From a virus, in the IMG/VR virus record IMGVR_UViG_3300028920_000047, positions 42,582 through 106,581 of that record: 64,000 bases of DNA. One strand, given 5' to 3'. Positions 1 to 64,000 of this stretch are shown one piece after another. The notes beneath the pieces are model-generated. The model was not told where the DNA came from. It was given only the letters and a program-made list of their open reading frames with translations, and did no database searches. The position numbers and the translations under genes are program-made. Position 1 is the first letter of the stretch. Each line of letters starts with the position of its first letter.

Positions 1-108
1 GGAATCGCTGATTATCCAACTATCGCCAGTAACATTATCCACAACATAGTTGTCCGCAAAACAAACCGAACACATAAGTAATAGTATCAAAAAAACAATC
101 ATTCTCAT
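1..108 (-). CDS. Partial (runs off window) secreted protein, paralogue of 3951..4319
   Basis: Manual translation MRMIVFLILLLMCSVCFADNYVVDNVTGDSWIISDS; nt 2-83 match nt 4210-4291 at 76/82 positions. Confidence 0.8.
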   Translation of the reverse strand, partial: MRMIVFLILLLMCSVCFADNYVVDNVTGDSWIISDS

Positions 109-209
109 TACTTATCACCTAACCAAAATTTTTGTGGAATGACATACATCAGCAATATTACAATCACCGCAAATAACGTAATTACTATTTCATCAATTAT
201 CTTTCTCAT
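108..209 (-). CDS. 33-aa single-pass membrane protein (not in ORF track)
   Basis: MRKIIDEIVITLFAVIVILLMYVIPQKFWLGDK; start and stop overlap both neighbours (TAATG coupling). Confidence 0.65.
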   Translation of the reverse strand: MRKIIDEIVITLFAVIVILLMYVIPQKFWLGDK

Positions 210-1657
210 TATTTATATAATCCTCGCAAAACAACATTATTGACAACATTATCCGAATTGTTGTATATGAAAAACTCGTCTGTATCATTCTTTATCTCAC
301 ACCAAGTTGCCGAGTATGGAGCTGAATCACCGCTATCAAGTTCAACAAAATAGTCAAGACCACGAAGGTCATCAAAAATTGTTGATACTGTGTTGGATAT
401 GTTTGGCACATAAACTGTCCAAGTGTCGTAAGGAGCAATACCAGAACCGCTATCAGAAACACAATTAGTATCCCACTCACGAGCATATACACCATACGCC
501 ACACCCTTTACATTAAGCGAATCAGCAAGTATTCCGCCGGCCACTTCTAAACTATCTGATGCTATATCATCTAAACCAACACCAATATTTCCATAACTTG
601 AAACTGTTACCCAATCAATTCCTCCGAGCTGGTCAGAAAATCTTAAAGAATTATCACTTGCTTTATGCCTTATTGTCCAGCCATCGGCAACTTCAGCTAA
701 CTGTAACATCGCATCTCCTGAACTTGCACCATTCCATCCTATTACGATTCGAGAACTATTTGCAATTCCATCTATAGTTTCTTTATGCCTAACTTGTAAC
801 CCTGCACCATTCGTTATATTTGCGCCTCCTATAACGGCTGTTTCGCTTATTTGGACAGTTCCTACAACATGAAAACTATCACTGGGATTAGCAATACCTA
901 TACCTACATGACTATCGCTGTATAGCCAGCCAGTTACTACATCAATATCCCACCAGCCGCCAACCAGTCCTGTTAATCCTGAACCATCGCCTATAAATGC
1001 ATTAGCATACACGCTGCTGGCAAATGTCGCACTGTCCGCAAATAAATCATCTGATAAATATAAATTCTGAAACTGATACATACCGGAACCACCAGTGCCT
1101 CCTAAATTCATTTGTAATCCACTTCCACGAGGAGCAATTCCCATACTACCAAGCCAAATAAGAGGAGTATCCGCTTTTCTAAATTCAAACATTTGACCAC
1201 TACCATTGAGATACCAAATTTTACCCTGAGTATCTCCAGGCGAACCTCCGGTAGCAATTTCAAAATATATAAAATTTGAATTATTGCTCGAAGCACCAAG
1301 CATTCCAATATTACCATCTCCAGTAGTAACTCCGTAAGGGTCCGTTCCATCACCCCAAATTTCTAAAGAATTGTTTGGTTTAGTAGAACCTATACTTACA
1401 TAGGAATCAGTCGATATAGCATTATCGGAAGCGCTAATAGTCCAATCTGAATCTCCTGAGCCAGAAGTTGAAATTTCAATACCGCTAATATATACCTTAC
1501 CGGTGTAAGTGGTTGTTCCCGCAGTAATACTTACACAAGAATCCGATACAGAAAGATATTTATTTAATTGTGTCAAATCATCAGACGTACCCACTTCAGA
1601 AAATAAAGGTAAAGTAAAAAGTAAACATAAAAATATAATTAAATAATTTTTCATCAT
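209..1657 (-). CDS. Signal-peptide-bearing tail-fibre-like beta protein
   Basis: N-terminal MKNYLIIFLCLLFTLPLFS; fibre motifs FIGDGSGLTGL, VGIGIANPS, GNIGVG; AGGAG RBS. Confidence 0.7.
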   Translation of the reverse strand: MMKNYLIIFLCLLFTLPLFSEVGTSDDLTQLNKYLSVSDSCVSITAGTTTYTGKVYISGIEISTSGSGDSDWTISASDNAISTDSYVSIGSTKPNNSLEIWGDGTDPYGVTTGDGNIGMLGASSNNSNFIYFEIATGGSPGDTQGKIWYLNGSGQMFEFRKADTPLIWLGSMGIAPRGSGLQMNLGGTGGSGMYQFQNLYLSDDLFADSATFASSVYANAFIGDGSGLTGLVGGWWDIDVVTGWLYSDSHVGIGIANPSDSFHVVGTVQISETAVIGGANITNGAGLQVRHKETIDGIANSSRIVIGWNGASSGDAMLQLAEVADGWTIRHKASDNSLRFSDQLGGIDWVTVSSYGNIGVGLDDIASDSLEVAGGILADSLNVKGVAYGVYAREWDTNCVSDSGSGIAPYDTWTVYVPNISNTVSTIFDDLRGLDYFVELDSGDSAPYSATWCEIKNDTDEFFIYNNSDNVVNNVVLRGLYK

Positions 1658-1663
1658 AATCTC

Positions 1664-3949
1664 CTATTCCGATAATCTCTTTATAAATCCACTTAATGTT
1701 TTATAATTTCTTAAATCTGGTTTAGTTGGTTCTTGTTTACAAATATGATTTACTGTTGAAGCTGAAGAAGAACTTTTATAGCCATAAATTTCATATGCTT
1801 TTTGTTTAAACTGAGTTACGTTTTTTATTGTTCTATAATTAAAAGTAGAAGTAGAATAATTAACAGTTATTGTATCTTCATCCATTCTGCCAAAACTATC
1901 ATTTAATCTGGCAGTAATGCTATCACCAATTCCCGATAACGCAACTGTACCTGACCAAGCGTTTGAAGAAATAGTAGCTATTGAATGAACTGTATCACTA
2001 CCTGTCAACACACTAATTTGAACTTCGTCTAAGTATAAAGCATCACCGTCGCCATTTCTATGAAAAGCTATTGCCTTAACTGTTTGTTCTGGATAATCTA
2101 TTTCTACCCAAGTATTTTTTGAATGGTTTAATTCTGTATCTATTTCTGTCCAATTTGTAGGGTCTCCTGCACCATCTGAAGAAATAGATATTGTACATTC
2201 CCAATCACTAATCATATAATTTTGTTTAGAAGCCCACACTCTTATTTGATTACTTGTAACAGCTGAAGTAAGTATAAGCTGAAACCAACTATGATTCCCT
2301 GGTGGTGGACCTGATTCTTTACAAACTTTTGTTGAACCATCTGGATAACTATCATTATATGCATTAGCTTCATTATACCAAGTTGCTCCGCCATCATTAT
2401 GACTATCAAAACAACGCCACTCATAATGCTCTAAACTCGTTTCATAAAGGTATAACTGAACAGTATCACCATCTTTACAGTTTACAGTAGTGCCACTAAC
2501 AATTATTATCTGAGTATTAGTATCGTGATTATCAGAAGGAGCATTTATACTAATGTCTATTGAACTATAATAATTGACGGTAATAGTATCCCAGTTAATA
2601 TTAGTACCATCCCAAAACTTGACTTGAACAGAATCACCAAGTCCAGTCAGACTTGCAGTTCCACTCCAAGCATCACTTGAAACTTCAACTGTATCTTGAT
2701 ATACTCCATTGACATATATTCCAACGCTATCGTGGTCGGTAGCGTCTGTTGTTACACCATCAATTTTTATCAGTTTTTGTGTTGTGTCGTGGTTATCAGC
2801 AGGATGTGAAAATGATATAGTCGGAACAGATGGAGAAGGATATTGACCATTAAAAAAAAGAGTAAAAAACGAATCGCCGGTCATATCAAACCCAACAGTA
2901 TCACTGCCAGTTACTAAAGGCACTGTTTCAGCACTATCACAGTTCGGCTCTAATAAATCTGTTCCTGATTCCCTTGCAAAAAGTTCAAGACCAACAGGAG
3001 CACCCGTAATATTATACACCACATTGTCCGTATCATTATAATATATATCTTGTCCAGCATCTTGATTAATATAATAATCATCAAAATATGAATTTCTAAT
3101 ATAGTTAGATTTGACTTGCGAATTATAATCTTTTTCATCGTGTTCATTAAGCCACGAACCTGCCGAATAACAGCTATCAAACACATTTGAATCGCAAGCA
3201 CCAGCACCAGTAAAAAATATGGTAGATTTCCACGCATCTATACCAGTCATTTTTACATTATATATATAATTATTCCTAAAATATGATGTATCATTTTTAT
3301 CATTATCGTATAGATGAGCATTCGAGATAGTATTTTTAAACACAGTATAAAAATTATAAGTAAAAACTGCTTTTTTACTAAAATAATCTGGTTCAGGCGC
3401 GCCTCCATTAAATCGCATAAATCCTATAAATCCAGTTGAATCACTTACAAGAGAAGTTATTAATTGGTTTTTGCCGGGATTTTGTTTTAACCTGCCTCCA
3501 TTAGAAATAAAAATAACCGGTTTTTCAATAATCAGTTGTGAACTGATATAATAACTATCGCCGATAAATGTTGAGTAGTCAAAAGTTCCAAATTTGATAC
3601 ACCACACAACGATTTGAGTTCCGTCAGCAGGGACAGTATCATCAGCATAATCATAAGCATAAGGAATTGATTTAAGCGGAGCAGACGGAGTCGCCTGATT
3701 AGCATTATTATTTGCGTCATTACCAGCCCCAAATGTAAGTGATGTATCAACCATAGTATATTCACCACAGGTGCAGTTCATAGATAAGTCGGCAAAATCA
3801 ACATTAACAAGAGGGAAAGCACAAGTTGTTTCACTTCCGCCATTAACAACTATTCTATACAATTTTTGTCCGTTGACATATATTGTATCCCAAGCATATA
3901 TATTTGATAAAAACAGCAATATAAATAATATAGATATTATAATTCTCAT
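1664..3949 (-). CDS. Secreted protein with beta-helix-like region, Ig-like repeats and an inserted carbohydrate-binding-like domain
   Basis: Likely start MRIIISILFILLFLSNIYA at 3949; N-terminal GND..ATPSAPLKSI motif typical of beta-helix proteins; PADNHDT..WSGT..GDS..DTITVNY repeats shared with 6098..12610. Confidence 0.7.
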   Translation of the reverse strand: MRIIISILFILLFLSNIYAWDTIYVNGQKLYRIVVNGGSETTCAFPLVNVDFADLSMNCTCGEYTMVDTSLTFGAGNDANNNANQATPSAPLKSIPYAYDYADDTVPADGTQIVVWCIKFGTFDYSTFIGDSYYISSQLIIEKPVIFISNGGRLKQNPGKNQLITSLVSDSTGFIGFMRFNGGAPEPDYFSKKAVFTYNFYTVFKNTISNAHLYDNDKNDTSYFRNNYIYNVKMTGIDAWKSTIFFTGAGACDSNVFDSCYSAGSWLNEHDEKDYNSQVKSNYIRNSYFDDYYINQDAGQDIYYNDTDNVVYNITGAPVGLELFARESGTDLLEPNCDSAETVPLVTGSDTVGFDMTGDSFFTLFFNGQYPSPSVPTISFSHPADNHDTTQKLIKIDGVTTDATDHDSVGIYVNGVYQDTVEVSSDAWSGTASLTGLGDSVQVKFWDGTNINWDTITVNYYSSIDISINAPSDNHDTNTQIIIVSGTTVNCKDGDTVQLYLYETSLEHYEWRCFDSHNDGGATWYNEANAYNDSYPDGSTKVCKESGPPPGNHSWFQLILTSAVTSNQIRVWASKQNYMISDWECTISISSDGAGDPTNWTEIDTELNHSKNTWVEIDYPEQTVKAIAFHRNGDGDALYLDEVQISVLTGSDTVHSIATISSNAWSGTVALSGIGDSITARLNDSFGRMDEDTITVNYSTSTFNYRTIKNVTQFKQKAYEIYGYKSSSSASTVNHICKQEPTKPDLRNYKTLSGFIKRLSE

Positions 3950-3950
3950 T

Positions 3951-4319
3951 TTATTTTCCTTCAAAGGTTACAACGTTTCCAGTTGCAATTCCACCAATAA
4001 TTATATATCGAAAATGCCATTGTATTTTAAATGGAAACTCATCACATTCAATTATTTTTTTTGTCGGTATTTTTGTTCTGATATATCCAGACCGAAATTG
4101 AAAATTTTCTTTAAATGCATAATATACTATATCAGAATCGTTTGTTGTTGAATATACATACAATTCGCTATCGGCAGTTACAATTTCAAACAATATATCA
4201 ACCGAATCTGAATCGCTAATTAACCAACTATCACCAGTAACATTATCCACAACATAGTTATCCGCAAAACAAACTGAATACATAAGTAATAAGATAAGTA
4301 TAAATAAAATTTTATTCAT
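3951..4319 (-). CDS. Small secreted protein
   Basis: Signal peptide ending VCFA; paralogue at window start. Confidence 0.7.
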   Translation of the reverse strand: MNKILFILILLLMYSVCFADNYVVDNVTGDSWLISDSDSVDILFEIVTADSELYVYSTTNDSDIVYYAFKENFQFRSGYIRTKIPTKKIIECDEFPFKIQWHFRYIIIGGIATGNVVTFEGK

Positions 4320-5957
4320 TTATTTTTCTCGTCCTCTTAACTTTATTGTATTAGCCGCATAATCTTGAATTGGTGACATAACATAATAACAATTTTTCCA
4401 CTCTACAACAGTTACTCCAAAAACAGGCTCAGTTATCCACACACCCTCAAAAGGTTCAGTATCACCTAATACCCAATTAACTGCTAATAACTCATAATCT
4501 ACATTAGAAATACAAAAACTATCAGCAGTAGTAAAAGTATCGGTATAAGCACAGGAATCAAAAGCTGTATTATAAATCCAAGTATCATTTGTTGGAAATA
4601 TTTTACAATAAACATTATTAGTAAAGGTAGCAGAATCAGCAAATATATCTTCTGTTAAATATAATGACCGCCATTGATAAATTCCGGAACCACCAGTACC
4701 GCCTAAATCTAATTCTCCAGTATACTCATCAGTTGGAGCTAACCCTAAAACACCCGCAGTAAATATTGTAGAATCACAATGAGCAAAATGAAACTGAACT
4801 CCGGAACCATTATGAAGCCATATTCTACCCTGAGTATCCCCATCTATTCCTTGTGGGTCAGCCTGAAAAATTAACTCATTAGATTCATACCCACTTGAAG
4901 TCTGTATTTTAACATTATTGCCATATACATGAATTTTTTCATCTGGTAACAAAGTACCAAACCCAACATAACCGTTTATACCCTCCATAAAAAAATTTGT
5001 TTGTCCACCAGAATTTGTAAAAGGTAATCCACCAGCAAGGCGGCAATTAAAAGCTAAATCTACAAATAAAGTCTCTCCCACTAAAGCATTTGAATCAATA
5101 TCCAAATTATTAAAATCACCTTGACCGGTTACGTCTAAATCACCTATAACATTTAAACTTCCTGCCATAGTATCTTCTTCGTAATTCCTCACAAAAGAAT
5201 CTGATAAACCAACTATATAATATCTACTAATATAAGATACCCTTAATATTTCACCGGTATCAGGAACATACCCTCCGTGGAAAGTTATCTCACTATCTCC
5301 ACTTTCATAATAATCTACACCAATAACTTTAATAACTCCATCAATAGTAACAATAGTTGAACTATCCTCCCAGACATCTAAAGGGTCTGTTAATTCAAAT
5401 ATAGTATCAAAACCATTAGCAGTATCAGAAAACTCCTGATTAACTTTCATTTGCCCTGTAAAAAAAGTATCAAAAGAAGCACCCGAAACACCTGTTAATA
5501 AAGAACCATCGCCAACAAAAGCATTCGCATATACTGTATTTGTAAATGTTGCCGAATCCGCTTTTAGCTCCTGAGTAAGACTACAACTGCCTGTTGAAAT
5601 TATTCCACCAACGGTTAAAGTATCAGTTGTTATTGTCCCTGTATTATCTATTTCTTCAGAATATATTTTAGTGGATATTATTACTGTACCACTAATAACT
5701 AATGTTCCTGATATATTTTCACTTTCAATAGAACCAGCGGTTAAAGTACCTCCAACTTCTAATTCTGTTCCAACAATTCCCGAATCTACTCTTATCCTTC
5801 CGGTTGAGGGATTATCCTTGACTTTTTCAATTTCCTGTTTATTTTGGGAAATTTTACCATCCTGGTCATAATTATAAGTAGTACCTTCAAAAAATCCATC
5901 AGCGTAAGAATAACCCAACAAAAAAGCAATCAATAATAATACAATTATATATTTCAT
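4320..5957 (-). CDS. Signal-peptide-bearing tail-fibre-like protein
   Basis: MKYIIVLLLIAFLLGYSYA; FVGDGSLLTGV, GYVGFGT; shares GDTQG..LGGTGGSG..ADSATF module with 209..1657. Confidence 0.7.
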   Translation of the reverse strand: MKYIIVLLLIAFLLGYSYADGFFEGTTYNYDQDGKISQNKQEIEKVKDNPSTGRIRVDSGIVGTELEVGGTLTAGSIESENISGTLVISGTVIISTKIYSEEIDNTGTITTDTLTVGGIISTGSCSLTQELKADSATFTNTVYANAFVGDGSLLTGVSGASFDTFFTGQMKVNQEFSDTANGFDTIFELTDPLDVWEDSSTIVTIDGVIKVIGVDYYESGDSEITFHGGYVPDTGEILRVSYISRYYIVGLSDSFVRNYEEDTMAGSLNVIGDLDVTGQGDFNNLDIDSNALVGETLFVDLAFNCRLAGGLPFTNSGGQTNFFMEGINGYVGFGTLLPDEKIHVYGNNVKIQTSSGYESNELIFQADPQGIDGDTQGRIWLHNGSGVQFHFAHCDSTIFTAGVLGLAPTDEYTGELDLGGTGGSGIYQWRSLYLTEDIFADSATFTNNVYCKIFPTNDTWIYNTAFDSCAYTDTFTTADSFCISNVDYELLAVNWVLGDTEPFEGVWITEPVFGVTVVEWKNCYYVMSPIQDYAANTIKLRGREK

Positions 5958-5981
5958 TTCTATTCTCCTAATACCAATAAT

Positions 5982-6098
5982 TTATCTTAATCTATTAACA
6001 AATTTTACAAATCCTTTTATTAATAAATATGTGACACCAATGCCACCTATAAATACCGCTACTAAAATTCCTACTATTAATAGACATTTTAAAAACAT
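5982..6098 (-). CDS. 38-aa single-pass membrane protein (not in ORF track)
   Basis: MFLKCLLIVGILVAVFIGGIGVTYLLIKGFVKFVNRLR; ATG overlaps upstream TAA. Confidence 0.65.
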   Translation of the reverse strand: MFLKCLLIVGILVAVFIGGIGVTYLLIKGFVKFVNRLR

Positions 6099-9000
6099 TA
6101 GGGTACTGTATAATATACTTTCTCTATTTCATCAACCCGCCCATCTGAACAAGCGGAACCATTCACTCCAAATCTTTCTATAATTATAGTATATACTGCT
6201 GTTTTAGCAATATATATTCTATGAGTAGTCCGAACATTTATCAATATTGAATCACTACCCGCTGAATTAGTGGCGTAACTCAATATTTGGGAATCATATA
6301 CTTCATACAAACCACTATCATACAAATCCTCCATAACTGCCGATAATTGAGCAATAGTGGAATCATTAAAAGCATGAATATCAACAACAACAATTGCTGG
6401 ATATGTATTCCCTTTACCATCCCAGTATGCTTGTAAAACCTTATTCTGAACAATTCTTTCCATGTAAGGTTTTGGATAGGTTGTTAATCGTGGATTACCA
6501 CTAAAGTTAACAGTTATGCTATCATAAGCAACCTGGCCGAACTGGTCAATTAGTTTTACAATAACACTATCACCCTTACCTTCCAAATTGGCATACCCTA
6601 TCCAGGAGCCACTATCACTAACAACATTAGTTGATGAAGATAAAACACTATTAACATATATTTGAACTGTATCTCCCAACCTTGTGTTCCTTGTAGTTCC
6701 CATTATTATAATTCTTGATACTATTGTGTCGTGAGAATTGGTATCTGGATATGTTATGGAAATATAAGACGGCGGTAATACATAACTAAATGTAATTGTA
6801 TCATATACCTTTGAATCGTATCTATTATATAATTTTACCCACACACTATCTCCAATCCCGTTTAATTGAAAAGTGCCGGACCAATTTTCATTATTTTCTG
6901 TCAAAATTATTGTATCGTTAATATTAGAGTTTACAAATATTAACAAAGTATCCCCAGCTATACTATAGTTTGAAGTTCCAAAAATAGTACCCGAATCTAC
7001 ATTTGTATCATTATTATCAATCATACTGGTTATAACAATTTCCGGATTATTAGCAAAACAATTTACCGTAATCGTGTCCTGAACTACTTGTCCAAACTGA
7101 TTAACCAATTTTGTACTAACACTGTCGCCATAAGAACTAACATAAACCGTTCCATTCCAATTATCACTATCCGCAGAGATTGTATATTTGCTATTCAAAA
7201 CATTATTTACATAAATATAAACAGTATCAACATTTGCAACTGTTTGACAAGTTGTACCACCAATGATAATTATATTTGTATTAGTATCATGATTATCAAC
7301 CGGATAAGTTATTTCTAACGATAAGGTCTCAGATAAATAATGTAATTGAATAGTGTCATTATATAAATTATTATTAAAAGAATTAGCAAGTTTAGCAACC
7401 ACTATCGGATATGGTGTACCGGCTATATAACAAGTTCCTGAAAAACTACCGCTATCAGAAGTTAAAATAATATTAGTATTCATAGTTCCAGTATAATCAA
7501 ATATTTGAACGGTATCTCCTACTTTCGAATTTTCTGTTGTACCTGATATAGTTATAACAGATATATTTGTATCATGCCCGGTATCTGGGGACATTATAGC
7601 CATTGTAAATACCGGATAATAACTTATAGTAATAGTATCATAATAACTTGTTTTATATAAAACACTTTCCAATTTTACAGTTACACTATCCCCCTTAGAA
7701 ACTACAACAACAGTTCCAGACCAGCTCATTGAATCAGACACAACATAAACTGTTGTATTCAAAATATTATTTACATAAATCGATATAGTATCTCCAAGCT
7801 GTGACCATTCGGTTGTCCCGTTTATCCAGTTCATACTAATATTAGTATCAGTATTAACATTACCAGGAATACCTATAGAAATAGTAGGTGTTGCATAATA
7901 ACTAATTGTTACCGTATTTCCTACAGTTCTCCCAAACTGGTCTTCCAGTGTTACAGAAATACTATCACTACCGCCAACAACCACTGTTCCAGACCAGGTT
8001 CCACTATCTGTTAATATATGAGTGATAGAATTAGTTAACCCATTAACACGTAAAACTATTGTATCACCGTTCCGAGAGTTTACGGTTGTTCCGTGAATAG
8101 TATTTATAGATATCTTAGTATCTGTATTATTAGAAGGATAACTTATCCTCGCCAATATAGTACCATAATAATCAACAGTTATCGTATCATAAATAACTGA
8201 ACCGGTTAACGCTGTTACTAATTTGACCGAAACATTATTACTTGTTTCGGATAAAGCCGCTGTCCCTGAAAAGGATTGATTATAATAAGTAATTGCCGCA
8301 TAAGTGTTTAAAACATTATCCACATAAATATAAATTGTATCACCTAACATAGTGTTTTTAGTGGTACAAATAACATTTATAATTTGTATATTTGTATCAT
8401 GGTTATTTGGAAAATTAGTAATAACAACAGATGGTGCACCAATATAATTTATAGTTATAGTATCATACACATCAGAATCAAAATTAGTTAATCTTGCTAA
8501 TATACTATCACCTATATTAGTTAGAGAAACGGTACCAGACCAGGAACCCGTATCAGCTGTCAAAGTATATGAAGAATTTAAAATACCATTAACATATAAA
8601 CGTACCCTATCCCCAACTTTTGAGCTCTTCGAAGTCCCATAAATTGTTATAACTTTAACACAAGTATCATAAGCAGTAGCTGGCGTATCTATACCCACAC
8701 CAGGATTGGTTTGATATTTATTAACAGTTATTGTATCGTATAAAATATTCCCGAAAGAATCATGTAAAACAACCCACAAACTATCACCTTTTGAGGAAAC
8801 ACCGGCTGTACCTGACCAGTTTGCATTATCTGAAACAATCACAACAGTAGTATTTAAATTTGTATTCGTATATATTTCCACAGTATCGCCCGCCTTAGTA
8901 GGACTGGCAATTCCTCCAATAATAAAAAAGCTGTTATTAGTATCATGATTATCAGCCGGTACAGTTATTTGTATTGTGGGTATCGAGTAATAATTGATTG

Positions 9001-12000
9001 TTCTTGTTTCATAATATACCCTGCCAAAACTATCCTCCAATTTTACTACTAAGCTATCACCAATACCTACAAATATTATTGGTGTATCAACCCAATTACC
9101 AGAATCCCCAACAATTCTTGCAGTTGCCTGTAAAATAGTATTTACATATATTCTAACTAAATCCGAATCCCTGGTATTATAGGAAGTACCTGAAATAACA
9201 TTCTTCTGTATATTAGTATCTGTCGGATTGGATAAATTTATTCCGATATTAGGAGTCCCAAAGTAATTTATGGATATTGTATCATATGCTGTTCTATTAT
9301 ATGTATCATGTAGAATAGCAACGATACTATCATTGTAACCACTAATAGCTACTGTACCTGACCAGGTGCCACTATCCCCGGTTAAAAGATAAACTGTACT
9401 TCTTGTATACATATTTGTAATTTCAACAGTATCCCCACCATGACATTCAACCGTAGTTCCAGATATTGTTATTGTTGATAAATAGGTATCATGGTTATTA
9501 GCCGGTGATGTAATAGCAATATCAGGAGTCTTAAAATAATCTATAACAATTGTATCATAAGTGTTTCTTCCAAATTGGTCATGTAATTTTACCACCAGAT
9601 TACTACCATAATCACTAAAGGCAGCAGTACCGAAAAAATTTCCATTTAGACTTGTTATAATAACAGTAGTATTTAAAACATTATTAACAAATATTTCAAC
9701 AGTATCATTCACCTGAACATCGTAAGAAGTCCCTCCTATATTTATTATAGAGATATATGTATCATGATTGTCCGCAGGATAAGTAATAGTTAAAACGGGA
9801 TTAGCAAAGTAATTAATTGTTATTGTATCATAAGCAACAGAGTCACCGCCATGATTGGTATCTACTCCTATATATGGTTCCATTTTTAGCCACAATTTAT
9901 CAGCCTGGCCGGTTAGAGTGGCGGTACCATTAAAAGTTCCTGTTTCATTCGTAGTTACAAACGATGTACATAAGCTTGAATTTACATATAAATATATGGT
10001 ATCATTAGAGCTATTACCGACCCAATCAATATTTACGTTAGATATAGAGTCACTATTGGTATCAGTATTATTAGTTATATTAGTAATACCGGCCCAATGT
10101 AGAAAAACAGAAATTGTATCATACAAAATTGAGTCAAACCTCGTTTCTAATTTTACCCACACACTATCGGACATATTACTAAGAGCTACAGTACAACCCC
10201 AACTACCACTATCAGCAGTTAAATTTGTTTGTGTCTGGTAACTACTTCCAACATATATTTTTATAGTATCACCAATAGAAGTATTATAAGTGGTCCCAAT
10301 AAAAGTAGGAGACTTAGTATTAGTATCATATTCATCAATCATACTAAAACTAATTTGCGGTTGTGCAAAATATCCAACAGAAATAGTATCATATTGAATA
10401 TTACCACTATCGGTTAAGATTTTTACCCACACCCGACTATTACCGTGCTGTAAACTAACAGTACCAGAAAAATTACCACTATCCGAAAGTAACACAAATA
10501 AACAATTAAACTGGGTATCACAATAGATATAAACAGTATCACCAGCATAAGTATTATAAGTAGTCCCAGATACATTAGCAATTTTTGTATTTGTATCAGT
10601 CCCATCACTCGGACTTGTGATTTGTACTTCAACATAACTAACATTTATAGTATCATACCCATTTCGACCAAACTGGTCATGAACCTCAACAGTAATTGAA
10701 TCATATCTATTTGTAATGTAAGCAGTGCCGGAAAAATTATTATCATATCCTGAAATAACAGCAATGGAGTTTAAAACATTATTTACATATATAACTACAG
10801 TGTCGCCACTACTGGTACCCACCGTTGTTCCGGTAATAAGATTAGTTTTTAAATTTGTATCAGAATTATGTTCGGGAACAATAATACCAGCCAAAGGGGT
10901 ATCAATAAAATTTAAAACTATTGTATCATAAGCTCGAGCATTAAATTGATTATACATTATCACCCATACCGAATCACCAAGATTGGATATATAAGCGGTT
11001 CCTGAAAAATTACCAGAATCAGAAGCCAAAACGACTGTGGTATTAACTGTAGTATTCGTATATATAACCACAGTATCTCCGGTTTTACTACCATAAGTGG
11101 TACCATTGATTGTTATTATATTCACTATAGTATCATGATTATTACTGGGTTCATTTATTTGTACATTAGCTATTCCCCAATATTTTATTGTAATAGTATC
11201 ATATACTTTTACTCCAAATTGGTCAATCAATATTACCATAACACTATCCCCTACCTGGCTAAATAGAGAAACAGTACCAGACCAATTTTGAGAATCAGCG
11301 GTTATAGTAAATATATCAGTACTATCACCAGCACTGTTATAAATGTATACATAGGAACCAAGCCCTACTTCAGCAGTTGTCCCTCCTATATTTACTATGT
11401 TAATATTTGTATCGTGATTATTTGTTGGATAACTAATACCAATTGAAGGTGTGTTATAATAATTAACAACGTTAGTATCGGTCGCCGTTCTACCAAACTG
11501 GTCATGTAGAACTACCCAAACACTATCATTTAGATTTGATACCGAAACAGTACCGGCCCAGGAACCATTATAACCTGAAACGATAACCGTTGTGCAATAT
11601 GTAGCGTTTGTATATATAACAACAGTATCATTAGTGATAGCATGAGTAACAGAGCCCCCTATATTTATTATACCAGTATTTGTGTCATGATTATTTCCAG
11701 GATAGTTTATAGTTATTGTTGGAGTACTAAAATAATTTACTGTTATAGTGTCCCGAGCTGTACCGGAATAACCATTAAAAATAACTATTACCGATTCACC
11801 ATAATTTGATACACACGCCGTACCTGACCAATTACCGGTATCATCTACTATAACAATAGTTGTATTTAATCCTACATCAGTATATATTTGAATCGTATCT
11901 CCGGCCTGGGCGTCATTAGTGGTTCCATAAATAGTAAATATTTGAATATCAGTATCTGAATTATTAGCAGGTAGGGTAATATTGATACCAGGATTTCCCC

Positions 12001-12610
12001 AATAATCAATAGTTATAGTATCCTGGGCCACATCCCCAAAAACACTTTCTAATAAAACTGAAACAGATTCTCCCCGGCTATTTAAAGCAGCTGTTCCACA
12101 CCACGACGGGCTGTCGATATCTAACGTAAAATAAATAGAGGTACAAATAGCACCATCAACATAAACATGAATATGACTACCGGTACCACAATTAGCTGTA
12201 GTACCACCTATAATAACAATAGAAACATTTGTATCATGATTATCAAGAGGATATGTTATAGCAACACCAATAGAAGAAGTATCATAATAGTCAACATGAA
12301 TAGTATCATAACCAATCAATATACCATCATAGAATCTGGTAACAATTATGTTACCAATACCAGTTAAAGCGGCAGTACCTGAAAAAGAACTATCAGCCGC
12401 GATACTATTACTTGATTGCAAAATATTATTAGTATAAATATGAACAGAATCACCTATATCATAAACACTATTAGCGGTTCCTTGTATAGTAATTACCCTA
12501 ACATTAGTATCATGATTATCCACAGGTGAGGTTATAGTTACCGTATCCGCGAAAATCTGGTAAATAAAAAAAGCAAAAAACAATAATAATAAAATAACAA
12601 TTTTTTTCAT
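6098..12610 (-). CDS. 2170-aa secreted protein of about 22 tandem Ig-like (~90 aa) repeats
   Basis: Signal peptide MKKIVILLLLFFAFFIYQIFA; repeat consensus ITxPxNNHDTNxxIIxIxGT..GDTVxIYVN..DSGxWSGT..GDSVxVxLxDQFG..YDTITVNY. Confidence 0.85.
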   Translation of the reverse strand: MKKIVILLLLFFAFFIYQIFADTVTITSPVDNHDTNVRVITIQGTANSVYDIGDSVHIYTNNILQSSNSIAADSSFSGTAALTGIGNIIVTRFYDGILIGYDTIHVDYYDTSSIGVAITYPLDNHDTNVSIVIIGGTTANCGTGSHIHVYVDGAICTSIYFTLDIDSPSWCGTAALNSRGESVSVLLESVFGDVAQDTITIDYWGNPGINITLPANNSDTDIQIFTIYGTTNDAQAGDTIQIYTDVGLNTTIVIVDDTGNWSGTACVSNYGESVIVIFNGYSGTARDTITVNYFSTPTITINYPGNNHDTNTGIINIGGSVTHAITNDTVVIYTNATYCTTVIVSGYNGSWAGTVSVSNLNDSVWVVLHDQFGRTATDTNVVNYYNTPSIGISYPTNNHDTNINIVNIGGTTAEVGLGSYVYIYNSAGDSTDIFTITADSQNWSGTVSLFSQVGDSVMVILIDQFGVKVYDTITIKYWGIANVQINEPSNNHDTIVNIITINGTTYGSKTGDTVVIYTNTTVNTTVVLASDSGNFSGTAYISNLGDSVWVIMYNQFNARAYDTIVLNFIDTPLAGIIVPEHNSDTNLKTNLITGTTVGTSSGDTVVIYVNNVLNSIAVISGYDNNFSGTAYITNRYDSITVEVHDQFGRNGYDTINVSYVEVQITSPSDGTDTNTKIANVSGTTYNTYAGDTVYIYCDTQFNCLFVLLSDSGNFSGTVSLQHGNSRVWVKILTDSGNIQYDTISVGYFAQPQISFSMIDEYDTNTKSPTFIGTTYNTSIGDTIKIYVGSSYQTQTNLTADSGSWGCTVALSNMSDSVWVKLETRFDSILYDTISVFLHWAGITNITNNTDTNSDSISNVNIDWVGNSSNDTIYLYVNSSLCTSFVTTNETGTFNGTATLTGQADKLWLKMEPYIGVDTNHGGDSVAYDTITINYFANPVLTITYPADNHDTYISIINIGGTSYDVQVNDTVEIFVNNVLNTTVIITSLNGNFFGTAAFSDYGSNLVVKLHDQFGRNTYDTIVIDYFKTPDIAITSPANNHDTYLSTITISGTTVECHGGDTVEITNMYTRSTVYLLTGDSGTWSGTVAISGYNDSIVAILHDTYNRTAYDTISINYFGTPNIGINLSNPTDTNIQKNVISGTSYNTRDSDLVRIYVNTILQATARIVGDSGNWVDTPIIFVGIGDSLVVKLEDSFGRVYYETRTINYYSIPTIQITVPADNHDTNNSFFIIGGIASPTKAGDTVEIYTNTNLNTTVVIVSDNANWSGTAGVSSKGDSLWVVLHDSFGNILYDTITVNKYQTNPGVGIDTPATAYDTCVKVITIYGTSKSSKVGDRVRLYVNGILNSSYTLTADTGSWSGTVSLTNIGDSILARLTNFDSDVYDTITINYIGAPSVVITNFPNNHDTNIQIINVICTTKNTMLGDTIYIYVDNVLNTYAAITYYNQSFSGTAALSETSNNVSVKLVTALTGSVIYDTITVDYYGTILARISYPSNNTDTKISINTIHGTTVNSRNGDTIVLRVNGLTNSITHILTDSGTWSGTVVVGGSDSISVTLEDQFGRTVGNTVTISYYATPTISIGIPGNVNTDTNISMNWINGTTEWSQLGDTISIYVNNILNTTVYVVSDSMSWSGTVVVVSKGDSVTVKLESVLYKTSYYDTITISYYPVFTMAIMSPDTGHDTNISVITISGTTENSKVGDTVQIFDYTGTMNTNIILTSDSGSFSGTCYIAGTPYPIVVAKLANSFNNNLYNDTIQLHYLSETLSLEITYPVDNHDTNTNIIIIGGTTCQTVANVDTVYIYVNNVLNSKYTISADSDNWNGTVYVSSYGDSVSTKLVNQFGQVVQDTITVNCFANNPEIVITSMIDNNDTNVDSGTIFGTSNYSIAGDTLLIFVNSNINDTIILTENNENWSGTFQLNGIGDSVWVKLYNRYDSKVYDTITFSYVLPPSYISITYPDTNSHDTIVSRIIIMGTTRNTRLGDTVQIYVNSVLSSSTNVVSDSGSWIGYANLEGKGDSVIVKLIDQFGQVAYDSITVNFSGNPRLTTYPKPYMERIVQNKVLQAYWDGKGNTYPAIVVVDIHAFNDSTIAQLSAVMEDLYDSGLYEVYDSQILSYATNSAGSDSILINVRTTHRIYIAKTAVYTIIIERFGVNGSACSDGRVDEIEKVYYTVP

Positions 12611-12627
12611 CTTATAATATCCTCCTA

Positions 12628-12924
12628 TTAAGATAAAGCATCATACGCATCATACAATATGGTTAATTCGGCGGCTTCTAAAGTCTTACCCAAGATAGTA
12701 ACATGCCCGGAAACAAATCCGGTTTCACTATCTAATAAATAACCAATAGTGACACAATCAACATCACCGGTTCCACCACTATCAATAATATCCTGCATTT
12801 TACATAATTTTAAAACCGAAGTATAACCATTATCATCCAACACTCTATATTCAGCATCATATCCTTTGTCGAAAAATTTTAACAACTCAAAATTTTGAGG
12901 TACTGTAATAGGATTTGCAGCCAT
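12628..12924 (-). CDS. Hypothetical acidic protein
   Basis: ORF packed between TerL fragment and Ig protein, GGAGG RBS. Confidence 0.65.
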   Translation of the reverse strand: MAANPITVPQNFELLKFFDKGYDAEYRVLDDNGYTSVLKLCKMQDIIDSGGTGDVDCVTIGYLLDSETGFVSGHVTILGKTLEAAELTILYDAYDALS

Positions 12925-12927
12925 TTT

Positions 12928-13230
12928 TTAATTTGCCTCCTCAATTTTTTCTAATAAATATTCTCTTTCTAAATCTATATCTAACAATTTTCTTACACAC
13001 TGTCTTCCGGTTTCCTGGTTTTCAATTAAAAATCGCTGGTCACCGGAAGCCTTAAAAGTTTTATTATTTTCTAATCTAACCTCGAACATTTCTTTTCTAC
13101 CAGTTTTTACGACTTCAGATAAAACTATATCTTCATCTTTGTTATAAATAGAAATATAACAACCAATCTTATCCCCAATTCTAAACTCCTCATTATTAGT
13201 ATCTTTAAAAACAGTATCTGCAGTCCAACA
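12928..13230 (-). mobile_element. Split intein N-fragment (IntN, 100 aa)
   Basis: Starts at Cys207 (CWTADTVF, block A); VVKTGRKEMFEVRLENNKTFKASGDQRFLI matches blocks N2/B; ORF stops with no C-terminal HN. Confidence 0.8.
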
Positions 13231-13848
13231 CCCAGCAATAACATCGTCGCCCTGCTGGCCTAATCCCTTCATAAAAGAAGAACCAACTCCAAAAGTAGTA
13301 TAAGGCATTTCTAACCACTCATCTTTTGTACCACGTATTCTTCCTATTTCTCGAAACCAGGGAGATTTTAACATAATTTCATTTAATTTTCCCCAATGAC
13401 CAGATTCTGATAAATTCTTTTTAATACTAAATAAAAACAGTAACAACTTTTTACCTTCTATAAAATCAAAATAGTCATGTGGATTTTTTAAACAGTGAAT
13501 ATAATAGTCGATATAAAGTAAACATAAATCAGCAAGATTTGATTTACCAATACCGATTGGTCCGGAAAGAATTATTTCGCATTTTTTAGGAGAGGAAAAA
13601 ATTTCCTGGAAAGCATCAAGCCAATAACTATATATTTTACCAGCTGCACCGCGTTCACGACTATATGTACTTCTACCTATATAATCTTTATGTTTAACAA
13701 AAGTAAGCACATCTACAGGAATTTCCCAAAAGTCCAAAGCATAAAGATTTTTATAAAGAGTTTTGTCACCGTTAAGAATTTGTTTTAAAGCTTGACTTTC
13801 GTCAACGCTCAAATCTATATTTTTTAACATTTTATAGAACTTATCCAC
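12928..13848 (-). CDS. Terminase large subunit N-terminal fragment fused to split-intein N-part
   Basis: WEIPVDVLTF..YIG, IYSYW, Walker A EIILSGPIGIGKS, NPHDYF, KSPWF as in large-phage TerL; ATPase breaks off before the Walker B acidic pair at VIAG|CWTADT. Confidence 0.8.
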   Translation of the reverse strand: MDKFYKMLKNIDLSVDESQALKQILNGDKTLYKNLYALDFWEIPVDVLTFVKHKDYIGRSTYSRERGAAGKIYSYWLDAFQEIFSSPKKCEIILSGPIGIGKSNLADLCLLYIDYYIHCLKNPHDYFDFIEGKKLLLFLFSIKKNLSESGHWGKLNEIMLKSPWFREIGRIRGTKDEWLEMPYTTFGVGSSFMKGLGQQGDDVIAGCWTADTVFKDTNNEEFRIGDKIGCYISIYNKDEDIVLSEVVKTGRKEMFEVRLENNKTFKASGDQRFLIENQETGRQCVRKLLDIDLEREYLLEKIEEAN

Positions 13849-14054
13849 CTTGCAAAAATTTTATTATATTATTAATATAAAAATTTATAATAAAGTTATC
13901 GGTTGTTTTGTATAATGGCTAAAATAAACTTTTAAAAATTTATATCCAAAACAATAAAAAATCTGGGTACTGGTCTGTTCGTCGCGATGGTTGTATTTTT
14001 ATCCCGTCTCTCTTTCTAAAACACTTATATATATATATAAAATAGTTTTAAAAA

Positions 14055-14080
14055 GGTATATCTACTTTAGTAGATATACC
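14055..14080. promoter_or_regulatory. Perfect 12-bp inverted repeat in the divergent intergenic region
   Basis: GGTATATCTACT-TT-AGTAGATATACC within the 13849-14266 non-coding strand switch. Confidence 0.55.
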
Positions 14081-14266
14081 GTCTGAAACTGTTTCAAACA
14101 TATTTTTACATTTATGTTTTTGTAAAAAATAAAAGACTGGGAATCAAAAAACCTAACCCTCACAAATAAGTTAAAAGGAAATTTTTTGTCCAGTACTGAA
14201 AGTTTTTATAGTAAAAAAATATAAGATATTCAATGAAATTCCTCCCAGAAAAAAGTAATATAAGGC

Positions 14267-14821
14267 ATGAAATATCAAAATATAAAGTTAAATATAGTTT
14301 TAGATAAAGAAGTTATTGATATTGATATTACAGCTGAACTATCTATCAATAAAAACGTTTATCTGGAATATTTTAAACAACCTGCAAAAGCAGCCTTTTT
14401 TGCTGCATTGTGGGCAAGAGTTAAAAATAAAGAAGATAAAGCAAAAAAAATATATGAAGATTATAAGGATGCAATAGAGGTTTATAAAAGTAAAAGAGCT
14501 CAAATATTAAGAACTCAGTTTAGTGATTTAGCTGTTACAATTTTAAAAGATTTTATAAAAGAAAAAGTTAATATTGATAAAAGAAAAATTTCTATGCAAA
14601 AAAAGGTTAATAAATTATATGATGACTATTTATACTGGAAAAAATATGCAGATATGTTAGAAGGTATTAAATTTGCTTTTAACCAACGAAAAGATATGTT
14701 AATACAAATCGGTACAGATAGTCGATACCAGGATAATCAATATAAAGGTGTGCCGACCGCTGGTATTGAAGAAAACATATCTGAACTTGATAGATTTAGA
14801 AATAAAAATAATAGGGAGTGA
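14267..14821 (+). CDS. UvsY-like recombination mediator (putative)
   Basis: Helical protein with EYFKQP..F..LW and LEGIKFAFNQRKDMLIQIG..R pattern; sits next to SSB and UvsX genes. Confidence 0.6.
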   Translation: MKYQNIKLNIVLDKEVIDIDITAELSINKNVYLEYFKQPAKAAFFAALWARVKNKEDKAKKIYEDYKDAIEVYKSKRAQILRTQFSDLAVTILKDFIKEKVNIDKRKISMQKKVNKLYDDYLYWKKYADMLEGIKFAFNQRKDMLIQIGTDSRYQDNQYKGVPTAGIEENISELDRFRNKNNRE

Positions 14822-14825
14822 AAAT

Positions 14826-15005
14826 ATGGCTATTTTTACCCATAAAAAAAAGACAGAATTATATATGACGGATGAAAAAGGTAAAATTACCAGGAAAAAA
14901 ATAGTGCCGGAATTTGTTAATGATGCAACCTGGCATCATTGTGCTAAATTTAATGTTTATTATATTTTCGGCATTCCTGTATTTAAAATACAGAAATATT
15001 CTTAA
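14826..15005 (+). CDS. Small hypothetical protein
   Basis: GGGAG RBS then ATG at 14826 (MAIFTHKKK...). Confidence 0.55.
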   Translation: MAIFTHKKKTELYMTDEKGKITRKKIVPEFVNDATWHHCAKFNVYYIFGIPVFKIQKYS

Positions 15006-15024
15006 AAAAGGAGGAAGGTGTTTT

Positions 15025-16707
15025 ATGGCAATTGATGTTACAGGTATGCAAAAAAGAGCAAAAAGTCGAGGGGGGAAACGTAGCCGTGGTGGCGGCAAAG
15101 GTAATCGTAAACAGCGGGCAAAAAAGGAATTTGTGCTTCAGGAAGGAACTAACGATATTCGAATAGTTCCGTATATTATGGATTATTTTAAAAAGGATTT
15201 AAAAGATTTTTCCTATACTTATTGGGTTCATTGGGGTGTTATTGCCGGAGAGCCTATACTATGTCCGAGAAATGTAGGTAAACCTTGTCCAGTTTGTGAA
15301 CTGGTTAGAGAACTTTGGGATAGTGATGATGCAAATGATAGAGAGCTTGTCAGAAAACGATTAAAAGGTCAAAAGGAACATCTTTTTGGAATTATGAGTC
15401 GGGATAATCCCAAGGGTATTCAACCAATGTTTACCGGTCCAGATATTCATAATCAAATTGAAGAATTACTTTTTACTCCAAAGTGGACTCGTAAAGGTGA
15501 TTTTTTTGATTTCAAAAATGGACGTGACTTATCCATTACAAAAAAAATTGATGGGCCAAGTCCTCGGGATACAAGTTATAATGTAATACCCGATGCTGTT
15601 AGAAATTGTACTAAAGATTTACCAAAGGACTGGAAAAAGGAAATTGAGAATCTTGCTAAGGCGCTACCAAAACTTTATAGCTATGATGAATTACAGGAAA
15701 TGTTAAATAATCGTGGTCAAAATAAAAGCGAAGCCACATTACCGGAAGATATGTACGATACTACTTCAGTTGCTACAAGTAATTCAACTAATGACGATGA
15801 TGGTGATGATGGAACGGAATTTAATAAAAATGATAAAGTTGTTTATGACGGTGATAAAGCTATTGTACTTGAAGCAAGTGAAGATTACATTAAAATTGAA
15901 ATGATTGATACCGGTGAACAATTTGAGTTTGAGCCTGATGAATTTAATTTATTAGAACTTGTTGAATCTGATGAAGAAGAGGAAGATTATGAAGAAGACG
16001 ATGAGGAAGAAGAAGAAGATTATGAGGAAGAAGATGAAGAAGAAGAAGAAGAAGAAGATGAGGAAGAAGATGAAGACGATGAGGAAGAAGAAGAAGACGA
16101 TGAGGAAGAAGAAGAAGACGATGAGGAAGACGATGAGGAAGATGAGGAAGATGAGGAAGATGAAGACGATGAGGAAGATGAAATCCCATCCGGCATGATT
16201 GTGTGCCCCGCTTGTGAAGGTTCGGGAACAAGCTCGCGTGGAAAAACTTGCCGACCATGTAAAGGCTCAGGATACATTCCTGCACCTGAAGAAGAACCAG
16301 GTAATAATGAAACAAAATGTCCCTTTGCTAAAGGTGATGAGGTTATTTACGACGGTGATAAAGGCACTGTTCAATCTGTTAATAATGATGGCGTAATTAC
16401 GGTTATGTTATACGATAGTGGTGATGTGTTTGAATTTGAACCGGATGAATATAGTGAGTTAAAACCGGCACCAAAATTGAAAGAAAAATCGAAAAAGAAA
16501 AAGAATATAAAAAAACCCGCAAAAAAAAATCCGGTAAAAGCCTCACCAGTAAAAAAGAAGCAAAAAAGTAATAAGAAAAAAGGTAAAAAAACCCCAAAAC
16601 CTGGCGGCAGAAAACCAAAATGTTTTTCAAATTATCAAGGTAGAACTAAAAAGTGTAGGGAATGTCCTCACAAAAGGTCATGTCAAGAAAAATTTTTAGA
16701 GAAGTAA
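15025..16707 (+). CDS. gp32-like single-stranded DNA-binding protein with long modular C-terminal extension
   Basis: Start MAIDV after AGGAGG; GTNDIRIVP, VHW..LCP..KPCPVCE, FFDFKNGRDLSI..TSYNV. Confidence 0.75.
   Translation: MAIDVTGMQKRAKSRGGKRSRGGGKGNRKQRAKKEFVLQEGTNDIRIVPYIMDYFKKDLKDFSYTYWVHWGVIAGEPILCPRNVGKPCPVCELVRELWDSDDANDRELVRKRLKGQKEHLFGIMSRDNPKGIQPMFTGPDIHNQIEELLFTPKWTRKGDFFDFKNGRDLSITKKIDGPSPRDTSYNVIPDAVRNCTKDLPKDWKKEIENLAKALPKLYSYDELQEMLNNRGQNKSEATLPEDMYDTTSVATSNSTNDDDGDDGTEFNKNDKVVYDGDKAIVLEASEDYIKIEMIDTGEQFEFEPDEFNLLELVESDEEEEDYEEDDEEEEEDYEEEDEEEEEEEDEEEDEDDEEEEEDDEEEEEDDEEDDEEDEEDEEDEDDEEDEIPSGMIVCPACEGSGTSSRGKTCRPCKGSGYIPAPEEEPGNNETKCPFAKGDEVIYDGDKGTVQSVNNDGVITVMLYDSGDVFEFEPDEYSELKPAPKLKEKSKKKKNIKKPAKKNPVKASPVKKKQKSNKKKGKKTPKPGGRKPKCFSNYQGRTKKCRECPHKRSCQEKFLEK
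15962..16182 (+). repeat. GAA/GAG/GAT/GAC low-complexity tract encoding about 70 D/E residues
   Basis: Direct reading; in frame within the SSB gene. Confidence 0.9.
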
Positions 16708-16713
16708 AAGGTT

Positions 16714-16750
16714 TAAATATGGGTGTGATTTAAAACCACACCCATATTTA
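16714..16750 (+). terminator. Hairpin, probable intrinsic terminator after SSB
   Basis: TAAATATGGGTGTG-N9-CACACCCATATTTA. Confidence 0.65.
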
Positions 16751-16762
16751 TATAATGTTATT

Positions 16763-17770
16763 ATGACAAATAAAAAACTATTAAAACAAATTCAAAAAAA
16801 ATATACCAATTATAAATTAACTCAAACTTTTAATGAATGGTTAAATTTTCCAAATTATGCTTTAAACTATATATGTTCGGGAGATTTCTTTAAAGGTATA
16901 CCAAAAGGCATAATAATTGAATTATATGGAGAACCCTCAACTGGAAAAAGTTATTTATTAAATACTATATTAGGAATGATACAACAAGCCGGTGGTTATT
17001 CTGAATTAGATGATGTTGAAAAAAGATATAAAAAGGAATTTGGTGCTATTGCCGGTATAGATAATAACGAGTTAATTTATTTGAGAAGTAAAACTATAAA
17101 AGAACATTTTGATACGACTAAAGATACAGTACGAGATATTAGAAAAATTGATAAAACTTCATGGATAGGAATAGCTTTAGACAGTTTAGCAATGTTAGTA
17201 GATGCTCATGAAGAGGCAACAAGATTTGATAAGGAAGATATGGGTAAAAAGGCTAAAAATATAAAAAAAGGTATAAGATTAAATTTTGTTGGTGAATTTG
17301 CCGATTTAGGAGTAGTATATATAATTACTAATCACGTCTATTCCTCAATGAGTATGTTTGGACCAGCCAAAAACACCAGCGGTGGCCGGGGTGTTCCTTT
17401 TGAAGCTACTATTAGATTAGAAACAAATATAAAAAAACATATAAGAGATGAAAGAGGAAATACTAAAGGCGTAATATTTGAATTAGTAGCTACTAAAAAT
17501 TCACTAACCGCACCTTTTAAAAAATGTGTAATAGAAGTAGATTACAATAGAGGAATAAAAAAGTATTCTGGTCTGGCAGATATATTATACAGGTTACATA
17601 CTTTAGATAAAAGTAGAAAAAAGTTTAACAAAGCTGATAAAAAAGCAGGTAAATATACTGGTCTATATTTTTATAAAGATAAAAAATTTAGTGATGATAA
17701 AATTAAATATATGATAAAAAAATATCCACAGCTAATGGTAATACCCAAACCAAAAAGGAGAGAAAAATGA
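16763..17770 (+). CDS. uvsX: RecA/UvsX-like recombinase
   Basis: GIPKGIIIELYGEPSTGKS, IALDSL, IITNHVY, SGGRGVPFEATIR, KN..APFK. Confidence 0.9.
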   Translation: MTNKKLLKQIQKKYTNYKLTQTFNEWLNFPNYALNYICSGDFFKGIPKGIIIELYGEPSTGKSYLLNTILGMIQQAGGYSELDDVEKRYKKEFGAIAGIDNNELIYLRSKTIKEHFDTTKDTVRDIRKIDKTSWIGIALDSLAMLVDAHEEATRFDKEDMGKKAKNIKKGIRLNFVGEFADLGVVYIITNHVYSSMSMFGPAKNTSGGRGVPFEATIRLETNIKKHIRDERGNTKGVIFELVATKNSLTAPFKKCVIEVDYNRGIKKYSGLADILYRLHTLDKSRKKFNKADKKAGKYTGLYFYKDKKFSDDKIKYMIKKYPQLMVIPKPKRREK

Positions 17771-18210
17771 TAAATATTGAACAAATTGTAAATTCTGTCG
17801 AAATATCAATTAACTCAATGATATATGTATATTTAAAAAATGAGGATAAAAAATTAGGAGAAGAAATGGATATATCTAAATATCCACTATCAGAGGAAAT
17901 TAAAACTTCTTTAAGAATAGAGATTAAAGATAAAATAATGAAACAACTTCTAATTCCATACTTTCAACCAGTGATTAATGATGACCAATTTTTTGCAATA
18001 GGACAAGCAACAAGGTCAGCGCTGCTTCATAATAATCTTAAATCTATGGACTACGATATAAACAAATTGATGGAGTTTCTTAGTGATAAACCTAAACATT
18101 ATTTTTGTTACGAAACTACAGAAAATTCTTCAACAAAAAGTTATATAAGTAAGAAAGAGTATAGTAAAAGAATACATAAACTATTTAAATTTATAAAAAA
18201 TGAAGAATGA
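17767..18210 (+). CDS. Hypothetical protein
   Basis: ATGA-coupled ORF in operon. Confidence 0.6.
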   Translation: MINIEQIVNSVEISINSMIYVYLKNEDKKLGEEMDISKYPLSEEIKTSLRIEIKDKIMKQLLIPYFQPVINDDQFFAIGQATRSALLHNNLKSMDYDINKLMEFLSDKPKHYFCYETTENSSTKSYISKKEYSKRIHKLFKFIKNEE

Positions 18211-18508
18211 TATACCAGATAGATATTGTGCTAATTGTGGAACAAAGCTAAAGTCCAGGCAACCAACGGCTAAATATTGTAATAAAAGCGAATGTCAACT
18301 CGCCAGAAAAAGAGATAACAGAATAGCAAAGGCTATTGAAAAAGCAAAAAAAGTAGCTAAAATAAATTTGTTAATTTGTCGTAAATTAAATATGCCTGTT
18401 GAAAATAGAATACCAATGTGTAATGGTTGTAAATTTTATAAACAATGTGAAAAATTTTTATATAAAAAAGTTGAACTATTAAGAGATGGTAGAGAATATG
18501 AACAATGA
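18200..18508 (+). CDS. Cys-rich zinc-finger protein
   Basis: CANC..AKYCNKSEC and C..CNGC..C. Confidence 0.6.
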   Translation: MKNDIPDRYCANCGTKLKSRQPTAKYCNKSECQLARKRDNRIAKAIEKAKKVAKINLLICRKLNMPVENRIPMCNGCKFYKQCEKFLYKKVELLRDGREYEQ

Positions 18509-18565
18509 AAAAGAGATGAAGTGGTTACAAAGAAAAGAAATTAAAAAGGATATAGAAATTATAAA

Positions 18566-21500
18566 ATGAAATTTATTATTAGCTCAGACCACCATCACCA
18601 TAATTGGCGCCAATACGCTAAATATGTAAATGGTTATAATACAAGATTATTGGATAGTAAAAAAGCCCTGGAAATACTTTTTGAGGAAGCTTATAAAAGA
18701 AATATAAAATATCATTTATTCGGTGGAGATTTATTTGAAACCTTTGGACAGGTTAAGAACGATGTAAAAAATACTATATTTGAAGTATTCGAAAAATCAG
18801 GTATAACTACTATTGCAATACCCGGTCAACATGATTATCAAAATAAATATACAATGCAGAAAAAAGATATAGCATTTTTAAAGTTTACTAAGCTGCAAAA
18901 TTTCGTTTTACTGGATGATAACTGTTATTGTATAGTGAACTCTATAAATAAGCAAAAAAACAGTATAATAAGCAAATATAAAGGTTTTACCATAAGTATT
19001 TATGGATTGGGTTATAGACCAGTTATAAAATTTAATAGACTAATGCAAAATTTAACTACAAAATTTGATATTGGTTTATTTCATCAAACAGTAATTGGTT
19101 CTAATAGTGGACAAATCACTTTTACCAGGGGTATAGATAAAGAAGCTTTTAATAGGTTTAAATTAGCAATAATAGGAGATATTCATAAACCACAGAGGTT
19201 AAAGCCTAACATATTGGTTCCAGGTTCATTATTACAGCAATCATTTCAAGATATTGGTAAACGTGGTTTTTGGATTTTAAATTTTAATCCCAATATTAAA
19301 AAATATAAGTTAGCTTTTAATGAATTAAAAATTAGAAAATTTATTAAGGTCTCTTCGCCTGCAGAAATAAATGAAGATTCAGATAATTATTATTGGGTTG
19401 CCGGTGCGGGTAAAAAATTGAAAAATAAAGTAGCAAAGTTAAAAAATAAAACCAATATAAAAGTTGTACCGTTACCTGATACTAAAAAGCACAGGGAATT
19501 TAGTATTGAGGATAAAACTAATATAGAAACTATTATGAAAAACTACATCGATATTGAAGAAAAATTAAAGACGTTCTATTTAGTTACTTATAAGAACCAA
19601 AAGAAAGAGGACCGTGAAACACAAATAATTTTTTCCAGAACAGCAATTAAAGAATTTAAAGAGAAGCATCCAAATTTTACTAATGTGAAATTTAAAAAAC
19701 AAAATCTATTTAAAATAGATAAAAAGAGATTAATTGAGTTTGCTAAAAAATATGTACCGAGAACAATAAGTAGAATTTTAAATATTAGTGACTATAGATT
19801 ACAAAAAATAATTATAAATAATTTTGGGCCTTTCCAAGGTAGACATAGTTTTAAATTACAAAATAATATATACACCTTTTCCGGTAAAGTGGGAGCAGGA
19901 AAAACCAGCTTTATAGGAGAAGCTGTTGAATGGTGTTTATTTGACTGTACCTCAAAAGATATATCTGTGAAAGAGATTATTAATAAGTTTGCTAAAAAAG
20001 ATGGTTGGGTAAAACTTGTTCTCGAAAATAACAGGGGCAAATCATTAAAAATAAAACGTGGCCGGCAAACAAATGGTCAAACGAAGTTATTAAAAATATG
20101 GTCGAATAATAAGGAAATAATGCCAGGGCAGGATACAGATGATTTAAATAGTAAGTTAGGTGATTTAATTGGTGTACCTCATTATATATATAAAATAATG
20201 AATTATTTTTCCCAGGAGAACAATTCGTTTTTTAGTTCTGCTAAAGATAAGCAGCAAAAGGAAATTTGCACTTTATTACTTGGTCTGGAAATATGGGATA
20301 AAAGTTATGAAAAATTAAATAGAGAATATAAGGGGATAAGCGACAAGATTGAAAGTTATAAACAACAATTAACCGATATAAAATCCAGAATAGAAGAGAA
20401 TACAAAACTTTTAAATTTGGAACAAACAAACTATGATAAATTTGAAAAAGGCCGGGCTGTTCAAGTATCTGATTATGAAGCACAAATAAAAAAAATTGAA
20501 ATAGATAAAAAACATTATTTACAAAAAGACAAACAATTACAGGCTGAAATTGCTAAACTTAGAAATAAAATTAAACCTCTACATATAGAAAAAGTTAAAG
20601 CTAATATCCAATTTACTGAAAAAGGAATTAAGACCTTAAATGAGAAGATTGAGGAGTTACAAAGTTTTATAGAGAAAAATAAAAATATAAAACAGAAGAT
20701 ACAAACTGTTAAAAAACAACAAGCGGAAAATGAAAAAGAGAATGAGATAAAAAATAAAAAAATAAAACTTATTGAAGAACAAATAACCAAGTTAAATATT
20801 AAAGTTGATTTATTAGTAGAAACCCGGAATAAGCAAAATCAGATTTTAATTGATGTAGAAAAAAATAAAAATAAACCTTTGTGCGAATATTGTGGAGCTA
20901 AATTAACTAAGGTTAATATTCAAAAACATATTACCAAAATTAAAAAAGAGTTGAAAACTAACAAAAACAGCCAGGATAAAATAATCTGGCAGAAGCAAAC
21001 CCTACAAAAACAAATTGAAAAAATTGAAGACTCTAAAAAGGAAATTGATTTTGATATTGAATCAAATATTAAAGCTTTAGAAAACAGGTTAGAAAAAAAA
21101 TTAGAGAAGGAAAAGGAAATCAAAAAACTAAAAAATTGTAAAAAAGAACAATCTGAAAAACAATTAAATTTATTAAATATATTAACAGAAGAAGAGGAGA
21201 AGAGGGTTAATAATGAAAAAGTAGAAGAAAAAGTCGACACGCTGCAAAAAAAATTGTATAAAGTTGAAGCTCAAATAGAGATTCAAGATGTGGACCACGA
21301 GGAACTTAAAAATACATTGAATGATTGTATTAAATCAGAAAATCCACATTATAATACTATAGATAATTTAAATAAAAAAATAAAACAATTTGAAAAACAG
21401 CAGGATGATTTTTTAACCTGGTTAGGTGATATATATGAAAAGGATATAATTTATAAATTTTGGTTAAAAGGATTTTCAGACCAGGGTATAAAAAGTTATT

Positions 21501-21976
21501 TACTTGACGAATTTGCCGAGAAGTTTAATGGTTTAATGAACCCATATTTAATAAGGATATCAGAGGGTGAATTAACTTCCAAACTTGATACTCAAAAACA
21601 ATTAGCTAATGGAGAATTGCGTGAAAAATTTGATTTTGAATTTTACCGTAACGGTTTACCTCATACCTATAAAAATTTATCCGGTGGACAAAAAGATGAG
21701 GTCAATGTAAGCTCTATGATGGCGTTATTAAAAATATGTAAGGAGAAATTTAAGCTGCAATCCATACCTTTGGGTTATATTGTCCTTGATGAAATGTTTA
21801 AATTTTTTGATACGGATAAAATTAGAGCTACTGTAGAATTATTAAAAGAGGAATTAGACGATACCTTTGTTGGTATTATTTGTCATAACGATGAGGTAAA
21901 AAATGTTATAGATAATGATATACAAGTTGAATATGATTTTGATAAAAATACTTCATATTTAATTAAAGAGGGTTAA
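18566..21976 (+). CDS. Fused Mre11/SbcD nuclease and Rad50/SbcC ATPase
   Basis: N-terminal metallophosphoesterase motifs SDHH, GGDLFE, PGQHD, FHQ, GDIHKPQ, PGS; then GKVGAGKTS, coiled coil with CEYC hook, LSGGQ, IVLDE, ICHN. Confidence 0.9.
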   Translation: MKFIISSDHHHHNWRQYAKYVNGYNTRLLDSKKALEILFEEAYKRNIKYHLFGGDLFETFGQVKNDVKNTIFEVFEKSGITTIAIPGQHDYQNKYTMQKKDIAFLKFTKLQNFVLLDDNCYCIVNSINKQKNSIISKYKGFTISIYGLGYRPVIKFNRLMQNLTTKFDIGLFHQTVIGSNSGQITFTRGIDKEAFNRFKLAIIGDIHKPQRLKPNILVPGSLLQQSFQDIGKRGFWILNFNPNIKKYKLAFNELKIRKFIKVSSPAEINEDSDNYYWVAGAGKKLKNKVAKLKNKTNIKVVPLPDTKKHREFSIEDKTNIETIMKNYIDIEEKLKTFYLVTYKNQKKEDRETQIIFSRTAIKEFKEKHPNFTNVKFKKQNLFKIDKKRLIEFAKKYVPRTISRILNISDYRLQKIIINNFGPFQGRHSFKLQNNIYTFSGKVGAGKTSFIGEAVEWCLFDCTSKDISVKEIINKFAKKDGWVKLVLENNRGKSLKIKRGRQTNGQTKLLKIWSNNKEIMPGQDTDDLNSKLGDLIGVPHYIYKIMNYFSQENNSFFSSAKDKQQKEICTLLLGLEIWDKSYEKLNREYKGISDKIESYKQQLTDIKSRIEENTKLLNLEQTNYDKFEKGRAVQVSDYEAQIKKIEIDKKHYLQKDKQLQAEIAKLRNKIKPLHIEKVKANIQFTEKGIKTLNEKIEELQSFIEKNKNIKQKIQTVKKQQAENEKENEIKNKKIKLIEEQITKLNIKVDLLVETRNKQNQILIDVEKNKNKPLCEYCGAKLTKVNIQKHITKIKKELKTNKNSQDKIIWQKQTLQKQIEKIEDSKKEIDFDIESNIKALENRLEKKLEKEKEIKKLKNCKKEQSEKQLNLLNILTEEEEKRVNNEKVEEKVDTLQKKLYKVEAQIEIQDVDHEELKNTLNDCIKSENPHYNTIDNLNKKIKQFEKQQDDFLTWLGDIYEKDIIYKFWLKGFSDQGIKSYLLDEFAEKFNGLMNPYLIRISEGELTSKLDTQKQLANGELREKFDFEFYRNGLPHTYKNLSGGQKDEVNVSSMMALLKICKEKFKLQSIPLGYIVLDEMFKFFDTDKIRATVELLKEELDDTFVGIICHNDEVKNVIDNDIQVEYDFDKNTSYLIKEG

Positions 21977-21978
21977 AA

Positions 21979-22299
21979 ATGAGTTATAACGGATGTATAA
22001 TAGCCATTGGTAAATTTAATCATAATATAAAATATGATTTAGAATATCCAGATGAATATTATAACAATACAAAAAAGGGAACAACTGTTTTAACTCATTT
22101 ATGTTATTGTGAAACATCTTCTAAAACGGAGGAACTCGCTAATGCTATAAATTGTGAGATATTAAATTTTAATACTCACGAATTGAATCCTAATGACTTT
22201 AACTATGATATACTTGATGATTTATTTCCTGACGATATTAGTAGACTGGTTAAATTAGTAAAAAATAATTTCAAATTTTATTTTATGCCAGACGGGTGA
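21979..22299 (+). CDS. Hypothetical protein
   Basis: ORF with GAGGG RBS in operon. Confidence 0.6.
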   Translation: MSYNGCIIAIGKFNHNIKYDLEYPDEYYNNTKKGTTVLTHLCYCETSSKTEELANAINCEILNFNTHELNPNDFNYDILDDLFPDDISRLVKLVKNNFKFYFMPDG

Positions 22300-22303
22300 A
22301 AAA

Positions 22304-22669
22304 ATGAATTTAGGTATTGTAGGTAGCAGAAACCGAAATACAGATAAAGATAAACTTATTATTCGGCATCAAATCCATTTGTTAAAACCTGACAAAATTA
22401 TATCCGGCGGGTGTAGCCAAGGTGCTGATAAATTTGCGGAAGAATTAGCCGAAGAGTTAGGCATTCCTATAAAAATATTTTATCCCGAGTTAATCGGGTG
22501 TAAAAAGTATTATGATTATATAAGAGCGTATTATTCAAGAAATAAAAAAGTAGCCAATGCTTCAGATAAATTATTAGCATTAGTGACTAAAGATAGAAAA
22601 GGTGGAACAGAGAATACAATTCGACATTTTCTTGTTAATCATTCTGATGAGGATTTGATTTTGAAATAA
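22304..22669 (+). CDS. SLOG/DprA-Rossmann (YspA-like) nucleotide-binding protein
   Basis: IVGSR, IISGG..GAD..AE, RN..VA..SD, GGT..TI. Confidence 0.75.
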   Translation: MNLGIVGSRNRNTDKDKLIIRHQIHLLKPDKIISGGCSQGADKFAEELAEELGIPIKIFYPELIGCKKYYDYIRAYYSRNKKVANASDKLLALVTKDRKGGTENTIRHFLVNHSDEDLILK

Positions 22670-22685
22670 AAGGAGAAATAACAAA

Positions 22686-23180
22686 ATGAAGGCGGAAAAT
22701 AATCTTGTTTTTCTAAATATTTTTAATTATTTGTTAAGATTAGGAATTAAAAATATCTTAATAGCAAATCAGAGAATTATCGAATATCTGGATGTAGCTA
22801 TTACTACAGGTACTCAAGGGTTTAAGGATTTTCAAGAAATAATTAATGTTTTACAGAATGTGGCTGATGATGAAATTGCGTTTATACATGACATAAAAAT
22901 TAATCCCGATTATAATGAAGCCTACGATTTTTTCCCTTCTCCAAATTATAATGAAGCCTACGATTTTTTCCCTTCTCCAAAAAATAAATTACTTATGACC
23001 TGGGGAAGAAAAAAATATCCTTTGGATTGGTTTGATGAGGAAAAAGAAAAAATTAAATTTATTTTAAATATGATGATACCATATAAAGGAAAAGATTCTG
23101 TAAATTTAAAAATTGGTGATACTAATATACTAATAAATCAAAATAAATTGGATAAAATAATTACAATACTAAATGAGTAA
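22686..23180 (+). CDS. Hypothetical protein containing a 12-aa tandem duplication
   Basis: AAGGAG RBS; YNEAYDFFPSP twice. Confidence 0.6.
   Translation: MKAENNLVFLNIFNYLLRLGIKNILIANQRIIEYLDVAITTGTQGFKDFQEIINVLQNVADDEIAFIHDIKINPDYNEAYDFFPSPNYNEAYDFFPSPKNKLLMTWGRKKYPLDWFDEEKEKIKFILNMMIPYKGKDSVNLKIGDTNILINQNKLDKIITILNE
22909..22980 (+). repeat. Perfect 36-bp tandem duplication
   Basis: ATTATAATGAAGCCTACGATTTTTTCCCTTCTCCAA x2. Confidence 0.9.
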
Positions 23181-23194
23181 GGGAGGTTTAAAAG

Positions 23195-23506
23195 ATGGAA
23201 TACTATCAGCAAGGTGATGTATTAATTAAAAAAATTAACAAATTACCAGATAACGCGTTTCAAATTAAAACAAATGTTTTAGTAACTGGTGAATTAACAG
23301 GGCATGCTCATAGAGTGGATAACCGTGGCAAAGTATTTAAACATGGTAATAGAATCTTACCATTTTTGGTGAACGATACTGATTACGAAATCGAAATAAT
23401 CCACGAAGAACATCATACTATAAAAATTCCTCCAGGTATATTTAAAATAGACAAGGTAAAGGAATATGACCATTTTGTCGAGGAAGTTAGACAGGTACGG
23501 GATTAA
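23195..23506 (+). CDS. Conserved His-rich phage protein, partner of DUF6745-like gene
   Basis: YQQGDV..GELTGHAH..HEEH..IPPG..EYD pattern. Confidence 0.7.
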   Translation: MEYYQQGDVLIKKINKLPDNAFQIKTNVLVTGELTGHAHRVDNRGKVFKHGNRILPFLVNDTDYEIEIIHEEHHTIKIPPGIFKIDKVKEYDHFVEEVRQVRD

Positions 23507-23507
23507 T

Positions 23508-24590
23508 ATGATTGAAAATGTTCAGAGATTATTTGGTAAAGAATTTACTCATAGTTGGCTACGGGATACTACTGCGAATAATGAAAAAGTTGTTAAACAT
23601 CATTTAGAAACCGCTTTTGATAAAGAGTGTGTAGTGTGTAAAAGTCAAGTAACAGCTATGAATTATATGTATAAAAATTTACTTGAGCAGGCGAATAAAG
23701 AGTATGATAAAATAAAACAAACAATTCATAATCAAGTTAGTAATATCGTCAAAAACGAAATGATAAACCTGGGTGATTTTAATTATTTTACAGCCCACGC
23801 AGCAAATAAAGATGGTAAAGATTGGGTAGAAATCATAACGTTCCGGGAATTGATACCATTTCGACGCCGTCCGCCTGGTGGAATATTTTATATGGATATG
23901 GCTTATGGTGCTGGTAAATCAAATTTTTCGGCCAATGCAGACTTCGATATACCCCGCCGCCACGCGCTCAACCCGTTCGCCGCCTATCTGCCAAACCAAA
24001 GTCTCGAAAATACTATAAAAGAAGTAACAAATAAAATTTTTAATCAAAATATAAAAAAGCTATATCAAATTTATAGTCATATATTTAAACAATTAATTAT
24101 AAATGGATTATTTTCATTATGGTTGACATCTGATAAAGTTGTTGCTGTACTTAAACCACAAATGTATTTTAATAACCAGGAACAACTACATTACAATGGA
24201 GATGGGGCTGTTGTTTGGGAGGATGGTAGTAAATATTATTTTCTAAATGGTATTAATGTGCCAGAGGAAATAGCTATTACTCCTCATAGATTATTGAATC
24301 CAAAATTATTATTAACTGAAACAAATGCTGAGATAAGAAGAGAAATAGTTAGAAAAATAGGTATAGAAAGAGTTTGCGATGAGTTAAACGCTTATACAAA
24401 GGATACCTATGGAGATTATGAATTATTATTATTGGATATTGGTGATAGACGACAACGGCCTTATCTAAAAATGAAAAATCCAAGTTTAGGAGTATATGTA
24501 ATAGAAGGAGTTCATCCACAATGTAATACCGTTTTACAAGCATTAGCTTGGCGAAACGGTGAGGTGGATTTACCGCAGGTACTAACATGA
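23508..24590 (+). CDS. DUF6745-like protein
   Basis: C-terminal LH..GAVVWEDG..YFLNGINVP..NAEIRR..IG.ER..YLKMKNPS..V.P..ALAW; start reassigned to ATG 23508. Confidence 0.65.
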   Translation: MIENVQRLFGKEFTHSWLRDTTANNEKVVKHHLETAFDKECVVCKSQVTAMNYMYKNLLEQANKEYDKIKQTIHNQVSNIVKNEMINLGDFNYFTAHAANKDGKDWVEIITFRELIPFRRRPPGGIFYMDMAYGAGKSNFSANADFDIPRRHALNPFAAYLPNQSLENTIKEVTNKIFNQNIKKLYQIYSHIFKQLIINGLFSLWLTSDKVVAVLKPQMYFNNQEQLHYNGDGAVVWEDGSKYYFLNGINVPEEIAITPHRLLNPKLLLTETNAEIRREIVRKIGIERVCDELNAYTKDTYGDYELLLLDIGDRRQRPYLKMKNPSLGVYVIEGVHPQCNTVLQALAWRNGEVDLPQVLT

Positions 24591-25324
24591 TTTATAAAAG
24601 TAAAAAAAATAATTTTTTAAAAATAATGAGTATGGATTTATCGTTAACGGGTTCCGCTATTTTTACCGGTTATTTAAATATGGATAATTCAATTATTCAA
24701 GAGCTTAAAGCGCTTGTGTATTATGATAATAAAAAATGGTTTAAAAATAAAAAGCAGAATCTAAACATAAAGTCCATATATTATAAAGTCAAAAGCCCTG
24801 TTACTTATAACAAAAAATTACAGAGATTAAAAATATTATATACCGAAATAACCAGCTTCATAAAACAGTGTAATCCGGATTATATAGCTTTGGAGGGTTA
24901 TGCTTACGCTGCTAAAGGTGCTGTGATAGATATTGCTGAATTTATAGGTTCTATAAAAAATTATATATATTCTCACAAATATAAACTAAGAATATATCAG
25001 CCCCAGGAACCAAAAATGTTTATAACTGATAAAGGTAATGCAGATAAAGAACAAATGTTAAATATGGTAAAAGAAAAGTTTGGTATTGATTTTTCTAAAT
25101 TTGGAATTGAAGTAAAAAAGAAAACATTTTCTGGTCCCGGTTTTGATTTAACAGATGCTTATAGTATATTACAATTATTAAAAACAGAATTATTGTTAAG
25201 ATATGGTAAACTCGATAAAGACCAATTAACCTTAAAACAAATAGAGGTATTTAATAGAGTAACAAAAAAGAAGAAAGTAAATTTATTAGTGGAACAATTT
25301 ATTTATGAAAAAGAAGAAGATTGA
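24587..25324 (+). CDS. RuvC-like Holliday junction resolvase
   Basis: MDLSLTGS, IALEGYAY, P..KMFITDKGNADKEQM, DLTDAY. Confidence 0.8.
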   Translation: MIYKSKKNNFLKIMSMDLSLTGSAIFTGYLNMDNSIIQELKALVYYDNKKWFKNKKQNLNIKSIYYKVKSPVTYNKKLQRLKILYTEITSFIKQCNPDYIALEGYAYAAKGAVIDIAEFIGSIKNYIYSHKYKLRIYQPQEPKMFITDKGNADKEQMLNMVKEKFGIDFSKFGIEVKKKTFSGPGFDLTDAYSILQLLKTELLLRYGKLDKDQLTLKQIEVFNRVTKKKKVNLLVEQFIYEKEED

Positions 25325-25943
25325 ACATTTTGCAAAAAAAGCGAATGTAACAGATGGTGATATTTTGATAAATTTTATACATGAGTATAATAAAAATAAT
25401 TTAAAGAAATCGTTTGAAATATTATTTCCATATCTTAAACAAAATATAAATATTAGAATAACCAGATTATTTGATTATAGCCGTGAATATTTATCTAAAG
25501 AGGACCGAGAAGATATTACTTATAACATTTTATTACATTTTTATGAAATGATATTAAATAAAAAAATTAACACTACTAATTATAAAACATTATTTCCATT
25601 TTTAAAGAAAACTATTCATGGTAAAATTTTAAATGAATTTAAAAAGTTATATTCAATAGATGGAAACAAGATAATATATTTATCACCTGAAAAATTTAGT
25701 GCAAAATATAATAATCTTACCTATAATGATAATCTGACTAAGTGGATAATTTTAAAAATTGATTTTGAAGATATAAAATGTAAACACAAAAGCAGTATAA
25801 AGAAAATTTTTAAATTTTTACATAGTGTTGGTAATGAAAAAATATCAATAGAAAGACGGAGAAGAATATATCGAGCCATACGTAAAAAAATTGTTGATAA
25901 TTATTTTAAAAAAGGTATAATAAAGGAGGTTCATTTTTTTTGA
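25305..25943 (+). CDS. Possible sigma-factor-like protein
   Basis: Weak region-2-like pattern (EDREDI..F..FL..TI..ILNEFKK). Confidence 0.35.
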   Translation: MKKKKIEHFAKKANVTDGDILINFIHEYNKNNLKKSFEILFPYLKQNINIRITRLFDYSREYLSKEDREDITYNILLHFYEMILNKKINTTNYKTLFPFLKKTIHGKILNEFKKLYSIDGNKIIYLSPEKFSAKYNNLTYNDNLTKWIILKIDFEDIKCKHKSSIKKIFKFLHSVGNEKISIERRRRIYRAIRKKIVDNYFKKGIIKEVHFF

Positions 25944-26323
25944 AAATAGATTATTTTGAAATGGTAGTATTATGTTTTTATTTTTATAAAAAACGATATA
26001 AAATATTATTTGATATATATCTGGTTTTAGGTGAACAAAATACTTTAAATTTTATAGAAAATTTTGCAGGAGAAACTATAAATATACCATCAATAAAAAA
26101 AATTAAAAATGTTATTCGAGATATATATATCTATAACCAAATAAAGAATACTAAAAAGAGAATCGGTAAAAAAAGTTGTAAATGGGATAAAACAATTTGT
26201 GAAAGTTTAATGAATAGATTTAATATAAGTTTACATAATTTACGTATGGTTTATTATAAAATAAAAAAAATTGAACAAAAGTTTCAAAAAAATTATGAAA
26301 TTAAAAAAGCAGACAACTTATAA
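25940..26323 (+). CDS. Mor-like transcriptional regulator (putative)
   Basis: LG..F.ENFAGETINIPS..RD..IY..HTH-like tail. Confidence 0.5.
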   Translation: MKIDYFEMVVLCFYFYKKRYKILFDIYLVLGEQNTLNFIENFAGETINIPSIKKIKNVIRDIYIYNQIKNTKKRIGKKSCKWDKTICESLMNRFNISLHNLRMVYYKIKKIEQKFQKNYEIKKADNL

Positions 26324-26876
26324 AATTTTTTGTAAAAAAAATATTATAATAAATTCTAAAACATTAGATAAAATTAACGATTTAAATCAAAATGAAATAG
26401 TTATAAGCCCTAACCTTGAAAAATTTTTAAACAGTCAAGCGATGATAACCGCCAAAGTTGAAAATGTATTAAAAAGGGAATTAGATAAAATTGATGTTGA
26501 TAAAGAAATAATATTAAGATTACTATTAAGAAAAAGAATTAATGATTTAACCAAACTTTTAAAAGTGAATAGTAAATTTGTAAAAGAGCTGGAAAATATT
26601 GATTTAGTAAATATATCAGAATATAAATTATTAGAATTATTAAAAATTACTTCCAGTGAAATAAATGTAGCAAAAAATGATTTGACTCAAATAGAACTAA
26701 AACCTATAAATCTTAAAAAGAAATTAACCGAGGAGGAAGAGCATCTTTCACTGAAAAAAGAAGAAAATGAACTATACTTGAATTTACCTAAATCATCACG
26801 TATTAAACTTATGATGATTATCGAATCAATGGGTAATAATCCAAAATTAGTTAATGAAATTATTGCTGAAAAATAG
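26295..26876 (+). CDS. Hypothetical helical protein
   Basis: ORF in operon. Confidence 0.55.
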   Translation: MKLKKQTTYKIFCKKNIIINSKTLDKINDLNQNEIVISPNLEKFLNSQAMITAKVENVLKRELDKIDVDKEIILRLLLRKRINDLTKLLKVNSKFVKELENIDLVNISEYKLLELLKITSSEINVAKNDLTQIELKPINLKKKLTEEEEHLSLKKEENELYLNLPKSSRIKLMMIIESMGNNPKLVNEIIAEK

Positions 26877-26909
26877 TATTATAGTAAAATAAATAGGAGG
26901 TAGTTTATT

Positions 26910-27623
26910 ATGAAAATAAACCGAGAAGTATTTTTAAAATATCTTAATAGTATCTTTTGTGACGGATTAGTTGAAGTTGTAATATTAGAACAAAATTTAT
27001 CATTTACCCTGGAGCAGCCACCGGGTGATTCAGAAATTATTATGAGTGGAATATATCCTGGAAAAGTACAAGGTAGCCAGTTAAGTATTGGAGACTTAAA
27101 TTTATTTAGAACAATAATAAGAAAACTACAAGCAAAACAAGAAGAAATCAGTTTAATTAAAAAAGAGAATAGAATTAGTATTACTGCTCAAGAGGGTAAA
27201 TACTTATACCTTTTAGCAGATATAGATTATGCAGATAACAGAGTAAAAGGAAAGCGAAAAAAAATATTATTACAAGGTAGTACTGAAAAAGCGCCTCGGT
27301 TATTATTATCAAATGAGCAAAAACAAAACATTATAAAATCGATTGAGATTTTAAACCCTTCTGAAATAATGATAGAAACAGAACAAAATAAGCTTCTAAT
27401 CTCAATTGGTACCGAGCAGGAACATCAATGTAAAATTGAAATTAAACAAAGAAAGAAAATGCGAAAAATAGAACCACTTATTTATAATCCTCGCCATATT
27501 TCAGGTATACTTAAAAATAATGACCTGATAAAACTGAGAATACTTAAAAGTGGTGTGTTGCACATAATTGGAGATTATGTTGAATACTTTTTGGCCAGTT
27601 TAGTAGTAGATGACGAAATATAA
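26910..27623 (+). CDS. Putative sliding clamp (gp45-like)
   Basis: 237 aa; IGDLNLF..I, KYLYLLAD and C-terminal VEYFLASL resemble phage clamps; near clamp-loader gene; AGGAGG RBS. Confidence 0.55.
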   Translation: MKINREVFLKYLNSIFCDGLVEVVILEQNLSFTLEQPPGDSEIIMSGIYPGKVQGSQLSIGDLNLFRTIIRKLQAKQEEISLIKKENRISITAQEGKYLYLLADIDYADNRVKGKRKKILLQGSTEKAPRLLLSNEQKQNIIKSIEILNPSEIMIETEQNKLLISIGTEQEHQCKIEIKQRKKMRKIEPLIYNPRHISGILKNNDLIKLRILKSGVLHIIGDYVEYFLASLVVDDEI

Positions 27624-27641
27624 TGAAAGGAGGAAATAAAA

Positions 27642-27989
27642 ATGATTAAAACTATCAAAGGAAAAGATATGGTTGAGATAACTACTCAACTACAAACTTT
27701 TCTACAGGATAACGAAGTGGCTGCACGAACTGTAAAAATTGATTTTATAACATTAGATTATGGAAATATTATTTTCATAATCGAAGTTGATTATCTTGAA
27801 CTAAGTGATATACCGGAAGATATGAGACCAAACCCAAATCAACTTGTTACCTTAATCAATCAATCAAGTTTAGTGGAATTTGAAAAAGCGGTGAATCAGG
27901 CGGTAAAGCCGAATTCCATTTATGATACACTTTATGCTTTTTCACATAATACAATTTATAATTTAGCAATTATTATTGATAACGAATAA
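27642..27989 (+). CDS. Hypothetical protein
   Basis: AGGAGG RBS. Confidence 0.6.
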   Translation: MIKTIKGKDMVEITTQLQTFLQDNEVAARTVKIDFITLDYGNIIFIIEVDYLELSDIPEDMRPNPNQLVTLINQSSLVEFEKAVNQAVKPNSIYDTLYAFSHNTIYNLAIIIDNE

Positions 27990-27998
27990 TAGGTAAGG

Positions 27999-28178
27999 GC
28001 AGGTGTGGTGGAAATGGGAAAGAAGTGTTGGCGGCTGCTAATAACCTTTTCTGACACAACAACGGTTAGCGACCGTAGGCTGCTCACGGCGTAGAGTGAG
28101 GATGCGGGTTATACTTACTTGTAATAAAGAAGTAGCTAATCTAAATTATTAGTGGGTTATATTCCCGCCACCTGCCCA
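27999..28178 (+). ncRNA. Expanded tRNA-like structured RNA
   Basis: Acceptor stem GCAGGTG/CACCTGC followed by CCA; D-arm-like TGGTGGAAATGG...GACAC; T-arm GTGGG-TTATATT-CCCGC; five internal hairpins; GC-rich island in an intergenic gap. Confidence 0.65.
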
Positions 28179-28201
28179 CTTATTTAAAGGAGTAAACTAA
28201 A

Positions 28202-29098
28202 ATGTCCAAATTAAGAGATAATTTGTGGGTTAATAAATACAGACCAAAAAGTATAAAAGATTTAATATTACCTTTCAATATTAGAAAACCCTTGACTAAG
28301 TTTTTACGGGAAAAAGAAATACCACATTTATTATTAGCTGGCCCACCAGGATGCGGAAAAACAAGTTATGCCAGGATAATATTTAAAACACTGGATTGTT
28401 CAAAACTTTATATGAATGCTTCGAATGAACGAGGTATTGATGTAATGCGAAATAAAATTATACCTTTTTGTGCCTCACAATCTATAAACAAATGGAAAAT
28501 AATTTTTATGGACGAAGCCGACCAGTTAACAAAGGATGCTCAGGAATTATTGAGGAGCCCTATTGAATTATATAGTAGCAAATCTCGGTTTATATTTGCC
28601 TGTAACAATAAGTATAAATTAACTGACGCTATAATTAGTCGTTGCCAGGAGTTTAATTTTCCAGCTTTAAAAGTCAAAAAAATTTTAAATATATGTAGAA
28701 ATATATTAGAACAAGAAGAAATAAATTATAACATTGATGATTTATTGATTTTGATAGAAGATTATGAACCGGATATTAGAAAAATAATTCATCATCTACA
28801 ATTAAATTGTGAAGATGGTAAATTCACCTACGAGACCGCAGGACTGGTAAGAGACGATATAATAGAACTAATAATGAAAAAAGATATGCAAAATATTAGA
28901 CAAGCTGTTGAACAGGGTATCGATACAACAGAAACAATCAAAACTATATTTTATGACTTGGAAAATTATATAGATGATTTTAATAAATTGGGTGAAATAT
29001 CGGTTGTTGTGGCTGAATATTTATATAGAGAATTTTCAATTCCTGATAAGAATATAAACTTTATTGGAATGTGTTTTGACATTATAAATAGGCTGTGA
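28202..29098 (+). CDS. Clamp loader AAA+ subunit (gp44/RFC small-like)
   Basis: LWVNKYRPK, PHLLLAGPPGCGKTS, NASNERGID, DEADQLT..AQ..LR, SRC. Confidence 0.92.
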   Translation: MSKLRDNLWVNKYRPKSIKDLILPFNIRKPLTKFLREKEIPHLLLAGPPGCGKTSYARIIFKTLDCSKLYMNASNERGIDVMRNKIIPFCASQSINKWKIIFMDEADQLTKDAQELLRSPIELYSSKSRFIFACNNKYKLTDAIISRCQEFNFPALKVKKILNICRNILEQEEINYNIDDLLILIEDYEPDIRKIIHHLQLNCEDGKFTYETAGLVRDDIIELIMKKDMQNIRQAVEQGIDTTETIKTIFYDLENYIDDFNKLGEISVVVAEYLYREFSIPDKNINFIGMCFDIINRL

Positions 29099-29329
29099 TT
29101 ATGATGAAAATATCAAAAAAAGAATTGAAAAATAGAATAAATAAAGCACTTAAAACAATTAATGGAATGATTAACAGTTATAATTGGTATACAGGGAAAA
29201 CAGGCAGTTTAATACACCGTTCAAATATAAATGATTTGCAGAAAATAGCGGATATATTAGAGGATAGTGTAATATAATGAAAAAATCAGATTATTGCCTA
29301 TTTAGAGGTGTTAAAGGAGAAACATTGAG

Positions 29330-29545
29330 GTGAAATCTTTAGTTACAAATTTTTGGTATTGGTTAAAATGGAGAATACATATACAATTTTGTAAAAAACA
29401 ATGGTGTGTTAAATGTATAAGAAGTATAGCTCCCATAACCAGTAGATTAGACTTATGGGTTTATAGAATATTAAGATTTATAAAAACTGGTAAATGGATT
29501 TGTTTTAAACATAGGGTTATAAAAAATGGAAAGGAAATAAAATAA
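29330..29545 (+). CDS. Small Trp-rich basic hypothetical protein
   Basis: ORF in operon after AAGGAG. Confidence 0.45.
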   Translation: MKSLVTNFWYWLKWRIHIQFCKKQWCVKCIRSIAPITSRLDLWVYRILRFIKTGKWICFKHRVIKNGKEIK

Positions 29546-29546
29546 A

Positions 29547-29723
29547 ATGATATTAATATTTGAAATAAGTAATCCGTTTCAACTTAAACCTGGGTGGTTT
29601 AAATCTGATATAATGTTTAGAGTTTGGTGGCTGTGGTTTGCGATTGCTTATGCTCCAATGGGTTTACAGGAATTTGAAGCAATACCAACAAAATGGGTAA
29701 ATAAACCTGGAAAATATAATTAA
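29547..29723 (+). CDS. Small hypothetical protein (not in ORF track)
   Basis: MILIFEISNPFQLKPGWF...KPGKYN, fills the gap between ORFs. Confidence 0.5.
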   Translation: MILIFEISNPFQLKPGWFKSDIMFRVWWLWFAIAYAPMGLQEFEAIPTKWVNKPGKYN

Positions 29724-29733
29724 GGAAAAAATA

Positions 29734-30045
29734 ATGCAAACAAAATGTGATTGTTGTGGAAAAAGTGATATAAAGGTAGTTGGGGGAATTTTTGGAATTA
29801 TACCATTTATATTTTTTTATTGTTGTGGCGTATGTATTGCAATGCGAGCAGAACCTAAAGAGTTAATAGAACAAGCAATTAAAATATGTGATAAAATTGA
29901 AAATATAAAAAAGGAAACACCTCTAATTTATTACAATGAAAAAGATGATAACTATATCAATAGAAGAACAAATGAACCTTTGTTTATACGATTTAAACAT
30001 GGTGTGGTCTGTAATACCAGGGAACAGGCAAAACAGGAAATATAA
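29734..30045 (+). CDS. Cys-rich hypothetical protein
   Basis: CDCC..CCGVC..AEP. Confidence 0.6.
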   Translation: MQTKCDCCGKSDIKVVGGIFGIIPFIFFYCCGVCIAMRAEPKELIEQAIKICDKIENIKKETPLIYYNEKDDNYINRRTNEPLFIRFKHGVVCNTREQAKQEI

Positions 30046-30055
30046 AAGGTAGAAA

Positions 30056-30976
30056 ATGCCAGTACAAATTGAAAAAAACATATTACTTATAGATTTCCCG
30101 AATTTAGCTATAAGAAACCTTATGGCTTCAGGACAGAAAACAAAATTTGATTTATGGCGCCATATGACATTAAAATCCATAATAGGCTTAATACAAAAGT
30201 TTCAACCGGTGGAAATTATTATTTGTTTAGATGGTAAATATGTTTGGCGAAAAGATGTCTATCCACAATATAAGGCAAATAGAAAAAAGTTAAGAAAAAA
30301 ATCAGATATTTACTGGTCTGGATACTATGAAGTGTATGAAGATACAATTTGTGAATATAAAACAATGTTACCCTTTAAAATTTTTATTGATGATAAAATG
30401 GAAGCAGATGATATAATAGCAATGTTTTGTTTAATTTTTAAAGGACAACAAGCACATCCAATTTCAAGAAAAATAACAAAAAGGCCCGAAAGGGTTATTG
30501 TGATAAGTTCGGATAAAGATTTTCACCAGCTTATGTTATATGGTATTGATATATATGATGCCATGACTAAAAGAATGAGAAGATGGTATGATTATCCGGT
30601 AGAAAAATTACGAAAAGATTTATTTGTTAAAATATGTACAGCAGATGGACCTCGACCAGGAGTTAGGGGTGACGGTATTGCTAATCTGTTTAGAGGTTGT
30701 GGAAAAAAGAAGGCTTTACAGCTATATAAAGAGTTTGGCCCAACTGCTATACCAACAGAATATCTTACAGCTTATAAAAGAAATGAGATGTTAATGGATT
30801 TAAAATGGTATTGGCAAGCTTCTAATAGAAAACTTTTTTGGAAATATATAAACTATAAAGTTTTATATAATTCTAATGAATTTCAACAATATTTAAAGTA
30901 TTATAATCTAAACCAAATACTTAAAAAAATAAAAATTTATAATAATCTATTCAGGAGGTTAATATCAGGAGGTTAG
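30056..30976 (+). CDS. 5'-3' exonuclease / T4 RNase H-like flap nuclease
   Basis: LLID, CLDG..WRK.VYPQYKANR, EADDII, ISSDKDFHQL, DGI..GCGKK. Confidence 0.9.
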   Translation: MPVQIEKNILLIDFPNLAIRNLMASGQKTKFDLWRHMTLKSIIGLIQKFQPVEIIICLDGKYVWRKDVYPQYKANRKKLRKKSDIYWSGYYEVYEDTICEYKTMLPFKIFIDDKMEADDIIAMFCLIFKGQQAHPISRKITKRPERVIVISSDKDFHQLMLYGIDIYDAMTKRMRRWYDYPVEKLRKDLFVKICTADGPRPGVRGDGIANLFRGCGKKKALQLYKEFGPTAIPTEYLTAYKRNEMLMDLKWYWQASNRKLFWKYINYKVLYNSNEFQQYLKYYNLNQILKKIKIYNNLFRRLISGG

Positions 30977-30977
30977 T

Positions 30978-31394
30978 ATGAAAATAGTAAAAATGGAAAA
31001 GAGGTTATTTCGTGCTGATAATTTCTTAAATGTCAAAATAAGTATATTTAAAATAAATATATCTAAACTTGTTCAAGTTTATCCTGAGTGTAAAAATTTG
31101 ATACATTCACTACCTTCCGAAGTATTCGTATTCAAAGGCTCCCCGATACGCGTCGTTATAAAAGCTACCACCAAATTTAAAATCAAACATAATTTTGAAG
31201 TATCAGGATTTGCTATACTACACCCTGATGACAAATTTGTGAAAAAGGGCATCAATTTAGCAATTTATAGATGTTTGAAAAAAGTTTGTAATATTATTGG
31301 CGACCATTGGAAACAGCGTGCTACAGGCGTGAAAAATATTATAAAAGAGTTATTAAAAAAAATGGAGGCAAAAGAAGATGAAAAAAAGAACTAA
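30978..31394 (+). CDS. Hypothetical protein
   Basis: GFAILHPDDKF..G..LA..R motif; GGAGG RBS. Confidence 0.6.
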   Translation: MKIVKMEKRLFRADNFLNVKISIFKINISKLVQVYPECKNLIHSLPSEVFVFKGSPIRVVIKATTKFKIKHNFEVSGFAILHPDDKFVKKGINLAIYRCLKKVCNIIGDHWKQRATGVKNIIKELLKKMEAKEDEKKN

Positions 31395-31767
31395 TTGGAA
31401 ACAATTATACGAAACGTCTGAAAGCGTAGTACGAAGACAAAAAGAAGTTATTAAAATTTTAGAAACTGATAAAACTTATCTTGAGGAGAGGATAAAAAAT
31501 AATGAATCATCGATGCAAAAATTAAAAAAAGAATTAAAACATCAATTAACAAATGAACTGGAAATTCGAGAGCGATTAGAAAAAGAACTACTTGATTGGA
31601 AATTATTGGTTTGTAATTTTATTACAGAAACCAAAAATTCGGAATTAAGACAAAAACTCCTCAACGAAAAAAATGAAATCGAGGTACGATTACGAAATAT
31701 TGAGGATAGAAAATTTGATAGTTATGGAAAAAAGTATAATATATCAAAAGAATTTTTAAAATTTTAG
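31378..31767 (+). CDS. Coiled-coil hypothetical protein
   Basis: ORF in operon. Confidence 0.55.
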   Translation: MKKRTNWKQLYETSESVVRRQKEVIKILETDKTYLEERIKNNESSMQKLKKELKHQLTNELEIRERLEKELLDWKLLVCNFITETKNSELRQKLLNEKNEIEVRLRNIEDRKFDSYGKKYNISKEFLKF

Positions 31768-31777
31768 GAGAATAAAT

Positions 31778-32122
31778 ATGAAAAAACTTATAGCCAAATA
31801 TGAGAAAAATGATGGAACAGTTAGACAAATCAAAGGGGTTATTATCCAGGAACCGTTAAAATATGAAAAAAAATTAGATGATTATTTTGTACTTGATTTA
31901 GAAATGTTAAATCCAAAAGAAATTGATGTGTTAATTAAAGCTTATTCTAAAATTCAACAAAAGCAAAACGAGATTAACAAACTTGAAACCAGTATTAAAC
32001 CTATTACAAGTAAATGTATTCGACGGTTAAAACCAGCTAAATTGATTAATCCTGAAATATTTACTCCTCAAAGCGCTGTTACAATGGAACCAGGACTAAG
32101 AAAGAAGAAAAGAAAAAAATGA
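31778..32122 (+). CDS. Hypothetical protein
   Basis: AGGAG RBS. Confidence 0.55.
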   Translation: MKKLIAKYEKNDGTVRQIKGVIIQEPLKYEKKLDDYFVLDLEMLNPKEIDVLIKAYSKIQQKQNEINKLETSIKPITSKCIRRLKPAKLINPEIFTPQSAVTMEPGLRKKKRKK

Positions 32123-32499
32123 AATATTTTGATAAAATCAAAAACATAGCATTTAAGATGAAGCCTTTTACACAAACCGATTTGACAAGCGATTATTGGC
32201 CAATAAATAAACATTTTTCCAATATAAATAACGCATTACCATTTATTACTTATATTAGTAAATATCTATATACCTTAAATAAAGATTATTTAATATTACT
32301 TTATAGATTTGTTCCACCACTGGATAATTCATTTATTAAATATCCTAAAAAACAAAAAATATTTAAAGATAAAAACGTATATGAAAAAATATTACAGCAT
32401 CTACAAATGTCCGAAAGAGAATTTAAATTGGTGTGGAAAATATTTCAACAGGCTGGTCATAGTGAAAAACAATTAAAGGAGATGTTTGGTATAAAATGA
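32119..32499 (+). CDS. Putative clamp loader A subunit (gp62-like)
   Basis: INKHFS..P..FIKYPKK..MSERE..LKEMFG pattern and size. Confidence 0.5.
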   Translation: MKYFDKIKNIAFKMKPFTQTDLTSDYWPINKHFSNINNALPFITYISKYLYTLNKDYLILLYRFVPPLDNSFIKYPKKQKIFKDKNVYEKILQHLQMSEREFKLVWKIFQQAGHSEKQLKEMFGIK

Positions 32500-33014
32500 A
32501 AGTAACAAAAATATTTAAAATAGAAACAGCTCATCGTGTAATAAATGCATACACAAAACGCTGTGCTGAAAATATTCATGGTCACAGTGCTCAAATCGAA
32601 TTTACTTTTGAAGCCGATTGTTTAGATGAAGCACAAATGGTTATAGATTTTACCATTATAAAAAAGAATTTAAAACCATTTATAGATATGTTTGACCACA
32701 CTTTGGTTATTTGTAACGAGGATATTCAATTAAAAAATATAGTTTGGCATTCAAATATAAATAAAAGATGGATAGTGGCCTCTTTTAACCCCACAGCAGA
32801 AATGTTTGCTAAATATTTTTACGAAGTTGCAAATTGGTTTTTTACTGGATTTGTTTATAATGTTAAATATTGGGAAACATCTACCGGTAATGCTGAATTT
32901 AATAAAGACGATTTATTTAAGGATAAACTTTTCAAAACGTTTTTAGTTGATGCTTCAAAAGAAATTAAACAAGAAAATATTGAATGGCAAATTATTCCCA
33001 AAAGGAAAAAATAA
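32496..33014 (+). CDS. queD: 6-carboxytetrahydropterin synthase
   Basis: TAHRV, C.ENIHGHS, MVIDF, FDH, NPTAE, WET. Confidence 0.9.
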   Translation: MKVTKIFKIETAHRVINAYTKRCAENIHGHSAQIEFTFEADCLDEAQMVIDFTIIKKNLKPFIDMFDHTLVICNEDIQLKNIVWHSNINKRWIVASFNPTAEMFAKYFYEVANWFFTGFVYNVKYWETSTGNAEFNKDDLFKDKLFKTFLVDASKEIKQENIEWQIIPKRKK

Positions 33015-33360
33015 TAATGTATGATTTAAAATTGGTCACTCCTATTGCAAAATTGATTTTCAAATTAAAAGAAAGAAAAAATGTACCATGGCAATGTTAC
33101 TGGAATGTGATAGGATGTTGTCAAGGTATTATAAGCAATCGTCACGACCCAGTAAAGGAATTTAAAAATTTAAAAGCAAATTTTGTTTATTATGAATTAT
33201 TAAAAAATGATAATATAAATTTAGAAGAATTATCTAAATTTTGTAATAACTGGCTTTGTAAAATATTAAAAATTGAATGGTTTGAAAAAAATGTAAAGTA
33301 CACAATAAAGAAAAGGTTAAAATTAGTTATTAAAAAACAAATGAAATATAGGGTGAAAAA

Positions 33361-34032
33361 ATGAAAAAGTATAAAATCTCGGAAATATTTTTTGCATTAC
33401 AGGGTGAAGGCTCCACTATTGGAAAACCAAGTATTTTTGTTAGATATTTTGGTTGTCATTTAGCAAATAGAGGAAAACCTTGCCCCTGGTGTGATTCTAA
33501 ATACGCCTGGAATCAAAAATTGGGTAGTTATTCAAAATTATCTGGTGATGAGATTATTAGGGAAATAAAAAAATATGATTGTAAACATATTGTTATTACT
33601 GGAGGCGAGCCTTATTTACAATTAGAAACCTCAATTGATTGGTTATGGATTATGGATTTATGGAAACAGGGTTACACCTTTGAAGTTGAAACCACCGGGG
33701 ATTATAACCTCCGCAGTTATCCTGCTATTAGTCAATATAATATTTCTCCTAAAATTCAACAATCAATGATTGATTTTGATGATAAAATAGTATATGCACC
33801 CATAATCTTAAAATTTGTTTATGAACCGGGTAAAAAAAATATAGAAGGATTTATTTTTCAGGTAGTTAATAATAATCCGGGTATAAAGAATATTTATATA
33901 ATGCCACAATGTAAAAATAGAAAAGAATATTTGTTAAATTGTGGAGCTACAGAAAAATTTTGTATGGAAAATAATTTTATTTTTTCACCAAGATTACATA
34001 TTATAAACTGGGACGGTGAACGTGGTAAATGA
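33361..34032 (+). CDS. queE: 7-carboxy-7-deazaguanine synthase (radical SAM)
   Basis: EIF..LQGEG..G.PSIFVR..GC..CPWCDS, VITGGEP, EVET, ISPK, SPRLH. Confidence 0.9.
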   Translation: MKKYKISEIFFALQGEGSTIGKPSIFVRYFGCHLANRGKPCPWCDSKYAWNQKLGSYSKLSGDEIIREIKKYDCKHIVITGGEPYLQLETSIDWLWIMDLWKQGYTFEVETTGDYNLRSYPAISQYNISPKIQQSMIDFDDKIVYAPIILKFVYEPGKKNIEGFIFQVVNNNPGIKNIYIMPQCKNRKEYLLNCGATEKFCMENNFIFSPRLHIINWDGERGK

Positions 34033-34226
34033 TAATACAGGTAGCTTATGAAAATATAGATGGATATGATAGTTATGAGGTCGAATGTGATAATGCCTGC
34101 GGAGCAACAATGGTTATCGATATGTATTGGTATGATATGATACAAAAACTAAAAGATTCATGTTGGCAAATAAAAAAAGTAGGAGATAATTGGGAACATT
34201 ATTGCCCCGAGTGTTCTCAACATTAA
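34029..34226 (+). CDS. Small zinc-ribbon protein
   Basis: CDNAC..W..HYCPEC. Confidence 0.6.
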   Translation: MIIQVAYENIDGYDSYEVECDNACGATMVIDMYWYDMIQKLKDSCWQIKKVGDNWEHYCPECSQH

Positions 34227-34399
34227 AGGAGTGTTAAAGTAATGATATTAGTAAAGGACGTAATAAAATTACCGGCTAATTATTCCAGATTGAAGAAAAT
34301 ATTACGAATGCGAAAAAGAGAGAGAGAAAAATTAGATAAATATTTAGGAGTGGAACCTATACCACCGGGAAAATACAAATTAACAAGGGGATAATAAAA

Positions 34400-34771
34400 A
34401 TGGAAAACACGATTTGTTCAAGATGTGGTAATAATATGGTTCATATGGGAATTTCGTTATCTAATAAACCCTTATTATGGTGTGAGTTTTGCGGATGTTT
34501 GCAAACATTTACTCCGGCAAAAAGTGATAATATTCCTATGGTTGAAGTTAATTTATCTGTATTAGGTTTAATGGTATGTGCCTCTATTTCTAACTACAAG
34601 AATAAAGTTTGGACAGAAAAAACTAAAGAAATTCAAAAAAATATAGAAAATTTATCAGCTAAAGAATACATACAGCAAACCAATCAAATCAAAGAAGAAA
34701 GAAACTATATGATTACCAAAATGACAACTGAAGATTTAAAAAAAGTTTTAAAAAAAGAGGAAATAAAATGA
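34400..34771 (+). CDS. Zinc-ribbon hypothetical protein
   Basis: CSRC..WCEFCG. Confidence 0.55.
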   Translation: MENTICSRCGNNMVHMGISLSNKPLLWCEFCGCLQTFTPAKSDNIPMVEVNLSVLGLMVCASISNYKNKVWTEKTKEIQKNIENLSAKEYIQQTNQIKEERNYMITKMTTEDLKKVLKKEEIK

Positions 34772-35052
34772 TTTGGATAATAGTGTTTATTTATTTAGTA
34801 ATAGGATTGTTATTAACAATAAATCAAGCCAGGTTGACTACTAATGATTTTATAAGTTATAATCATAGTGGAACCTACGAACATTATCGGTTAATAGAAT
34901 ATTATTATAGATTTTTTAAAGGGGTAATATTTTTTCCATATTATTTAATCAAAGACATAAACAAATTATTTGGCTACAGACTTCTCAAAGGTATGTGGAA
35001 AAGTTGTACCTGGATAAAAAAACTAAAACTATTTTTTATAGGGAGAATCTAA
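34768..35052 (+). CDS. Membrane protein
   Basis: N-terminal hydrophobic helix. Confidence 0.55.
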   Translation: MIWIIVFIYLVIGLLLTINQARLTTNDFISYNHSGTYEHYRLIEYYYRFFKGVIFFPYYLIKDINKLFGYRLLKGMWKSCTWIKKLKLFFIGRI

Positions 35053-35277
35053 TGAAAAAAGTTTTAAAAACGGGTCGGGATTTTCCATGAGCAGAGAATT
35101 AACAAAATGTAAAAAATGTGACTCAGGTTTTTTAAAGCTGGTTAAAGAGTTAAATCCAAAAACCACCTGTGCAAATATGAATGTTATATTAAAATGTTTA
35201 ATATGTGGATATACCAACGTTTATCAAATTACTTCACATTTTCACAAAAATCAAATGAAGTGGAGAAAGAGGATATA

Positions 35278-35859
35278 ATGAAAAAAATTAAAATAGCTTT
35301 TGTTGGAACACATCGGGTAGGAAAGACTTCGCTGATGTTAAGACTGGCGGCCGATTTAAAAGAAGATGGTAGACATGTAGAAATTATAAAAGAAGTAGCT
35401 CGCCGTTGCCCGCTGGCTATAAATCAACAAACCACTTTAGAAGCACAAATGTGGATATTATTTGAACATATACAAAAGGAGTTTGAAGAATTACAACATT
35501 GTGATATTTTATTAACAGATAGAGCTATTTGTAATTATGGCTATTTGACCAAAAAATTTGGTAGATTAGAATTTCTTGAACCATTATTAAAAAACTGGTG
35601 TAAATCGTTTGACCTAATGATATACGTACCAATCGCTTTAAAAATAATTGACGACGGTGAAGCCATGACTGACCCCAGGGAACAGCGGGATTATGACCAG
35701 GAAATAAGAGATATACTGAACCTGTTTAAAGATTATATTAATTTAATAGAATTACCACAATATGATATATCAAAATGGAAAAATATAATTAACAGAAATG
35801 TATATAAGGTAATAAAAAAAGGAGAAAACAATGCCAAAAAAAGTGAAACGTACGAATAG
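35278..35859 (+). CDS. P-loop nucleotide kinase-like ATPase (AAA_28/NadR-like)
   Basis: KIAFVGTHRVGKTS, EVAR, LTDR; start reassigned to ATG 35278. Confidence 0.75.
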   Translation: MKKIKIAFVGTHRVGKTSLMLRLAADLKEDGRHVEIIKEVARRCPLAINQQTTLEAQMWILFEHIQKEFEELQHCDILLTDRAICNYGYLTKKFGRLEFLEPLLKNWCKSFDLMIYVPIALKIIDDGEAMTDPREQRDYDQEIRDILNLFKDYINLIELPQYDISKWKNIINRNVYKVIKKGENNAKKSETYE

Positions 35860-36523
35860 AGAACAAGCCGGTCTAAAAAATATTAAAAATATAAATAAAT
35901 TATATAAGTATTTACAAAATACTGACCTGGATGTTTTAAAAATAAATTTTGGTGGTATTTTGTTACAGTACCAGGACATACGGCCAGATATAAAAAATAT
36001 TTTAAAATATTTAAACAAATCAGATTTTTATACAGCACCATCAGCTACAAAATTTAATCGTGACAAAGAGGGTAGTTTATTAAGACATAGTTTAGCTACT
36101 TATTGGATATTTAATAATTTACCTTTAATTGATAAACAAAATATGCAAGAGGTTTCAATAGCTGTTATATGTTTGCTACATGATGTATGCAAAACCTTTT
36201 TTTATAAAAAGACTATGAAAAATGGTAAGTGGGACAAAACGGGTCAATGGGATAATAGTTGCTCCTGGTCAGAAAAGGAAGGATACGTAGTAGAGGATTT
36301 ATTACCACTTGGTCATGGTGAAAAAAGTGTTATCATTTTACAAAATTATATAGATTTAAAAGAGGAGGAAATGATTGCTATTCGTTGGCATCTTGGCTGG
36401 TTAGACCCGGCTTTACATTTCTTTTATCCATCTGGAGCACCTTTTAATAAAGCCCTAAGGGAGAATATGTATCTTATACCACTAATTACCGCTGACCAGT
36501 TAGCGGCGAATAGATTATTTTAA
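35831..36523 (+). CDS. HD-domain phosphohydrolase
   Basis: FYTAPS..L.RHSL, LLHDVCK, GHGEKS, AIRWH, TAD. Confidence 0.85.
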   Translation: MPKKVKRTNREQAGLKNIKNINKLYKYLQNTDLDVLKINFGGILLQYQDIRPDIKNILKYLNKSDFYTAPSATKFNRDKEGSLLRHSLATYWIFNNLPLIDKQNMQEVSIAVICLLHDVCKTFFYKKTMKNGKWDKTGQWDNSCSWSEKEGYVVEDLLPLGHGEKSVIILQNYIDLKEEEMIAIRWHLGWLDPALHFFYPSGAPFNKALRENMYLIPLITADQLAANRLF

Positions 36524-36825
36524 TATTATGAAATCAAATTTAATACAAAGTGAAAAATTTTATAAATGGTATGAAAATCATAGTGGTTATAAATTTGAGA
36601 TTATTGATGGAGTATTGTTCTCATGTAAAAATATATGTGCTATATATATAACTGATTTATTTTATATATCTATATGTAGTAATTATTGTTTACATAATAA
36701 TCTAACCAGGAGAAAAATATGGAATTTTAAAAATTTAGGCGAAGCTTATATTTATTATAAATACTTGATAGATAGTGAATCTTATTTAAAATATTTATAT
36801 AGAATTATAATAAGGAGGATTAGAA

Positions 36826-37350
36826 ATGGACTGGGATGGATTTATAGAAGTGCCGCCAAAAACAGAAGGATATTTTAAAGCCTCTTATTGGAATGGCCAA
36901 GAGGATAGAAAAATTTTATTAATAAGTGATGGTATAATGAAAATTATGGATGAAGTTTTATTAAAATTTAAAGATAAGGATAACAACGAATATACCAGGA
37001 AAGATTTAAAAAAAGTTCTTTTTGAAAGATTAAGGGAAAAATATGGTTTATCCCTGGATGTAGTATGTGATGACCAGATTAACCCACTAAATGAGACTAA
37101 AGATGATTTAAAAGTAGTTGTTTATAAATATATAGGTAGTAAAACTTTAAGAATTGCCCGGAGTTTAAAAGAACTTTTAAAAAGAAATAAAAACGGAGGT
37201 GATATAACAATGACCGAAGAAAAAACAAATGACCCTGTACCAATGGAAGATGAGAAAGAACAATCAACTAAAGATTTAAAAGAATTGAAAAAAGAGAAAA
37301 GTTCTATAGAACTGGATGAAAATAATTCTAAAAAATTGTTTAAGGGATAA
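36826..37350 (+). CDS. Hypothetical protein
   Basis: AAGGAGG RBS. Confidence 0.55.
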   Translation: MDWDGFIEVPPKTEGYFKASYWNGQEDRKILLISDGIMKIMDEVLLKFKDKDNNEYTRKDLKKVLFERLREKYGLSLDVVCDDQINPLNETKDDLKVVVYKYIGSKTLRIARSLKELLKRNKNGGDITMTEEKTNDPVPMEDEKEQSTKDLKELKKEKSSIELDENNSKKLFKG

Positions 37351-37613
37351 AATATGGCACATACCAAAATATCTATAACAAAAGTTGATGAAAATAAAAT
37401 AATAAAAAAAGCGAGGTTCCCAGATGAGGATTGATATAGAACCTTTTTATTATATAGAAACTGAGGATGAAGAACTGATAAAAATAGTTGAATCTAAAAA
37501 AGATATTATATCAAAATTTACTATAAACCTCCTATTAAAAACCATGGGAGAAAGAATTCAATTAGCGGCGGATGACGCTACTTTAAAAACATTTTTACAA
37601 GGAGTGATGGATT

Positions 37614-38423
37614 ATGAAGCGAGCAGTAATTAGTTGTTCAGGAGGTATGGATAGCACTTCGTTATTATTACAAATGTTGGTAAAGGGTTATCAGGTACAC
37701 GCTGTAGCTTTTTTATATGGGCAAAAACACAAAATTGAACTTGATAAATTACAAATGAATATAAATCAAATTTGTTTGAACGAAAAGTTAAAGAGTAGAC
37801 TTATATATAATATTATCGATTTATCCATACTCGGAAAATTATTTACTTCAGCATTGACCCAACCTGGTATAAGTGTGCCCGAGGGTTATTATACCGAAGA
37901 TATAATGAAACAAACGGTAGTACCTAATCGTAATGCTATATTTAGTTCAATTATATACGGTTATGCTTTAAGTTTAGCTAATAAGTATAATCAACAAATA
38001 GAAATATGTTTGGGTGTACATAGTGGTGACCATGCAATCTATCCCGATTGCCGGCCAGAATTTTATGATGTTTTAATAAAAGCTTTTAAAATGGGAAACT
38101 GGAATGCCAACAAAGTGAAATTCAATTTACCCTATTTAAAAAAGGATAAATATACCATATTGAAAGATGCTTTAGAAAATTGTAATAAATTGGATTTAAA
38201 TTTTAACATAATATTTTTTAATACTAATACTTGTTATCAACCCGACATAAATGGCATCGCCTGTGGTAAATGTGGTAGCTGTATTGAACGGATTGAGGCG
38301 TTTATGAGACTGGATAAAGAGGACCCAGTCAGTTACAAGGACGATTGGCAAACGGTTAAACAAAGAGTGGTAGATATGCAAAATAAGAATCAAGAAAAGG
38401 ATTTATTTAATCAAGGGGAGTGA
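37614..38423 (+). CDS. queC: 7-cyano-7-deazaguanine synthase
   Basis: SGGMDST, YGQKH, VPNRN, GVHSGDHAIYPDCRPEF, TCY..CGKCGSCIER. Confidence 0.95.
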   Translation: MKRAVISCSGGMDSTSLLLQMLVKGYQVHAVAFLYGQKHKIELDKLQMNINQICLNEKLKSRLIYNIIDLSILGKLFTSALTQPGISVPEGYYTEDIMKQTVVPNRNAIFSSIIYGYALSLANKYNQQIEICLGVHSGDHAIYPDCRPEFYDVLIKAFKMGNWNANKVKFNLPYLKKDKYTILKDALENCNKLDLNFNIIFFNTNTCYQPDINGIACGKCGSCIERIEAFMRLDKEDPVSYKDDWQTVKQRVVDMQNKNQEKDLFNQGE

Positions 38424-38427
38424 TAAT

Positions 38428-39288
38428 ATGGAACCAAAAGAAAATATAGCAAATAAACTCAAACAATTAAAGGCCGAGCAAAACGCTCAAAATAAGATTA
38501 AAAAATTTATAATTGATGAAATGTTAAATAATAATGTTTCTTTTTACGTTGCTTATAATAAAGCAAAAATTCATCGTGGTAGCGACGTTGTTAACCTGAA
38601 TTATTTAGATTTGGAAATAGCGGTGGCCCAAGAAATAAGAGTAAGAAAACGTAACCAAAAGACTATTGACCAAAATCAAGGATTTACTACAGAAGCTGAG
38701 AAACCAAAAAAAGCCGACTTTGACTTAGACGGTGTAGCCCAATTTTATATAGAAAACGCTTTTGAGCAGATTCTTAGAGTAATGCAGCTTGATATAAAAG
38801 ACCCAAATTTAAAGGAAACACCGCACCGTATTGCTAAAATGTATATAAATGAATTATGCAAAGGATTATATGAACCGGAACCAAAATTTACCACATTTCC
38901 AAATCCCAAATATGATGAAATGGTTACATTGTTTAATATAAATGTGAAATCATTATGTTCCCATCATTTTTTACCTTTTATAGGTAAAGCCCATATTGGT
39001 TATATACCCAATGAAACAATTTGTGGTATTAGTAAATTAGTCAGAGTTGTACAATGGTTTATGAGACGTCCTCAGATTCAAGAGGGATTAACAGAACAGA
39101 TTGCTGATTACCTGGTTGAGAAATTAAATCCCAAAGGTGTAATAGTAGTTATAGAAGCACAACACCACTGTATGATAGTTAGAGGAGTAGAAGAATACGA
39201 TAGTATTATGAAAACAAGCGCAGTACGAGGAGTGTTTGTAGAAAATATTGGTGCCAGGAGAGAATTTTTTAATTTGAAAGGATTATAA
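38428..39288 (+). CDS. folE: GTP cyclohydrolase I with ~95-aa N-terminal extension
   Basis: ETPHRIAKM, SLCSHHFLPF.GKAHIGYIP, GISKL.R, RPQIQE, HHCM..RG. Confidence 0.95.
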   Translation: MEPKENIANKLKQLKAEQNAQNKIKKFIIDEMLNNNVSFYVAYNKAKIHRGSDVVNLNYLDLEIAVAQEIRVRKRNQKTIDQNQGFTTEAEKPKKADFDLDGVAQFYIENAFEQILRVMQLDIKDPNLKETPHRIAKMYINELCKGLYEPEPKFTTFPNPKYDEMVTLFNINVKSLCSHHFLPFIGKAHIGYIPNETICGISKLVRVVQWFMRRPQIQEGLTEQIADYLVEKLNPKGVIVVIEAQHHCMIVRGVEEYDSIMKTSAVRGVFVENIGARREFFNLKGL

Positions 39289-39550
39289 TAAAATGTCCGA
39301 AACAACAATATTAAAAGAAAAAGAGATTGATTCAATTACCAGAATAATAGATTTAATGGAAAAGTGGAACCTGGTTTTACCGGAACTGTTCTCTTTAAAA
39401 TTATTGATAAATATAAATAATATAAAAACCGTAAATCATATAAATTGTCATAAGGCAGTTGATAAAATTTTAAATAGTGATATGAAAAAAGAAACTTTGG
39501 AAAAAATATTAAAAGAATATTTTTGGTGTGATTAAAGGGAGGAAAATAAA

Positions 39551-40525
39551 ATGGTATTTTTACAATTATGTTTTATCGCTTGTTTAGTATTTGCTAATTT
39601 AACAGCAAATAAAATTTGTATACTATTTGGTATTCAATTTCCTGCAGGAGTTCTTACCTACCCTATAACTTTTCTAATTACTGATATTATGTCAGAAATT
39701 AAAGGTAAACACGCTACTCACAAATTAGTTAATCAAGGATTTATAATTAATATTATAATAATAGGATTAGTTTTTACTATGTTAAAAATTCCACAGGCTA
39801 TGGGTAGTGCAAAAGCCTTTCAATTAGTATTTTCGTCTACCTGGAGAATTATAATTGCATCAATGGTTGCTTATTTTATAAGCCAGCATATTGATGTTAT
39901 ATTATTTCATTTTTGGAAAAATTTAACAAAGGGTAAATGGTTATGGTTAAGAAATAATGGTTCAACAATTATAAGCCAGTTTTTTGATTCTACTATATTT
40001 TGTACTATTGCTTTTTATGGAATATTACCAAATAATATTTTATTTAATATTATTGTGGGACAATATATAATGAAGTGGTGTATAGCTTTATTGGATACTC
40101 CTTTTTGTTATTTTGGAGTATGGTATTATAAAAGTCATGGTGAAAAAACATACGAAATAAGCTGGCAAGCAAAATATTTTAAATATAATTATTATAAACA
40201 TCATAAATATTGTCCACAATGTGGCTACGATAAACACTCCTCAACTTTTCTCGGTACTATTCTTGATTTAAAAAACAAACACAAATATAAGGATAATAAT
40301 AGCGTCAAATGTTCAAGATGCGGCTGGACGGGTATAGTACATGACCTGGTATCAGGAGAAAAAAGAATTCCCTTTACAAAAGTCCCAAAAAAGTATAAAC
40401 AGGATTTACCCTTTACATCTCATAAACCACTAACTAAAGAAAAAGAGAAGGAAATATACCCAAAAAGAAAAATACAAAGGGTGCCGAAAGCACCGGATTC
40501 TCGCCCAACAATAGAGAAGGGATGA
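39551..40525 (+). CDS. yhhQ: Queuosine-precursor (preQ0/preQ1) transporter with extra C-terminal zinc-ribbon domain
   Basis: YPITFLITDI.SE..G, RIIIAS..AY..SQ..D, LWLRNNGST.ISQ..DS, DTPF; then CPQC..CSRC. Confidence 0.88.
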   Translation: MVFLQLCFIACLVFANLTANKICILFGIQFPAGVLTYPITFLITDIMSEIKGKHATHKLVNQGFIINIIIIGLVFTMLKIPQAMGSAKAFQLVFSSTWRIIIASMVAYFISQHIDVILFHFWKNLTKGKWLWLRNNGSTIISQFFDSTIFCTIAFYGILPNNILFNIIVGQYIMKWCIALLDTPFCYFGVWYYKSHGEKTYEISWQAKYFKYNYYKHHKYCPQCGYDKHSSTFLGTILDLKNKHKYKDNNSVKCSRCGWTGIVHDLVSGEKRIPFTKVPKKYKQDLPFTSHKPLTKEKEKEIYPKRKIQRVPKAPDSRPTIEKG

Positions 40526-40902
40526 GTGGAGATAATAATATGAAACATGAAAGCATTTTAACAATTTATCCAGAGTTAAATAATTTATGCAATAAACTAA
40601 AAGAAAAAGCTACATCGTATAAATCTGAAGCGTCATCTGAGATTAGATTATACATTATAGAGGAGTTAGAAAATATTGATAAATTTTTATCTAAATTAGT
40701 TAGTGAGAGAAAAATAATTAAATATCAAATTGTTATTTACGATTCAACTAATGGTTCAATAAATAATAATATAATAAACACCGAAATCAATATAAAGGAT
40801 TTTCCAATAGCAGCTTTTAAAAGAATCAAAATAGGTACGAAGGCGTTTTGTTACGGATTAACATTTCCATTCTGTAATAGGTCAGTAATTTCGGAGGGAT
40901 AG
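40522..40902 (+). CDS. Hypothetical protein
   Basis: ATGA-coupled ORF. Confidence 0.5.
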   Translation: MSGDNNMKHESILTIYPELNNLCNKLKEKATSYKSEASSEIRLYIIEELENIDKFLSKLVSERKIIKYQIVIYDSTNGSINNNIINTEINIKDFPIAAFKRIKIGTKAFCYGLTFPFCNRSVISEG

Positions 40903-41099
40903 ACCAATGTTTAAATTATTATTAAATTTATTTAGAAGTGAGAATTATTCTAAAAAATCTAAAGAAAAATATTTAACAAGTATGTTCTATAAATTAAATA
41001 TGAATGAAGATATTTGGTTACCTGTTTATCCAGGTAAAACCAAAATTAAAATGATTGAACCAAATATACCGTGGCCAAGAAAATAAATAGGAGAAAACG

Positions 41100-42230
41100 A
41101 TGCCAAAAAAAGTCAATAAAAAAGATATAAGATATTTACCCGCTCTATTTCCAAATATGCAAAATCAAATAATAGGCTATGAACATCGCGGATTTAAACT
41201 TGATTTTTGGCAGGATAATCCAGTGTTTAATTATAAACATATTCTAATTGCTTTTAACTTTTTTGGCCACAAAAATAGAAGACAAATATTTGGTAAAAAT
41301 AATAAAAAATTATTCATTTTTGGTGATAGCGGGGGTTTTGCCAGTGCTTCACAAAATTTAAATATAAATCCTATTGATGTTATAAAATGGCAACAGCAGA
41401 ATTGTAACATGGGTGTATTACTGGATGTACCGCCCTTTATATTTACCGGGGTAGCTGGTTTGAATAAAACGAATAATGTAATTTATAAGAAAGCTTTGAA
41501 ACAAACTATAGAAAATATACAAGAGGCTAAACAATATGTAAAATCTAATTATCAGTGGTGGGGTGTTATACAAGGCAAAACCTTTGCTCAGAAATTACAT
41601 TGGTATAAGGAGATATCTAAAATACATAACTTTAAAAATTGGGCCATCTCGGCCAAACCTTCTCATAATTATTATCAAATAATAAGCTCCATAGCTTTAG
41701 CTTATAAATACAAAATAAAAAATATACACCTATTTCAACTAAGCGCCGTACGCTCGATTGCATTACTTATTTTATGTCAAAAACATTTAGATAATTACTT
41801 TGATAAAATATATTTCGACAGTAGTACACCCAGTAGAATGGGTTTGGGAAATAGATATTTACAGATAACCGCAGAAAGAAATAAACTTATTAAATTCTCT
41901 GACCGGTTAAGTAAGAAAAAACAGGAACAACTTATAAAAGAGTTTGACTGTCAATGCGAAGTATGTAAACATTTTGAAACAAAAGAATATTTTTTACCTT
42001 CCTGGCAAGGTAGTGGTATTATCTTTTTACACGATTTTAATATACTCGTGCAAAAAATCAAAGAGCTAAAAAAATATTCAAAAGACGATTTGATTGAATT
42101 TTCAAGAGTACCTAAAAACAAGGTAAAAGTATTATTAGATAATATAACCAATTTACAAAAAATTAAAAAATTAGAAGAATTTGTTGTACCCAGAAAGTCC
42201 AATAATGTGTTTTCGTTATTAGAAAAATGA
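41100..42230 (+). CDS. TGT-fold transglycosylase, probable DNA 7-deazaguanine inserting enzyme (DpdA-like)
   Basis: FGDSGGF, LDVPP, GVIQG, FDSST, Zn site CQCEVC..H; overlaps the DNA polymerase start; preQ0 genes upstream. Confidence 0.75.
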   Translation: MPKKVNKKDIRYLPALFPNMQNQIIGYEHRGFKLDFWQDNPVFNYKHILIAFNFFGHKNRRQIFGKNNKKLFIFGDSGGFASASQNLNINPIDVIKWQQQNCNMGVLLDVPPFIFTGVAGLNKTNNVIYKKALKQTIENIQEAKQYVKSNYQWWGVIQGKTFAQKLHWYKEISKIHNFKNWAISAKPSHNYYQIISSIALAYKYKIKNIHLFQLSAVRSIALLILCQKHLDNYFDKIYFDSSTPSRMGLGNRYLQITAERNKLIKFSDRLSKKKQEQLIKEFDCQCEVCKHFETKEYFLPSWQGSGIIFLHDFNILVQKIKELKKYSKDDLIEFSRVPKNKVKVLLDNITNLQKIKKLEEFVVPRKSNNVFSLLEK

Positions 42231-44554
42231 AAAAAAGAAAAACTTTTAAAATAAAGATAAAAACTTGTAACGACTGTAAAGCTAATAGAAGAAAATATGT
42301 CAAAGGAAATTATACCGATTCAGATATTTTAATCCTCTTTGATAATCCTATTATTAGAAAACCACAAAATAAATCTTATACCAATTATAAAAAGATATTA
42401 GAGTTATTTCAAGATTTAAATCCGAGTTATGATTTTTTAACTAAATGTACCTTTAACAGTTATAATTTACAATCGGCAGAAATTTGTTACCAAAAATATA
42501 TAAAAAAAGTAATAAAAAAATTTAAAATTATTGTTTTAACCAGTCAATTCTGTTTTTCGTTTTTCTTTCCAGGATATAAATATGATGCAATCGGTATTGG
42601 TAATTTTATATCCAAAAAAATAGATAATAAGGAATTAAAATTCTATTCTGTAGGCTGGGATATATTATTAAATAAAAAATATGTAAATAGATTAAAAAAA
42701 TATTTAGCCGGAACACTATATAATAAAAAATATAAAATAATTACTACTGATAAAGAATTTAAAGAATATGCAAAAATAATTAAAACTAAAAGTATTGTTG
42801 GTTTTGATATGGAAAATAATACAACAAATCCTTTTCAGCCCGGATGGTTATTATATAGTATGGCTATATCATGGAAAAAAGATTTTTCAGTTTGTTTTCC
42901 ATACGAACATCCTGAATTTAAAGATATAATATTACGTAATAAATTTAAAAATTTTATATCAGGATTATTAGTTTCAAAAAATATTAGAAAGGTTATACAT
43001 AATGCTAAATATGATATAAAAATGACCAGAGCCAAAGGTTTTCCCGATGCTCAAAATGTAGCATGTACATGGTTAATGGCTTATTTAAGAAACGAACGCC
43101 GAAAATATTATAAACTAAAGACCCTGGTACCAGAATTTTTAGATGGTTATGCGGATATAGTTTTAGACTTTGAAGATACCCAGTTATCAAGATTGGGTTA
43201 TTATAATAATTTTGATGCGGATATGCATTTACAGCTTTACAATTTATTCTATAATGATTTCAGTGGAAAATTAAGATATGCTTTTGAAGAAATTTGTTCA
43301 ATAATGCCTACTCTTTTTGCGGACATAGAGTTGAATGGTATAAAAATAGATTTAAAATATTTAACCAAATTAAGTAAAACTTTGAAAATGAATGAAAAAA
43401 AAATATTACATAAATTATATAAAATTGAACCATCTTTGAAAAAAATAAATCTTGATTCCCACCAACAATTGGGAGATGTGCTTTTTAATAAATTAAAAAG
43501 ACCAATAATAGAAAAAACTCCTCAATCAAAACAACCTAAATTAAATGAAACCATTCTAAAAATATTATCAGTTAAATATCATTGTAAAATATCGGAACAA
43601 ATTTTAAAATTGCGTAAAAATCATAAATTTTTTAATACTTATGTAAAAAAAGTCAAATCAGATTGGTTATATCCTGACGGTAAAACAAGATGTGATTATT
43701 TAATAACCGGTACTACAACCGGCCGGCCTGCAGGACAAAACCCGAATCTTTTAAATATACCTCGGGATAAAAGAATAAAAAATTATTTTATAGCTGATAA
43801 AAATTGTAACTTGTTTCAAATCGATTTTTCACAGGCCGAATTACGTATTATGGCGTCATTATCAAATGATAAAGCAATGATAAACGAATATAACAAAAAG
43901 AATCCTGATTTACATACCCTCACCGCAGTACAAATATCTAACAAACGTCCAGAAGATATAGAATATGAAGACCGGCAAAAAGGTAAAGTAACAAATTTTG
44001 GTTTAATTTATTTAATGTCAGCTAAAAGTTTAATGAATGATGCTAAATATAAATATAATGTAAAGATGACATTACCTGAGGCTCAAAAATATCATGATAA
44101 TTGGTTTAAAAAATATAAAAATGTTAGAGAATTTCATAATAAAATAGCTTGGCAAATAAAGACCAAATATTATGTTGAATCCCCGTTTGGTAGACGTCGG
44201 CGTTTTCCCGAACTAAAGAATGAAAAAATATTATATCAAGATGATTTCAATAATCTACACCGCCAAGCAGTAAATTTTCCTATTCAATCGACTGCGTCCG
44301 ATATAACGGTTTCAACTCTATATAAATTATATTTATTTTTAAAAAAATATAAAATGAAATCAAAAATAATATTGACCGTTTATGATAGTGGTATATTAAA
44401 CGCTTATCCTGATGAAATTGAAGATATATATTATCTTGTTAAAGATTTAGAAAATATGATAAAATACGACTGGTTAAAAGTACCAATGATTATTGATTGT
44501 AGTATTGGTAATCGTTGGGGGGAATTAAAAGATTATAAGGGAGGTAAATTATAA
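42227..44554 (+). CDS. Family A DNA polymerase with 3'-5' exonuclease and degenerate N-terminal UDG-like domain
   Basis: Exo GFDME, HNAKYD, YNNFDA; TTTGR, PNLLNIP, motif A DFSQAELR, motif B RQKGKVTNFGLIY, NFPIQSTASD, motif C TVYDS. Confidence 0.93.
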   Translation: MKKRKTFKIKIKTCNDCKANRRKYVKGNYTDSDILILFDNPIIRKPQNKSYTNYKKILELFQDLNPSYDFLTKCTFNSYNLQSAEICYQKYIKKVIKKFKIIVLTSQFCFSFFFPGYKYDAIGIGNFISKKIDNKELKFYSVGWDILLNKKYVNRLKKYLAGTLYNKKYKIITTDKEFKEYAKIIKTKSIVGFDMENNTTNPFQPGWLLYSMAISWKKDFSVCFPYEHPEFKDIILRNKFKNFISGLLVSKNIRKVIHNAKYDIKMTRAKGFPDAQNVACTWLMAYLRNERRKYYKLKTLVPEFLDGYADIVLDFEDTQLSRLGYYNNFDADMHLQLYNLFYNDFSGKLRYAFEEICSIMPTLFADIELNGIKIDLKYLTKLSKTLKMNEKKILHKLYKIEPSLKKINLDSHQQLGDVLFNKLKRPIIEKTPQSKQPKLNETILKILSVKYHCKISEQILKLRKNHKFFNTYVKKVKSDWLYPDGKTRCDYLITGTTTGRPAGQNPNLLNIPRDKRIKNYFIADKNCNLFQIDFSQAELRIMASLSNDKAMINEYNKKNPDLHTLTAVQISNKRPEDIEYEDRQKGKVTNFGLIYLMSAKSLMNDAKYKYNVKMTLPEAQKYHDNWFKKYKNVREFHNKIAWQIKTKYYVESPFGRRRRFPELKNEKILYQDDFNNLHRQAVNFPIQSTASDITVSTLYKLYLFLKKYKMKSKIILTVYDSGILNAYPDEIEDIYYLVKDLENMIKYDWLKVPMIIDCSIGNRWGELKDYKGGKL

Positions 44555-44912
44555 TGTTAACTGGAACAAAGGAAAAACAATCCGGGTACCCAACAATTAG
44601 CAAAATGGAAAAAAAAGCTATGCAGAAATTAAGTCTAAACGGTAATAACCCTGAGATAGTTCGGGTTATAACTTATCCTGAATTTTGTATTGAAATAAAA
44701 CCTGAGAGGGAACTTATTAAACTGGCCGGTCAGGAATATACTTTTGATTTCTTTAGAGTGTTGGGTTCAGGTAATTTTGAACCTTTTACTGTAAGCTACG
44801 ACGAAAAAGAATGTAAAATAGTTTGTAGTAAAACCGTACCTATGCAGAAAAAAGATTTTAATATGTTTTCTCATAGCGCTTTAGTGCATGATAAAATAGT
44901 AAATAAAAAGGA

Positions 44913-45839
44913 GTGATAATTATGTCCGGAACATCTGGTAATTTATGTTTAAGAAAAAATATAACCTTAAACCGTCCCCTGGACATGTGTAAAAAATGTC
45001 CACCAGTATTTAAGAACGATTGTTTGGTAGTTGCTAAAAGTAATCTTATTAAAAATAATAATTACCCACAGGCAAAAATTGGTAAAGATAATAAACAACA
45101 TGCTTCCTACGAAAACATAGAAACTGAAGCAAAAACTAATTCAAAAGAATGTGTAATTTGTGGGGGAATAACAAAATATAAAAAGTTTGGTCTATGTAGG
45201 AGACATTATCAAAATTGGTGTTATTATAAAAACAAGAAAGAAAATAAAAAATTTCCGGATAAGGACCTCTTTAAAAAATTTCTAATATTTCAAAAAAGCA
45301 AACTTAAAAAATCCCCAATTAAAGAGGAAGAAATGATATGTAGTCTATGTGCCAAAAAACGTTCACAGGATACTAAACCAAATCAAAAAAGATGGTATAG
45401 TGGTTATAAATTATGTCCAGCGTGTACACAATCCTGGAACAAATTTAAAAAGAGGCATTTAAAAAAATTTGACCATGAGAATAAATGTTTAGAGGCTTAT
45501 AAAAGAAAACGAAAACACTTTCTGAAATATGGTAAAAAAGCAAAACTCGAAAAAAGGAAAGTTGACGGTCAAAATGATATAAAACTCAAAACCGCTGAAG
45601 AAAAATCAATATTAACAGAGGTTAAAAAAATAAACAAAAAGGAAATACGTGCAGAAATAATTGCCGGTTTAAAAGAAGCAATGGGTGTGGACGTTACATT
45701 GGATTGTGAAATTTGTTTGGGAATAGGGGATAAAAAAGAGACTGTAAGTGAAATGAAATGGACTTTTATAGCCTGGTTTAGCGAGGATGTGGGAATTAAA
45801 CTTGGTAAAATGAAAATAGTTAGAGAGTATGATAAATGA
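44913..45839 (+). CDS. Multi-zinc-finger basic protein
   Basis: CVIC..GLCRRHY and CSLC..LCPAC. Confidence 0.55.
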   Translation: MIIMSGTSGNLCLRKNITLNRPLDMCKKCPPVFKNDCLVVAKSNLIKNNNYPQAKIGKDNKQHASYENIETEAKTNSKECVICGGITKYKKFGLCRRHYQNWCYYKNKKENKKFPDKDLFKKFLIFQKSKLKKSPIKEEEMICSLCAKKRSQDTKPNQKRWYSGYKLCPACTQSWNKFKKRHLKKFDHENKCLEAYKRKRKHFLKYGKKAKLEKRKVDGQNDIKLKTAEEKSILTEVKKINKKEIRAEIIAGLKEAMGVDVTLDCEICLGIGDKKETVSEMKWTFIAWFSEDVGIKLGKMKIVREYDK

Positions 45840-46310
45840 TAACAATAAAAATATCTAAAAACGAATATAATACTATTATAAAAGTATGTGAATATTTCAA
45901 TTTATCTATTGATAAATTATTTAAAAAAACTATCAACGCTCTAATTACCGATAGACTATCTTTTCCCCCTGGAGTTTATTATATAATTTCTGACCCAAAA
46001 TTTAATGGGAGAATTGACCACCATAGAGCCTACTGGCTTGAAAAAAGTGGAGTTAAATTAGAATTGAACTTGGATAGAAAATGGATTAAAATAAGGAGAT
46101 ATATTTTAAACCCTAATGATAAATGTTTTACTTTTACTTTATTTTGCGTAAATATTATAAATTATAATTTTAGAGAATTTTTACGAATAACTTTTAACAT
46201 CTCGTACAACGATTATTCGGGTTATTACCACAAAATATTTAATAATAAAACACCTGAGAAAATTAAAAAGGAAAATGGAAAGAATTCAAGATTTAATATA
46301 GGAGAAATAA

Positions 46311-46931
46311 TTGAAAACACTAAAAAATAGCAATCATCAAATCATCGGATTATCCTGGAAATATAAGGATATTATAAATGGCCAGCGGGAAATAAATTGT
46401 CCCTGGAAGAAAACTTTTAAACATCAATTGTCAGAGATTTGTTTTTTTTGTCCTAATAAATTTAGAAAAAAATGTTTAAAACTTATATTTTCAAGCCCTG
46501 ATTACGAAATTAGAGATATACCAATAGGAAAAGATATGATTACTTATAGAGGCAAAAAACCCACCATAATAGCAGGAATAAAGAATGATAATACCAATTT
46601 AACACAAGAAGATGGATATTATAAATTAGTTAAACATAATTTACCTACCTATTCAGAATTTTGTTTATGCTGTTATATGATTCGAGATAATTTAAAAGAA
46701 AAAAAATTAGATAAACATAATCAACTATTATGTAATCGATGTTTTCAAAGATTTAGGGAGTGGAAAAACTGTAAAATAAATAAAAGAAAAACCATAAGAA
46801 CATTTATAAGAGAATATCAAAAAATATTACTTGAGGTAGAAACCGAAATAATTGCTCGACAACAACGAGCAATTAAATTAAGATATAAAGTTCAAAAGAC
46901 AAAAATAAATTATGAGAAATTTAAAGTATGA
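46311..46931 (+). CDS. Cys-rich hypothetical protein
   Basis: C..CFFC..C and CLCC..LCNRC. Confidence 0.5.
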   Translation: MKTLKNSNHQIIGLSWKYKDIINGQREINCPWKKTFKHQLSEICFFCPNKFRKKCLKLIFSSPDYEIRDIPIGKDMITYRGKKPTIIAGIKNDNTNLTQEDGYYKLVKHNLPTYSEFCLCCYMIRDNLKEKKLDKHNQLLCNRCFQRFREWKNCKINKRKTIRTFIREYQKILLEVETEIIARQQRAIKLRYKVQKTKINYEKFKV

Positions 46932-47656
46932 AAATTATTAAACCACCGCCATTTGGCGAAAATTTTAAATTAAAAAAATATTTAACTGCTAAAACATGGA
47001 GTAAATTATTAAAAAGGGAATTTCAAAAACCATATATGAAAAAATTAGAAAATAAACTTGAACAAGACTATTTTAATTATAATATATTACCCAAAAAACA
47101 GGAAATATTTAAAGCATTAAATTTAACAGATTATAATAAAGTTAAAGTTGTACTATTTGGCCAAGACCCTTACCCAGTTCCGGGACATGCTCATGGACTT
47201 GTTTTCGGAGTGCCAGATGATTTACAACCAAAACCTCCATCATTGAAAATCATATTTAAAGAAATTAAGCGGAACATGAGTATAAAAATACCAACAAATA
47301 GAAGTTCTTTATCCGGCTGGGCCAAACAAGGTGTATTATTGCTAAATGTAATATTAACTGTTATGGCTTATTCTACAGGCTCCCATAAAAATTACGGCTG
47401 GGAAAAATTTACTGATACAATAGTCAAATTATTATCAAAAAGAAATAAACCTATAATATTTGTATTATGGGGAGCTTTTGCTAAACAAAAAAAATATTCT
47501 ATAAAAAATAGAAACCATTATATATTAGAAGCGGCTCATCCAGCATCAGAGTGTTATGGTGGTCAAAATTTTACCGGCTGTGGTCATTTTAGCCAAATAA
47601 ATAATATATTAAAAAGTAATAAAGAGGAACCTATAAATTGGCGAAATATATCATAA
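46928..47656 (+). CDS. ung: Uracil-DNA glycosylase family 1
   Basis: GQDPY, AHGL.F, PPSL, WAKQGVLLLN, GWE.FT, FVLWG, HP. Confidence 0.93.
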   Translation: MKIIKPPPFGENFKLKKYLTAKTWSKLLKREFQKPYMKKLENKLEQDYFNYNILPKKQEIFKALNLTDYNKVKVVLFGQDPYPVPGHAHGLVFGVPDDLQPKPPSLKIIFKEIKRNMSIKIPTNRSSLSGWAKQGVLLLNVILTVMAYSTGSHKNYGWEKFTDTIVKLLSKRNKPIIFVLWGAFAKQKKYSIKNRNHYILEAAHPASECYGGQNFTGCGHFSQINNILKSNKEEPINWRNIS

Positions 47657-48381
47657 AAACTATGTTTAAATATAGATTAAAAAAATGTATAATATTTAAT
47701 AATAAAAAACTATTACAATTTATTGCTAAAAAAAATAATTTTTATGATTTTGTTAAACAACAATTGAATAAATATAGAAAAACTCAGATACAATATTTTT
47801 CAAAAGAACAAAAAAAATCAATTGATAATGTTTATAATTACAAAACTTTAAAAAATTTAAGTAACCATAATAAAATGGATATAGATGATTTATTTAAAAT
47901 ATTCGTAATTAGCCACGCTTCAATTCCTATAAAAGAATGGCGATATCATTTATTAGGATTTATTAAAGAGATAAAAAAAATAAAATATTTAAATAGTGAA
48001 ATAACTAATAAAGCTATAGAATATATAAACAAATGGGATACTATTTTTGATAATAATGATTTTAAATCATTATGTATACAAAATAGTATAAGTAATAAAT
48101 TGAGAAAGGGAGAAGCTCATAGTTCAGATTTTTTTATATTTTTAAACTGGTGTTCCATCATATATCCTGATAAAGACCTATGGGATATTCCATTATACAT
48201 ACAAATAATTAGTCAATTAGTAAAATTAAAAGACATAATTGTTACCGTATATCCCGGTATATTTTTATACGACAAAGCTTACGACAGATTAGTATTATAT
48301 TATGAAAAAATATTGAGCTCACGAAAAGGTTATACCAGCGATACCAAAATAAAAACAAAAAAGATTTTAAAAGGAATTTAA
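47638..48381 (+). CDS. Hypothetical protein
   Basis: ORF in operon. Confidence 0.55.
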   Translation: MAKYIIKTMFKYRLKKCIIFNNKKLLQFIAKKNNFYDFVKQQLNKYRKTQIQYFSKEQKKSIDNVYNYKTLKNLSNHNKMDIDDLFKIFVISHASIPIKEWRYHLLGFIKEIKKIKYLNSEITNKAIEYINKWDTIFDNNDFKSLCIQNSISNKLRKGEAHSSDFFIFLNWCSIIYPDKDLWDIPLYIQIISQLVKLKDIIVTVYPGIFLYDKAYDRLVLYYEKILSSRKGYTSDTKIKTKKILKGI

Positions 48382-48777
48382 AATAACTTATAAAATGGTC
48401 AAAAGAATAGAAAATATATTTAATAATTTTAATATGTTTATCTGGAAAGAATTCAATTTGATATTCAATAATACTATAAATTTTAAAAACGACAATTCTA
48501 TAAAAGCCTGGCATCATTCTGTAAAAAATTTGGAAGATTTATTTAATAAAGAATATGAAAAATATGGTATAAAAATAAAATATAGGAAGGATAATACTTT
48601 TTTTAAAGGTTTATTTTGGCATTTATTAGTAATAACTTACATAGAAAAACTAAAATTAACAAATGATGAAATATTTATGAACTGGCCTAAGAGGGTTTTA
48701 AATTATTTTGATTTACTTAATAAGGCCGAAAAATATTTTAACATAACCTACGAAAAATTAAGGAAAGGAGTTAAATC

Positions 48778-48999
48778 ATGAAATATATAATCATAATAAT
48801 TTTAATTTGTTTTATAACGAGCTGTGTACATCCTAACTATTATGTAAAACATAATCGTTACCCAAACCGGGCGACCAAACCCGAAAAAAAAGAATTGAAA
48901 AATGGACAAAATAAACTATTAACTTTGGTTTTAGGTGGTGCAGCTTTTTATTATGTAGTTATGAGAAATAATAAAGAAAAATGGTGGGAGGAAAGATGA
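48778..48999 (+). CDS. Putative lipoprotein
   Basis: MKYIIIIILICFITSC lipobox-like; second hydrophobic segment. Confidence 0.55.
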   Translation: MKYIIIIILICFITSCVHPNYYVKHNRYPNRATKPEKKELKNGQNKLLTLVLGGAAFYYVVMRNNKEKWWEER

Positions 49000-49304
49000 A
49001 ACTTATATTAACTCTATTATTATGTTTACTATTTTTTTATACTTGTGCTCCAAAGTTTAGATTCAGTAATACTTATTTTCAGGTTGATACCAGTCAAGAT
49101 AATGTAAAAATAAGAAGAGGTCCGGGATTACGTTATACTGAAATATATAAGATTGCCAGATATGACCTGGTATTAGTTAAAAAAGTTAAAATAATAAAAA
49201 ACGAAGATTGGGCAATGGTAAAAATAATTGAAACACCGGATAACAAATTTAAGAAAATTACCGGATTTATTAAAAGAGACTTACTATTACCGGAAGTGAG
49301 ATAA
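48996..49304 (+). CDS. Exported bacterial SH3b-domain protein
   Basis: Signal peptide; NVKIRRGPG..W..V..TGFIKRDLL. Confidence 0.7.
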   Translation: MKLILTLLLCLLFFYTCAPKFRFSNTYFQVDTSQDNVKIRRGPGLRYTEIYKIARYDLVLVKKVKIIKNEDWAMVKIIETPDNKFKKITGFIKRDLLLPEVR

Positions 49305-49305
49305 A

Positions 49306-49914
49306 ATGTTATATAACCCAACAAAAATACTTCCTGAATATAATAATTGTAATATTGATAATTTTAGATGGTTAAGATTAACAAATCGCAACAAAGTTCA
49401 AAAAACAATAAAATCTTTTCTTGAAAAACAAAATCAATGGTTATTTTTTGTCGGTGAAACAGGCCGTGGTAAAACTCATATAGCTGTAGCTATATACAAG
49501 GAATTATGTGATAAATTTTTAAACGCCGGGAGAGGTGGTTTAGAAATTGAGTGGTGGGATAGATTAATAAATAGGTATAATGAGAATGATATAAAAGATA
49601 TTATACTTGAATTATCCTTGAGTAAAGTTCTTATTATTGATGATATAACTAAATTAGACCTGGATAAAAAAATTGGATATAATTATAAAGTTATCGATAT
49701 GTTAAAATTACTTATTAACAATTGTTTTGATAACAATACTATTTTAGTTACTACCAGTAATATAAAAGTAACAAAAAATATGTCAGCAGATAACTTATTA
49801 TTAATGTTAGGTGGTGACGAATATCTATTATCAAGAATATCGTCAAAAACTATATTTGTACCATTTATAGGAGAGGATTATCGTGAAACAGAAGAATATT
49901 TTTCAAGAATATAA
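49306..49914 (+). CDS. DnaC/IstB-like helicase loader ATPase
   Basis: FFVGETGRGKTHIA, VLIIDDI, VTTSN, SRI, GEDYR. Confidence 0.85.
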   Translation: MLYNPTKILPEYNNCNIDNFRWLRLTNRNKVQKTIKSFLEKQNQWLFFVGETGRGKTHIAVAIYKELCDKFLNAGRGGLEIEWWDRLINRYNENDIKDIILELSLSKVLIIDDITKLDLDKKIGYNYKVIDMLKLLINNCFDNNTILVTTSNIKVTKNMSADNLLLMLGGDEYLLSRISSKTIFVPFIGEDYRETEEYFSRI

Positions 49915-50174
49915 TGAGCAAAAAAGTGAGCACAAAATGTATAAGGAAATGTTTAAAAAATTTATAGAGGAGAAAATCGATGGACCAATTACAAATATTA
50001 CCAAGAGTAGCAAACGAGGTAATGATAAAAACAAATAAGGTTGAACTTGTCGTTAGAGCTGTTAATGATAATTTGGAATTAAAAACATCCGGTCAAGTAA
50101 TTTATCCTTGTAACGATTCACTACTTGATAAAAAAAGAGTAAAAATTATTAGAGATTAAAAAAGGAAAAAATAT

Positions 50175-51503
50175 ATGGCTATATCAGAATCAGATATTAT
50201 TTTAAATTGTTTAATATTATATAGAAGATTCAGAAATACTCTCGGTCCTCATATAACACCAGACTTATTTGAACAACCGATACATAAGGAATGTTTTAGA
50301 ATCATAAACAAATATAGTATAAAAAAAGATATCACATTAAAAATAGAGGATATAGATATAATAGTAAATGATTTAGAAAAAAATATTAAAAACAAAGAAC
50401 AAATTTACCGCCGTCTAAAATTCTTTTTAGAAAATGATGATATCCCCACTGAAGAAATAATAATGGAAAAAATTAAAAAAAGATTAAAAAATCTAAAAGC
50501 AGAGAATTTAATTTTGGATTTAGATGATGAATTAGAAAAGGATAAAAAAATAGATTATAATTATTATGCTGATAAATTAAATAATATAAACGATTTAGGT
50601 GAATTTCAATATATAGAAGTGTTTGGTTCAAATGTAAAACAAAATATGCAAGAAATTCGCCGTGATGAAAAAATTGAAAAAATACCTTTAGGCATCAAAG
50701 GTGTAGAACATTTTTTTAAAGGTGGAATCGCAGCAGGTGAATTACTTTTTGATATAGCACCTTCAGGTTATGGAAAAACTGCTCTATTAGCATCAAACAC
50801 TTGGGCCAGTTTAACAAAAGTTGATACATTAGTTATATCACTTGAATTAAAAGTATTTAAATTATTAGCCAGGATATACCGGCGTATATTAGGTTTTGAT
50901 AATAACCAATTATTAGATGATAATGATAGCACTACTTTATTAACTAAATTTTTTAATAGAGCCGGTAATGAATTAGTATTAACATATTTTAAACCAGATA
51001 CATTAACTCCTCCAATGATAAGTAATTATATAGATTATTTATACAATTATAAAGGTATAAAAATAAAAAGTTTAAAACTTGATTATTTTGATAAACTACA
51101 GCTACCGATTATAAAATATAGAACAATGCCTCATACACAATTACTCAGGGTTTTAGCTGATAATTTACGCAATGTTCTAATTGAAAAACAAATAGCGGGC
51201 GAAACCGCTTCTCAAACTAATAAAAAGGCTACAGAGGTAGAACATATAACTGAAAAATATTTCGGTGAAGCTTATGCTAAATATCAAGTAGCTGATTTAA
51301 GCATGTCGCTAAATAGAACTGAATTGGAACAAGCTACTAATTGGGGCAGGTTGAGAATAATAAAAAACAGGGAAGGAGCTGGTAAAGGTCAGGAAATACC
51401 AGTTATAGTTGATTTAGATAAAATGATTATTACTGATAAACCATTATTATTTGGTCCAGATTTTATTAGTCCGGAAAAACCGGAAGAAGACGAGGAGGAA
51501 TAA
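50175..51503 (+). CDS. Replicative DnaB/gp41-like helicase
   Basis: GGIAAGEL..APSGYGKT, ISLE, LDY.D, TASQTN, KNREG. Confidence 0.88.
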   Translation: MAISESDIILNCLILYRRFRNTLGPHITPDLFEQPIHKECFRIINKYSIKKDITLKIEDIDIIVNDLEKNIKNKEQIYRRLKFFLENDDIPTEEIIMEKIKKRLKNLKAENLILDLDDELEKDKKIDYNYYADKLNNINDLGEFQYIEVFGSNVKQNMQEIRRDEKIEKIPLGIKGVEHFFKGGIAAGELLFDIAPSGYGKTALLASNTWASLTKVDTLVISLELKVFKLLARIYRRILGFDNNQLLDDNDSTTLLTKFFNRAGNELVLTYFKPDTLTPPMISNYIDYLYNYKGIKIKSLKLDYFDKLQLPIIKYRTMPHTQLLRVLADNLRNVLIEKQIAGETASQTNKKATEVEHITEKYFGEAYAKYQVADLSMSLNRTELEQATNWGRLRIIKNREGAGKGQEIPVIVDLDKMIITDKPLLFGPDFISPEKPEEDEEE

Positions 51504-51505
51504 AA

Positions 51506-52351
51506 ATGTCACAAGGAAAAAGTAAGGGTAAAACAAAGAAAGAATTACAGAAGGTAATAGACCAATTAAAAATCGATATTAAAAACCGGATTACAAAATT
51601 AAAAGTGGATAAAGAAAATGAAATCATTATCTTAAAGTTCAAACCGGAGGATTTTAACCAGTCCTTAATTTTTACCTTAAAACCTATTATTATGGGATTA
51701 CAAAAAGAAGGTTATCGAGCTCATATAATTCCAGAAAGAATAAAATTGGGATTCGCTTCCGAAAACCAAATTTTAACAACTTTAAACAGACATTTAAAAA
51801 TGATTAAAACCGGAAAACGCCCTGAAGAAATAAAATTCAACTTTGACAAAGACGATATAACTTTTAACCCAGAAAATTTTCAGTTTCAAGAAAATACTAA
51901 TACTGAGCATTATGTTAGATATAAGAACGCAATGAATTATTATATTTATCACTATCCAAAAGAAAATGTTTATGTTGTTCAAAAAAACCGCACTCCAGGT
52001 ACAGATGTTATTTATAACGGAAAAATCCCTACCAATGAATTTGCTGTTGAATTATTTTCTTATTTAGGTATTGTTAAAAAGTTCTATAATCCGGAAGCTG
52101 AACAGCAAATTAGAAATATAGTCAACTTTTATCAGGTTCAATCTGAAACATTAGAAGACGATATTCAAACAATATTGGGTCAAATTGAAGATTTTAAAAA
52201 TAAGGGTACTATAATGACAAAAGATGGAATTGCTAATTTAACTCAATTATATTTTAAAGTAGGTAAATATAATGGAAAAGGAACAGATAAGAAAAAGCAT
52301 GTTGAAAATGGTAGTAAAGAAGTTAAAGAAAATAAAGTTCAACAAAAGTGA
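51506..52351 (+). CDS. Hypothetical protein
   Basis: GAGGAGG RBS; N-terminal part resembles 52272..52586. Confidence 0.6.
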   Translation: MSQGKSKGKTKKELQKVIDQLKIDIKNRITKLKVDKENEIIILKFKPEDFNQSLIFTLKPIIMGLQKEGYRAHIIPERIKLGFASENQILTTLNRHLKMIKTGKRPEEIKFNFDKDDITFNPENFQFQENTNTEHYVRYKNAMNYYIYHYPKENVYVVQKNRTPGTDVIYNGKIPTNEFAVELFSYLGIVKKFYNPEAEQQIRNIVNFYQVQSETLEDDIQTILGQIEDFKNKGTIMTKDGIANLTQLYFKVGKYNGKGTDKKKHVENGSKEVKENKVQQK

Positions 52352-52586
52352 AGATTTTCTAATACTATTTATACCGGAACATTTATATAGTGGAAAAATG
52401 TGGTTTTTTCTCGAACCAGTAATTAAAAATCTGCAGCAAGAAAAAATTAACTTTGTAATATTACCAAACTACGTAACAGTACAAAAAGATGCAAAGGATA
52501 AATTATTAGAAAGTTTATACGCAATTATAAAAGAAATAAAAGATGCCCCAAACGAAACTAAGGTAAATATCAACAAAACCGGGTAA
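52272..52586 (+). CDS. Hypothetical protein, probable paralogue of the N-terminus of 51506..52351
   Basis: KIKFNKSEDFLILF..F.LEPVI..LQQE vs KLKVDKENEIIILK..F.LKPII..LQKE. Confidence 0.55.
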   Translation: MEKEQIRKSMLKMVVKKLKKIKFNKSEDFLILFIPEHLYSGKMWFFLEPVIKNLQQEKINFVILPNYVTVQKDAKDKLLESLYAIIKEIKDAPNETKVNINKTG

Positions 52587-52593
52587 AATCCTT

Positions 52594-52672
52594 TGAAATA
52601 TGCGATTTACAAAGAGATTTGAAGTATATATGTGGTTTGGTGTAAATAGCAGTATAAAATCGCTTAAATCGA
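52594..52672 (+). repeat. 79-bp dispersed intergenic element, copy 1
   Basis: TGAAATATGCGATTTACAAAGAGATTTGA...CGCTTAAATCGA, same ends and length as 57077..57155. Confidence 0.85.
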
Positions 52673-52690
52673 AGATTTTAAGGTGATTAT

Positions 52691-52855
52691 ATGAGTAAAG
52701 AACCAGTAATTATAGATATAAATGATTTTGAACCTAATGTTTGGAATTTATGTTTAATTGATAAATCTCCGATTTTAATTTGGCACAATTGTAATATGGT
52801 AAAAGTGAAAAAAATATCATGGTTTAAATTTTTGGTTGAGATATTATTTAAATAA
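52691..52855 (+). CDS. 54-aa hypothetical protein (not in ORF track)
   Basis: AAGGTG RBS, MSKEPVIIDIN... Confidence 0.5.
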   Translation: MSKEPVIIDINDFEPNVWNLCLIDKSPILIWHNCNMVKVKKISWFKFLVEILFK

Positions 52856-52869
52856 GGAGGTGTAATATA

Positions 52870-53049
52870 ATGGATAAAAAAAAAGAAAATGTAAATTCAT
52901 TAGTAAATGAGATTAATAAAACATTTTCAACTTTTTACACTGAAGCTAAAAGCTCAACAAAAGCTGGTCAGCGGAGAGCAAGAAAATTTTCTATGATTTT
53001 AAGAAAGCAATTAAAACAATTTCGAGCCGATTCGGCAACAGCTTATTAA
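52870..53049 (+). CDS. Small Hc1/histone H1-like nucleoid protein (not in ORF track)
   Basis: 59 aa; TKAGQRRARKFSMILRKQLKQFRADS resembles the KAAG.RARK.S..L.K.LK.FR..S family motif; AAGGAGG RBS; terminator follows. Confidence 0.7.
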   Translation: MDKKKENVNSLVNEINKTFSTFYTEAKSSTKAGQRRARKFSMILRKQLKQFRADSATAY

Positions 53050-53057
53050 AAATTGTA

Positions 53058-53094
53058 TAATAATATCCCCGTTTAATTAAGCGGGGATATTATT
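53058..53094 (+). terminator. Hairpin, probable intrinsic terminator
   Basis: AATAATATCCCCG-N10-CGGGGATATTATT. Confidence 0.65.
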
Positions 53095-53314
53095 TATTAA
53101 AAACAATGAAAAATAATAAAAAAGAAAAAAATTTATATAGATGTTGTGAGTGTAAAAATTTTTTTAAATTTGATGAAGTTTATATATATGAAGGAATTTT
53201 AGTATTTGATAAAGGAAAAAGTAAAAAACTTCCGGACAGAAATTGCGTTTGCAAAAATTGTTTGCCTACTTTTCTCACTAAATTACCAGATAGACATAAA
53301 AAGAAGCGATTCTA

Positions 53315-54229
53315 ATGTGGATAGATGAAATAAAAGCTATATATGAAACAAAACAGAACAAGGATGAGTTGTTTATTAGGATTTGTCCTAACTGCGGTAA
53401 TACCCGTTGGAATTTTCAAATCAATATTACAAAACAGATTGTACATTGTTGGAACTGTAAATATGGTGGCAGTTTATATAAATTTGTAAACGATTTTAAC
53501 CTAAATTTAGATATACCTAAAATCCCTTATGTACCTACCCCATCAGAAATAAAAATCCAGGAACATAAGTTAAACCTACCAAAAAATTCATATCCTATTT
53601 TGACCAGAAATTCCTATTATGTAGAAAAAGCTATAAATTATTTAAAAGATAGAAAAATTACAAAAGCTGATATTCTTAAATTTAATATTATGTTAACTGA
53701 AGATATAAAATATTTTGGTCGTATTATATTTCCATTTTATAAAAATGGTGAACTTATATTTTTTACTGCCCGTGATTTTTTCAATACCAGTTATTTACCT
53801 TATCTAACCCCAAAAGGGATATCAAAAGGTATATTACCTTTTATCCAGGGTAATGATACACTTACTATAACAGAGGGTATTATTGACACTATAAAAATAT
53901 ATAACGCTTTTAAACATACTGTTTTACCCTTACTTGGTAAAGAGCTTATAAATGAACAATTTCAAGAACTAATAAAATATAGTTTCAATAAAGTATATAT
54001 ATGTTTAGACCCGGATGTTAAATTAAAAGAATTGTATAATTTGCAAAAAAAATTAAGCAAATATTTTATAACGGAAGTAATATTATTAAAATATAAAGAT
54101 GCTGGTGAACATAACATTGATGAATTGCAAAAATCTTTTAAGCAGTCTAAACCTATTCAAGAAATAAAACAATTGTTAAAAAAAAATCGGAATCACAGAT
54201 TGATTAGAGATGTTATAAAAAAATGGTAA
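53315..54229 (+). CDS. DnaG-type DNA primase
   Basis: CPNC..HCWNC zinc domain, YL.DR.I, RIIFP, TOPRIM TEG..D, LGK, CLDPD, DAG. Confidence 0.9.
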   Translation: MWIDEIKAIYETKQNKDELFIRICPNCGNTRWNFQINITKQIVHCWNCKYGGSLYKFVNDFNLNLDIPKIPYVPTPSEIKIQEHKLNLPKNSYPILTRNSYYVEKAINYLKDRKITKADILKFNIMLTEDIKYFGRIIFPFYKNGELIFFTARDFFNTSYLPYLTPKGISKGILPFIQGNDTLTITEGIIDTIKIYNAFKHTVLPLLGKELINEQFQELIKYSFNKVYICLDPDVKLKELYNLQKKLSKYFITEVILLKYKDAGEHNIDELQKSFKQSKPIQEIKQLLKKNRNHRLIRDVIKKW

Positions 54230-55977
54230 TAATAAAAAAAGGTTTAAGCTTTAGTCAAATTATACAAGCTAATATAAGAGAAATACAACAAATAAAAAAA
54301 ATTTTGTCCTTTTATCCTCACAATTATCAATATATAGATAAATTTAAACAGGGGCTATGGGATGGTAAAATAAATTTAATTAATTGGAAAAATAAAACAT
54401 TTCCTGCAGGATTGACCTACCTGGTTAAAAAACACATGCCTGAAATTATGGTTCAGTATGATTATGAACAATTAGACTATAATCCAAACCCAAAATTATA
54501 TAAATCGTTAAAAAAGATTTTAAAGGGAAATAGAGATGAATTTACAAAATACTTTCCACCAGAAAAAAATATAAAACTTGAACAAATACGTTATCAATTA
54601 AAAGCGTTTAAAGTGGCTTGTAACCGCCAACAAGGTTTATTTTCATTAGCCACAAATGCTGGTAAAACATTTATAGAAGCAATTATAGCCCAGGCTTTTA
54701 AACATCACAAATGCATAATTTTTGTAAGACGAGTAGATTTATTTAACCAGTTATATGAAGATTTTAGTCGATTACTTAATATTAAAATTGGTAAAATATG
54801 TTCACATTCTAAAATTGATTTAGATTCAAATATTGTCTTAGCTATGGTACCCACTTTGATAAAAAGAGTTATCACTCAGGAGGATATAGCTAATTATTAT
54901 GAAAATACCAAAGTTATTATTTCTGACGAATGCCATCATTCGTTGGCAAAAAACGAAACAAATCTTATTCAAAATAGTAACGCTTTTGTTAAACTTGGTT
55001 TTTCTGGAACTATTTCGACAATAACCAATATACAAAATACAGGATATGAGGATGGAATAAAATTAAGAGGTATATTTGGTCCAGTATTGATGACTGTGCG
55101 TAACAAAAAATTAATAAAAGCCGGCATTTCGGCAACACCAAAAGTTCACCTTATTGAATTTGAACATAAGCCTGATAATTTATATTATCAGGTCTATGGT
55201 AGTATTAAATATGATACCAAAAACTATACCAATTTTATATATAGGAAAATAAATTATAATATATATAATATGGTATATAAATATTTAACAATAGAAAAAA
55301 AAGATGAAAAAAATATTTATAAAGAGGAATTGGAAAAAAAATTACCTAAGGATAAAAAATATGAAACAAGAGTAATTCTAAAAATATTATGTAATCTTCT
55401 TAACGAGCATGATGTTGAAGATTTAAGTTTTAGCCAGGAACAGATATTGGAAACCTGTGAACAATATTTTCACAGAAGTGTTGGCGCCAGGATATTTAAT
55501 TTAACTAAACAAATTAAAGTTGTAAATAATACGAGTCGAAATAAAATCATAAAACAGTATGTGAATAAATGTAAAGGACAAACTTTAATAATAGTTGATG
55601 ATGTAAAACTTGGACACGGTACTAAACTTGAAAAACTTATAAATAATAGTAAATTTATTTGTGGACAGACTAAGTTAAAAGAACGGGATAATATTATAAA
55701 GGAATTTAAAAATAAAGATTTAGGAACGTTAATAACTTCTTCTATATTTGATGAAGGTATGGATGTACCAAATATTCATAATTTATTTTTAGTCAGTATA
55801 TCCAAAAAAGACCGGCTGATTTTACAAAGAATTGGTCGCGGGTTAAGGGAAAAAATGCTTAGAAATATTTTAAATATATATAGTTTTATTGACTTCGGAG
55901 ATAAAATTTTACTACAAACATCCAAACAACTTTTTAAGATTTATCGTAACGAAGGATTCGATATATATTATGAATGA
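54223..55977 (+). CDS. SF2 helicase (UvsW-like)
   Basis: WDGKI, RYQ, ATNAGKT, DECHH, GFSGT, EGMDVP, QRIGRGLR. Confidence 0.88.
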   Translation: MVIIKKGLSFSQIIQANIREIQQIKKILSFYPHNYQYIDKFKQGLWDGKINLINWKNKTFPAGLTYLVKKHMPEIMVQYDYEQLDYNPNPKLYKSLKKILKGNRDEFTKYFPPEKNIKLEQIRYQLKAFKVACNRQQGLFSLATNAGKTFIEAIIAQAFKHHKCIIFVRRVDLFNQLYEDFSRLLNIKIGKICSHSKIDLDSNIVLAMVPTLIKRVITQEDIANYYENTKVIISDECHHSLAKNETNLIQNSNAFVKLGFSGTISTITNIQNTGYEDGIKLRGIFGPVLMTVRNKKLIKAGISATPKVHLIEFEHKPDNLYYQVYGSIKYDTKNYTNFIYRKINYNIYNMVYKYLTIEKKDEKNIYKEELEKKLPKDKKYETRVILKILCNLLNEHDVEDLSFSQEQILETCEQYFHRSVGARIFNLTKQIKVVNNTSRNKIIKQYVNKCKGQTLIIVDDVKLGHGTKLEKLINNSKFICGQTKLKERDNIIKEFKNKDLGTLITSSIFDEGMDVPNIHNLFLVSISKKDRLILQRIGRGLREKMLRNILNIYSFIDFGDKILLQTSKQLFKIYRNEGFDIYYE

Positions 55978-56012
55978 ACTTAAATTATTAAAAACAAAAT
56001 TCAAAAAAATCG

Positions 56013-56040
56013 TTGATTTTTTTTTAAATTGATATATAAT
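56013..56040 (+). promoter_or_regulatory. Sigma70-like early promoter
   Basis: CG-TTGATT-N16-TATAAT preceded by an A-tract; same layout as 58175..58202. Confidence 0.6.
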
Positions 56041-56136
56041 ATATATTAGAATGAAAAAAACAAAAACAAAAACACAAAGGTTAAATACCTACCTAAATAC
56101 AAATCATACTGGATATATAAAGGGGGAGGTAGGTTT

Positions 56137-56397
56137 ATGAAAGTAGGTAAAGTCGGTGAAATATTTCCAAAAGAAATTGAATTTGTATATTATTGTGGTT
56201 CTATTTCTATAATTATACATAATTTAAAAACATTCGGCGGAATGGTTGCCGCAAAATATCATCTCGGTATTTTCTCAAATATTAATCAAGCAGTAAAAAT
56301 GGTTAAGAAAGAATTTGAAAAATCAACAAGTAAACCTCATTTTAATCACAAAAAATTAAAAATGTTTAAAACCAGATGGAATGATAAATTATATTAA
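56137..56397 (+). CDS. Hypothetical protein
   Basis: GGAGG RBS downstream of promoter. Confidence 0.55.
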   Translation: MKVGKVGEIFPKEIEFVYYCGSISIIIHNLKTFGGMVAAKYHLGIFSNINQAVKMVKKEFEKSTSKPHFNHKKLKMFKTRWNDKLY

Positions 56398-56418
56398 AAT
56401 AAAAAGGAGATAAATAAT

Positions 56419-56763
56419 ATGAGAATGTGGATGGTAAATCCAAAAATAATGTGTAAGAATCATCTATTAGGTGAACATCGGGAGTTACATATGTTAGTAG
56501 GTTCTATAAATAAAAAAATAAATCTACAAGGATATGTTGACAATAATTGCCTGGAAACAAAAGCGATTAGAAAACGTCATAAAGAATTAATAAAGGAAAT
56601 GAAAAGACGTGGCTGGAACCATTATAGCCCTCTTCCAAAATTTAATATTCAATATCTTTCCAAACATATTAAAAACGCTAAAGTAGATAAACATAAAAGT
56701 CTAACCGAACTTTGTAATCGCTGTTCAATATGTAAAAAAAACTTTATAAAAGCAAAGGTGTAA
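56419..56763 (+). CDS. Pyrimidine-dimer DNA glycosylase / endonuclease V-like
   Basis: MRMW.V.P..HLLGEHRELH..RH..L..EM.RRG..H.SPL. Confidence 0.75.
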   Translation: MRMWMVNPKIMCKNHLLGEHRELHMLVGSINKKINLQGYVDNNCLETKAIRKRHKELIKEMKRRGWNHYSPLPKFNIQYLSKHIKNAKVDKHKSLTELCNRCSICKKNFIKAKV

Positions 56764-56767
56764 AAAA

Positions 56768-57064
56768 ATGAAAGAACAATTTCGATATAAAACATTTGGT
56801 AAAAAAGGAGGTGAAAAAGAAATGCCATACGATGCAGAAAAAGACGAACTATTAAAATCATGGGAACAAGATAAAAGCCGCGGCTCCATTTTTCTTGGTG
56901 TATACCAGTATGATGGTGGACAAAAGAAATTATCTATTTTACGACATGATGAAAAATATTCAACACCTGAAATTAAAATTAAAAGAAAAGCAGGAAGGTT
57001 AACATTAGACGAAGTAGAATTTATCTTATCAAAAGGTAAAGAAATTAAAACAGCATTAAAATAA
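56768..57064 (+). CDS. Hypothetical phage protein
   Basis: VYQYDGG..KL.I.R..KAGRLT.DE. Confidence 0.55.
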   Translation: MKEQFRYKTFGKKGGEKEMPYDAEKDELLKSWEQDKSRGSIFLGVYQYDGGQKKLSILRHDEKYSTPEIKIKRKAGRLTLDEVEFILSKGKEIKTALK

Positions 57065-57076
57065 TTCATAAACCGC

Positions 57077-57155
57077 TGAAATATGCGATTTACAAAGAGA
57101 TTTGATACTAAATATAAGTTTAGTATAAGTAGCGGCGTAAAACCGCTTAAATCGA
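57077..57155 (+). repeat. 79-bp dispersed intergenic element, copy 2
   Basis: First 29 nt and last 12 nt identical to 52594..52672. Confidence 0.85.
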
Positions 57156-57174
57156 GAATTTAGGAGGTGAAAAT

Positions 57175-57516
57175 ATGGTAAAAACAGGAATTGAACTGAT
57201 TACTGAGGAACGAAGGCGGCAAATTGAAGAAGAGGGTTATATTCCGGAAAATGATATAAAGCTTAATAAAAATAATGAACTTACTTATACAGCTATTTAT
57301 TTTATTCACCCCAATAAACGGATAGCAAAAAAATTTTATCCAAAACAATGGAACAAAATTTGGGCAAAGAAGGATAAACATGATAGGATTAAACAATTAA
57401 AAATCGCTGGTGCTTTAATAGCTGCGGAAATTGATAGATTAAACAAGTTACAAATTACTGATGTTTTAAAAAAGTCTAAAAAATCTTTTAATTTAAGGTT
57501 TAAAAATATGATATAA
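57175..57516 (+). CDS. Conserved phage protein
   Basis: LI.EER.RQI.EEG..D..L..AGALIAAEIDRL motif; AGGAGG RBS. Confidence 0.7.
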   Translation: MVKTGIELITEERRRQIEEEGYIPENDIKLNKNNELTYTAIYFIHPNKRIAKKFYPKQWNKIWAKKDKHDRIKQLKIAGALIAAEIDRLNKLQITDVLKKSKKSFNLRFKNMI

Positions 57517-57551
57517 TATTTATAAAACAAAATTTTTAAGGAGGGAATTAT

Positions 57552-58154
57552 TTGAAAATTATAATAATGGTAAAAAAGAATTTGAATATTATATCAAAAA
57601 GAAGTCCAAAAATATTAGCGGCAGAAATTATTGAGAAATGGCGACTTCTGATGTGGAAAATTGCTCATCGCTATTCTATAACCACAAAAATTAGTCCAGA
57701 AGATTTATTTCAGTTTTATTCATTACTGGTCTGTCGGTTTTGTAATGAGTATTTCTTATGTAAAAAAAGTAAACTTGAAAATTTTTTAAAAAAAGTAATG
57801 ACAAACCAATCTAATTCTTTGTATTATAAATATAAAGAAGAGAATACAGTGCTCGATATTAATGGAGTTGAACAAATTGCTAAATTTTCAATAGACGATA
57901 TGGAAATTGAAATTCCATATTATGAATTTAAAAATATTTATAGCCGGTTATGGTTTGATGAAATATATCAATCTTTAACTGGAATTGAAAAACGAATTAT
58001 GGATGTTCATTTACAATATGGGTATTTACCAATAAAGGAAATTATTAGATTGATTCCTTCTAAGATGGCAGGAAAAACCCACATTAGTAAAGATTGTTAT
58101 TATAAATACAAATGTCAATTAAAGAAAAAATTTGCTGAATTTTTATCAGCTTGA
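57552..58154 (+). CDS. Sigma-factor-like protein (putative)
   Basis: LMWKIAHRY..EDLFQ (region 2-like) and SLTGIEKRI (region 4-like). Confidence 0.5.
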   Translation: MKIIIMVKKNLNIISKRSPKILAAEIIEKWRLLMWKIAHRYSITTKISPEDLFQFYSLLVCRFCNEYFLCKKSKLENFLKKVMTNQSNSLYYKYKEENTVLDINGVEQIAKFSIDDMEIEIPYYEFKNIYSRLWFDEIYQSLTGIEKRIMDVHLQYGYLPIKEIIRLIPSKMAGKTHISKDCYYKYKCQLKKKFAEFLSA

Positions 58155-58174
58155 CAAATTTTTTCAGAAAAACG

Positions 58175-58202
58175 TTGATTTATTTTAAAAGTATGGTATA
58201 AT
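58175..58202 (+). promoter_or_regulatory. Sigma70-like promoter with extended -10
   Basis: CG-TTGATT-N16-TATAAT with TGn; AAGGAGG follows. Confidence 0.65.
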
Positions 58203-58224
58203 AATATTAAAAGGAGGTGAGACA

Positions 58225-58773
58225 ATGAAAGAATTGGTAAGAGAGATTGCCAAAGCTGGTAAATTAAAAGTTCTTCAGCACACCCGAGCTGCAGAAATGC
58301 AACATATAATGTTACATAGAGAAAACGATTGTTTCGGACTCGGATTTAAAGAGACACGTCCTGATTGTAACGAATGTGATTTACCAGTAGAATTTAATGG
58401 TAAATCGACAACTTGTGCTAAAGTTTGTGAATTAGTTACAAAGGAAATTTATGAATCAGCTGGTAAAAAACCATCAACGGAAATTGGTAAAAAGAAGAAA
58501 CAACCTATTAACTCCGGTAAAAAGAAGAAACAACCTATTAACTCCGGTAAAAAGAAGAAACAACCTATTAACTCTGGTAAAAAGAAGAAACAACCTATTA
58601 ACTCTGGTAAAAGCAAGAAAGGGTATCCCAGACCTGGGTCAAAATCTGCTGAAATATGGGCGGAGTTTGATGCGGGCAATTTTAATAAGACAAAAATTGC
58701 TGCAAAGCTGGACGCGAATCCAAACACAATTTCTACTCAATTATATAAGTGGAAAAAATGTAATGAACAATAG
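58225..58773 (+). CDS. Basic DNA-binding protein (Cys cluster, Lys-rich repeats, C-terminal HTH)
   Basis: CFG..C..C..C..C; (GKKKKQPINS)4; KIAAKLDANPNTISTQL. Confidence 0.7.
   Translation: MKELVREIAKAGKLKVLQHTRAAEMQHIMLHRENDCFGLGFKETRPDCNECDLPVEFNGKSTTCAKVCELVTKEIYESAGKKPSTEIGKKKKQPINSGKKKKQPINSGKKKKQPINSGKKKKQPINSGKSKKGYPRPGSKSAEIWAEFDAGNFNKTKIAAKLDANPNTISTQLYKWKKCNEQ
58486..58612 (+). repeat. 30-bp tandem repeat x4
   Basis: GGTAAAAAGAAGAAACAACCTATTAACTCY. Confidence 0.92.
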
Positions 58774-58803
58774 TTTTAAAAAATTTTATAGGAGGTATGA
58801 AAA

Positions 58804-59106
58804 ATGCCAAAAAAAATTAGAAAAAAAGGTTCAAAAAAAAATTCTGCGGTGAAAAAAACCGCTGTTGAAGAAGCCGCTGCAAAAAAAACTCCGGTGAAAA
58901 AAACCGCTGCAAAAAAAACCGCTGCAAAAAAAACTGTTGGAAAATCAAAAACTAACGGTTCTGTAGCAAAATGTCAAAAGAAATTTAAACAATACAAAGA
59001 CCCTGATAAAATTGATGCAAAAAAAGTAGCGGAGAGTTTGAAGGTAAATATTAATACTGTGAGAACACAACTTTGGAAATATAGAAAATCCTTAAAAAAA
59101 GGATAA
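58804..59106 (+). CDS. Histone H1-like protein with C-terminal HTH
   Basis: KKTAAKKT repeats; KVAESLKVNINTVRTQLWKY paralogous to upstream gene. Confidence 0.7.
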   Translation: MPKKIRKKGSKKNSAVKKTAVEEAAAKKTPVKKTAAKKTAAKKTVGKSKTNGSVAKCQKKFKQYKDPDKIDAKKVAESLKVNINTVRTQLWKYRKSLKKG

Positions 59107-59131
59107 AAAAATTTCTCTTACCAGGAAAGTG

Positions 59132-59170
59132 AAAAAGGTCGTGGTTTTAAATAATCACGACCTTTTTTTT
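59132..59170. terminator. Bidirectional intrinsic terminator between convergent arms
   Basis: AAAAAGGTCGTGGTT-loop-AATCACGACCTTTTTTTT. Confidence 0.8.
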
Positions 59171-59562
59171 ATGGCTTTAATTAACTTTTCGTACCCTGTT
59201 ATATAATCTTGTTCGCTCGCCGTTAACGGCTCCAATCCCAATCTTTTTTTTATTGATTGCCAAACCCTTTCTATCTGGTCAGCGGCTACACCTGTTTCAT
59301 CGGATAGATTTTGAAAAAATGATTTATCTTCCTTTCCCCCCAAAGTATCCCGAATATAGGAGGCAATATTATCAGTTGTTGTTTCCCCCTCTTGTTCTAT
59401 CTTTAAATTTTTTTTCATTACACCAACAATAAATTGATATTTATCATTTCCAGACTTACCTTCTTTTTCAGCCTGTTTAGATAATTCATTCCACATTTCC
59501 TCTAAATCTGTTACACTTTTTCCTGTTCTTTTGGCAAACGATTTTATTAAGTTATTTGGCAT
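59155..59562 (-). CDS. Conserved large-phage protein with two internal repeats
   Basis: SFAKRTGKSVTDLEEMW..KY..IVG.MKK and NLSDETGVAADQIERVW..DY..LIK. Confidence 0.6.
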   Translation of the reverse strand: MPNNLIKSFAKRTGKSVTDLEEMWNELSKQAEKEGKSGNDKYQFIVGVMKKNLKIEQEGETTTDNIASYIRDTLGGKEDKSFFQNLSDETGVAADQIERVWQSIKKRLGLEPLTASEQDYITGYEKLIKAIKKRS

Positions 59563-59580
59563 TGATAACACACCTTCTTT

Positions 59581-59967
59581 TTAAATTAGGGTTTCATTTA
59601 CCCAAACAGACTCACGTTCTTCAAGTAATTGTTTAAATTCACTATCTGTCATTGTTGTTTCTATTCCTAAAATTTGCTGTTCTAAATGACGCATTACTTT
59701 TTGATTTGTTTGTTGAAGTTTTTTACAAATTTTAACATATTGTAAATTCTGTCTTATTTTTAATTTCTCACTGTCTGATTTCTCTTTTGGGGCTGTATAA
59801 ATAAGACGTTTATTATCAACCGTATGATATACTGTTCCCCGGGCTAAACATTGTTGCCAATCGTTGTCCTCAATTTCAATAAATGGTTCGGGAATTGTTT
59901 TATGAATTTTTTTATCATAAAAACCTATAATTTTTTTAGTTTTATCATCATAATGAACACATTTCAT
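59581..59967 (-). CDS. Tail-fibre assembly/chaperone-like protein
   Basis: HYD..IIGFY..IH..IP.P.IEI..W, directly downstream of a fibre gene. Confidence 0.6.
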   Translation of the reverse strand: MKCVHYDDKTKKIIGFYDKKIHKTIPEPFIEIEDNDWQQCLARGTVYHTVDNKRLIYTAPKEKSDSEKLKIRQNLQYVKICKKLQQTNQKVMRHLEQQILGIETTMTDSEFKQLLEERESVWVNETLI

Positions 59968-59983
59968 TTTTAAAAACCTCCTT

Positions 59984-61213
59984 TTAATAACCAATAGCCA
60001 AAATTTCCGGAGTTATGGTACCACCTACCAAATCAGTACTATCCGTTAATATTACACATTGAGTTTGAGTAACTAATGATGGTATCACTAAATTCATTAA
60101 ATTAATATTACCAGCTAAATTTGCCTGGGTACTAACAACAAACACATGTAAACAAGCTGTAGGAAATGTTAAAGGAAAAAGTATAACTTGACCAACACCG
60201 TGGTCATCAGCAGCCGCTACACCTGTTGCCCACTGTATTACTAATCCATCATTAAATTGAATATAACCATTAGTCAAATAACTGCTTTGAGCTACACCGC
60301 CGGAAGCATTATCAACATAGTTTTTTGTAGCGGCGTCTTGTGCCATTGTGGGGTCTAATAACGCTTTTATTTGTTTACTTTGGGCATCTATATCATCTGC
60401 TGATTTTAACCTTGCTCCAATAGCGCCAGCAATCTCCCACAGAGAAGCAAATGTAGCGATTTGACTATCGGTATAATTCTTTGTAGAAGCATCCTGCGGA
60501 TTAGACGGGTCAGTTACATTTTTAATCACACTTGTATCCGCATCAATATCTCCTGTTCCTTTAGGGGATATTATAATATCAATATTAGCATCACTTGAAC
60601 CCTCACTTTCTATTTTTACTCCGGAACCACTGGCAGCGTTACTTATTTTAAGATTATTTTCAGCCGAAGCGGTTATACCAAAAGTTAAAAGTTCGTTTCC
60701 ATCATAATCTATAATTTCCATGAATTTTCTCGCGTCCTTTACAGTATCCACTCCGGCGTAAAAATTTCCATCACCAGGAAGGGCGAAATTTTGTCCTAAT
60801 GTGACCGTAGCTAACAATATATCATTATCTTCAATATTTTGTACAGCCTTAAATACTATATAATTATTACTATCATCAGCATGAGTATACCTGGCTACTA
60901 TGTTTGTGTTTAATGGTGAAACACCCAGACCATCTAATGCCGACAACGACTCTGCAATATAATCCGCTTCTACAATACCAGTAGTAAGTATACCGGTTAC
61001 CAATCTTCTGTCAGATGCTATTAAATCATATATAGCTATTTTACCAGCACTTATAGCTAAAATATTATTGGCGCCGCCGTTAGAAACCTCAAGACCCTGG
61101 TATACACCGGGTCTAATAACTTTATGTAACCATTTAGATATTTTTAACTCGGTTAAAGTTTCTTCATAATTCATTACTGTATCAAATTTACCATTCCAGG
61201 TATATCCTGCCAT
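59984..61213 (-). CDS. Tail fibre/baseplate protein (no signal peptide)
   Basis: DP..QDA.TKNY.D repeats; C-terminal NGYIQF.DGLVIQW..FPLTFPTAC..LAIGY gp53-like domain. Confidence 0.75.
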   Translation of the reverse strand: MAGYTWNGKFDTVMNYEETLTELKISKWLHKVIRPGVYQGLEVSNGGANNILAISAGKIAIYDLIASDRRLVTGILTTGIVEADYIAESLSALDGLGVSPLNTNIVARYTHADDSNNYIVFKAVQNIEDNDILLATVTLGQNFALPGDGNFYAGVDTVKDARKFMEIIDYDGNELLTFGITASAENNLKISNAASGSGVKIESEGSSDANIDIIISPKGTGDIDADTSVIKNVTDPSNPQDASTKNYTDSQIATFASLWEIAGAIGARLKSADDIDAQSKQIKALLDPTMAQDAATKNYVDNASGGVAQSSYLTNGYIQFNDGLVIQWATGVAAADDHGVGQVILFPLTFPTACLHVFVVSTQANLAGNINLMNLVIPSLVTQTQCVILTDSTDLVGGTITPEILAIGY

Positions 61214-61255
61214 TATTATATCACCTCGATTTTAATTTTATAAAAATCATTTTTA

Positions 61256-62455
61256 TTATTCCCATAATCTACACACTACTATTTTAAATTTATTACATTG
61301 AATTGGGGTCGGCGTCCAAAACGCTTCAGCTTCTATATAGTTTACAGTTGATGTATTTTTAAAATAAATATTACTACCATCAATTTGTAACGACCAACCC
61401 GCAAAAGATACGCCATTATGTTCAAAAGAACGAGCAATATACCAAACCGAATCTGAATTATATCCTATAAATACTGTAACCGTATATGAATCAGGATTAA
61501 ATGTTTCACCAATTCCTAATGTTGTATAATTATCATTATTGGGAACATTTTGCCAACCGGAGTTATAAACAAGTTTCGGATATAATCCTGAGGAAGTGAT
61601 AAACCCGCTATCATTAGCGAGAGAAGAGATACCTGAATCAGATTCAATAAAATCCGGTGGTGATTTTATTTTATCCCAACCCACATCACCGGTAATATTT
61701 TGAGCACTTATATTTCCTGAAAAAATTATAGTATTGCCTGTAATATCTGATGAAATAGTAGGGCTATTAAACCCTATATAAATAGTTTCCGCTCTTATAC
61801 TACCGGCAACTGTTAAAGAGTCACCATTATATATTACATTTGTCCCAATTCCTATACATTGTACAATTGTATATAAAGTGGTTTCACCCGCTACAGTCCA
61901 GGAATCCCCACCGCCACTAATTCCGGTCAAATGTGCACCATTACCTTCAAAAAAACCTCCCGCAACAATATTACCGGTAGCAGAAAAACTGCCAATAATT
62001 GTATCAGATTCATAATTTTTTATATAACTATCAGCTTGAAAAACCATAAGTTGAACAATATTGCTATCATTTATAGTTAATCCACCAACAGCGGTAACAC
62101 CTGTTAATCCTGAACCATCTCCGTGAAAGCTTCCGCCAATGAATGAATCTGCTGTTATAGAATTAGATATAAGAGCAGTAGCTGTTATTGTTCCGCCGCG
62201 GCCTTCTAAAGCTATAGAATTGCCCACCGTTACTGAACAAGCGTCAGCATCTAAATAAATTAACTCTCCTGACGTATCTCCTACCTGCATATAAGTATAA
62301 ATAATTACTGTATCTGTACCGGAATCATAAGTAGTATGGGATTGATATACTACACCTTCCGGCATTAAAAATCTGTTACTCCAGTTAAATGAATATAAAT
62401 CTGAAAAACAAAATGTAAAAAATAATAGTAAAAGTAATAAATATAAAATTTTCAT
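61256..62455 (-). CDS. Signal-peptide-bearing tail-fibre-like protein
   Basis: MKILYLLLLLLFFTFCFS; FHGDGSGLTGV, FEGNGAHLTGI, IGIGT, SSLANDSGFIT, YNSGW. Confidence 0.7.
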   Translation of the reverse strand: MKILYLLLLLLFFTFCFSDLYSFNWSNRFLMPEGVVYQSHTTYDSGTDTVIIYTYMQVGDTSGELIYLDADACSVTVGNSIALEGRGGTITATALISNSITADSFIGGSFHGDGSGLTGVTAVGGLTINDSNIVQLMVFQADSYIKNYESDTIIGSFSATGNIVAGGFFEGNGAHLTGISGGGDSWTVAGETTLYTIVQCIGIGTNVIYNGDSLTVAGSIRAETIYIGFNSPTISSDITGNTIIFSGNISAQNITGDVGWDKIKSPPDFIESDSGISSLANDSGFITSSGLYPKLVYNSGWQNVPNNDNYTTLGIGETFNPDSYTVTVFIGYNSDSVWYIARSFEHNGVSFAGWSLQIDGSNIYFKNTSTVNYIEAEAFWTPTPIQCNKFKIVVCRLWE

Positions 62456-62467
62456 AATATTAACTCC

Positions 62468-63184
62468 TTATAAATCAGAATTTTGAAATACATATATTTC
62501 CAAAACATCGCCATTTTTTATAGTTAATCCATTTTTAAATCTTATAGTGTTTGTTGCCGCCGCATATTCCATCTCATAATCATAGGAAGCACCTTCAATA
62601 AGTTTAAACCTGTTTAAATAAGCCTGTATATATTCTGCATTTATTCCAGTTAAATCGGCAGCTGTGTAAGTTAAATCTATATAATCCTGCGGTGCACCGG
62701 TATGAGCATGTATTTCATGTACAGGTATAGGATTGATACTAAATGACGGTAAAGTTTTAACAGAATTATCCACTGCGGTTATAGAACCGGCATTATATGT
62801 TATTGAACATAATATTACATCATTAGTAGTAGGTGTAGCCACTAATAATATATCAACATAATTAGTTTGTGAGTCAGCATGAGTATATCTACATATTAAA
62901 TAATATGTTCCAGTAGTACCGGGCATACCGGAAAAAGATGCATTCTCTTGTACTGCGGTAAATACGCAGGTTACATAACGGATATCTGCCTGGTCATTTA
63001 TAGCTATTTTACCAGCAGTAATATCAACGGTATTTGTAGGGTCAGCAACACTTTGTGATACCACTAAACCGTCAAACACACCCACCGGTATTATATCATG
63101 TAGATATCTACTCCAATTTTGATTTGTCAAATCTTCTTTATATTGTGGAATAACGTTTTGTGTTCCGTAATCATTTGCGCCCAA
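62468..63184 (-). CDS. Baseplate/tail protein, paralogous to the N-terminus of 59984..61213
   Basis: YKEDLT..LH.II..GV..GL.VS..AGKIAI.D..RYTHADS shared. Confidence 0.65.
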   Translation of the reverse strand: MGANDYGTQNVIPQYKEDLTNQNWSRYLHDIIPVGVFDGLVVSQSVADPTNTVDITAGKIAINDQADIRYVTCVFTAVQENASFSGMPGTTGTYYLICRYTHADSQTNYVDILLVATPTTNDVILCSITYNAGSITAVDNSVKTLPSFSINPIPVHEIHAHTGAPQDYIDLTYTAADLTGINAEYIQAYLNRFKLIEGASYDYEMEYAAATNTIRFKNGLTIKNGDVLEIYVFQNSDL

Positions 63185-63203
63185 ATTTTTTCACCTCTCT
63201 TAT

Positions 63204-64000
63204 TTATACTAATATATTCCCCTTAACATTTGAAACCTTTTTTACATCCTCTATACTAAATTTCTTTTTATTGTAATCACAATCAAAACCTCCACCTACT
63301 ATTTGCGGTGCTCCTTTCAAGGTTGTTAATTGGTTATAACTACAATCAAAATATCCATCTACTTCTTGTGGAGCTCCCTCTAAAGATGTTAATTGGTTAG
63401 AGTTACAGTCAAAATCTCCACCTACTTCTTGCGGTGCTCCTTTTAAATTTGTTAATTGGCTATAACTACAATAAAAATTTTTACTTACTTTTTGTGGTGC
63501 TCCTTTTAAAGATGTTAATTGGTTATTGTGACAATAAAAATCTCCACCTACTTCTTGCGGTGCTCCCTCTAAAGTTGTTAATTGGTTAGAGTTACAGTCA
63601 AAATATCCATCTACTTTTTGTGGTGCTCCTTTCAAGGTTGTTAATTGGTTATAACTACAATCAAAATCTCTACCTACTTTTTGTGGAACACCTTTTAAAG
63701 ATGTTAATTGGTTATTGTGACAATAAAAATCTCCACCTACTTCTTGCGGTGCTCCCTCTAAAATTGTTAACTCGTTATAACGACAATAAAAATTTTTACT
63801 TACTTCTTGCGGTGCTCCATCTAAAGTTGTTAATTGGTTATCCCCACATTCAAAATCTCTACCTACTTTTTGCGGTGCTCCCTCTAAAGATGTTAATTGG
63901 TTAGAGCTACAGTCAAAATCTCTACCTACTTTCTGCGGTGCTCCTTCTAAAGTTTTTAGTTGATTATTATCCAAATAAAAATCCCCACGAACTTCTTTTA
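63204..64000 (-). CDS. Partial LRR-like protein of 22-aa repeats (runs off window)
   Basis: NQLTSLEGAPQxVGxDFxCxx repeats; frame stays open past 63974 (KEVRGDFYLDNNQ). Confidence 0.8.
   Translation of the reverse strand, partial: KEVRGDFYLDNNQLKTLEGAPQKVGRDFDCSSNQLTSLEGAPQKVGRDFECGDNQLTTLDGAPQEVSKNFYCRYNELTILEGAPQEVGGDFYCHNNQLTSLKGVPQKVGRDFDCSYNQLTTLKGAPQKVDGYFDCNSNQLTTLEGAPQEVGGDFYCHNNQLTSLKGAPQKVSKNFYCSYSQLTNLKGAPQEVGGDFDCNSNQLTSLEGAPQEVDGYFDCSYNQLTTLKGAPQIVGGGFDCDYNKKKFSIEDVKKVSNVKGNILV
63270..63995 (-). repeat. 66-bp tandem repeat array (about 11 units visible)
   Basis: Recurrent ..GGTGCTCC..TTAATTGGTT..CAAAA unit. Confidence 0.9.

What the first reader, a model, noticed from the sequence alone, without database searches (positions are those of the whole stretch)
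1..12610. Phage-encoded exported fibre/Ig proteins loaded with D-S/D-T motifs: candidate 'secrete, glycosylate, then assemble' system
Seen: five complete late-arm proteins (482, ~761, 122, 545, 2170 aa), a partial one at 1-108 and the 399-aa protein at 61256-62455 all start with Sec-type signal peptides. The larger ones look like tail-fibre or Ig-like virion proteins, which normally fold in the cytoplasm. Manual counts of Asp followed by Ser/Thr: 16 in 482 aa, 20 in 545 aa, 5 of 10 Asp in 122 aa, about 25 in 761 aa, 13 of 23 Asp in 399 aa, and 4-5 per repeat in the 2170-aa protein. The neighbouring tail proteins without signal peptides have only about 6 of 33 (409 aa) and 1 of 18 (238 aa). Known: D-(S/T)-(A/I/L/V/M/T) is the sequon of the periplasmic general O-glycosylation system of Bacteroidota. 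Inference: the phage routes these proteins through the host periplasm to be glycosylated, then adds them to virions at lysis or displays them on the infected cell (glycan cloak, adhesion or exclusion). Strong AGGAGG sites suggest an FCB-type host other than classical Bacteroidota.
Basis: partly seen in the sequence, partly recalled or inferred. Interest (0 to 1): 0.88.

Follow-up and report, generated by a model that had tools for sequence, protein, structure and literature searches.

The report
Exported phage fibre proteins rich in Asp-Ser/Thr
A large uncultured marine-sediment phage gives eight fibre-like or adhesin-like late proteins bacterial export signals, and only these proteins carry 2-3 times the chance number of Asp-Ser/Thr pairs, so they very probably mature outside the cytoplasm, which is unusual for tailed-phage fibre proteins; whether the pairs are sugar-attachment sites or calcium-binding turns is still open.

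Summary
The window is the right part of a 106.6-kb myovirus-type contig, estimated 49% complete, from a marine-sediment metagenome. Eight late proteins start with Sec-type signal peptides. Together they hold 225 D-[ST] pairs against 84.5 expected from shuffling. The other 121 ORFs hold 167 against 186, and this includes two tail-fibre proteins of similar composition that lack signals.

The 2170-aa protein is a signal peptide, 22 Ig-like repeats and a C-terminal domain. Its repeat family also builds giant adhesins with T9SS sorting domains in an uncultured bacterial MAG with 25% GC that uses Shine-Dalgarno sites and lacks SusD.

In this lineage and in the phage, Asp was gained directly in front of Ser/Thr residues that are older and conserved. 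D-[ST] is also 1.9-fold enriched outside the repeats of the bacterial homologues, but not in homologues from other phyla. This favours selection on the D-(S/T) O-glycosylation motif.

Ca2+-binding or structural turns are a nearly equal rival. Neither glycosylation nor attachment to virions is shown. The scan has noted the same pattern before in phages of Bacteroidota.

The parts
1..108 (-). N-terminal 36 codons (signal peptide MRMIVFLILLLMCSVCFA|DN...) of a 121-aa small exported protein. The gene runs off the left edge of the window. It is a paralogue (about 90% identity) of the 122-aa protein.
209..1657 (-). 482-aa fibre-like exported protein. It has a signal peptide, the motif F-x-G-D-G-S-x-L-T-G, and repeated [ST]-D-S-hydrophobic-x-hydrophobic-x-G units. 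D-[ST] is 16 vs 7.8 expected.
   Evidence: No Pfam, PHROG or NCBIfam match. No homologue outside this genome.
1664..3964 (-). 766-aa exported protein; the probable true start is the ATG at 3949. Order of parts: signal peptide, a roughly 350-aa N-terminal domain, then Ig-like repeats. One repeat is interrupted by a domain of about 115 aa. It is 81% identical to the 706-aa paralogue upstream of the window. D-[ST] is 26 vs 12.5.
3951..4319 (-). 122-aa small exported protein. 5 of its 10 Asp are followed by Ser.
4320..5957 (-). 545-aa fibre-like exported protein. It shares a 137-aa region (39% identity) and the GDGSxLTG motif with the 482-aa protein. D-[ST] is 20 vs 7.7.
   Evidence: No outside homologue. 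Its nearest protein-atlas clusters are viral, which is a lead only.
6098..12610 (-). 2170-aa exported rod. Signal peptide at 12548-12610; 22 tandem Ig-like repeats of about 90 aa at 6503-12553; a 134-aa C-terminal domain at 6101-6502. D-[ST] is 115 vs 36.9, at five conserved sites per repeat.
   Evidence: The two-repeat (didomain) model has pLDDT 94.8 (59). The fold is a generic tandem Ig/FnIII type (62). The C-terminal domain is 35% identical to that of P0041 (81).
61256..62455 (-). 399-aa fibre-like exported protein with two GxGxxLTG motifs. It lies between two tail-fibre-type genes that lack signals. D-[ST] is 13 vs 4.8.
59984..61213 (-). Internal control: 409-aa tail-fibre protein (Gp53-like C-terminal domain) with no signal peptide. 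It is acidic and S/T-rich like the exported set, but D-[ST] is only 6 vs 5.0.
62468..63184 (-). Internal control: 238-aa protein that shares its N-terminal domain with the 409-aa fibre and has no signal peptide. D-[ST] is 1 vs 2.8.

Best explanation
The phage encodes a late-expressed cassette of Sec-exported, adhesin-like proteins:
- a rod of 22 Ig-like domains (2170 aa);
- two paralogous three-gene sets, each made of a fibre-like protein (545 or 482 aa), a small protein (122 or 121 aa) and an Ig-repeat protein (766 or 706 aa);
- a 399-aa fibre-like protein inside the tail-fibre operon.

Shown: all have signal peptides with signal-peptidase-I-type sites. The Ig repeat belongs to a family that otherwise builds giant adhesins with T9SS sorting domains in an uncultured, very AT-rich, SD-using bacterial lineage, which is the probable host clade.

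Inferred: the proteins cross the inner membrane, lose the leader and fold in the periplasm. None has a T9SS sorting domain, so they stay there until lysis releases them. After lysis they act as accessory adhesins or fibres. I put attachment to virions at about 35%. Otherwise they act on the envelope, on debris or on neighbouring cells.

The D-[ST] excess tracks the compartment (exported proteins only) and the lineage (phage plus T9SS-lineage homologues, not homologues from other phyla), and it does not track fold. It arose by gain of Asp directly in front of older conserved Ser/Thr. I therefore read it as selection for the D-(S/T)-X O-glycosylation motif of a Bacteroidota-type general glycosylation system in the host periplasm, giving glycan-coated rods and fibres. 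Export itself is well supported (about 0.85). The glycosylation step is the weakest link.
For: Export:
- Leaders on 8 of 8 proteins.
- Leaders conserved in diverged homologues.
- A related phage fragment, L030, has three signal-peptide proteins within 5.5 kb. One of them, P0041, is a signal peptide plus 3 repeats plus the same C-terminal domain.
- The domain family is found with T9SS or dockerin C-termini.

Lineage:
- MAG G001 has 46 repeats scoring up to 121 bits against the phage profile. The phage's own repeats score 75-116 bits.
- G001 has 22 T9SS type-A sorting domains, an SprA-like gene, PorV/PorP-like barrels next to the genes with sorting domains, 24.7% GC and SD use.

Motif:
- 225 vs 84.5 in exported proteins against 167 vs 186 in all others. 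The acidic fibres without signals show no excess.
- DS is the top dipeptide of 400.
- At the five repeat sites, S/T is old: at sites 1, 2 and 5 it is present in 0.82-1.0 of distant homologues (0.34 and 0.56 at sites 3 and 4).
- Asp at -1 rises from 0.03/0.27/0.02/0.06/0.55 in distant homologues, to 0.75/0.91/0.17/0.72/0.90 in the T9SS lineage, to 1.0/0.91/0.73/0.68/0.91 in the phage.
- The non-repeat parts of T9SS-lineage homologues have 282 vs 151.6 (1.86x, z 10.6). Homologues from other phyla have 260 vs 255.5.
- Distant phage relatives found through the portal protein show neither signal-peptide fibres nor an excess.

Literature:
- The motif is D(S/T)X, with X anything but R, H, K, W or Y (PMC10897501).
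- T9SS cargo of Tannerella forsythia is heavily O-glycosylated, and sites are said to evolve easily by single mutations (PMC8729774).
Against: - No glycan is shown. The system is known only in Bacteroidota and its transferase is unknown, so it cannot be searched for (PMC12871550).
- The candidate host lineage is not classical Bacteroidota: it uses SD and has no SusD. It is linked to the phage only by domain similarity, GC content and SD use.
- In a 424-kb sample of G001, ordinary signal-peptide proteins show only 1.11x.
- The sequence context looks structural. A small residue (G/S/A/N) sits at -1 in 42 of 65 sites against 21 expected. Aromatic residues are enriched at +2. The residues reported as not glycosylated (R, H, K, W, Y) are not depleted, 9 vs 8.3.
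- Each repeat site prefers Thr or Ser in a fixed way. Two sites lie inside beta-strands A' and G of the model.
- Homologues give sub-threshold hits to NCBIfam Ca_tandemer.
- Proteins with RTX repeats reach 1.3-1.6x through Ca2+-binding GNDTL motifs, so calcium motifs can produce the same statistic.
- No tail-fibre family match and no virion-attachment domain was found in any signal-peptide protein.
Confidence: 0.4

Rival explanations
1. The proteins are exported in the same way, but the D-[ST] pairs are structural. Asp at the last loop position before a beta-strand binds Ca2+ or caps the turn. This stiffens the tandem Ig rod and the fibre repeats, as in the Ca2+-stabilised extender regions of RTX adhesins. 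These proteins can fold only outside the Ca2+-poor cytoplasm, which would itself explain the signal peptides.
For: - Bacterial homologues hit NCBIfam Ca_tandemer at E 1e-10 to 8e-12, 42-46 bits against a cut-off of 50.
- The D-[ST] positions are the most conserved columns of repeats that are only 31-50% identical.
- By the strand order of the confident model, the Asp residues fall at loop ends on both tips of the domain, that is at the inter-domain junctions, and in the terminal strands A' and G.
- In MhLap each linker Ca2+ is held by three Asp, one Asn and a Thr carbonyl (PMC7493085). Ca2+ also clamps the terminal strands (PMC5380327).
- The context [GSAN]-D-[ST]-aromatic/aliphatic is a turn-then-strand signature.
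- RTX GNDTL motifs give the same statistical excess.
- The proteins are acidic, with D far above E.
- The sample is marine.
Against: - Calcium ligation does not require Ser/Thr at +1, yet all five best-conserved Asp positions sit directly before a conserved S/T. The less conserved Asp at positions 12 and 76 do not.
- The excess also appears in six unrelated phage protein families and in the non-repeat parts of the bacterial homologues. It is absent from extracellular adhesin homologues of other phyla.
- The tail fibres without signals have the same acidic composition but no excess.
- The phage repeats themselves give no Ca_tandemer hit.
- Coordinates of the model could not be inspected, so clustering of the Asp residues is inferred from topology only.
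Confidence: 0.35
2. The cassette is host-derived cargo and not part of the virion. The phage captured adhesin modules from its host and expresses them to change the envelope of the infected cell, for example to exclude other phages, aggregate cells, act as decoys or help lysis. The D-[ST] richness is simply inherited from the host adhesin family.
For: - The cassette lies between the two halves of a split terminase gene, together with membrane, lipoprotein and lysozyme-like genes.
- The Ig repeat is as close to the repeats of MAG G001 as the phage repeats are to each other.
- Distant phage relatives lack such a cassette.
- No tail-fibre family match.
Against: - Only the Ig repeat has bacterial homologues. 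The 482-aa and 545-aa proteins and the N-terminal domain of the 766-aa protein were not found in G001, and the 482-aa and 545-aa proteins were not found in the 5.8-billion-protein collection. Inheritance therefore cannot explain their DS excess (z 8.1).
- The fibre-type motifs, and the pattern of fast-diverging fibre genes next to slowly diverging partner genes (39% vs 81-90% identity), resemble receptor-binding modules.
- The 399-aa member sits inside the tail-fibre operon.
- Site 3 (D-S-G) is a phage-specific gain: 0.68 in the phage vs 0.11 in the bacterial homologues.
Confidence: 0.3
3. The excess is an artefact of composition, of repeats, or of wrongly called genes.
For: The proteins are S/T-rich (15-24%) and D-rich. 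The 2170-aa protein is internally repetitive, and two pairs are recent paralogues, so the counts are not independent.
Against: - Within-protein shuffles remove composition effects.
- Six independent families remain after paralogues are collapsed, and each is significant on its own.
- The repeats are only 31-50% identical, yet they keep these columns.
- Controls with matching composition show no excess.
- The ORFs are long, have SD sites, and have homologues with the same architecture.
Confidence: 0.02

Closest known systems
[quoted passage not shown]
   Same: Proteins exported by Sec. The D-(S/T)-X core motif occurs at many sites per protein. The domain relatives are T9SS cargo adhesins. The motif is said to evolve easily by single mutations, which matches the Asp gains seen here.
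   Different: No glycan is shown. The proteins are phage-encoded. The probable host lineage uses SD and lacks SusD, so it lies outside the classes where the system has been demonstrated. There are five invariant sites per 90-aa domain, some inside strands, which is denser and more rigidly conserved than reported glycosites.
Ca2+-stabilised tandem Ig-like extender regions of RTX adhesins: MpIBP RII, MhLap, AhLap, SiiE (PMC4083281, PMC7493085, PMC5380327, PMC5466336)
   Same: Long runs of 90-105-aa beta-sandwich repeats with highly conserved Asp/Asn. The proteins are extracellular. Homologues give sub-threshold hits to NCBIfam Ca_tandemer.
   Different: Export uses an N-terminal Sec leader and not a C-terminal T1SS signal. 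There are no RTX repeats. The phage repeats do not hit the model. The conserved acidic positions differ, and here each is followed by Ser/Thr.
Giant adhesins with T9SS sorting domains in the uncultured MAG DAONJL01 (G001; P0009 and P0012 clusters), comparable to SprB-type adhesins with adjacent PorP/SprF-like barrels
   Same: The same Ig-repeat subfamily with the same D-T/D-S sites. N-terminal signal peptides. Very AT-rich coding sequence.
   Different: The phage proteins lack any T9SS C-terminal sorting domain. They end instead in a 134-aa domain shared only with phage-context homologue P0041.
Phage proteins with Ig-like domains on virions (T4 Hoc and the Ig-like domains surveyed by Fraser et al. 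2006; from my own knowledge, not checked here)
   Same: Ig-like domains in late or structural gene regions of tailed phages, thought to mediate weak adhesion.
   Different: Those proteins have no signal peptide and assemble in the cytoplasm. Here there are 22 repeats behind a Sec leader.
Exported phage accessory proteins (lambda Lom and Bor, T5 Llp, Cor; from my own knowledge, not checked here)
   Same: Encoded by a phage, carrying Sec or lipoprotein leaders, acting in the host envelope.
   Different: Those are small single-domain envelope proteins. They are not a 15-kb set of fibre-like and rod-like proteins in the late operon.
Earlier reports of this scan: tail-fibre-like proteins with signal peptides and many sequons in phages of Bacteroidota (e1-5348879, e1-5850078, e1-5892990, e1-5839005 and others)
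   Same: The same pair of features: a Sec leader plus a 2.5-3.5-fold excess of D-S/T motifs on fibre-like phage proteins.
   Different: Here eight proteins are involved, not one or two. The phage is a myovirus-type genome with T4-like replication genes. Its genes use SD sites. The Ig repeat could be traced to a T9SS-bearing lineage outside the SusD-bearing Bacteroidia. A Ca2+ rival was raised by tests done here.

Membership tests
Sec (signal peptidase I) signal peptide | A positive n-region, a hydrophobic h-region of 10-15 residues, and small residues at -1/-3 | tested here: met
   My hydropathy/charge screen flags all eight. The sites are CFA|D, SYA|D, IFA|D, IYA|W, CFS|D and LFS|E. SignalP was not available, and cleavage itself cannot be tested with these tools.
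Substrate of Bacteroidota general O-glycosylation | D-(S/T)-X motifs present in an extracytoplasmic protein | tested here: met
   225 motifs against 84.5 expected in the exported set.
Substrate of Bacteroidota general O-glycosylation | The host belongs to a lineage that has the system | tested here: inconclusive
   The candidate host lineage has T9SS parts but uses SD and has no SusD. The transferase is undiscovered (PMC12871550), so no marker gene exists to search for.
Substrate of Bacteroidota general O-glycosylation | A glycan attached at Ser/Thr of the motif | not testable with these tools
   This needs mass spectrometry.
Ca2+-stabilised repeat adhesin (NCBIfam NF033510, Ca_tandemer) | A score above the model's cut-off of 50 bits | tested here: not met
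   The phage repeats give no hit. Bacterial homologues reach 28-46 bits.
Ca2+-stabilised repeat adhesin (NCBIfam NF033510, Ca_tandemer) | Tandem beta-sandwich repeats with conserved acidic residues at the domain junctions | tested here: inconclusive
   The tandem Ig fold is confident and the Asp columns are conserved.
T9SS cargo | A C-terminal sorting domain, type A (TIGR04183) or type B (TIGR04131) | tested here: not met
   No match in the phage at E <= 1. G001 has 22 type-A matches.
Phage tail fibre | A match to a tail-fibre family, or a recognisable virion-attachment domain | tested here: not met
   No Pfam, PHROG or NCBIfam hit for the 482-, 545-, 399- or 122-aa proteins. The neighbouring 409-aa protein without a signal does match. 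Only short fibre-type motifs and viral neighbours in the protein atlas point that way.
Phage tail fibre | Presence in purified virions | not testable with these tools
   This needs virion proteomics of an uncultured phage.

The most novel reading that the evidence does not exclude
A tailed phage makes part of its host-recognition apparatus outside the cytoplasm. Fibres and a 22-domain Ig rod are exported by Sec and O-glycosylated at D-(S/T) by the host's general glycosylation system in the periplasm. They join the particles only at lysis. This would also mean that motif-directed O-glycosylation reaches beyond the classical Bacteroidota into an SD-using, T9SS-bearing candidate lineage, and that phages exploit it.
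Probability: 0.15. Interest if true: 0.9.

Novelty: new variant of a known kind. Interest (0 to 1): 0.66.

Why it matters
Tailed-phage particles are thought to be built entirely in the cytoplasm. A whole set of fibre-like and rod-like late proteins with export signals challenges that view, or else reveals a large class of phage-made envelope effectors.

The Asp-before-Ser/Thr signal tracks the compartment and the lineage but not the fold. That makes it a cheap sequence marker that can be tested:
- If it marks glycosylation, it extends the only motif-directed bacterial O-glycosylation system to new lineages and to phage proteins, and it could help find the unknown transferase.
- If it marks Ca2+ sites, it defines a new subfamily of calcium-dependent extender domains shared by T9SS adhesins and phages.

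Either way, the shared repeat links an orphan sediment phage to a candidate host lineage.

Tried and rejected
**Searches that found nothing**
- Nucleotide search of phage records: no match.
- Close-relative scans of viral contigs with the 545-aa protein, P0041 and P0010: nothing.
- The word-indexed protein search found no homologue of the 545-aa or 482-aa proteins outside this genome.
- The 482-aa and 545-aa proteins and the N-terminal domain of the 766-aa protein were not found in G001.

**Tools and analyses that failed or were too generic**
- The single-sequence fold of the 545-aa protein was useless: pLDDT 31.
The genomic context of P0010 and P0043 therefore could not be read. P0041's context came from the metagenome scan.
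- The profile search of PDB sequences gave only chance hits. The Foldseek hits were generic Ig/FnIII tandems and did not single out a Ca2+-binding family.

**Ideas considered and dropped**
- The narrow Bacteroides sequon D[ST][AILVMT]. Outside the repeats the third residue is not enriched for this set (30 vs 28.8; 21 vs 23.9). This is not a refutation, because the motif is now known as D(S/T)X.
- The Campylobacter-type N-glycosylation sequon D/E-x-N-x-S/T. It fits only some repeats (DTNVS, DTNIS), by inspection.
- A Thr-Gln ester-bond domain based on the H-D-T motif. His is present in only about 60% of repeats and the Gln is poorly conserved.
- T9SS export of the phage proteins. They have no sorting domain.

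**Not attempted**
- A search for CRISPR spacers linking G001 to the phage.

Full report
**What the window is.** The 64-kb window is positions 42582-106581 of a single linear contig of 106,581 bp. CheckV rates the contig 49% complete. The only public run that holds it is a marine-sediment metagenome, which is probably its own source.

It is a tailed phage with a contractile tail. It encodes a tail sheath, major head protein, portal and head proteases. Its replication set is T4-like: a family-A DNA polymerase, a RecA/UvsX-like protein, UvsW, a fused SbcCD, a clamp loader, DnaB and a primase. GC content is 25-35%. No phage record is similar at the DNA level, and the polymerase is at most 30% identical to known phages.

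On the minus strand lie ORFs of 482, 766, 122, 545 and 2170 aa, plus the first 36 codons of a 121-aa ORF at 1-108. Just upstream of the window the cassette continues with the rest of the 121-aa gene and a 706-aa gene. A 399-aa ORF lies at 61256-62455.

All eight begin with K/R, a strongly hydrophobic stretch of 12-15 residues, and a small residue at -1. The N-terminal helix is the only confident element in a single-sequence model of the 545-aa protein.

Against within-protein shuffles the z-scores run from 2.6 to 15.7. The seven highest z-scores among all 129 ORFs belong to these proteins. In total they hold 225 pairs against 84.5 expected, while the remaining 121 ORFs hold 167 against 186.

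An unbiased scan of all 400 dipeptides puts DS first in the non-repeat proteins (40 vs 12) and DT and DS first in the 2170-aa protein.

Two neighbouring tail proteins without signals, of 409 and 238 aa, are a good internal control. They are as acidic, and nearly as rich in Ser/Thr, as the exported set but show no excess: 6 vs 5.0 and 1 vs 2.8.

**Anatomy.**
- The 2170-aa protein is a signal peptide, 22 tandem repeats of about 90 aa that are 31-50% identical to each other, and a 134-aa C-terminal domain.
- A two-repeat model built from the repeat alignment is confident (pLDDT 94.8, pTM 0.80). It shows two beta-sandwiches of eight strands each, a generic tandem Ig/FnIII fold.
- The most conserved columns are exactly the D-[ST] pairs: H-D-T (invariant), G-D-T-V, D-S-G, G-D-S-V and Y-D-T-I.
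- The 706-aa and 766-aa proteins carry three and two such repeats after an N-terminal domain of about 350 aa. In the 766-aa protein one repeat is split by an inserted domain of about 115 aa.
- The cassette is a duplicated three-gene unit. The fibre-like genes (545 and 482 aa) are 39% identical over 137 aa. The small genes (122 and 121 aa) are about 90% identical. The Ig-repeat genes (766 and 706 aa) are 81% identical.
- The 482-, 545- and 399-aa proteins share short motifs typical of fibres (F-x-G-D-G-S-x-L-T-G). They match no Pfam, PHROG or NCBIfam family. The 482-aa and 545-aa proteins have no homologue outside this genome at the sensitivity available.

**Relatives of the repeat, and a candidate host lineage.** A profile search of 1.84 billion representative proteins found 199 proteins with the repeat, 47 of them at E < 1e-30.

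The close hits are giant, very AT-rich surface proteins. Many have signal peptides. Their C-termini are T9SS-type sorting domains, dockerins or lamin-tail domains. Where named, they come from unclassified 'bacterium' MAGs, one 'Bacteroidales bacterium' and one 'Candidatus Dependentiae bacterium'.

One such genome could be reached: MAG DAONJL01, called G001 here, about 3.0 Mb.
- It has 46 copies of the repeat scoring up to 121 bits against the phage profile. The phage's own repeats score 75-116 bits.
- It has 22 T9SS type-A sorting domains on ORFs of up to 5967 aa.
- It has an SprA-like gene.
- It has more than ten PorV/PorP-like barrels, many directly beside the genes with sorting domains.
- It has no SusD.
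- A 424-kb sample has 24.7% GC, and a 5-mer SD core lies upstream of 25% of crudely called ORFs against a 1.6% background.

The phage has such SD cores upstream of 53% of its genes against a 3% background. The link rests on domain similarity, base composition and SD use, not on a direct host signal.

The phage proteins have no T9SS sorting domain. After Sec export they should therefore remain periplasmic until lysis.

**Conservation in another phage.** P0041 has a signal peptide, three repeats and a C-terminal domain 35% identical to that of the 2170-aa protein. It lies on a 5.5-kb metagenome contig (L030) that looks phage-derived from its gene content. There it is followed by a fibre-like protein with a signal peptide and preceded, three genes upstream, by another signal-peptide protein.

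The leaders are thus conserved across deep divergence. The D-[ST] excess there is weaker: 17 vs 10.9 in P0041, and none in the partial fibre.

Seven phages distantly related through the portal protein (24-27% identity) have no such cassette near the portal, and their D-[ST] ratios are 0.75-1.0.

**What the D-[ST] excess means.** Four comparisons bear on this.

1. Column by column, the Ser/Thr at sites 1, 2 and 5 is ancient. It is present in 82-100% of distant homologues from Proteobacteria-like, Gram-positive-like and myxobacteria-like adhesins. The Asp in front of it is not ancient. Its frequency at the five sites is:
   - distant homologues: 0.03/0.27/0.02/0.06/0.55;
   - T9SS-lineage proteins: 0.75/0.91/0.17/0.72/0.90;
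   - the phage: 1.0/0.91/0.73/0.68/0.91.

   Asp was therefore gained directly before pre-existing Ser/Thr at four or five separate sites.

2. In the T9SS-lineage homologues the parts outside the repeats are also enriched: 282 vs 151.6, with 19 of 20 proteins above 1.2x. Homologues from other phyla show 260 vs 255.5.

3. In the phage the excess covers six unrelated protein families and follows the signal peptide.

4. The known motif-directed O-glycosylation of Bacteroidota recognises D(S/T)X with nearly any X (PMC10897501). It heavily decorates T9SS cargo in Tannerella forsythia, and sites are said to arise easily by single mutations (PMC8729774).

Together these points favour selection on the dipeptide as a modification motif.

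**The main rival.** Conserved Asp/Asn residues are the hallmark of Ca2+-stabilised extender repeats in RTX adhesins. There, ions in the linkers and at the terminal strands stiffen the rod (PMC7493085, PMC5380327, PMC4083281).
- Three bacterial homologues give sub-threshold hits to NCBIfam Ca_tandemer.
- By strand order, the conserved Asp residues fall at loop ends on both tips of the domain and in strands A' and G.
- In the non-repeat proteins the context is [G/S/A/N]-D-[S/T]-aromatic or aliphatic. The residues reported as not glycosylated (R, H, K, W, Y) are not depleted at the third position.
- Each repeat site has a fixed preference for Thr or for Ser.
- RTX blocks (GNDTL) in two distant homologues produce a 1.3-1.6x excess on their own.
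- Ordinary signal-peptide proteins of G001 show only 1.11x.
- The glycosyl transferase of the Bacteroidota system is unknown (PMC12871550), so the host lineage cannot be checked for it.

I rate the glycosylation reading slightly above the Ca2+/structural reading, about 0.40 to 0.35. The two are not mutually exclusive.

**Where the proteins end up.** The tools cannot settle whether they end up on virions.

For a virion or receptor-binding role:
- they sit in the late operon;
- the 399-aa member lies between tail-fibre genes;
- they carry fibre-type motifs;
- the fibre genes diverge fast while their partner genes diverge slowly.

Against:
- there is no family match and no attachment domain;
- the Ig repeat is as close to the host adhesins' repeats as the phage repeats are to each other;
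- the cassette sits, with membrane, lipoprotein and lysozyme-like genes, between the two halves of a split terminase gene.

I put attachment to virions after lysis at roughly one in three.

**Novelty.** I found no paper describing tail-fibre-like proteins of tailed phages with Sec leaders. This scan has reported the same pair of features several times in phages of Bacteroidota.

This case adds four things:
- a much larger exported set;
- an SD-using host context;
- a traceable bacterial domain family;
- the Asp-gain analysis and the Ca2+ alternative.

I class it as a new variant of known kinds, namely exported phage accessory proteins, Ig-like phage adhesins and D-S/T-rich T9SS-type surface proteins. 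The more radical reading, assembly outside the cytoplasm, is kept as the novel case.

Noticed in passing
window 12928-13848 (-) and L002:14886-16325 (-) (contig 34886-36325): The large terminase appears split. The 306-aa N-part ends ...GDDVIAG followed by a Cys-initiated segment of about 100 aa (CWTADTVF...). The 479-aa C-part starts with about 40 aa ending ...IIVHN|C. This looks like a split intein with its halves about 19 kb apart, and the signal-peptide cassette lies between them. Other first-reader notes on this genome say the same.
   Followed up: partly
window 32496-42230 (+): A probable 7-deazaguanine DNA-modification cluster. It includes GTP cyclohydrolase (38428-39288, PHROG E 3e-63), a Vut_1/YhhQ-type transporter (39551-40525, Pfam E 2e-53) and a weak TGT/DpdA-like match (41100-42230). 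ORFs that look like QueC (37614-38423), QueD (32496-33014) and QueE (33361-34032) were judged by eye only.
   Followed up: partly
window 1664-3964 (-), residues about 524-639: One Ig repeat of the 766-aa protein is interrupted by an inserted domain of about 115 aa that is absent from the 706-aa paralogue. The repeat profile matches positions 3-41 before the insert and 34-90 after it. This is a nested domain insertion of unknown fold.
   Followed up: no
window 63204-63998 (-): The first gene of the tail-fibre operon consists of at least ten tandem units of 22 aa (NQLTSLEGAPQKVGRDFDC...), with a Pfam LRR_4 hit. It has no signal peptide and no D-[ST] pairs at all.
   Followed up: no
window 14914-16707 (+): A 597-aa protein with an N-terminal hydrophobic segment, zinc-ribbon-like CxxC pairs and an acidic run of about 110 residues that is almost pure Glu/Asp. 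It has a weak PHROG match to a single-strand DNA-binding protein.
   Followed up: no
L002:18524-18895 (-) (contig 38524-38895) and window 48778-49304 (+): Three small ORFs with lipoprotein-type leaders (…FLIHC|S, …FITSC|V, …FFYTC|A). The first lies among membrane proteins and a lysozyme-like ORF next to the cassette and may belong to a lysis or spanin set. None shows a D-[ST] excess.
   Followed up: no
G001 (MAG DAONJL01), e.g. C41:18686-19567, C4:113954-114871, C22:13352-14302: In the candidate host lineage, each giant adhesin gene with a T9SS type-A sorting domain is followed by a PorV/PorP-like outer-membrane barrel gene. This resembles the SprB-SprF arrangement, but in a genome with 25% GC that uses SD sites and has no SusD.
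   Followed up: partly
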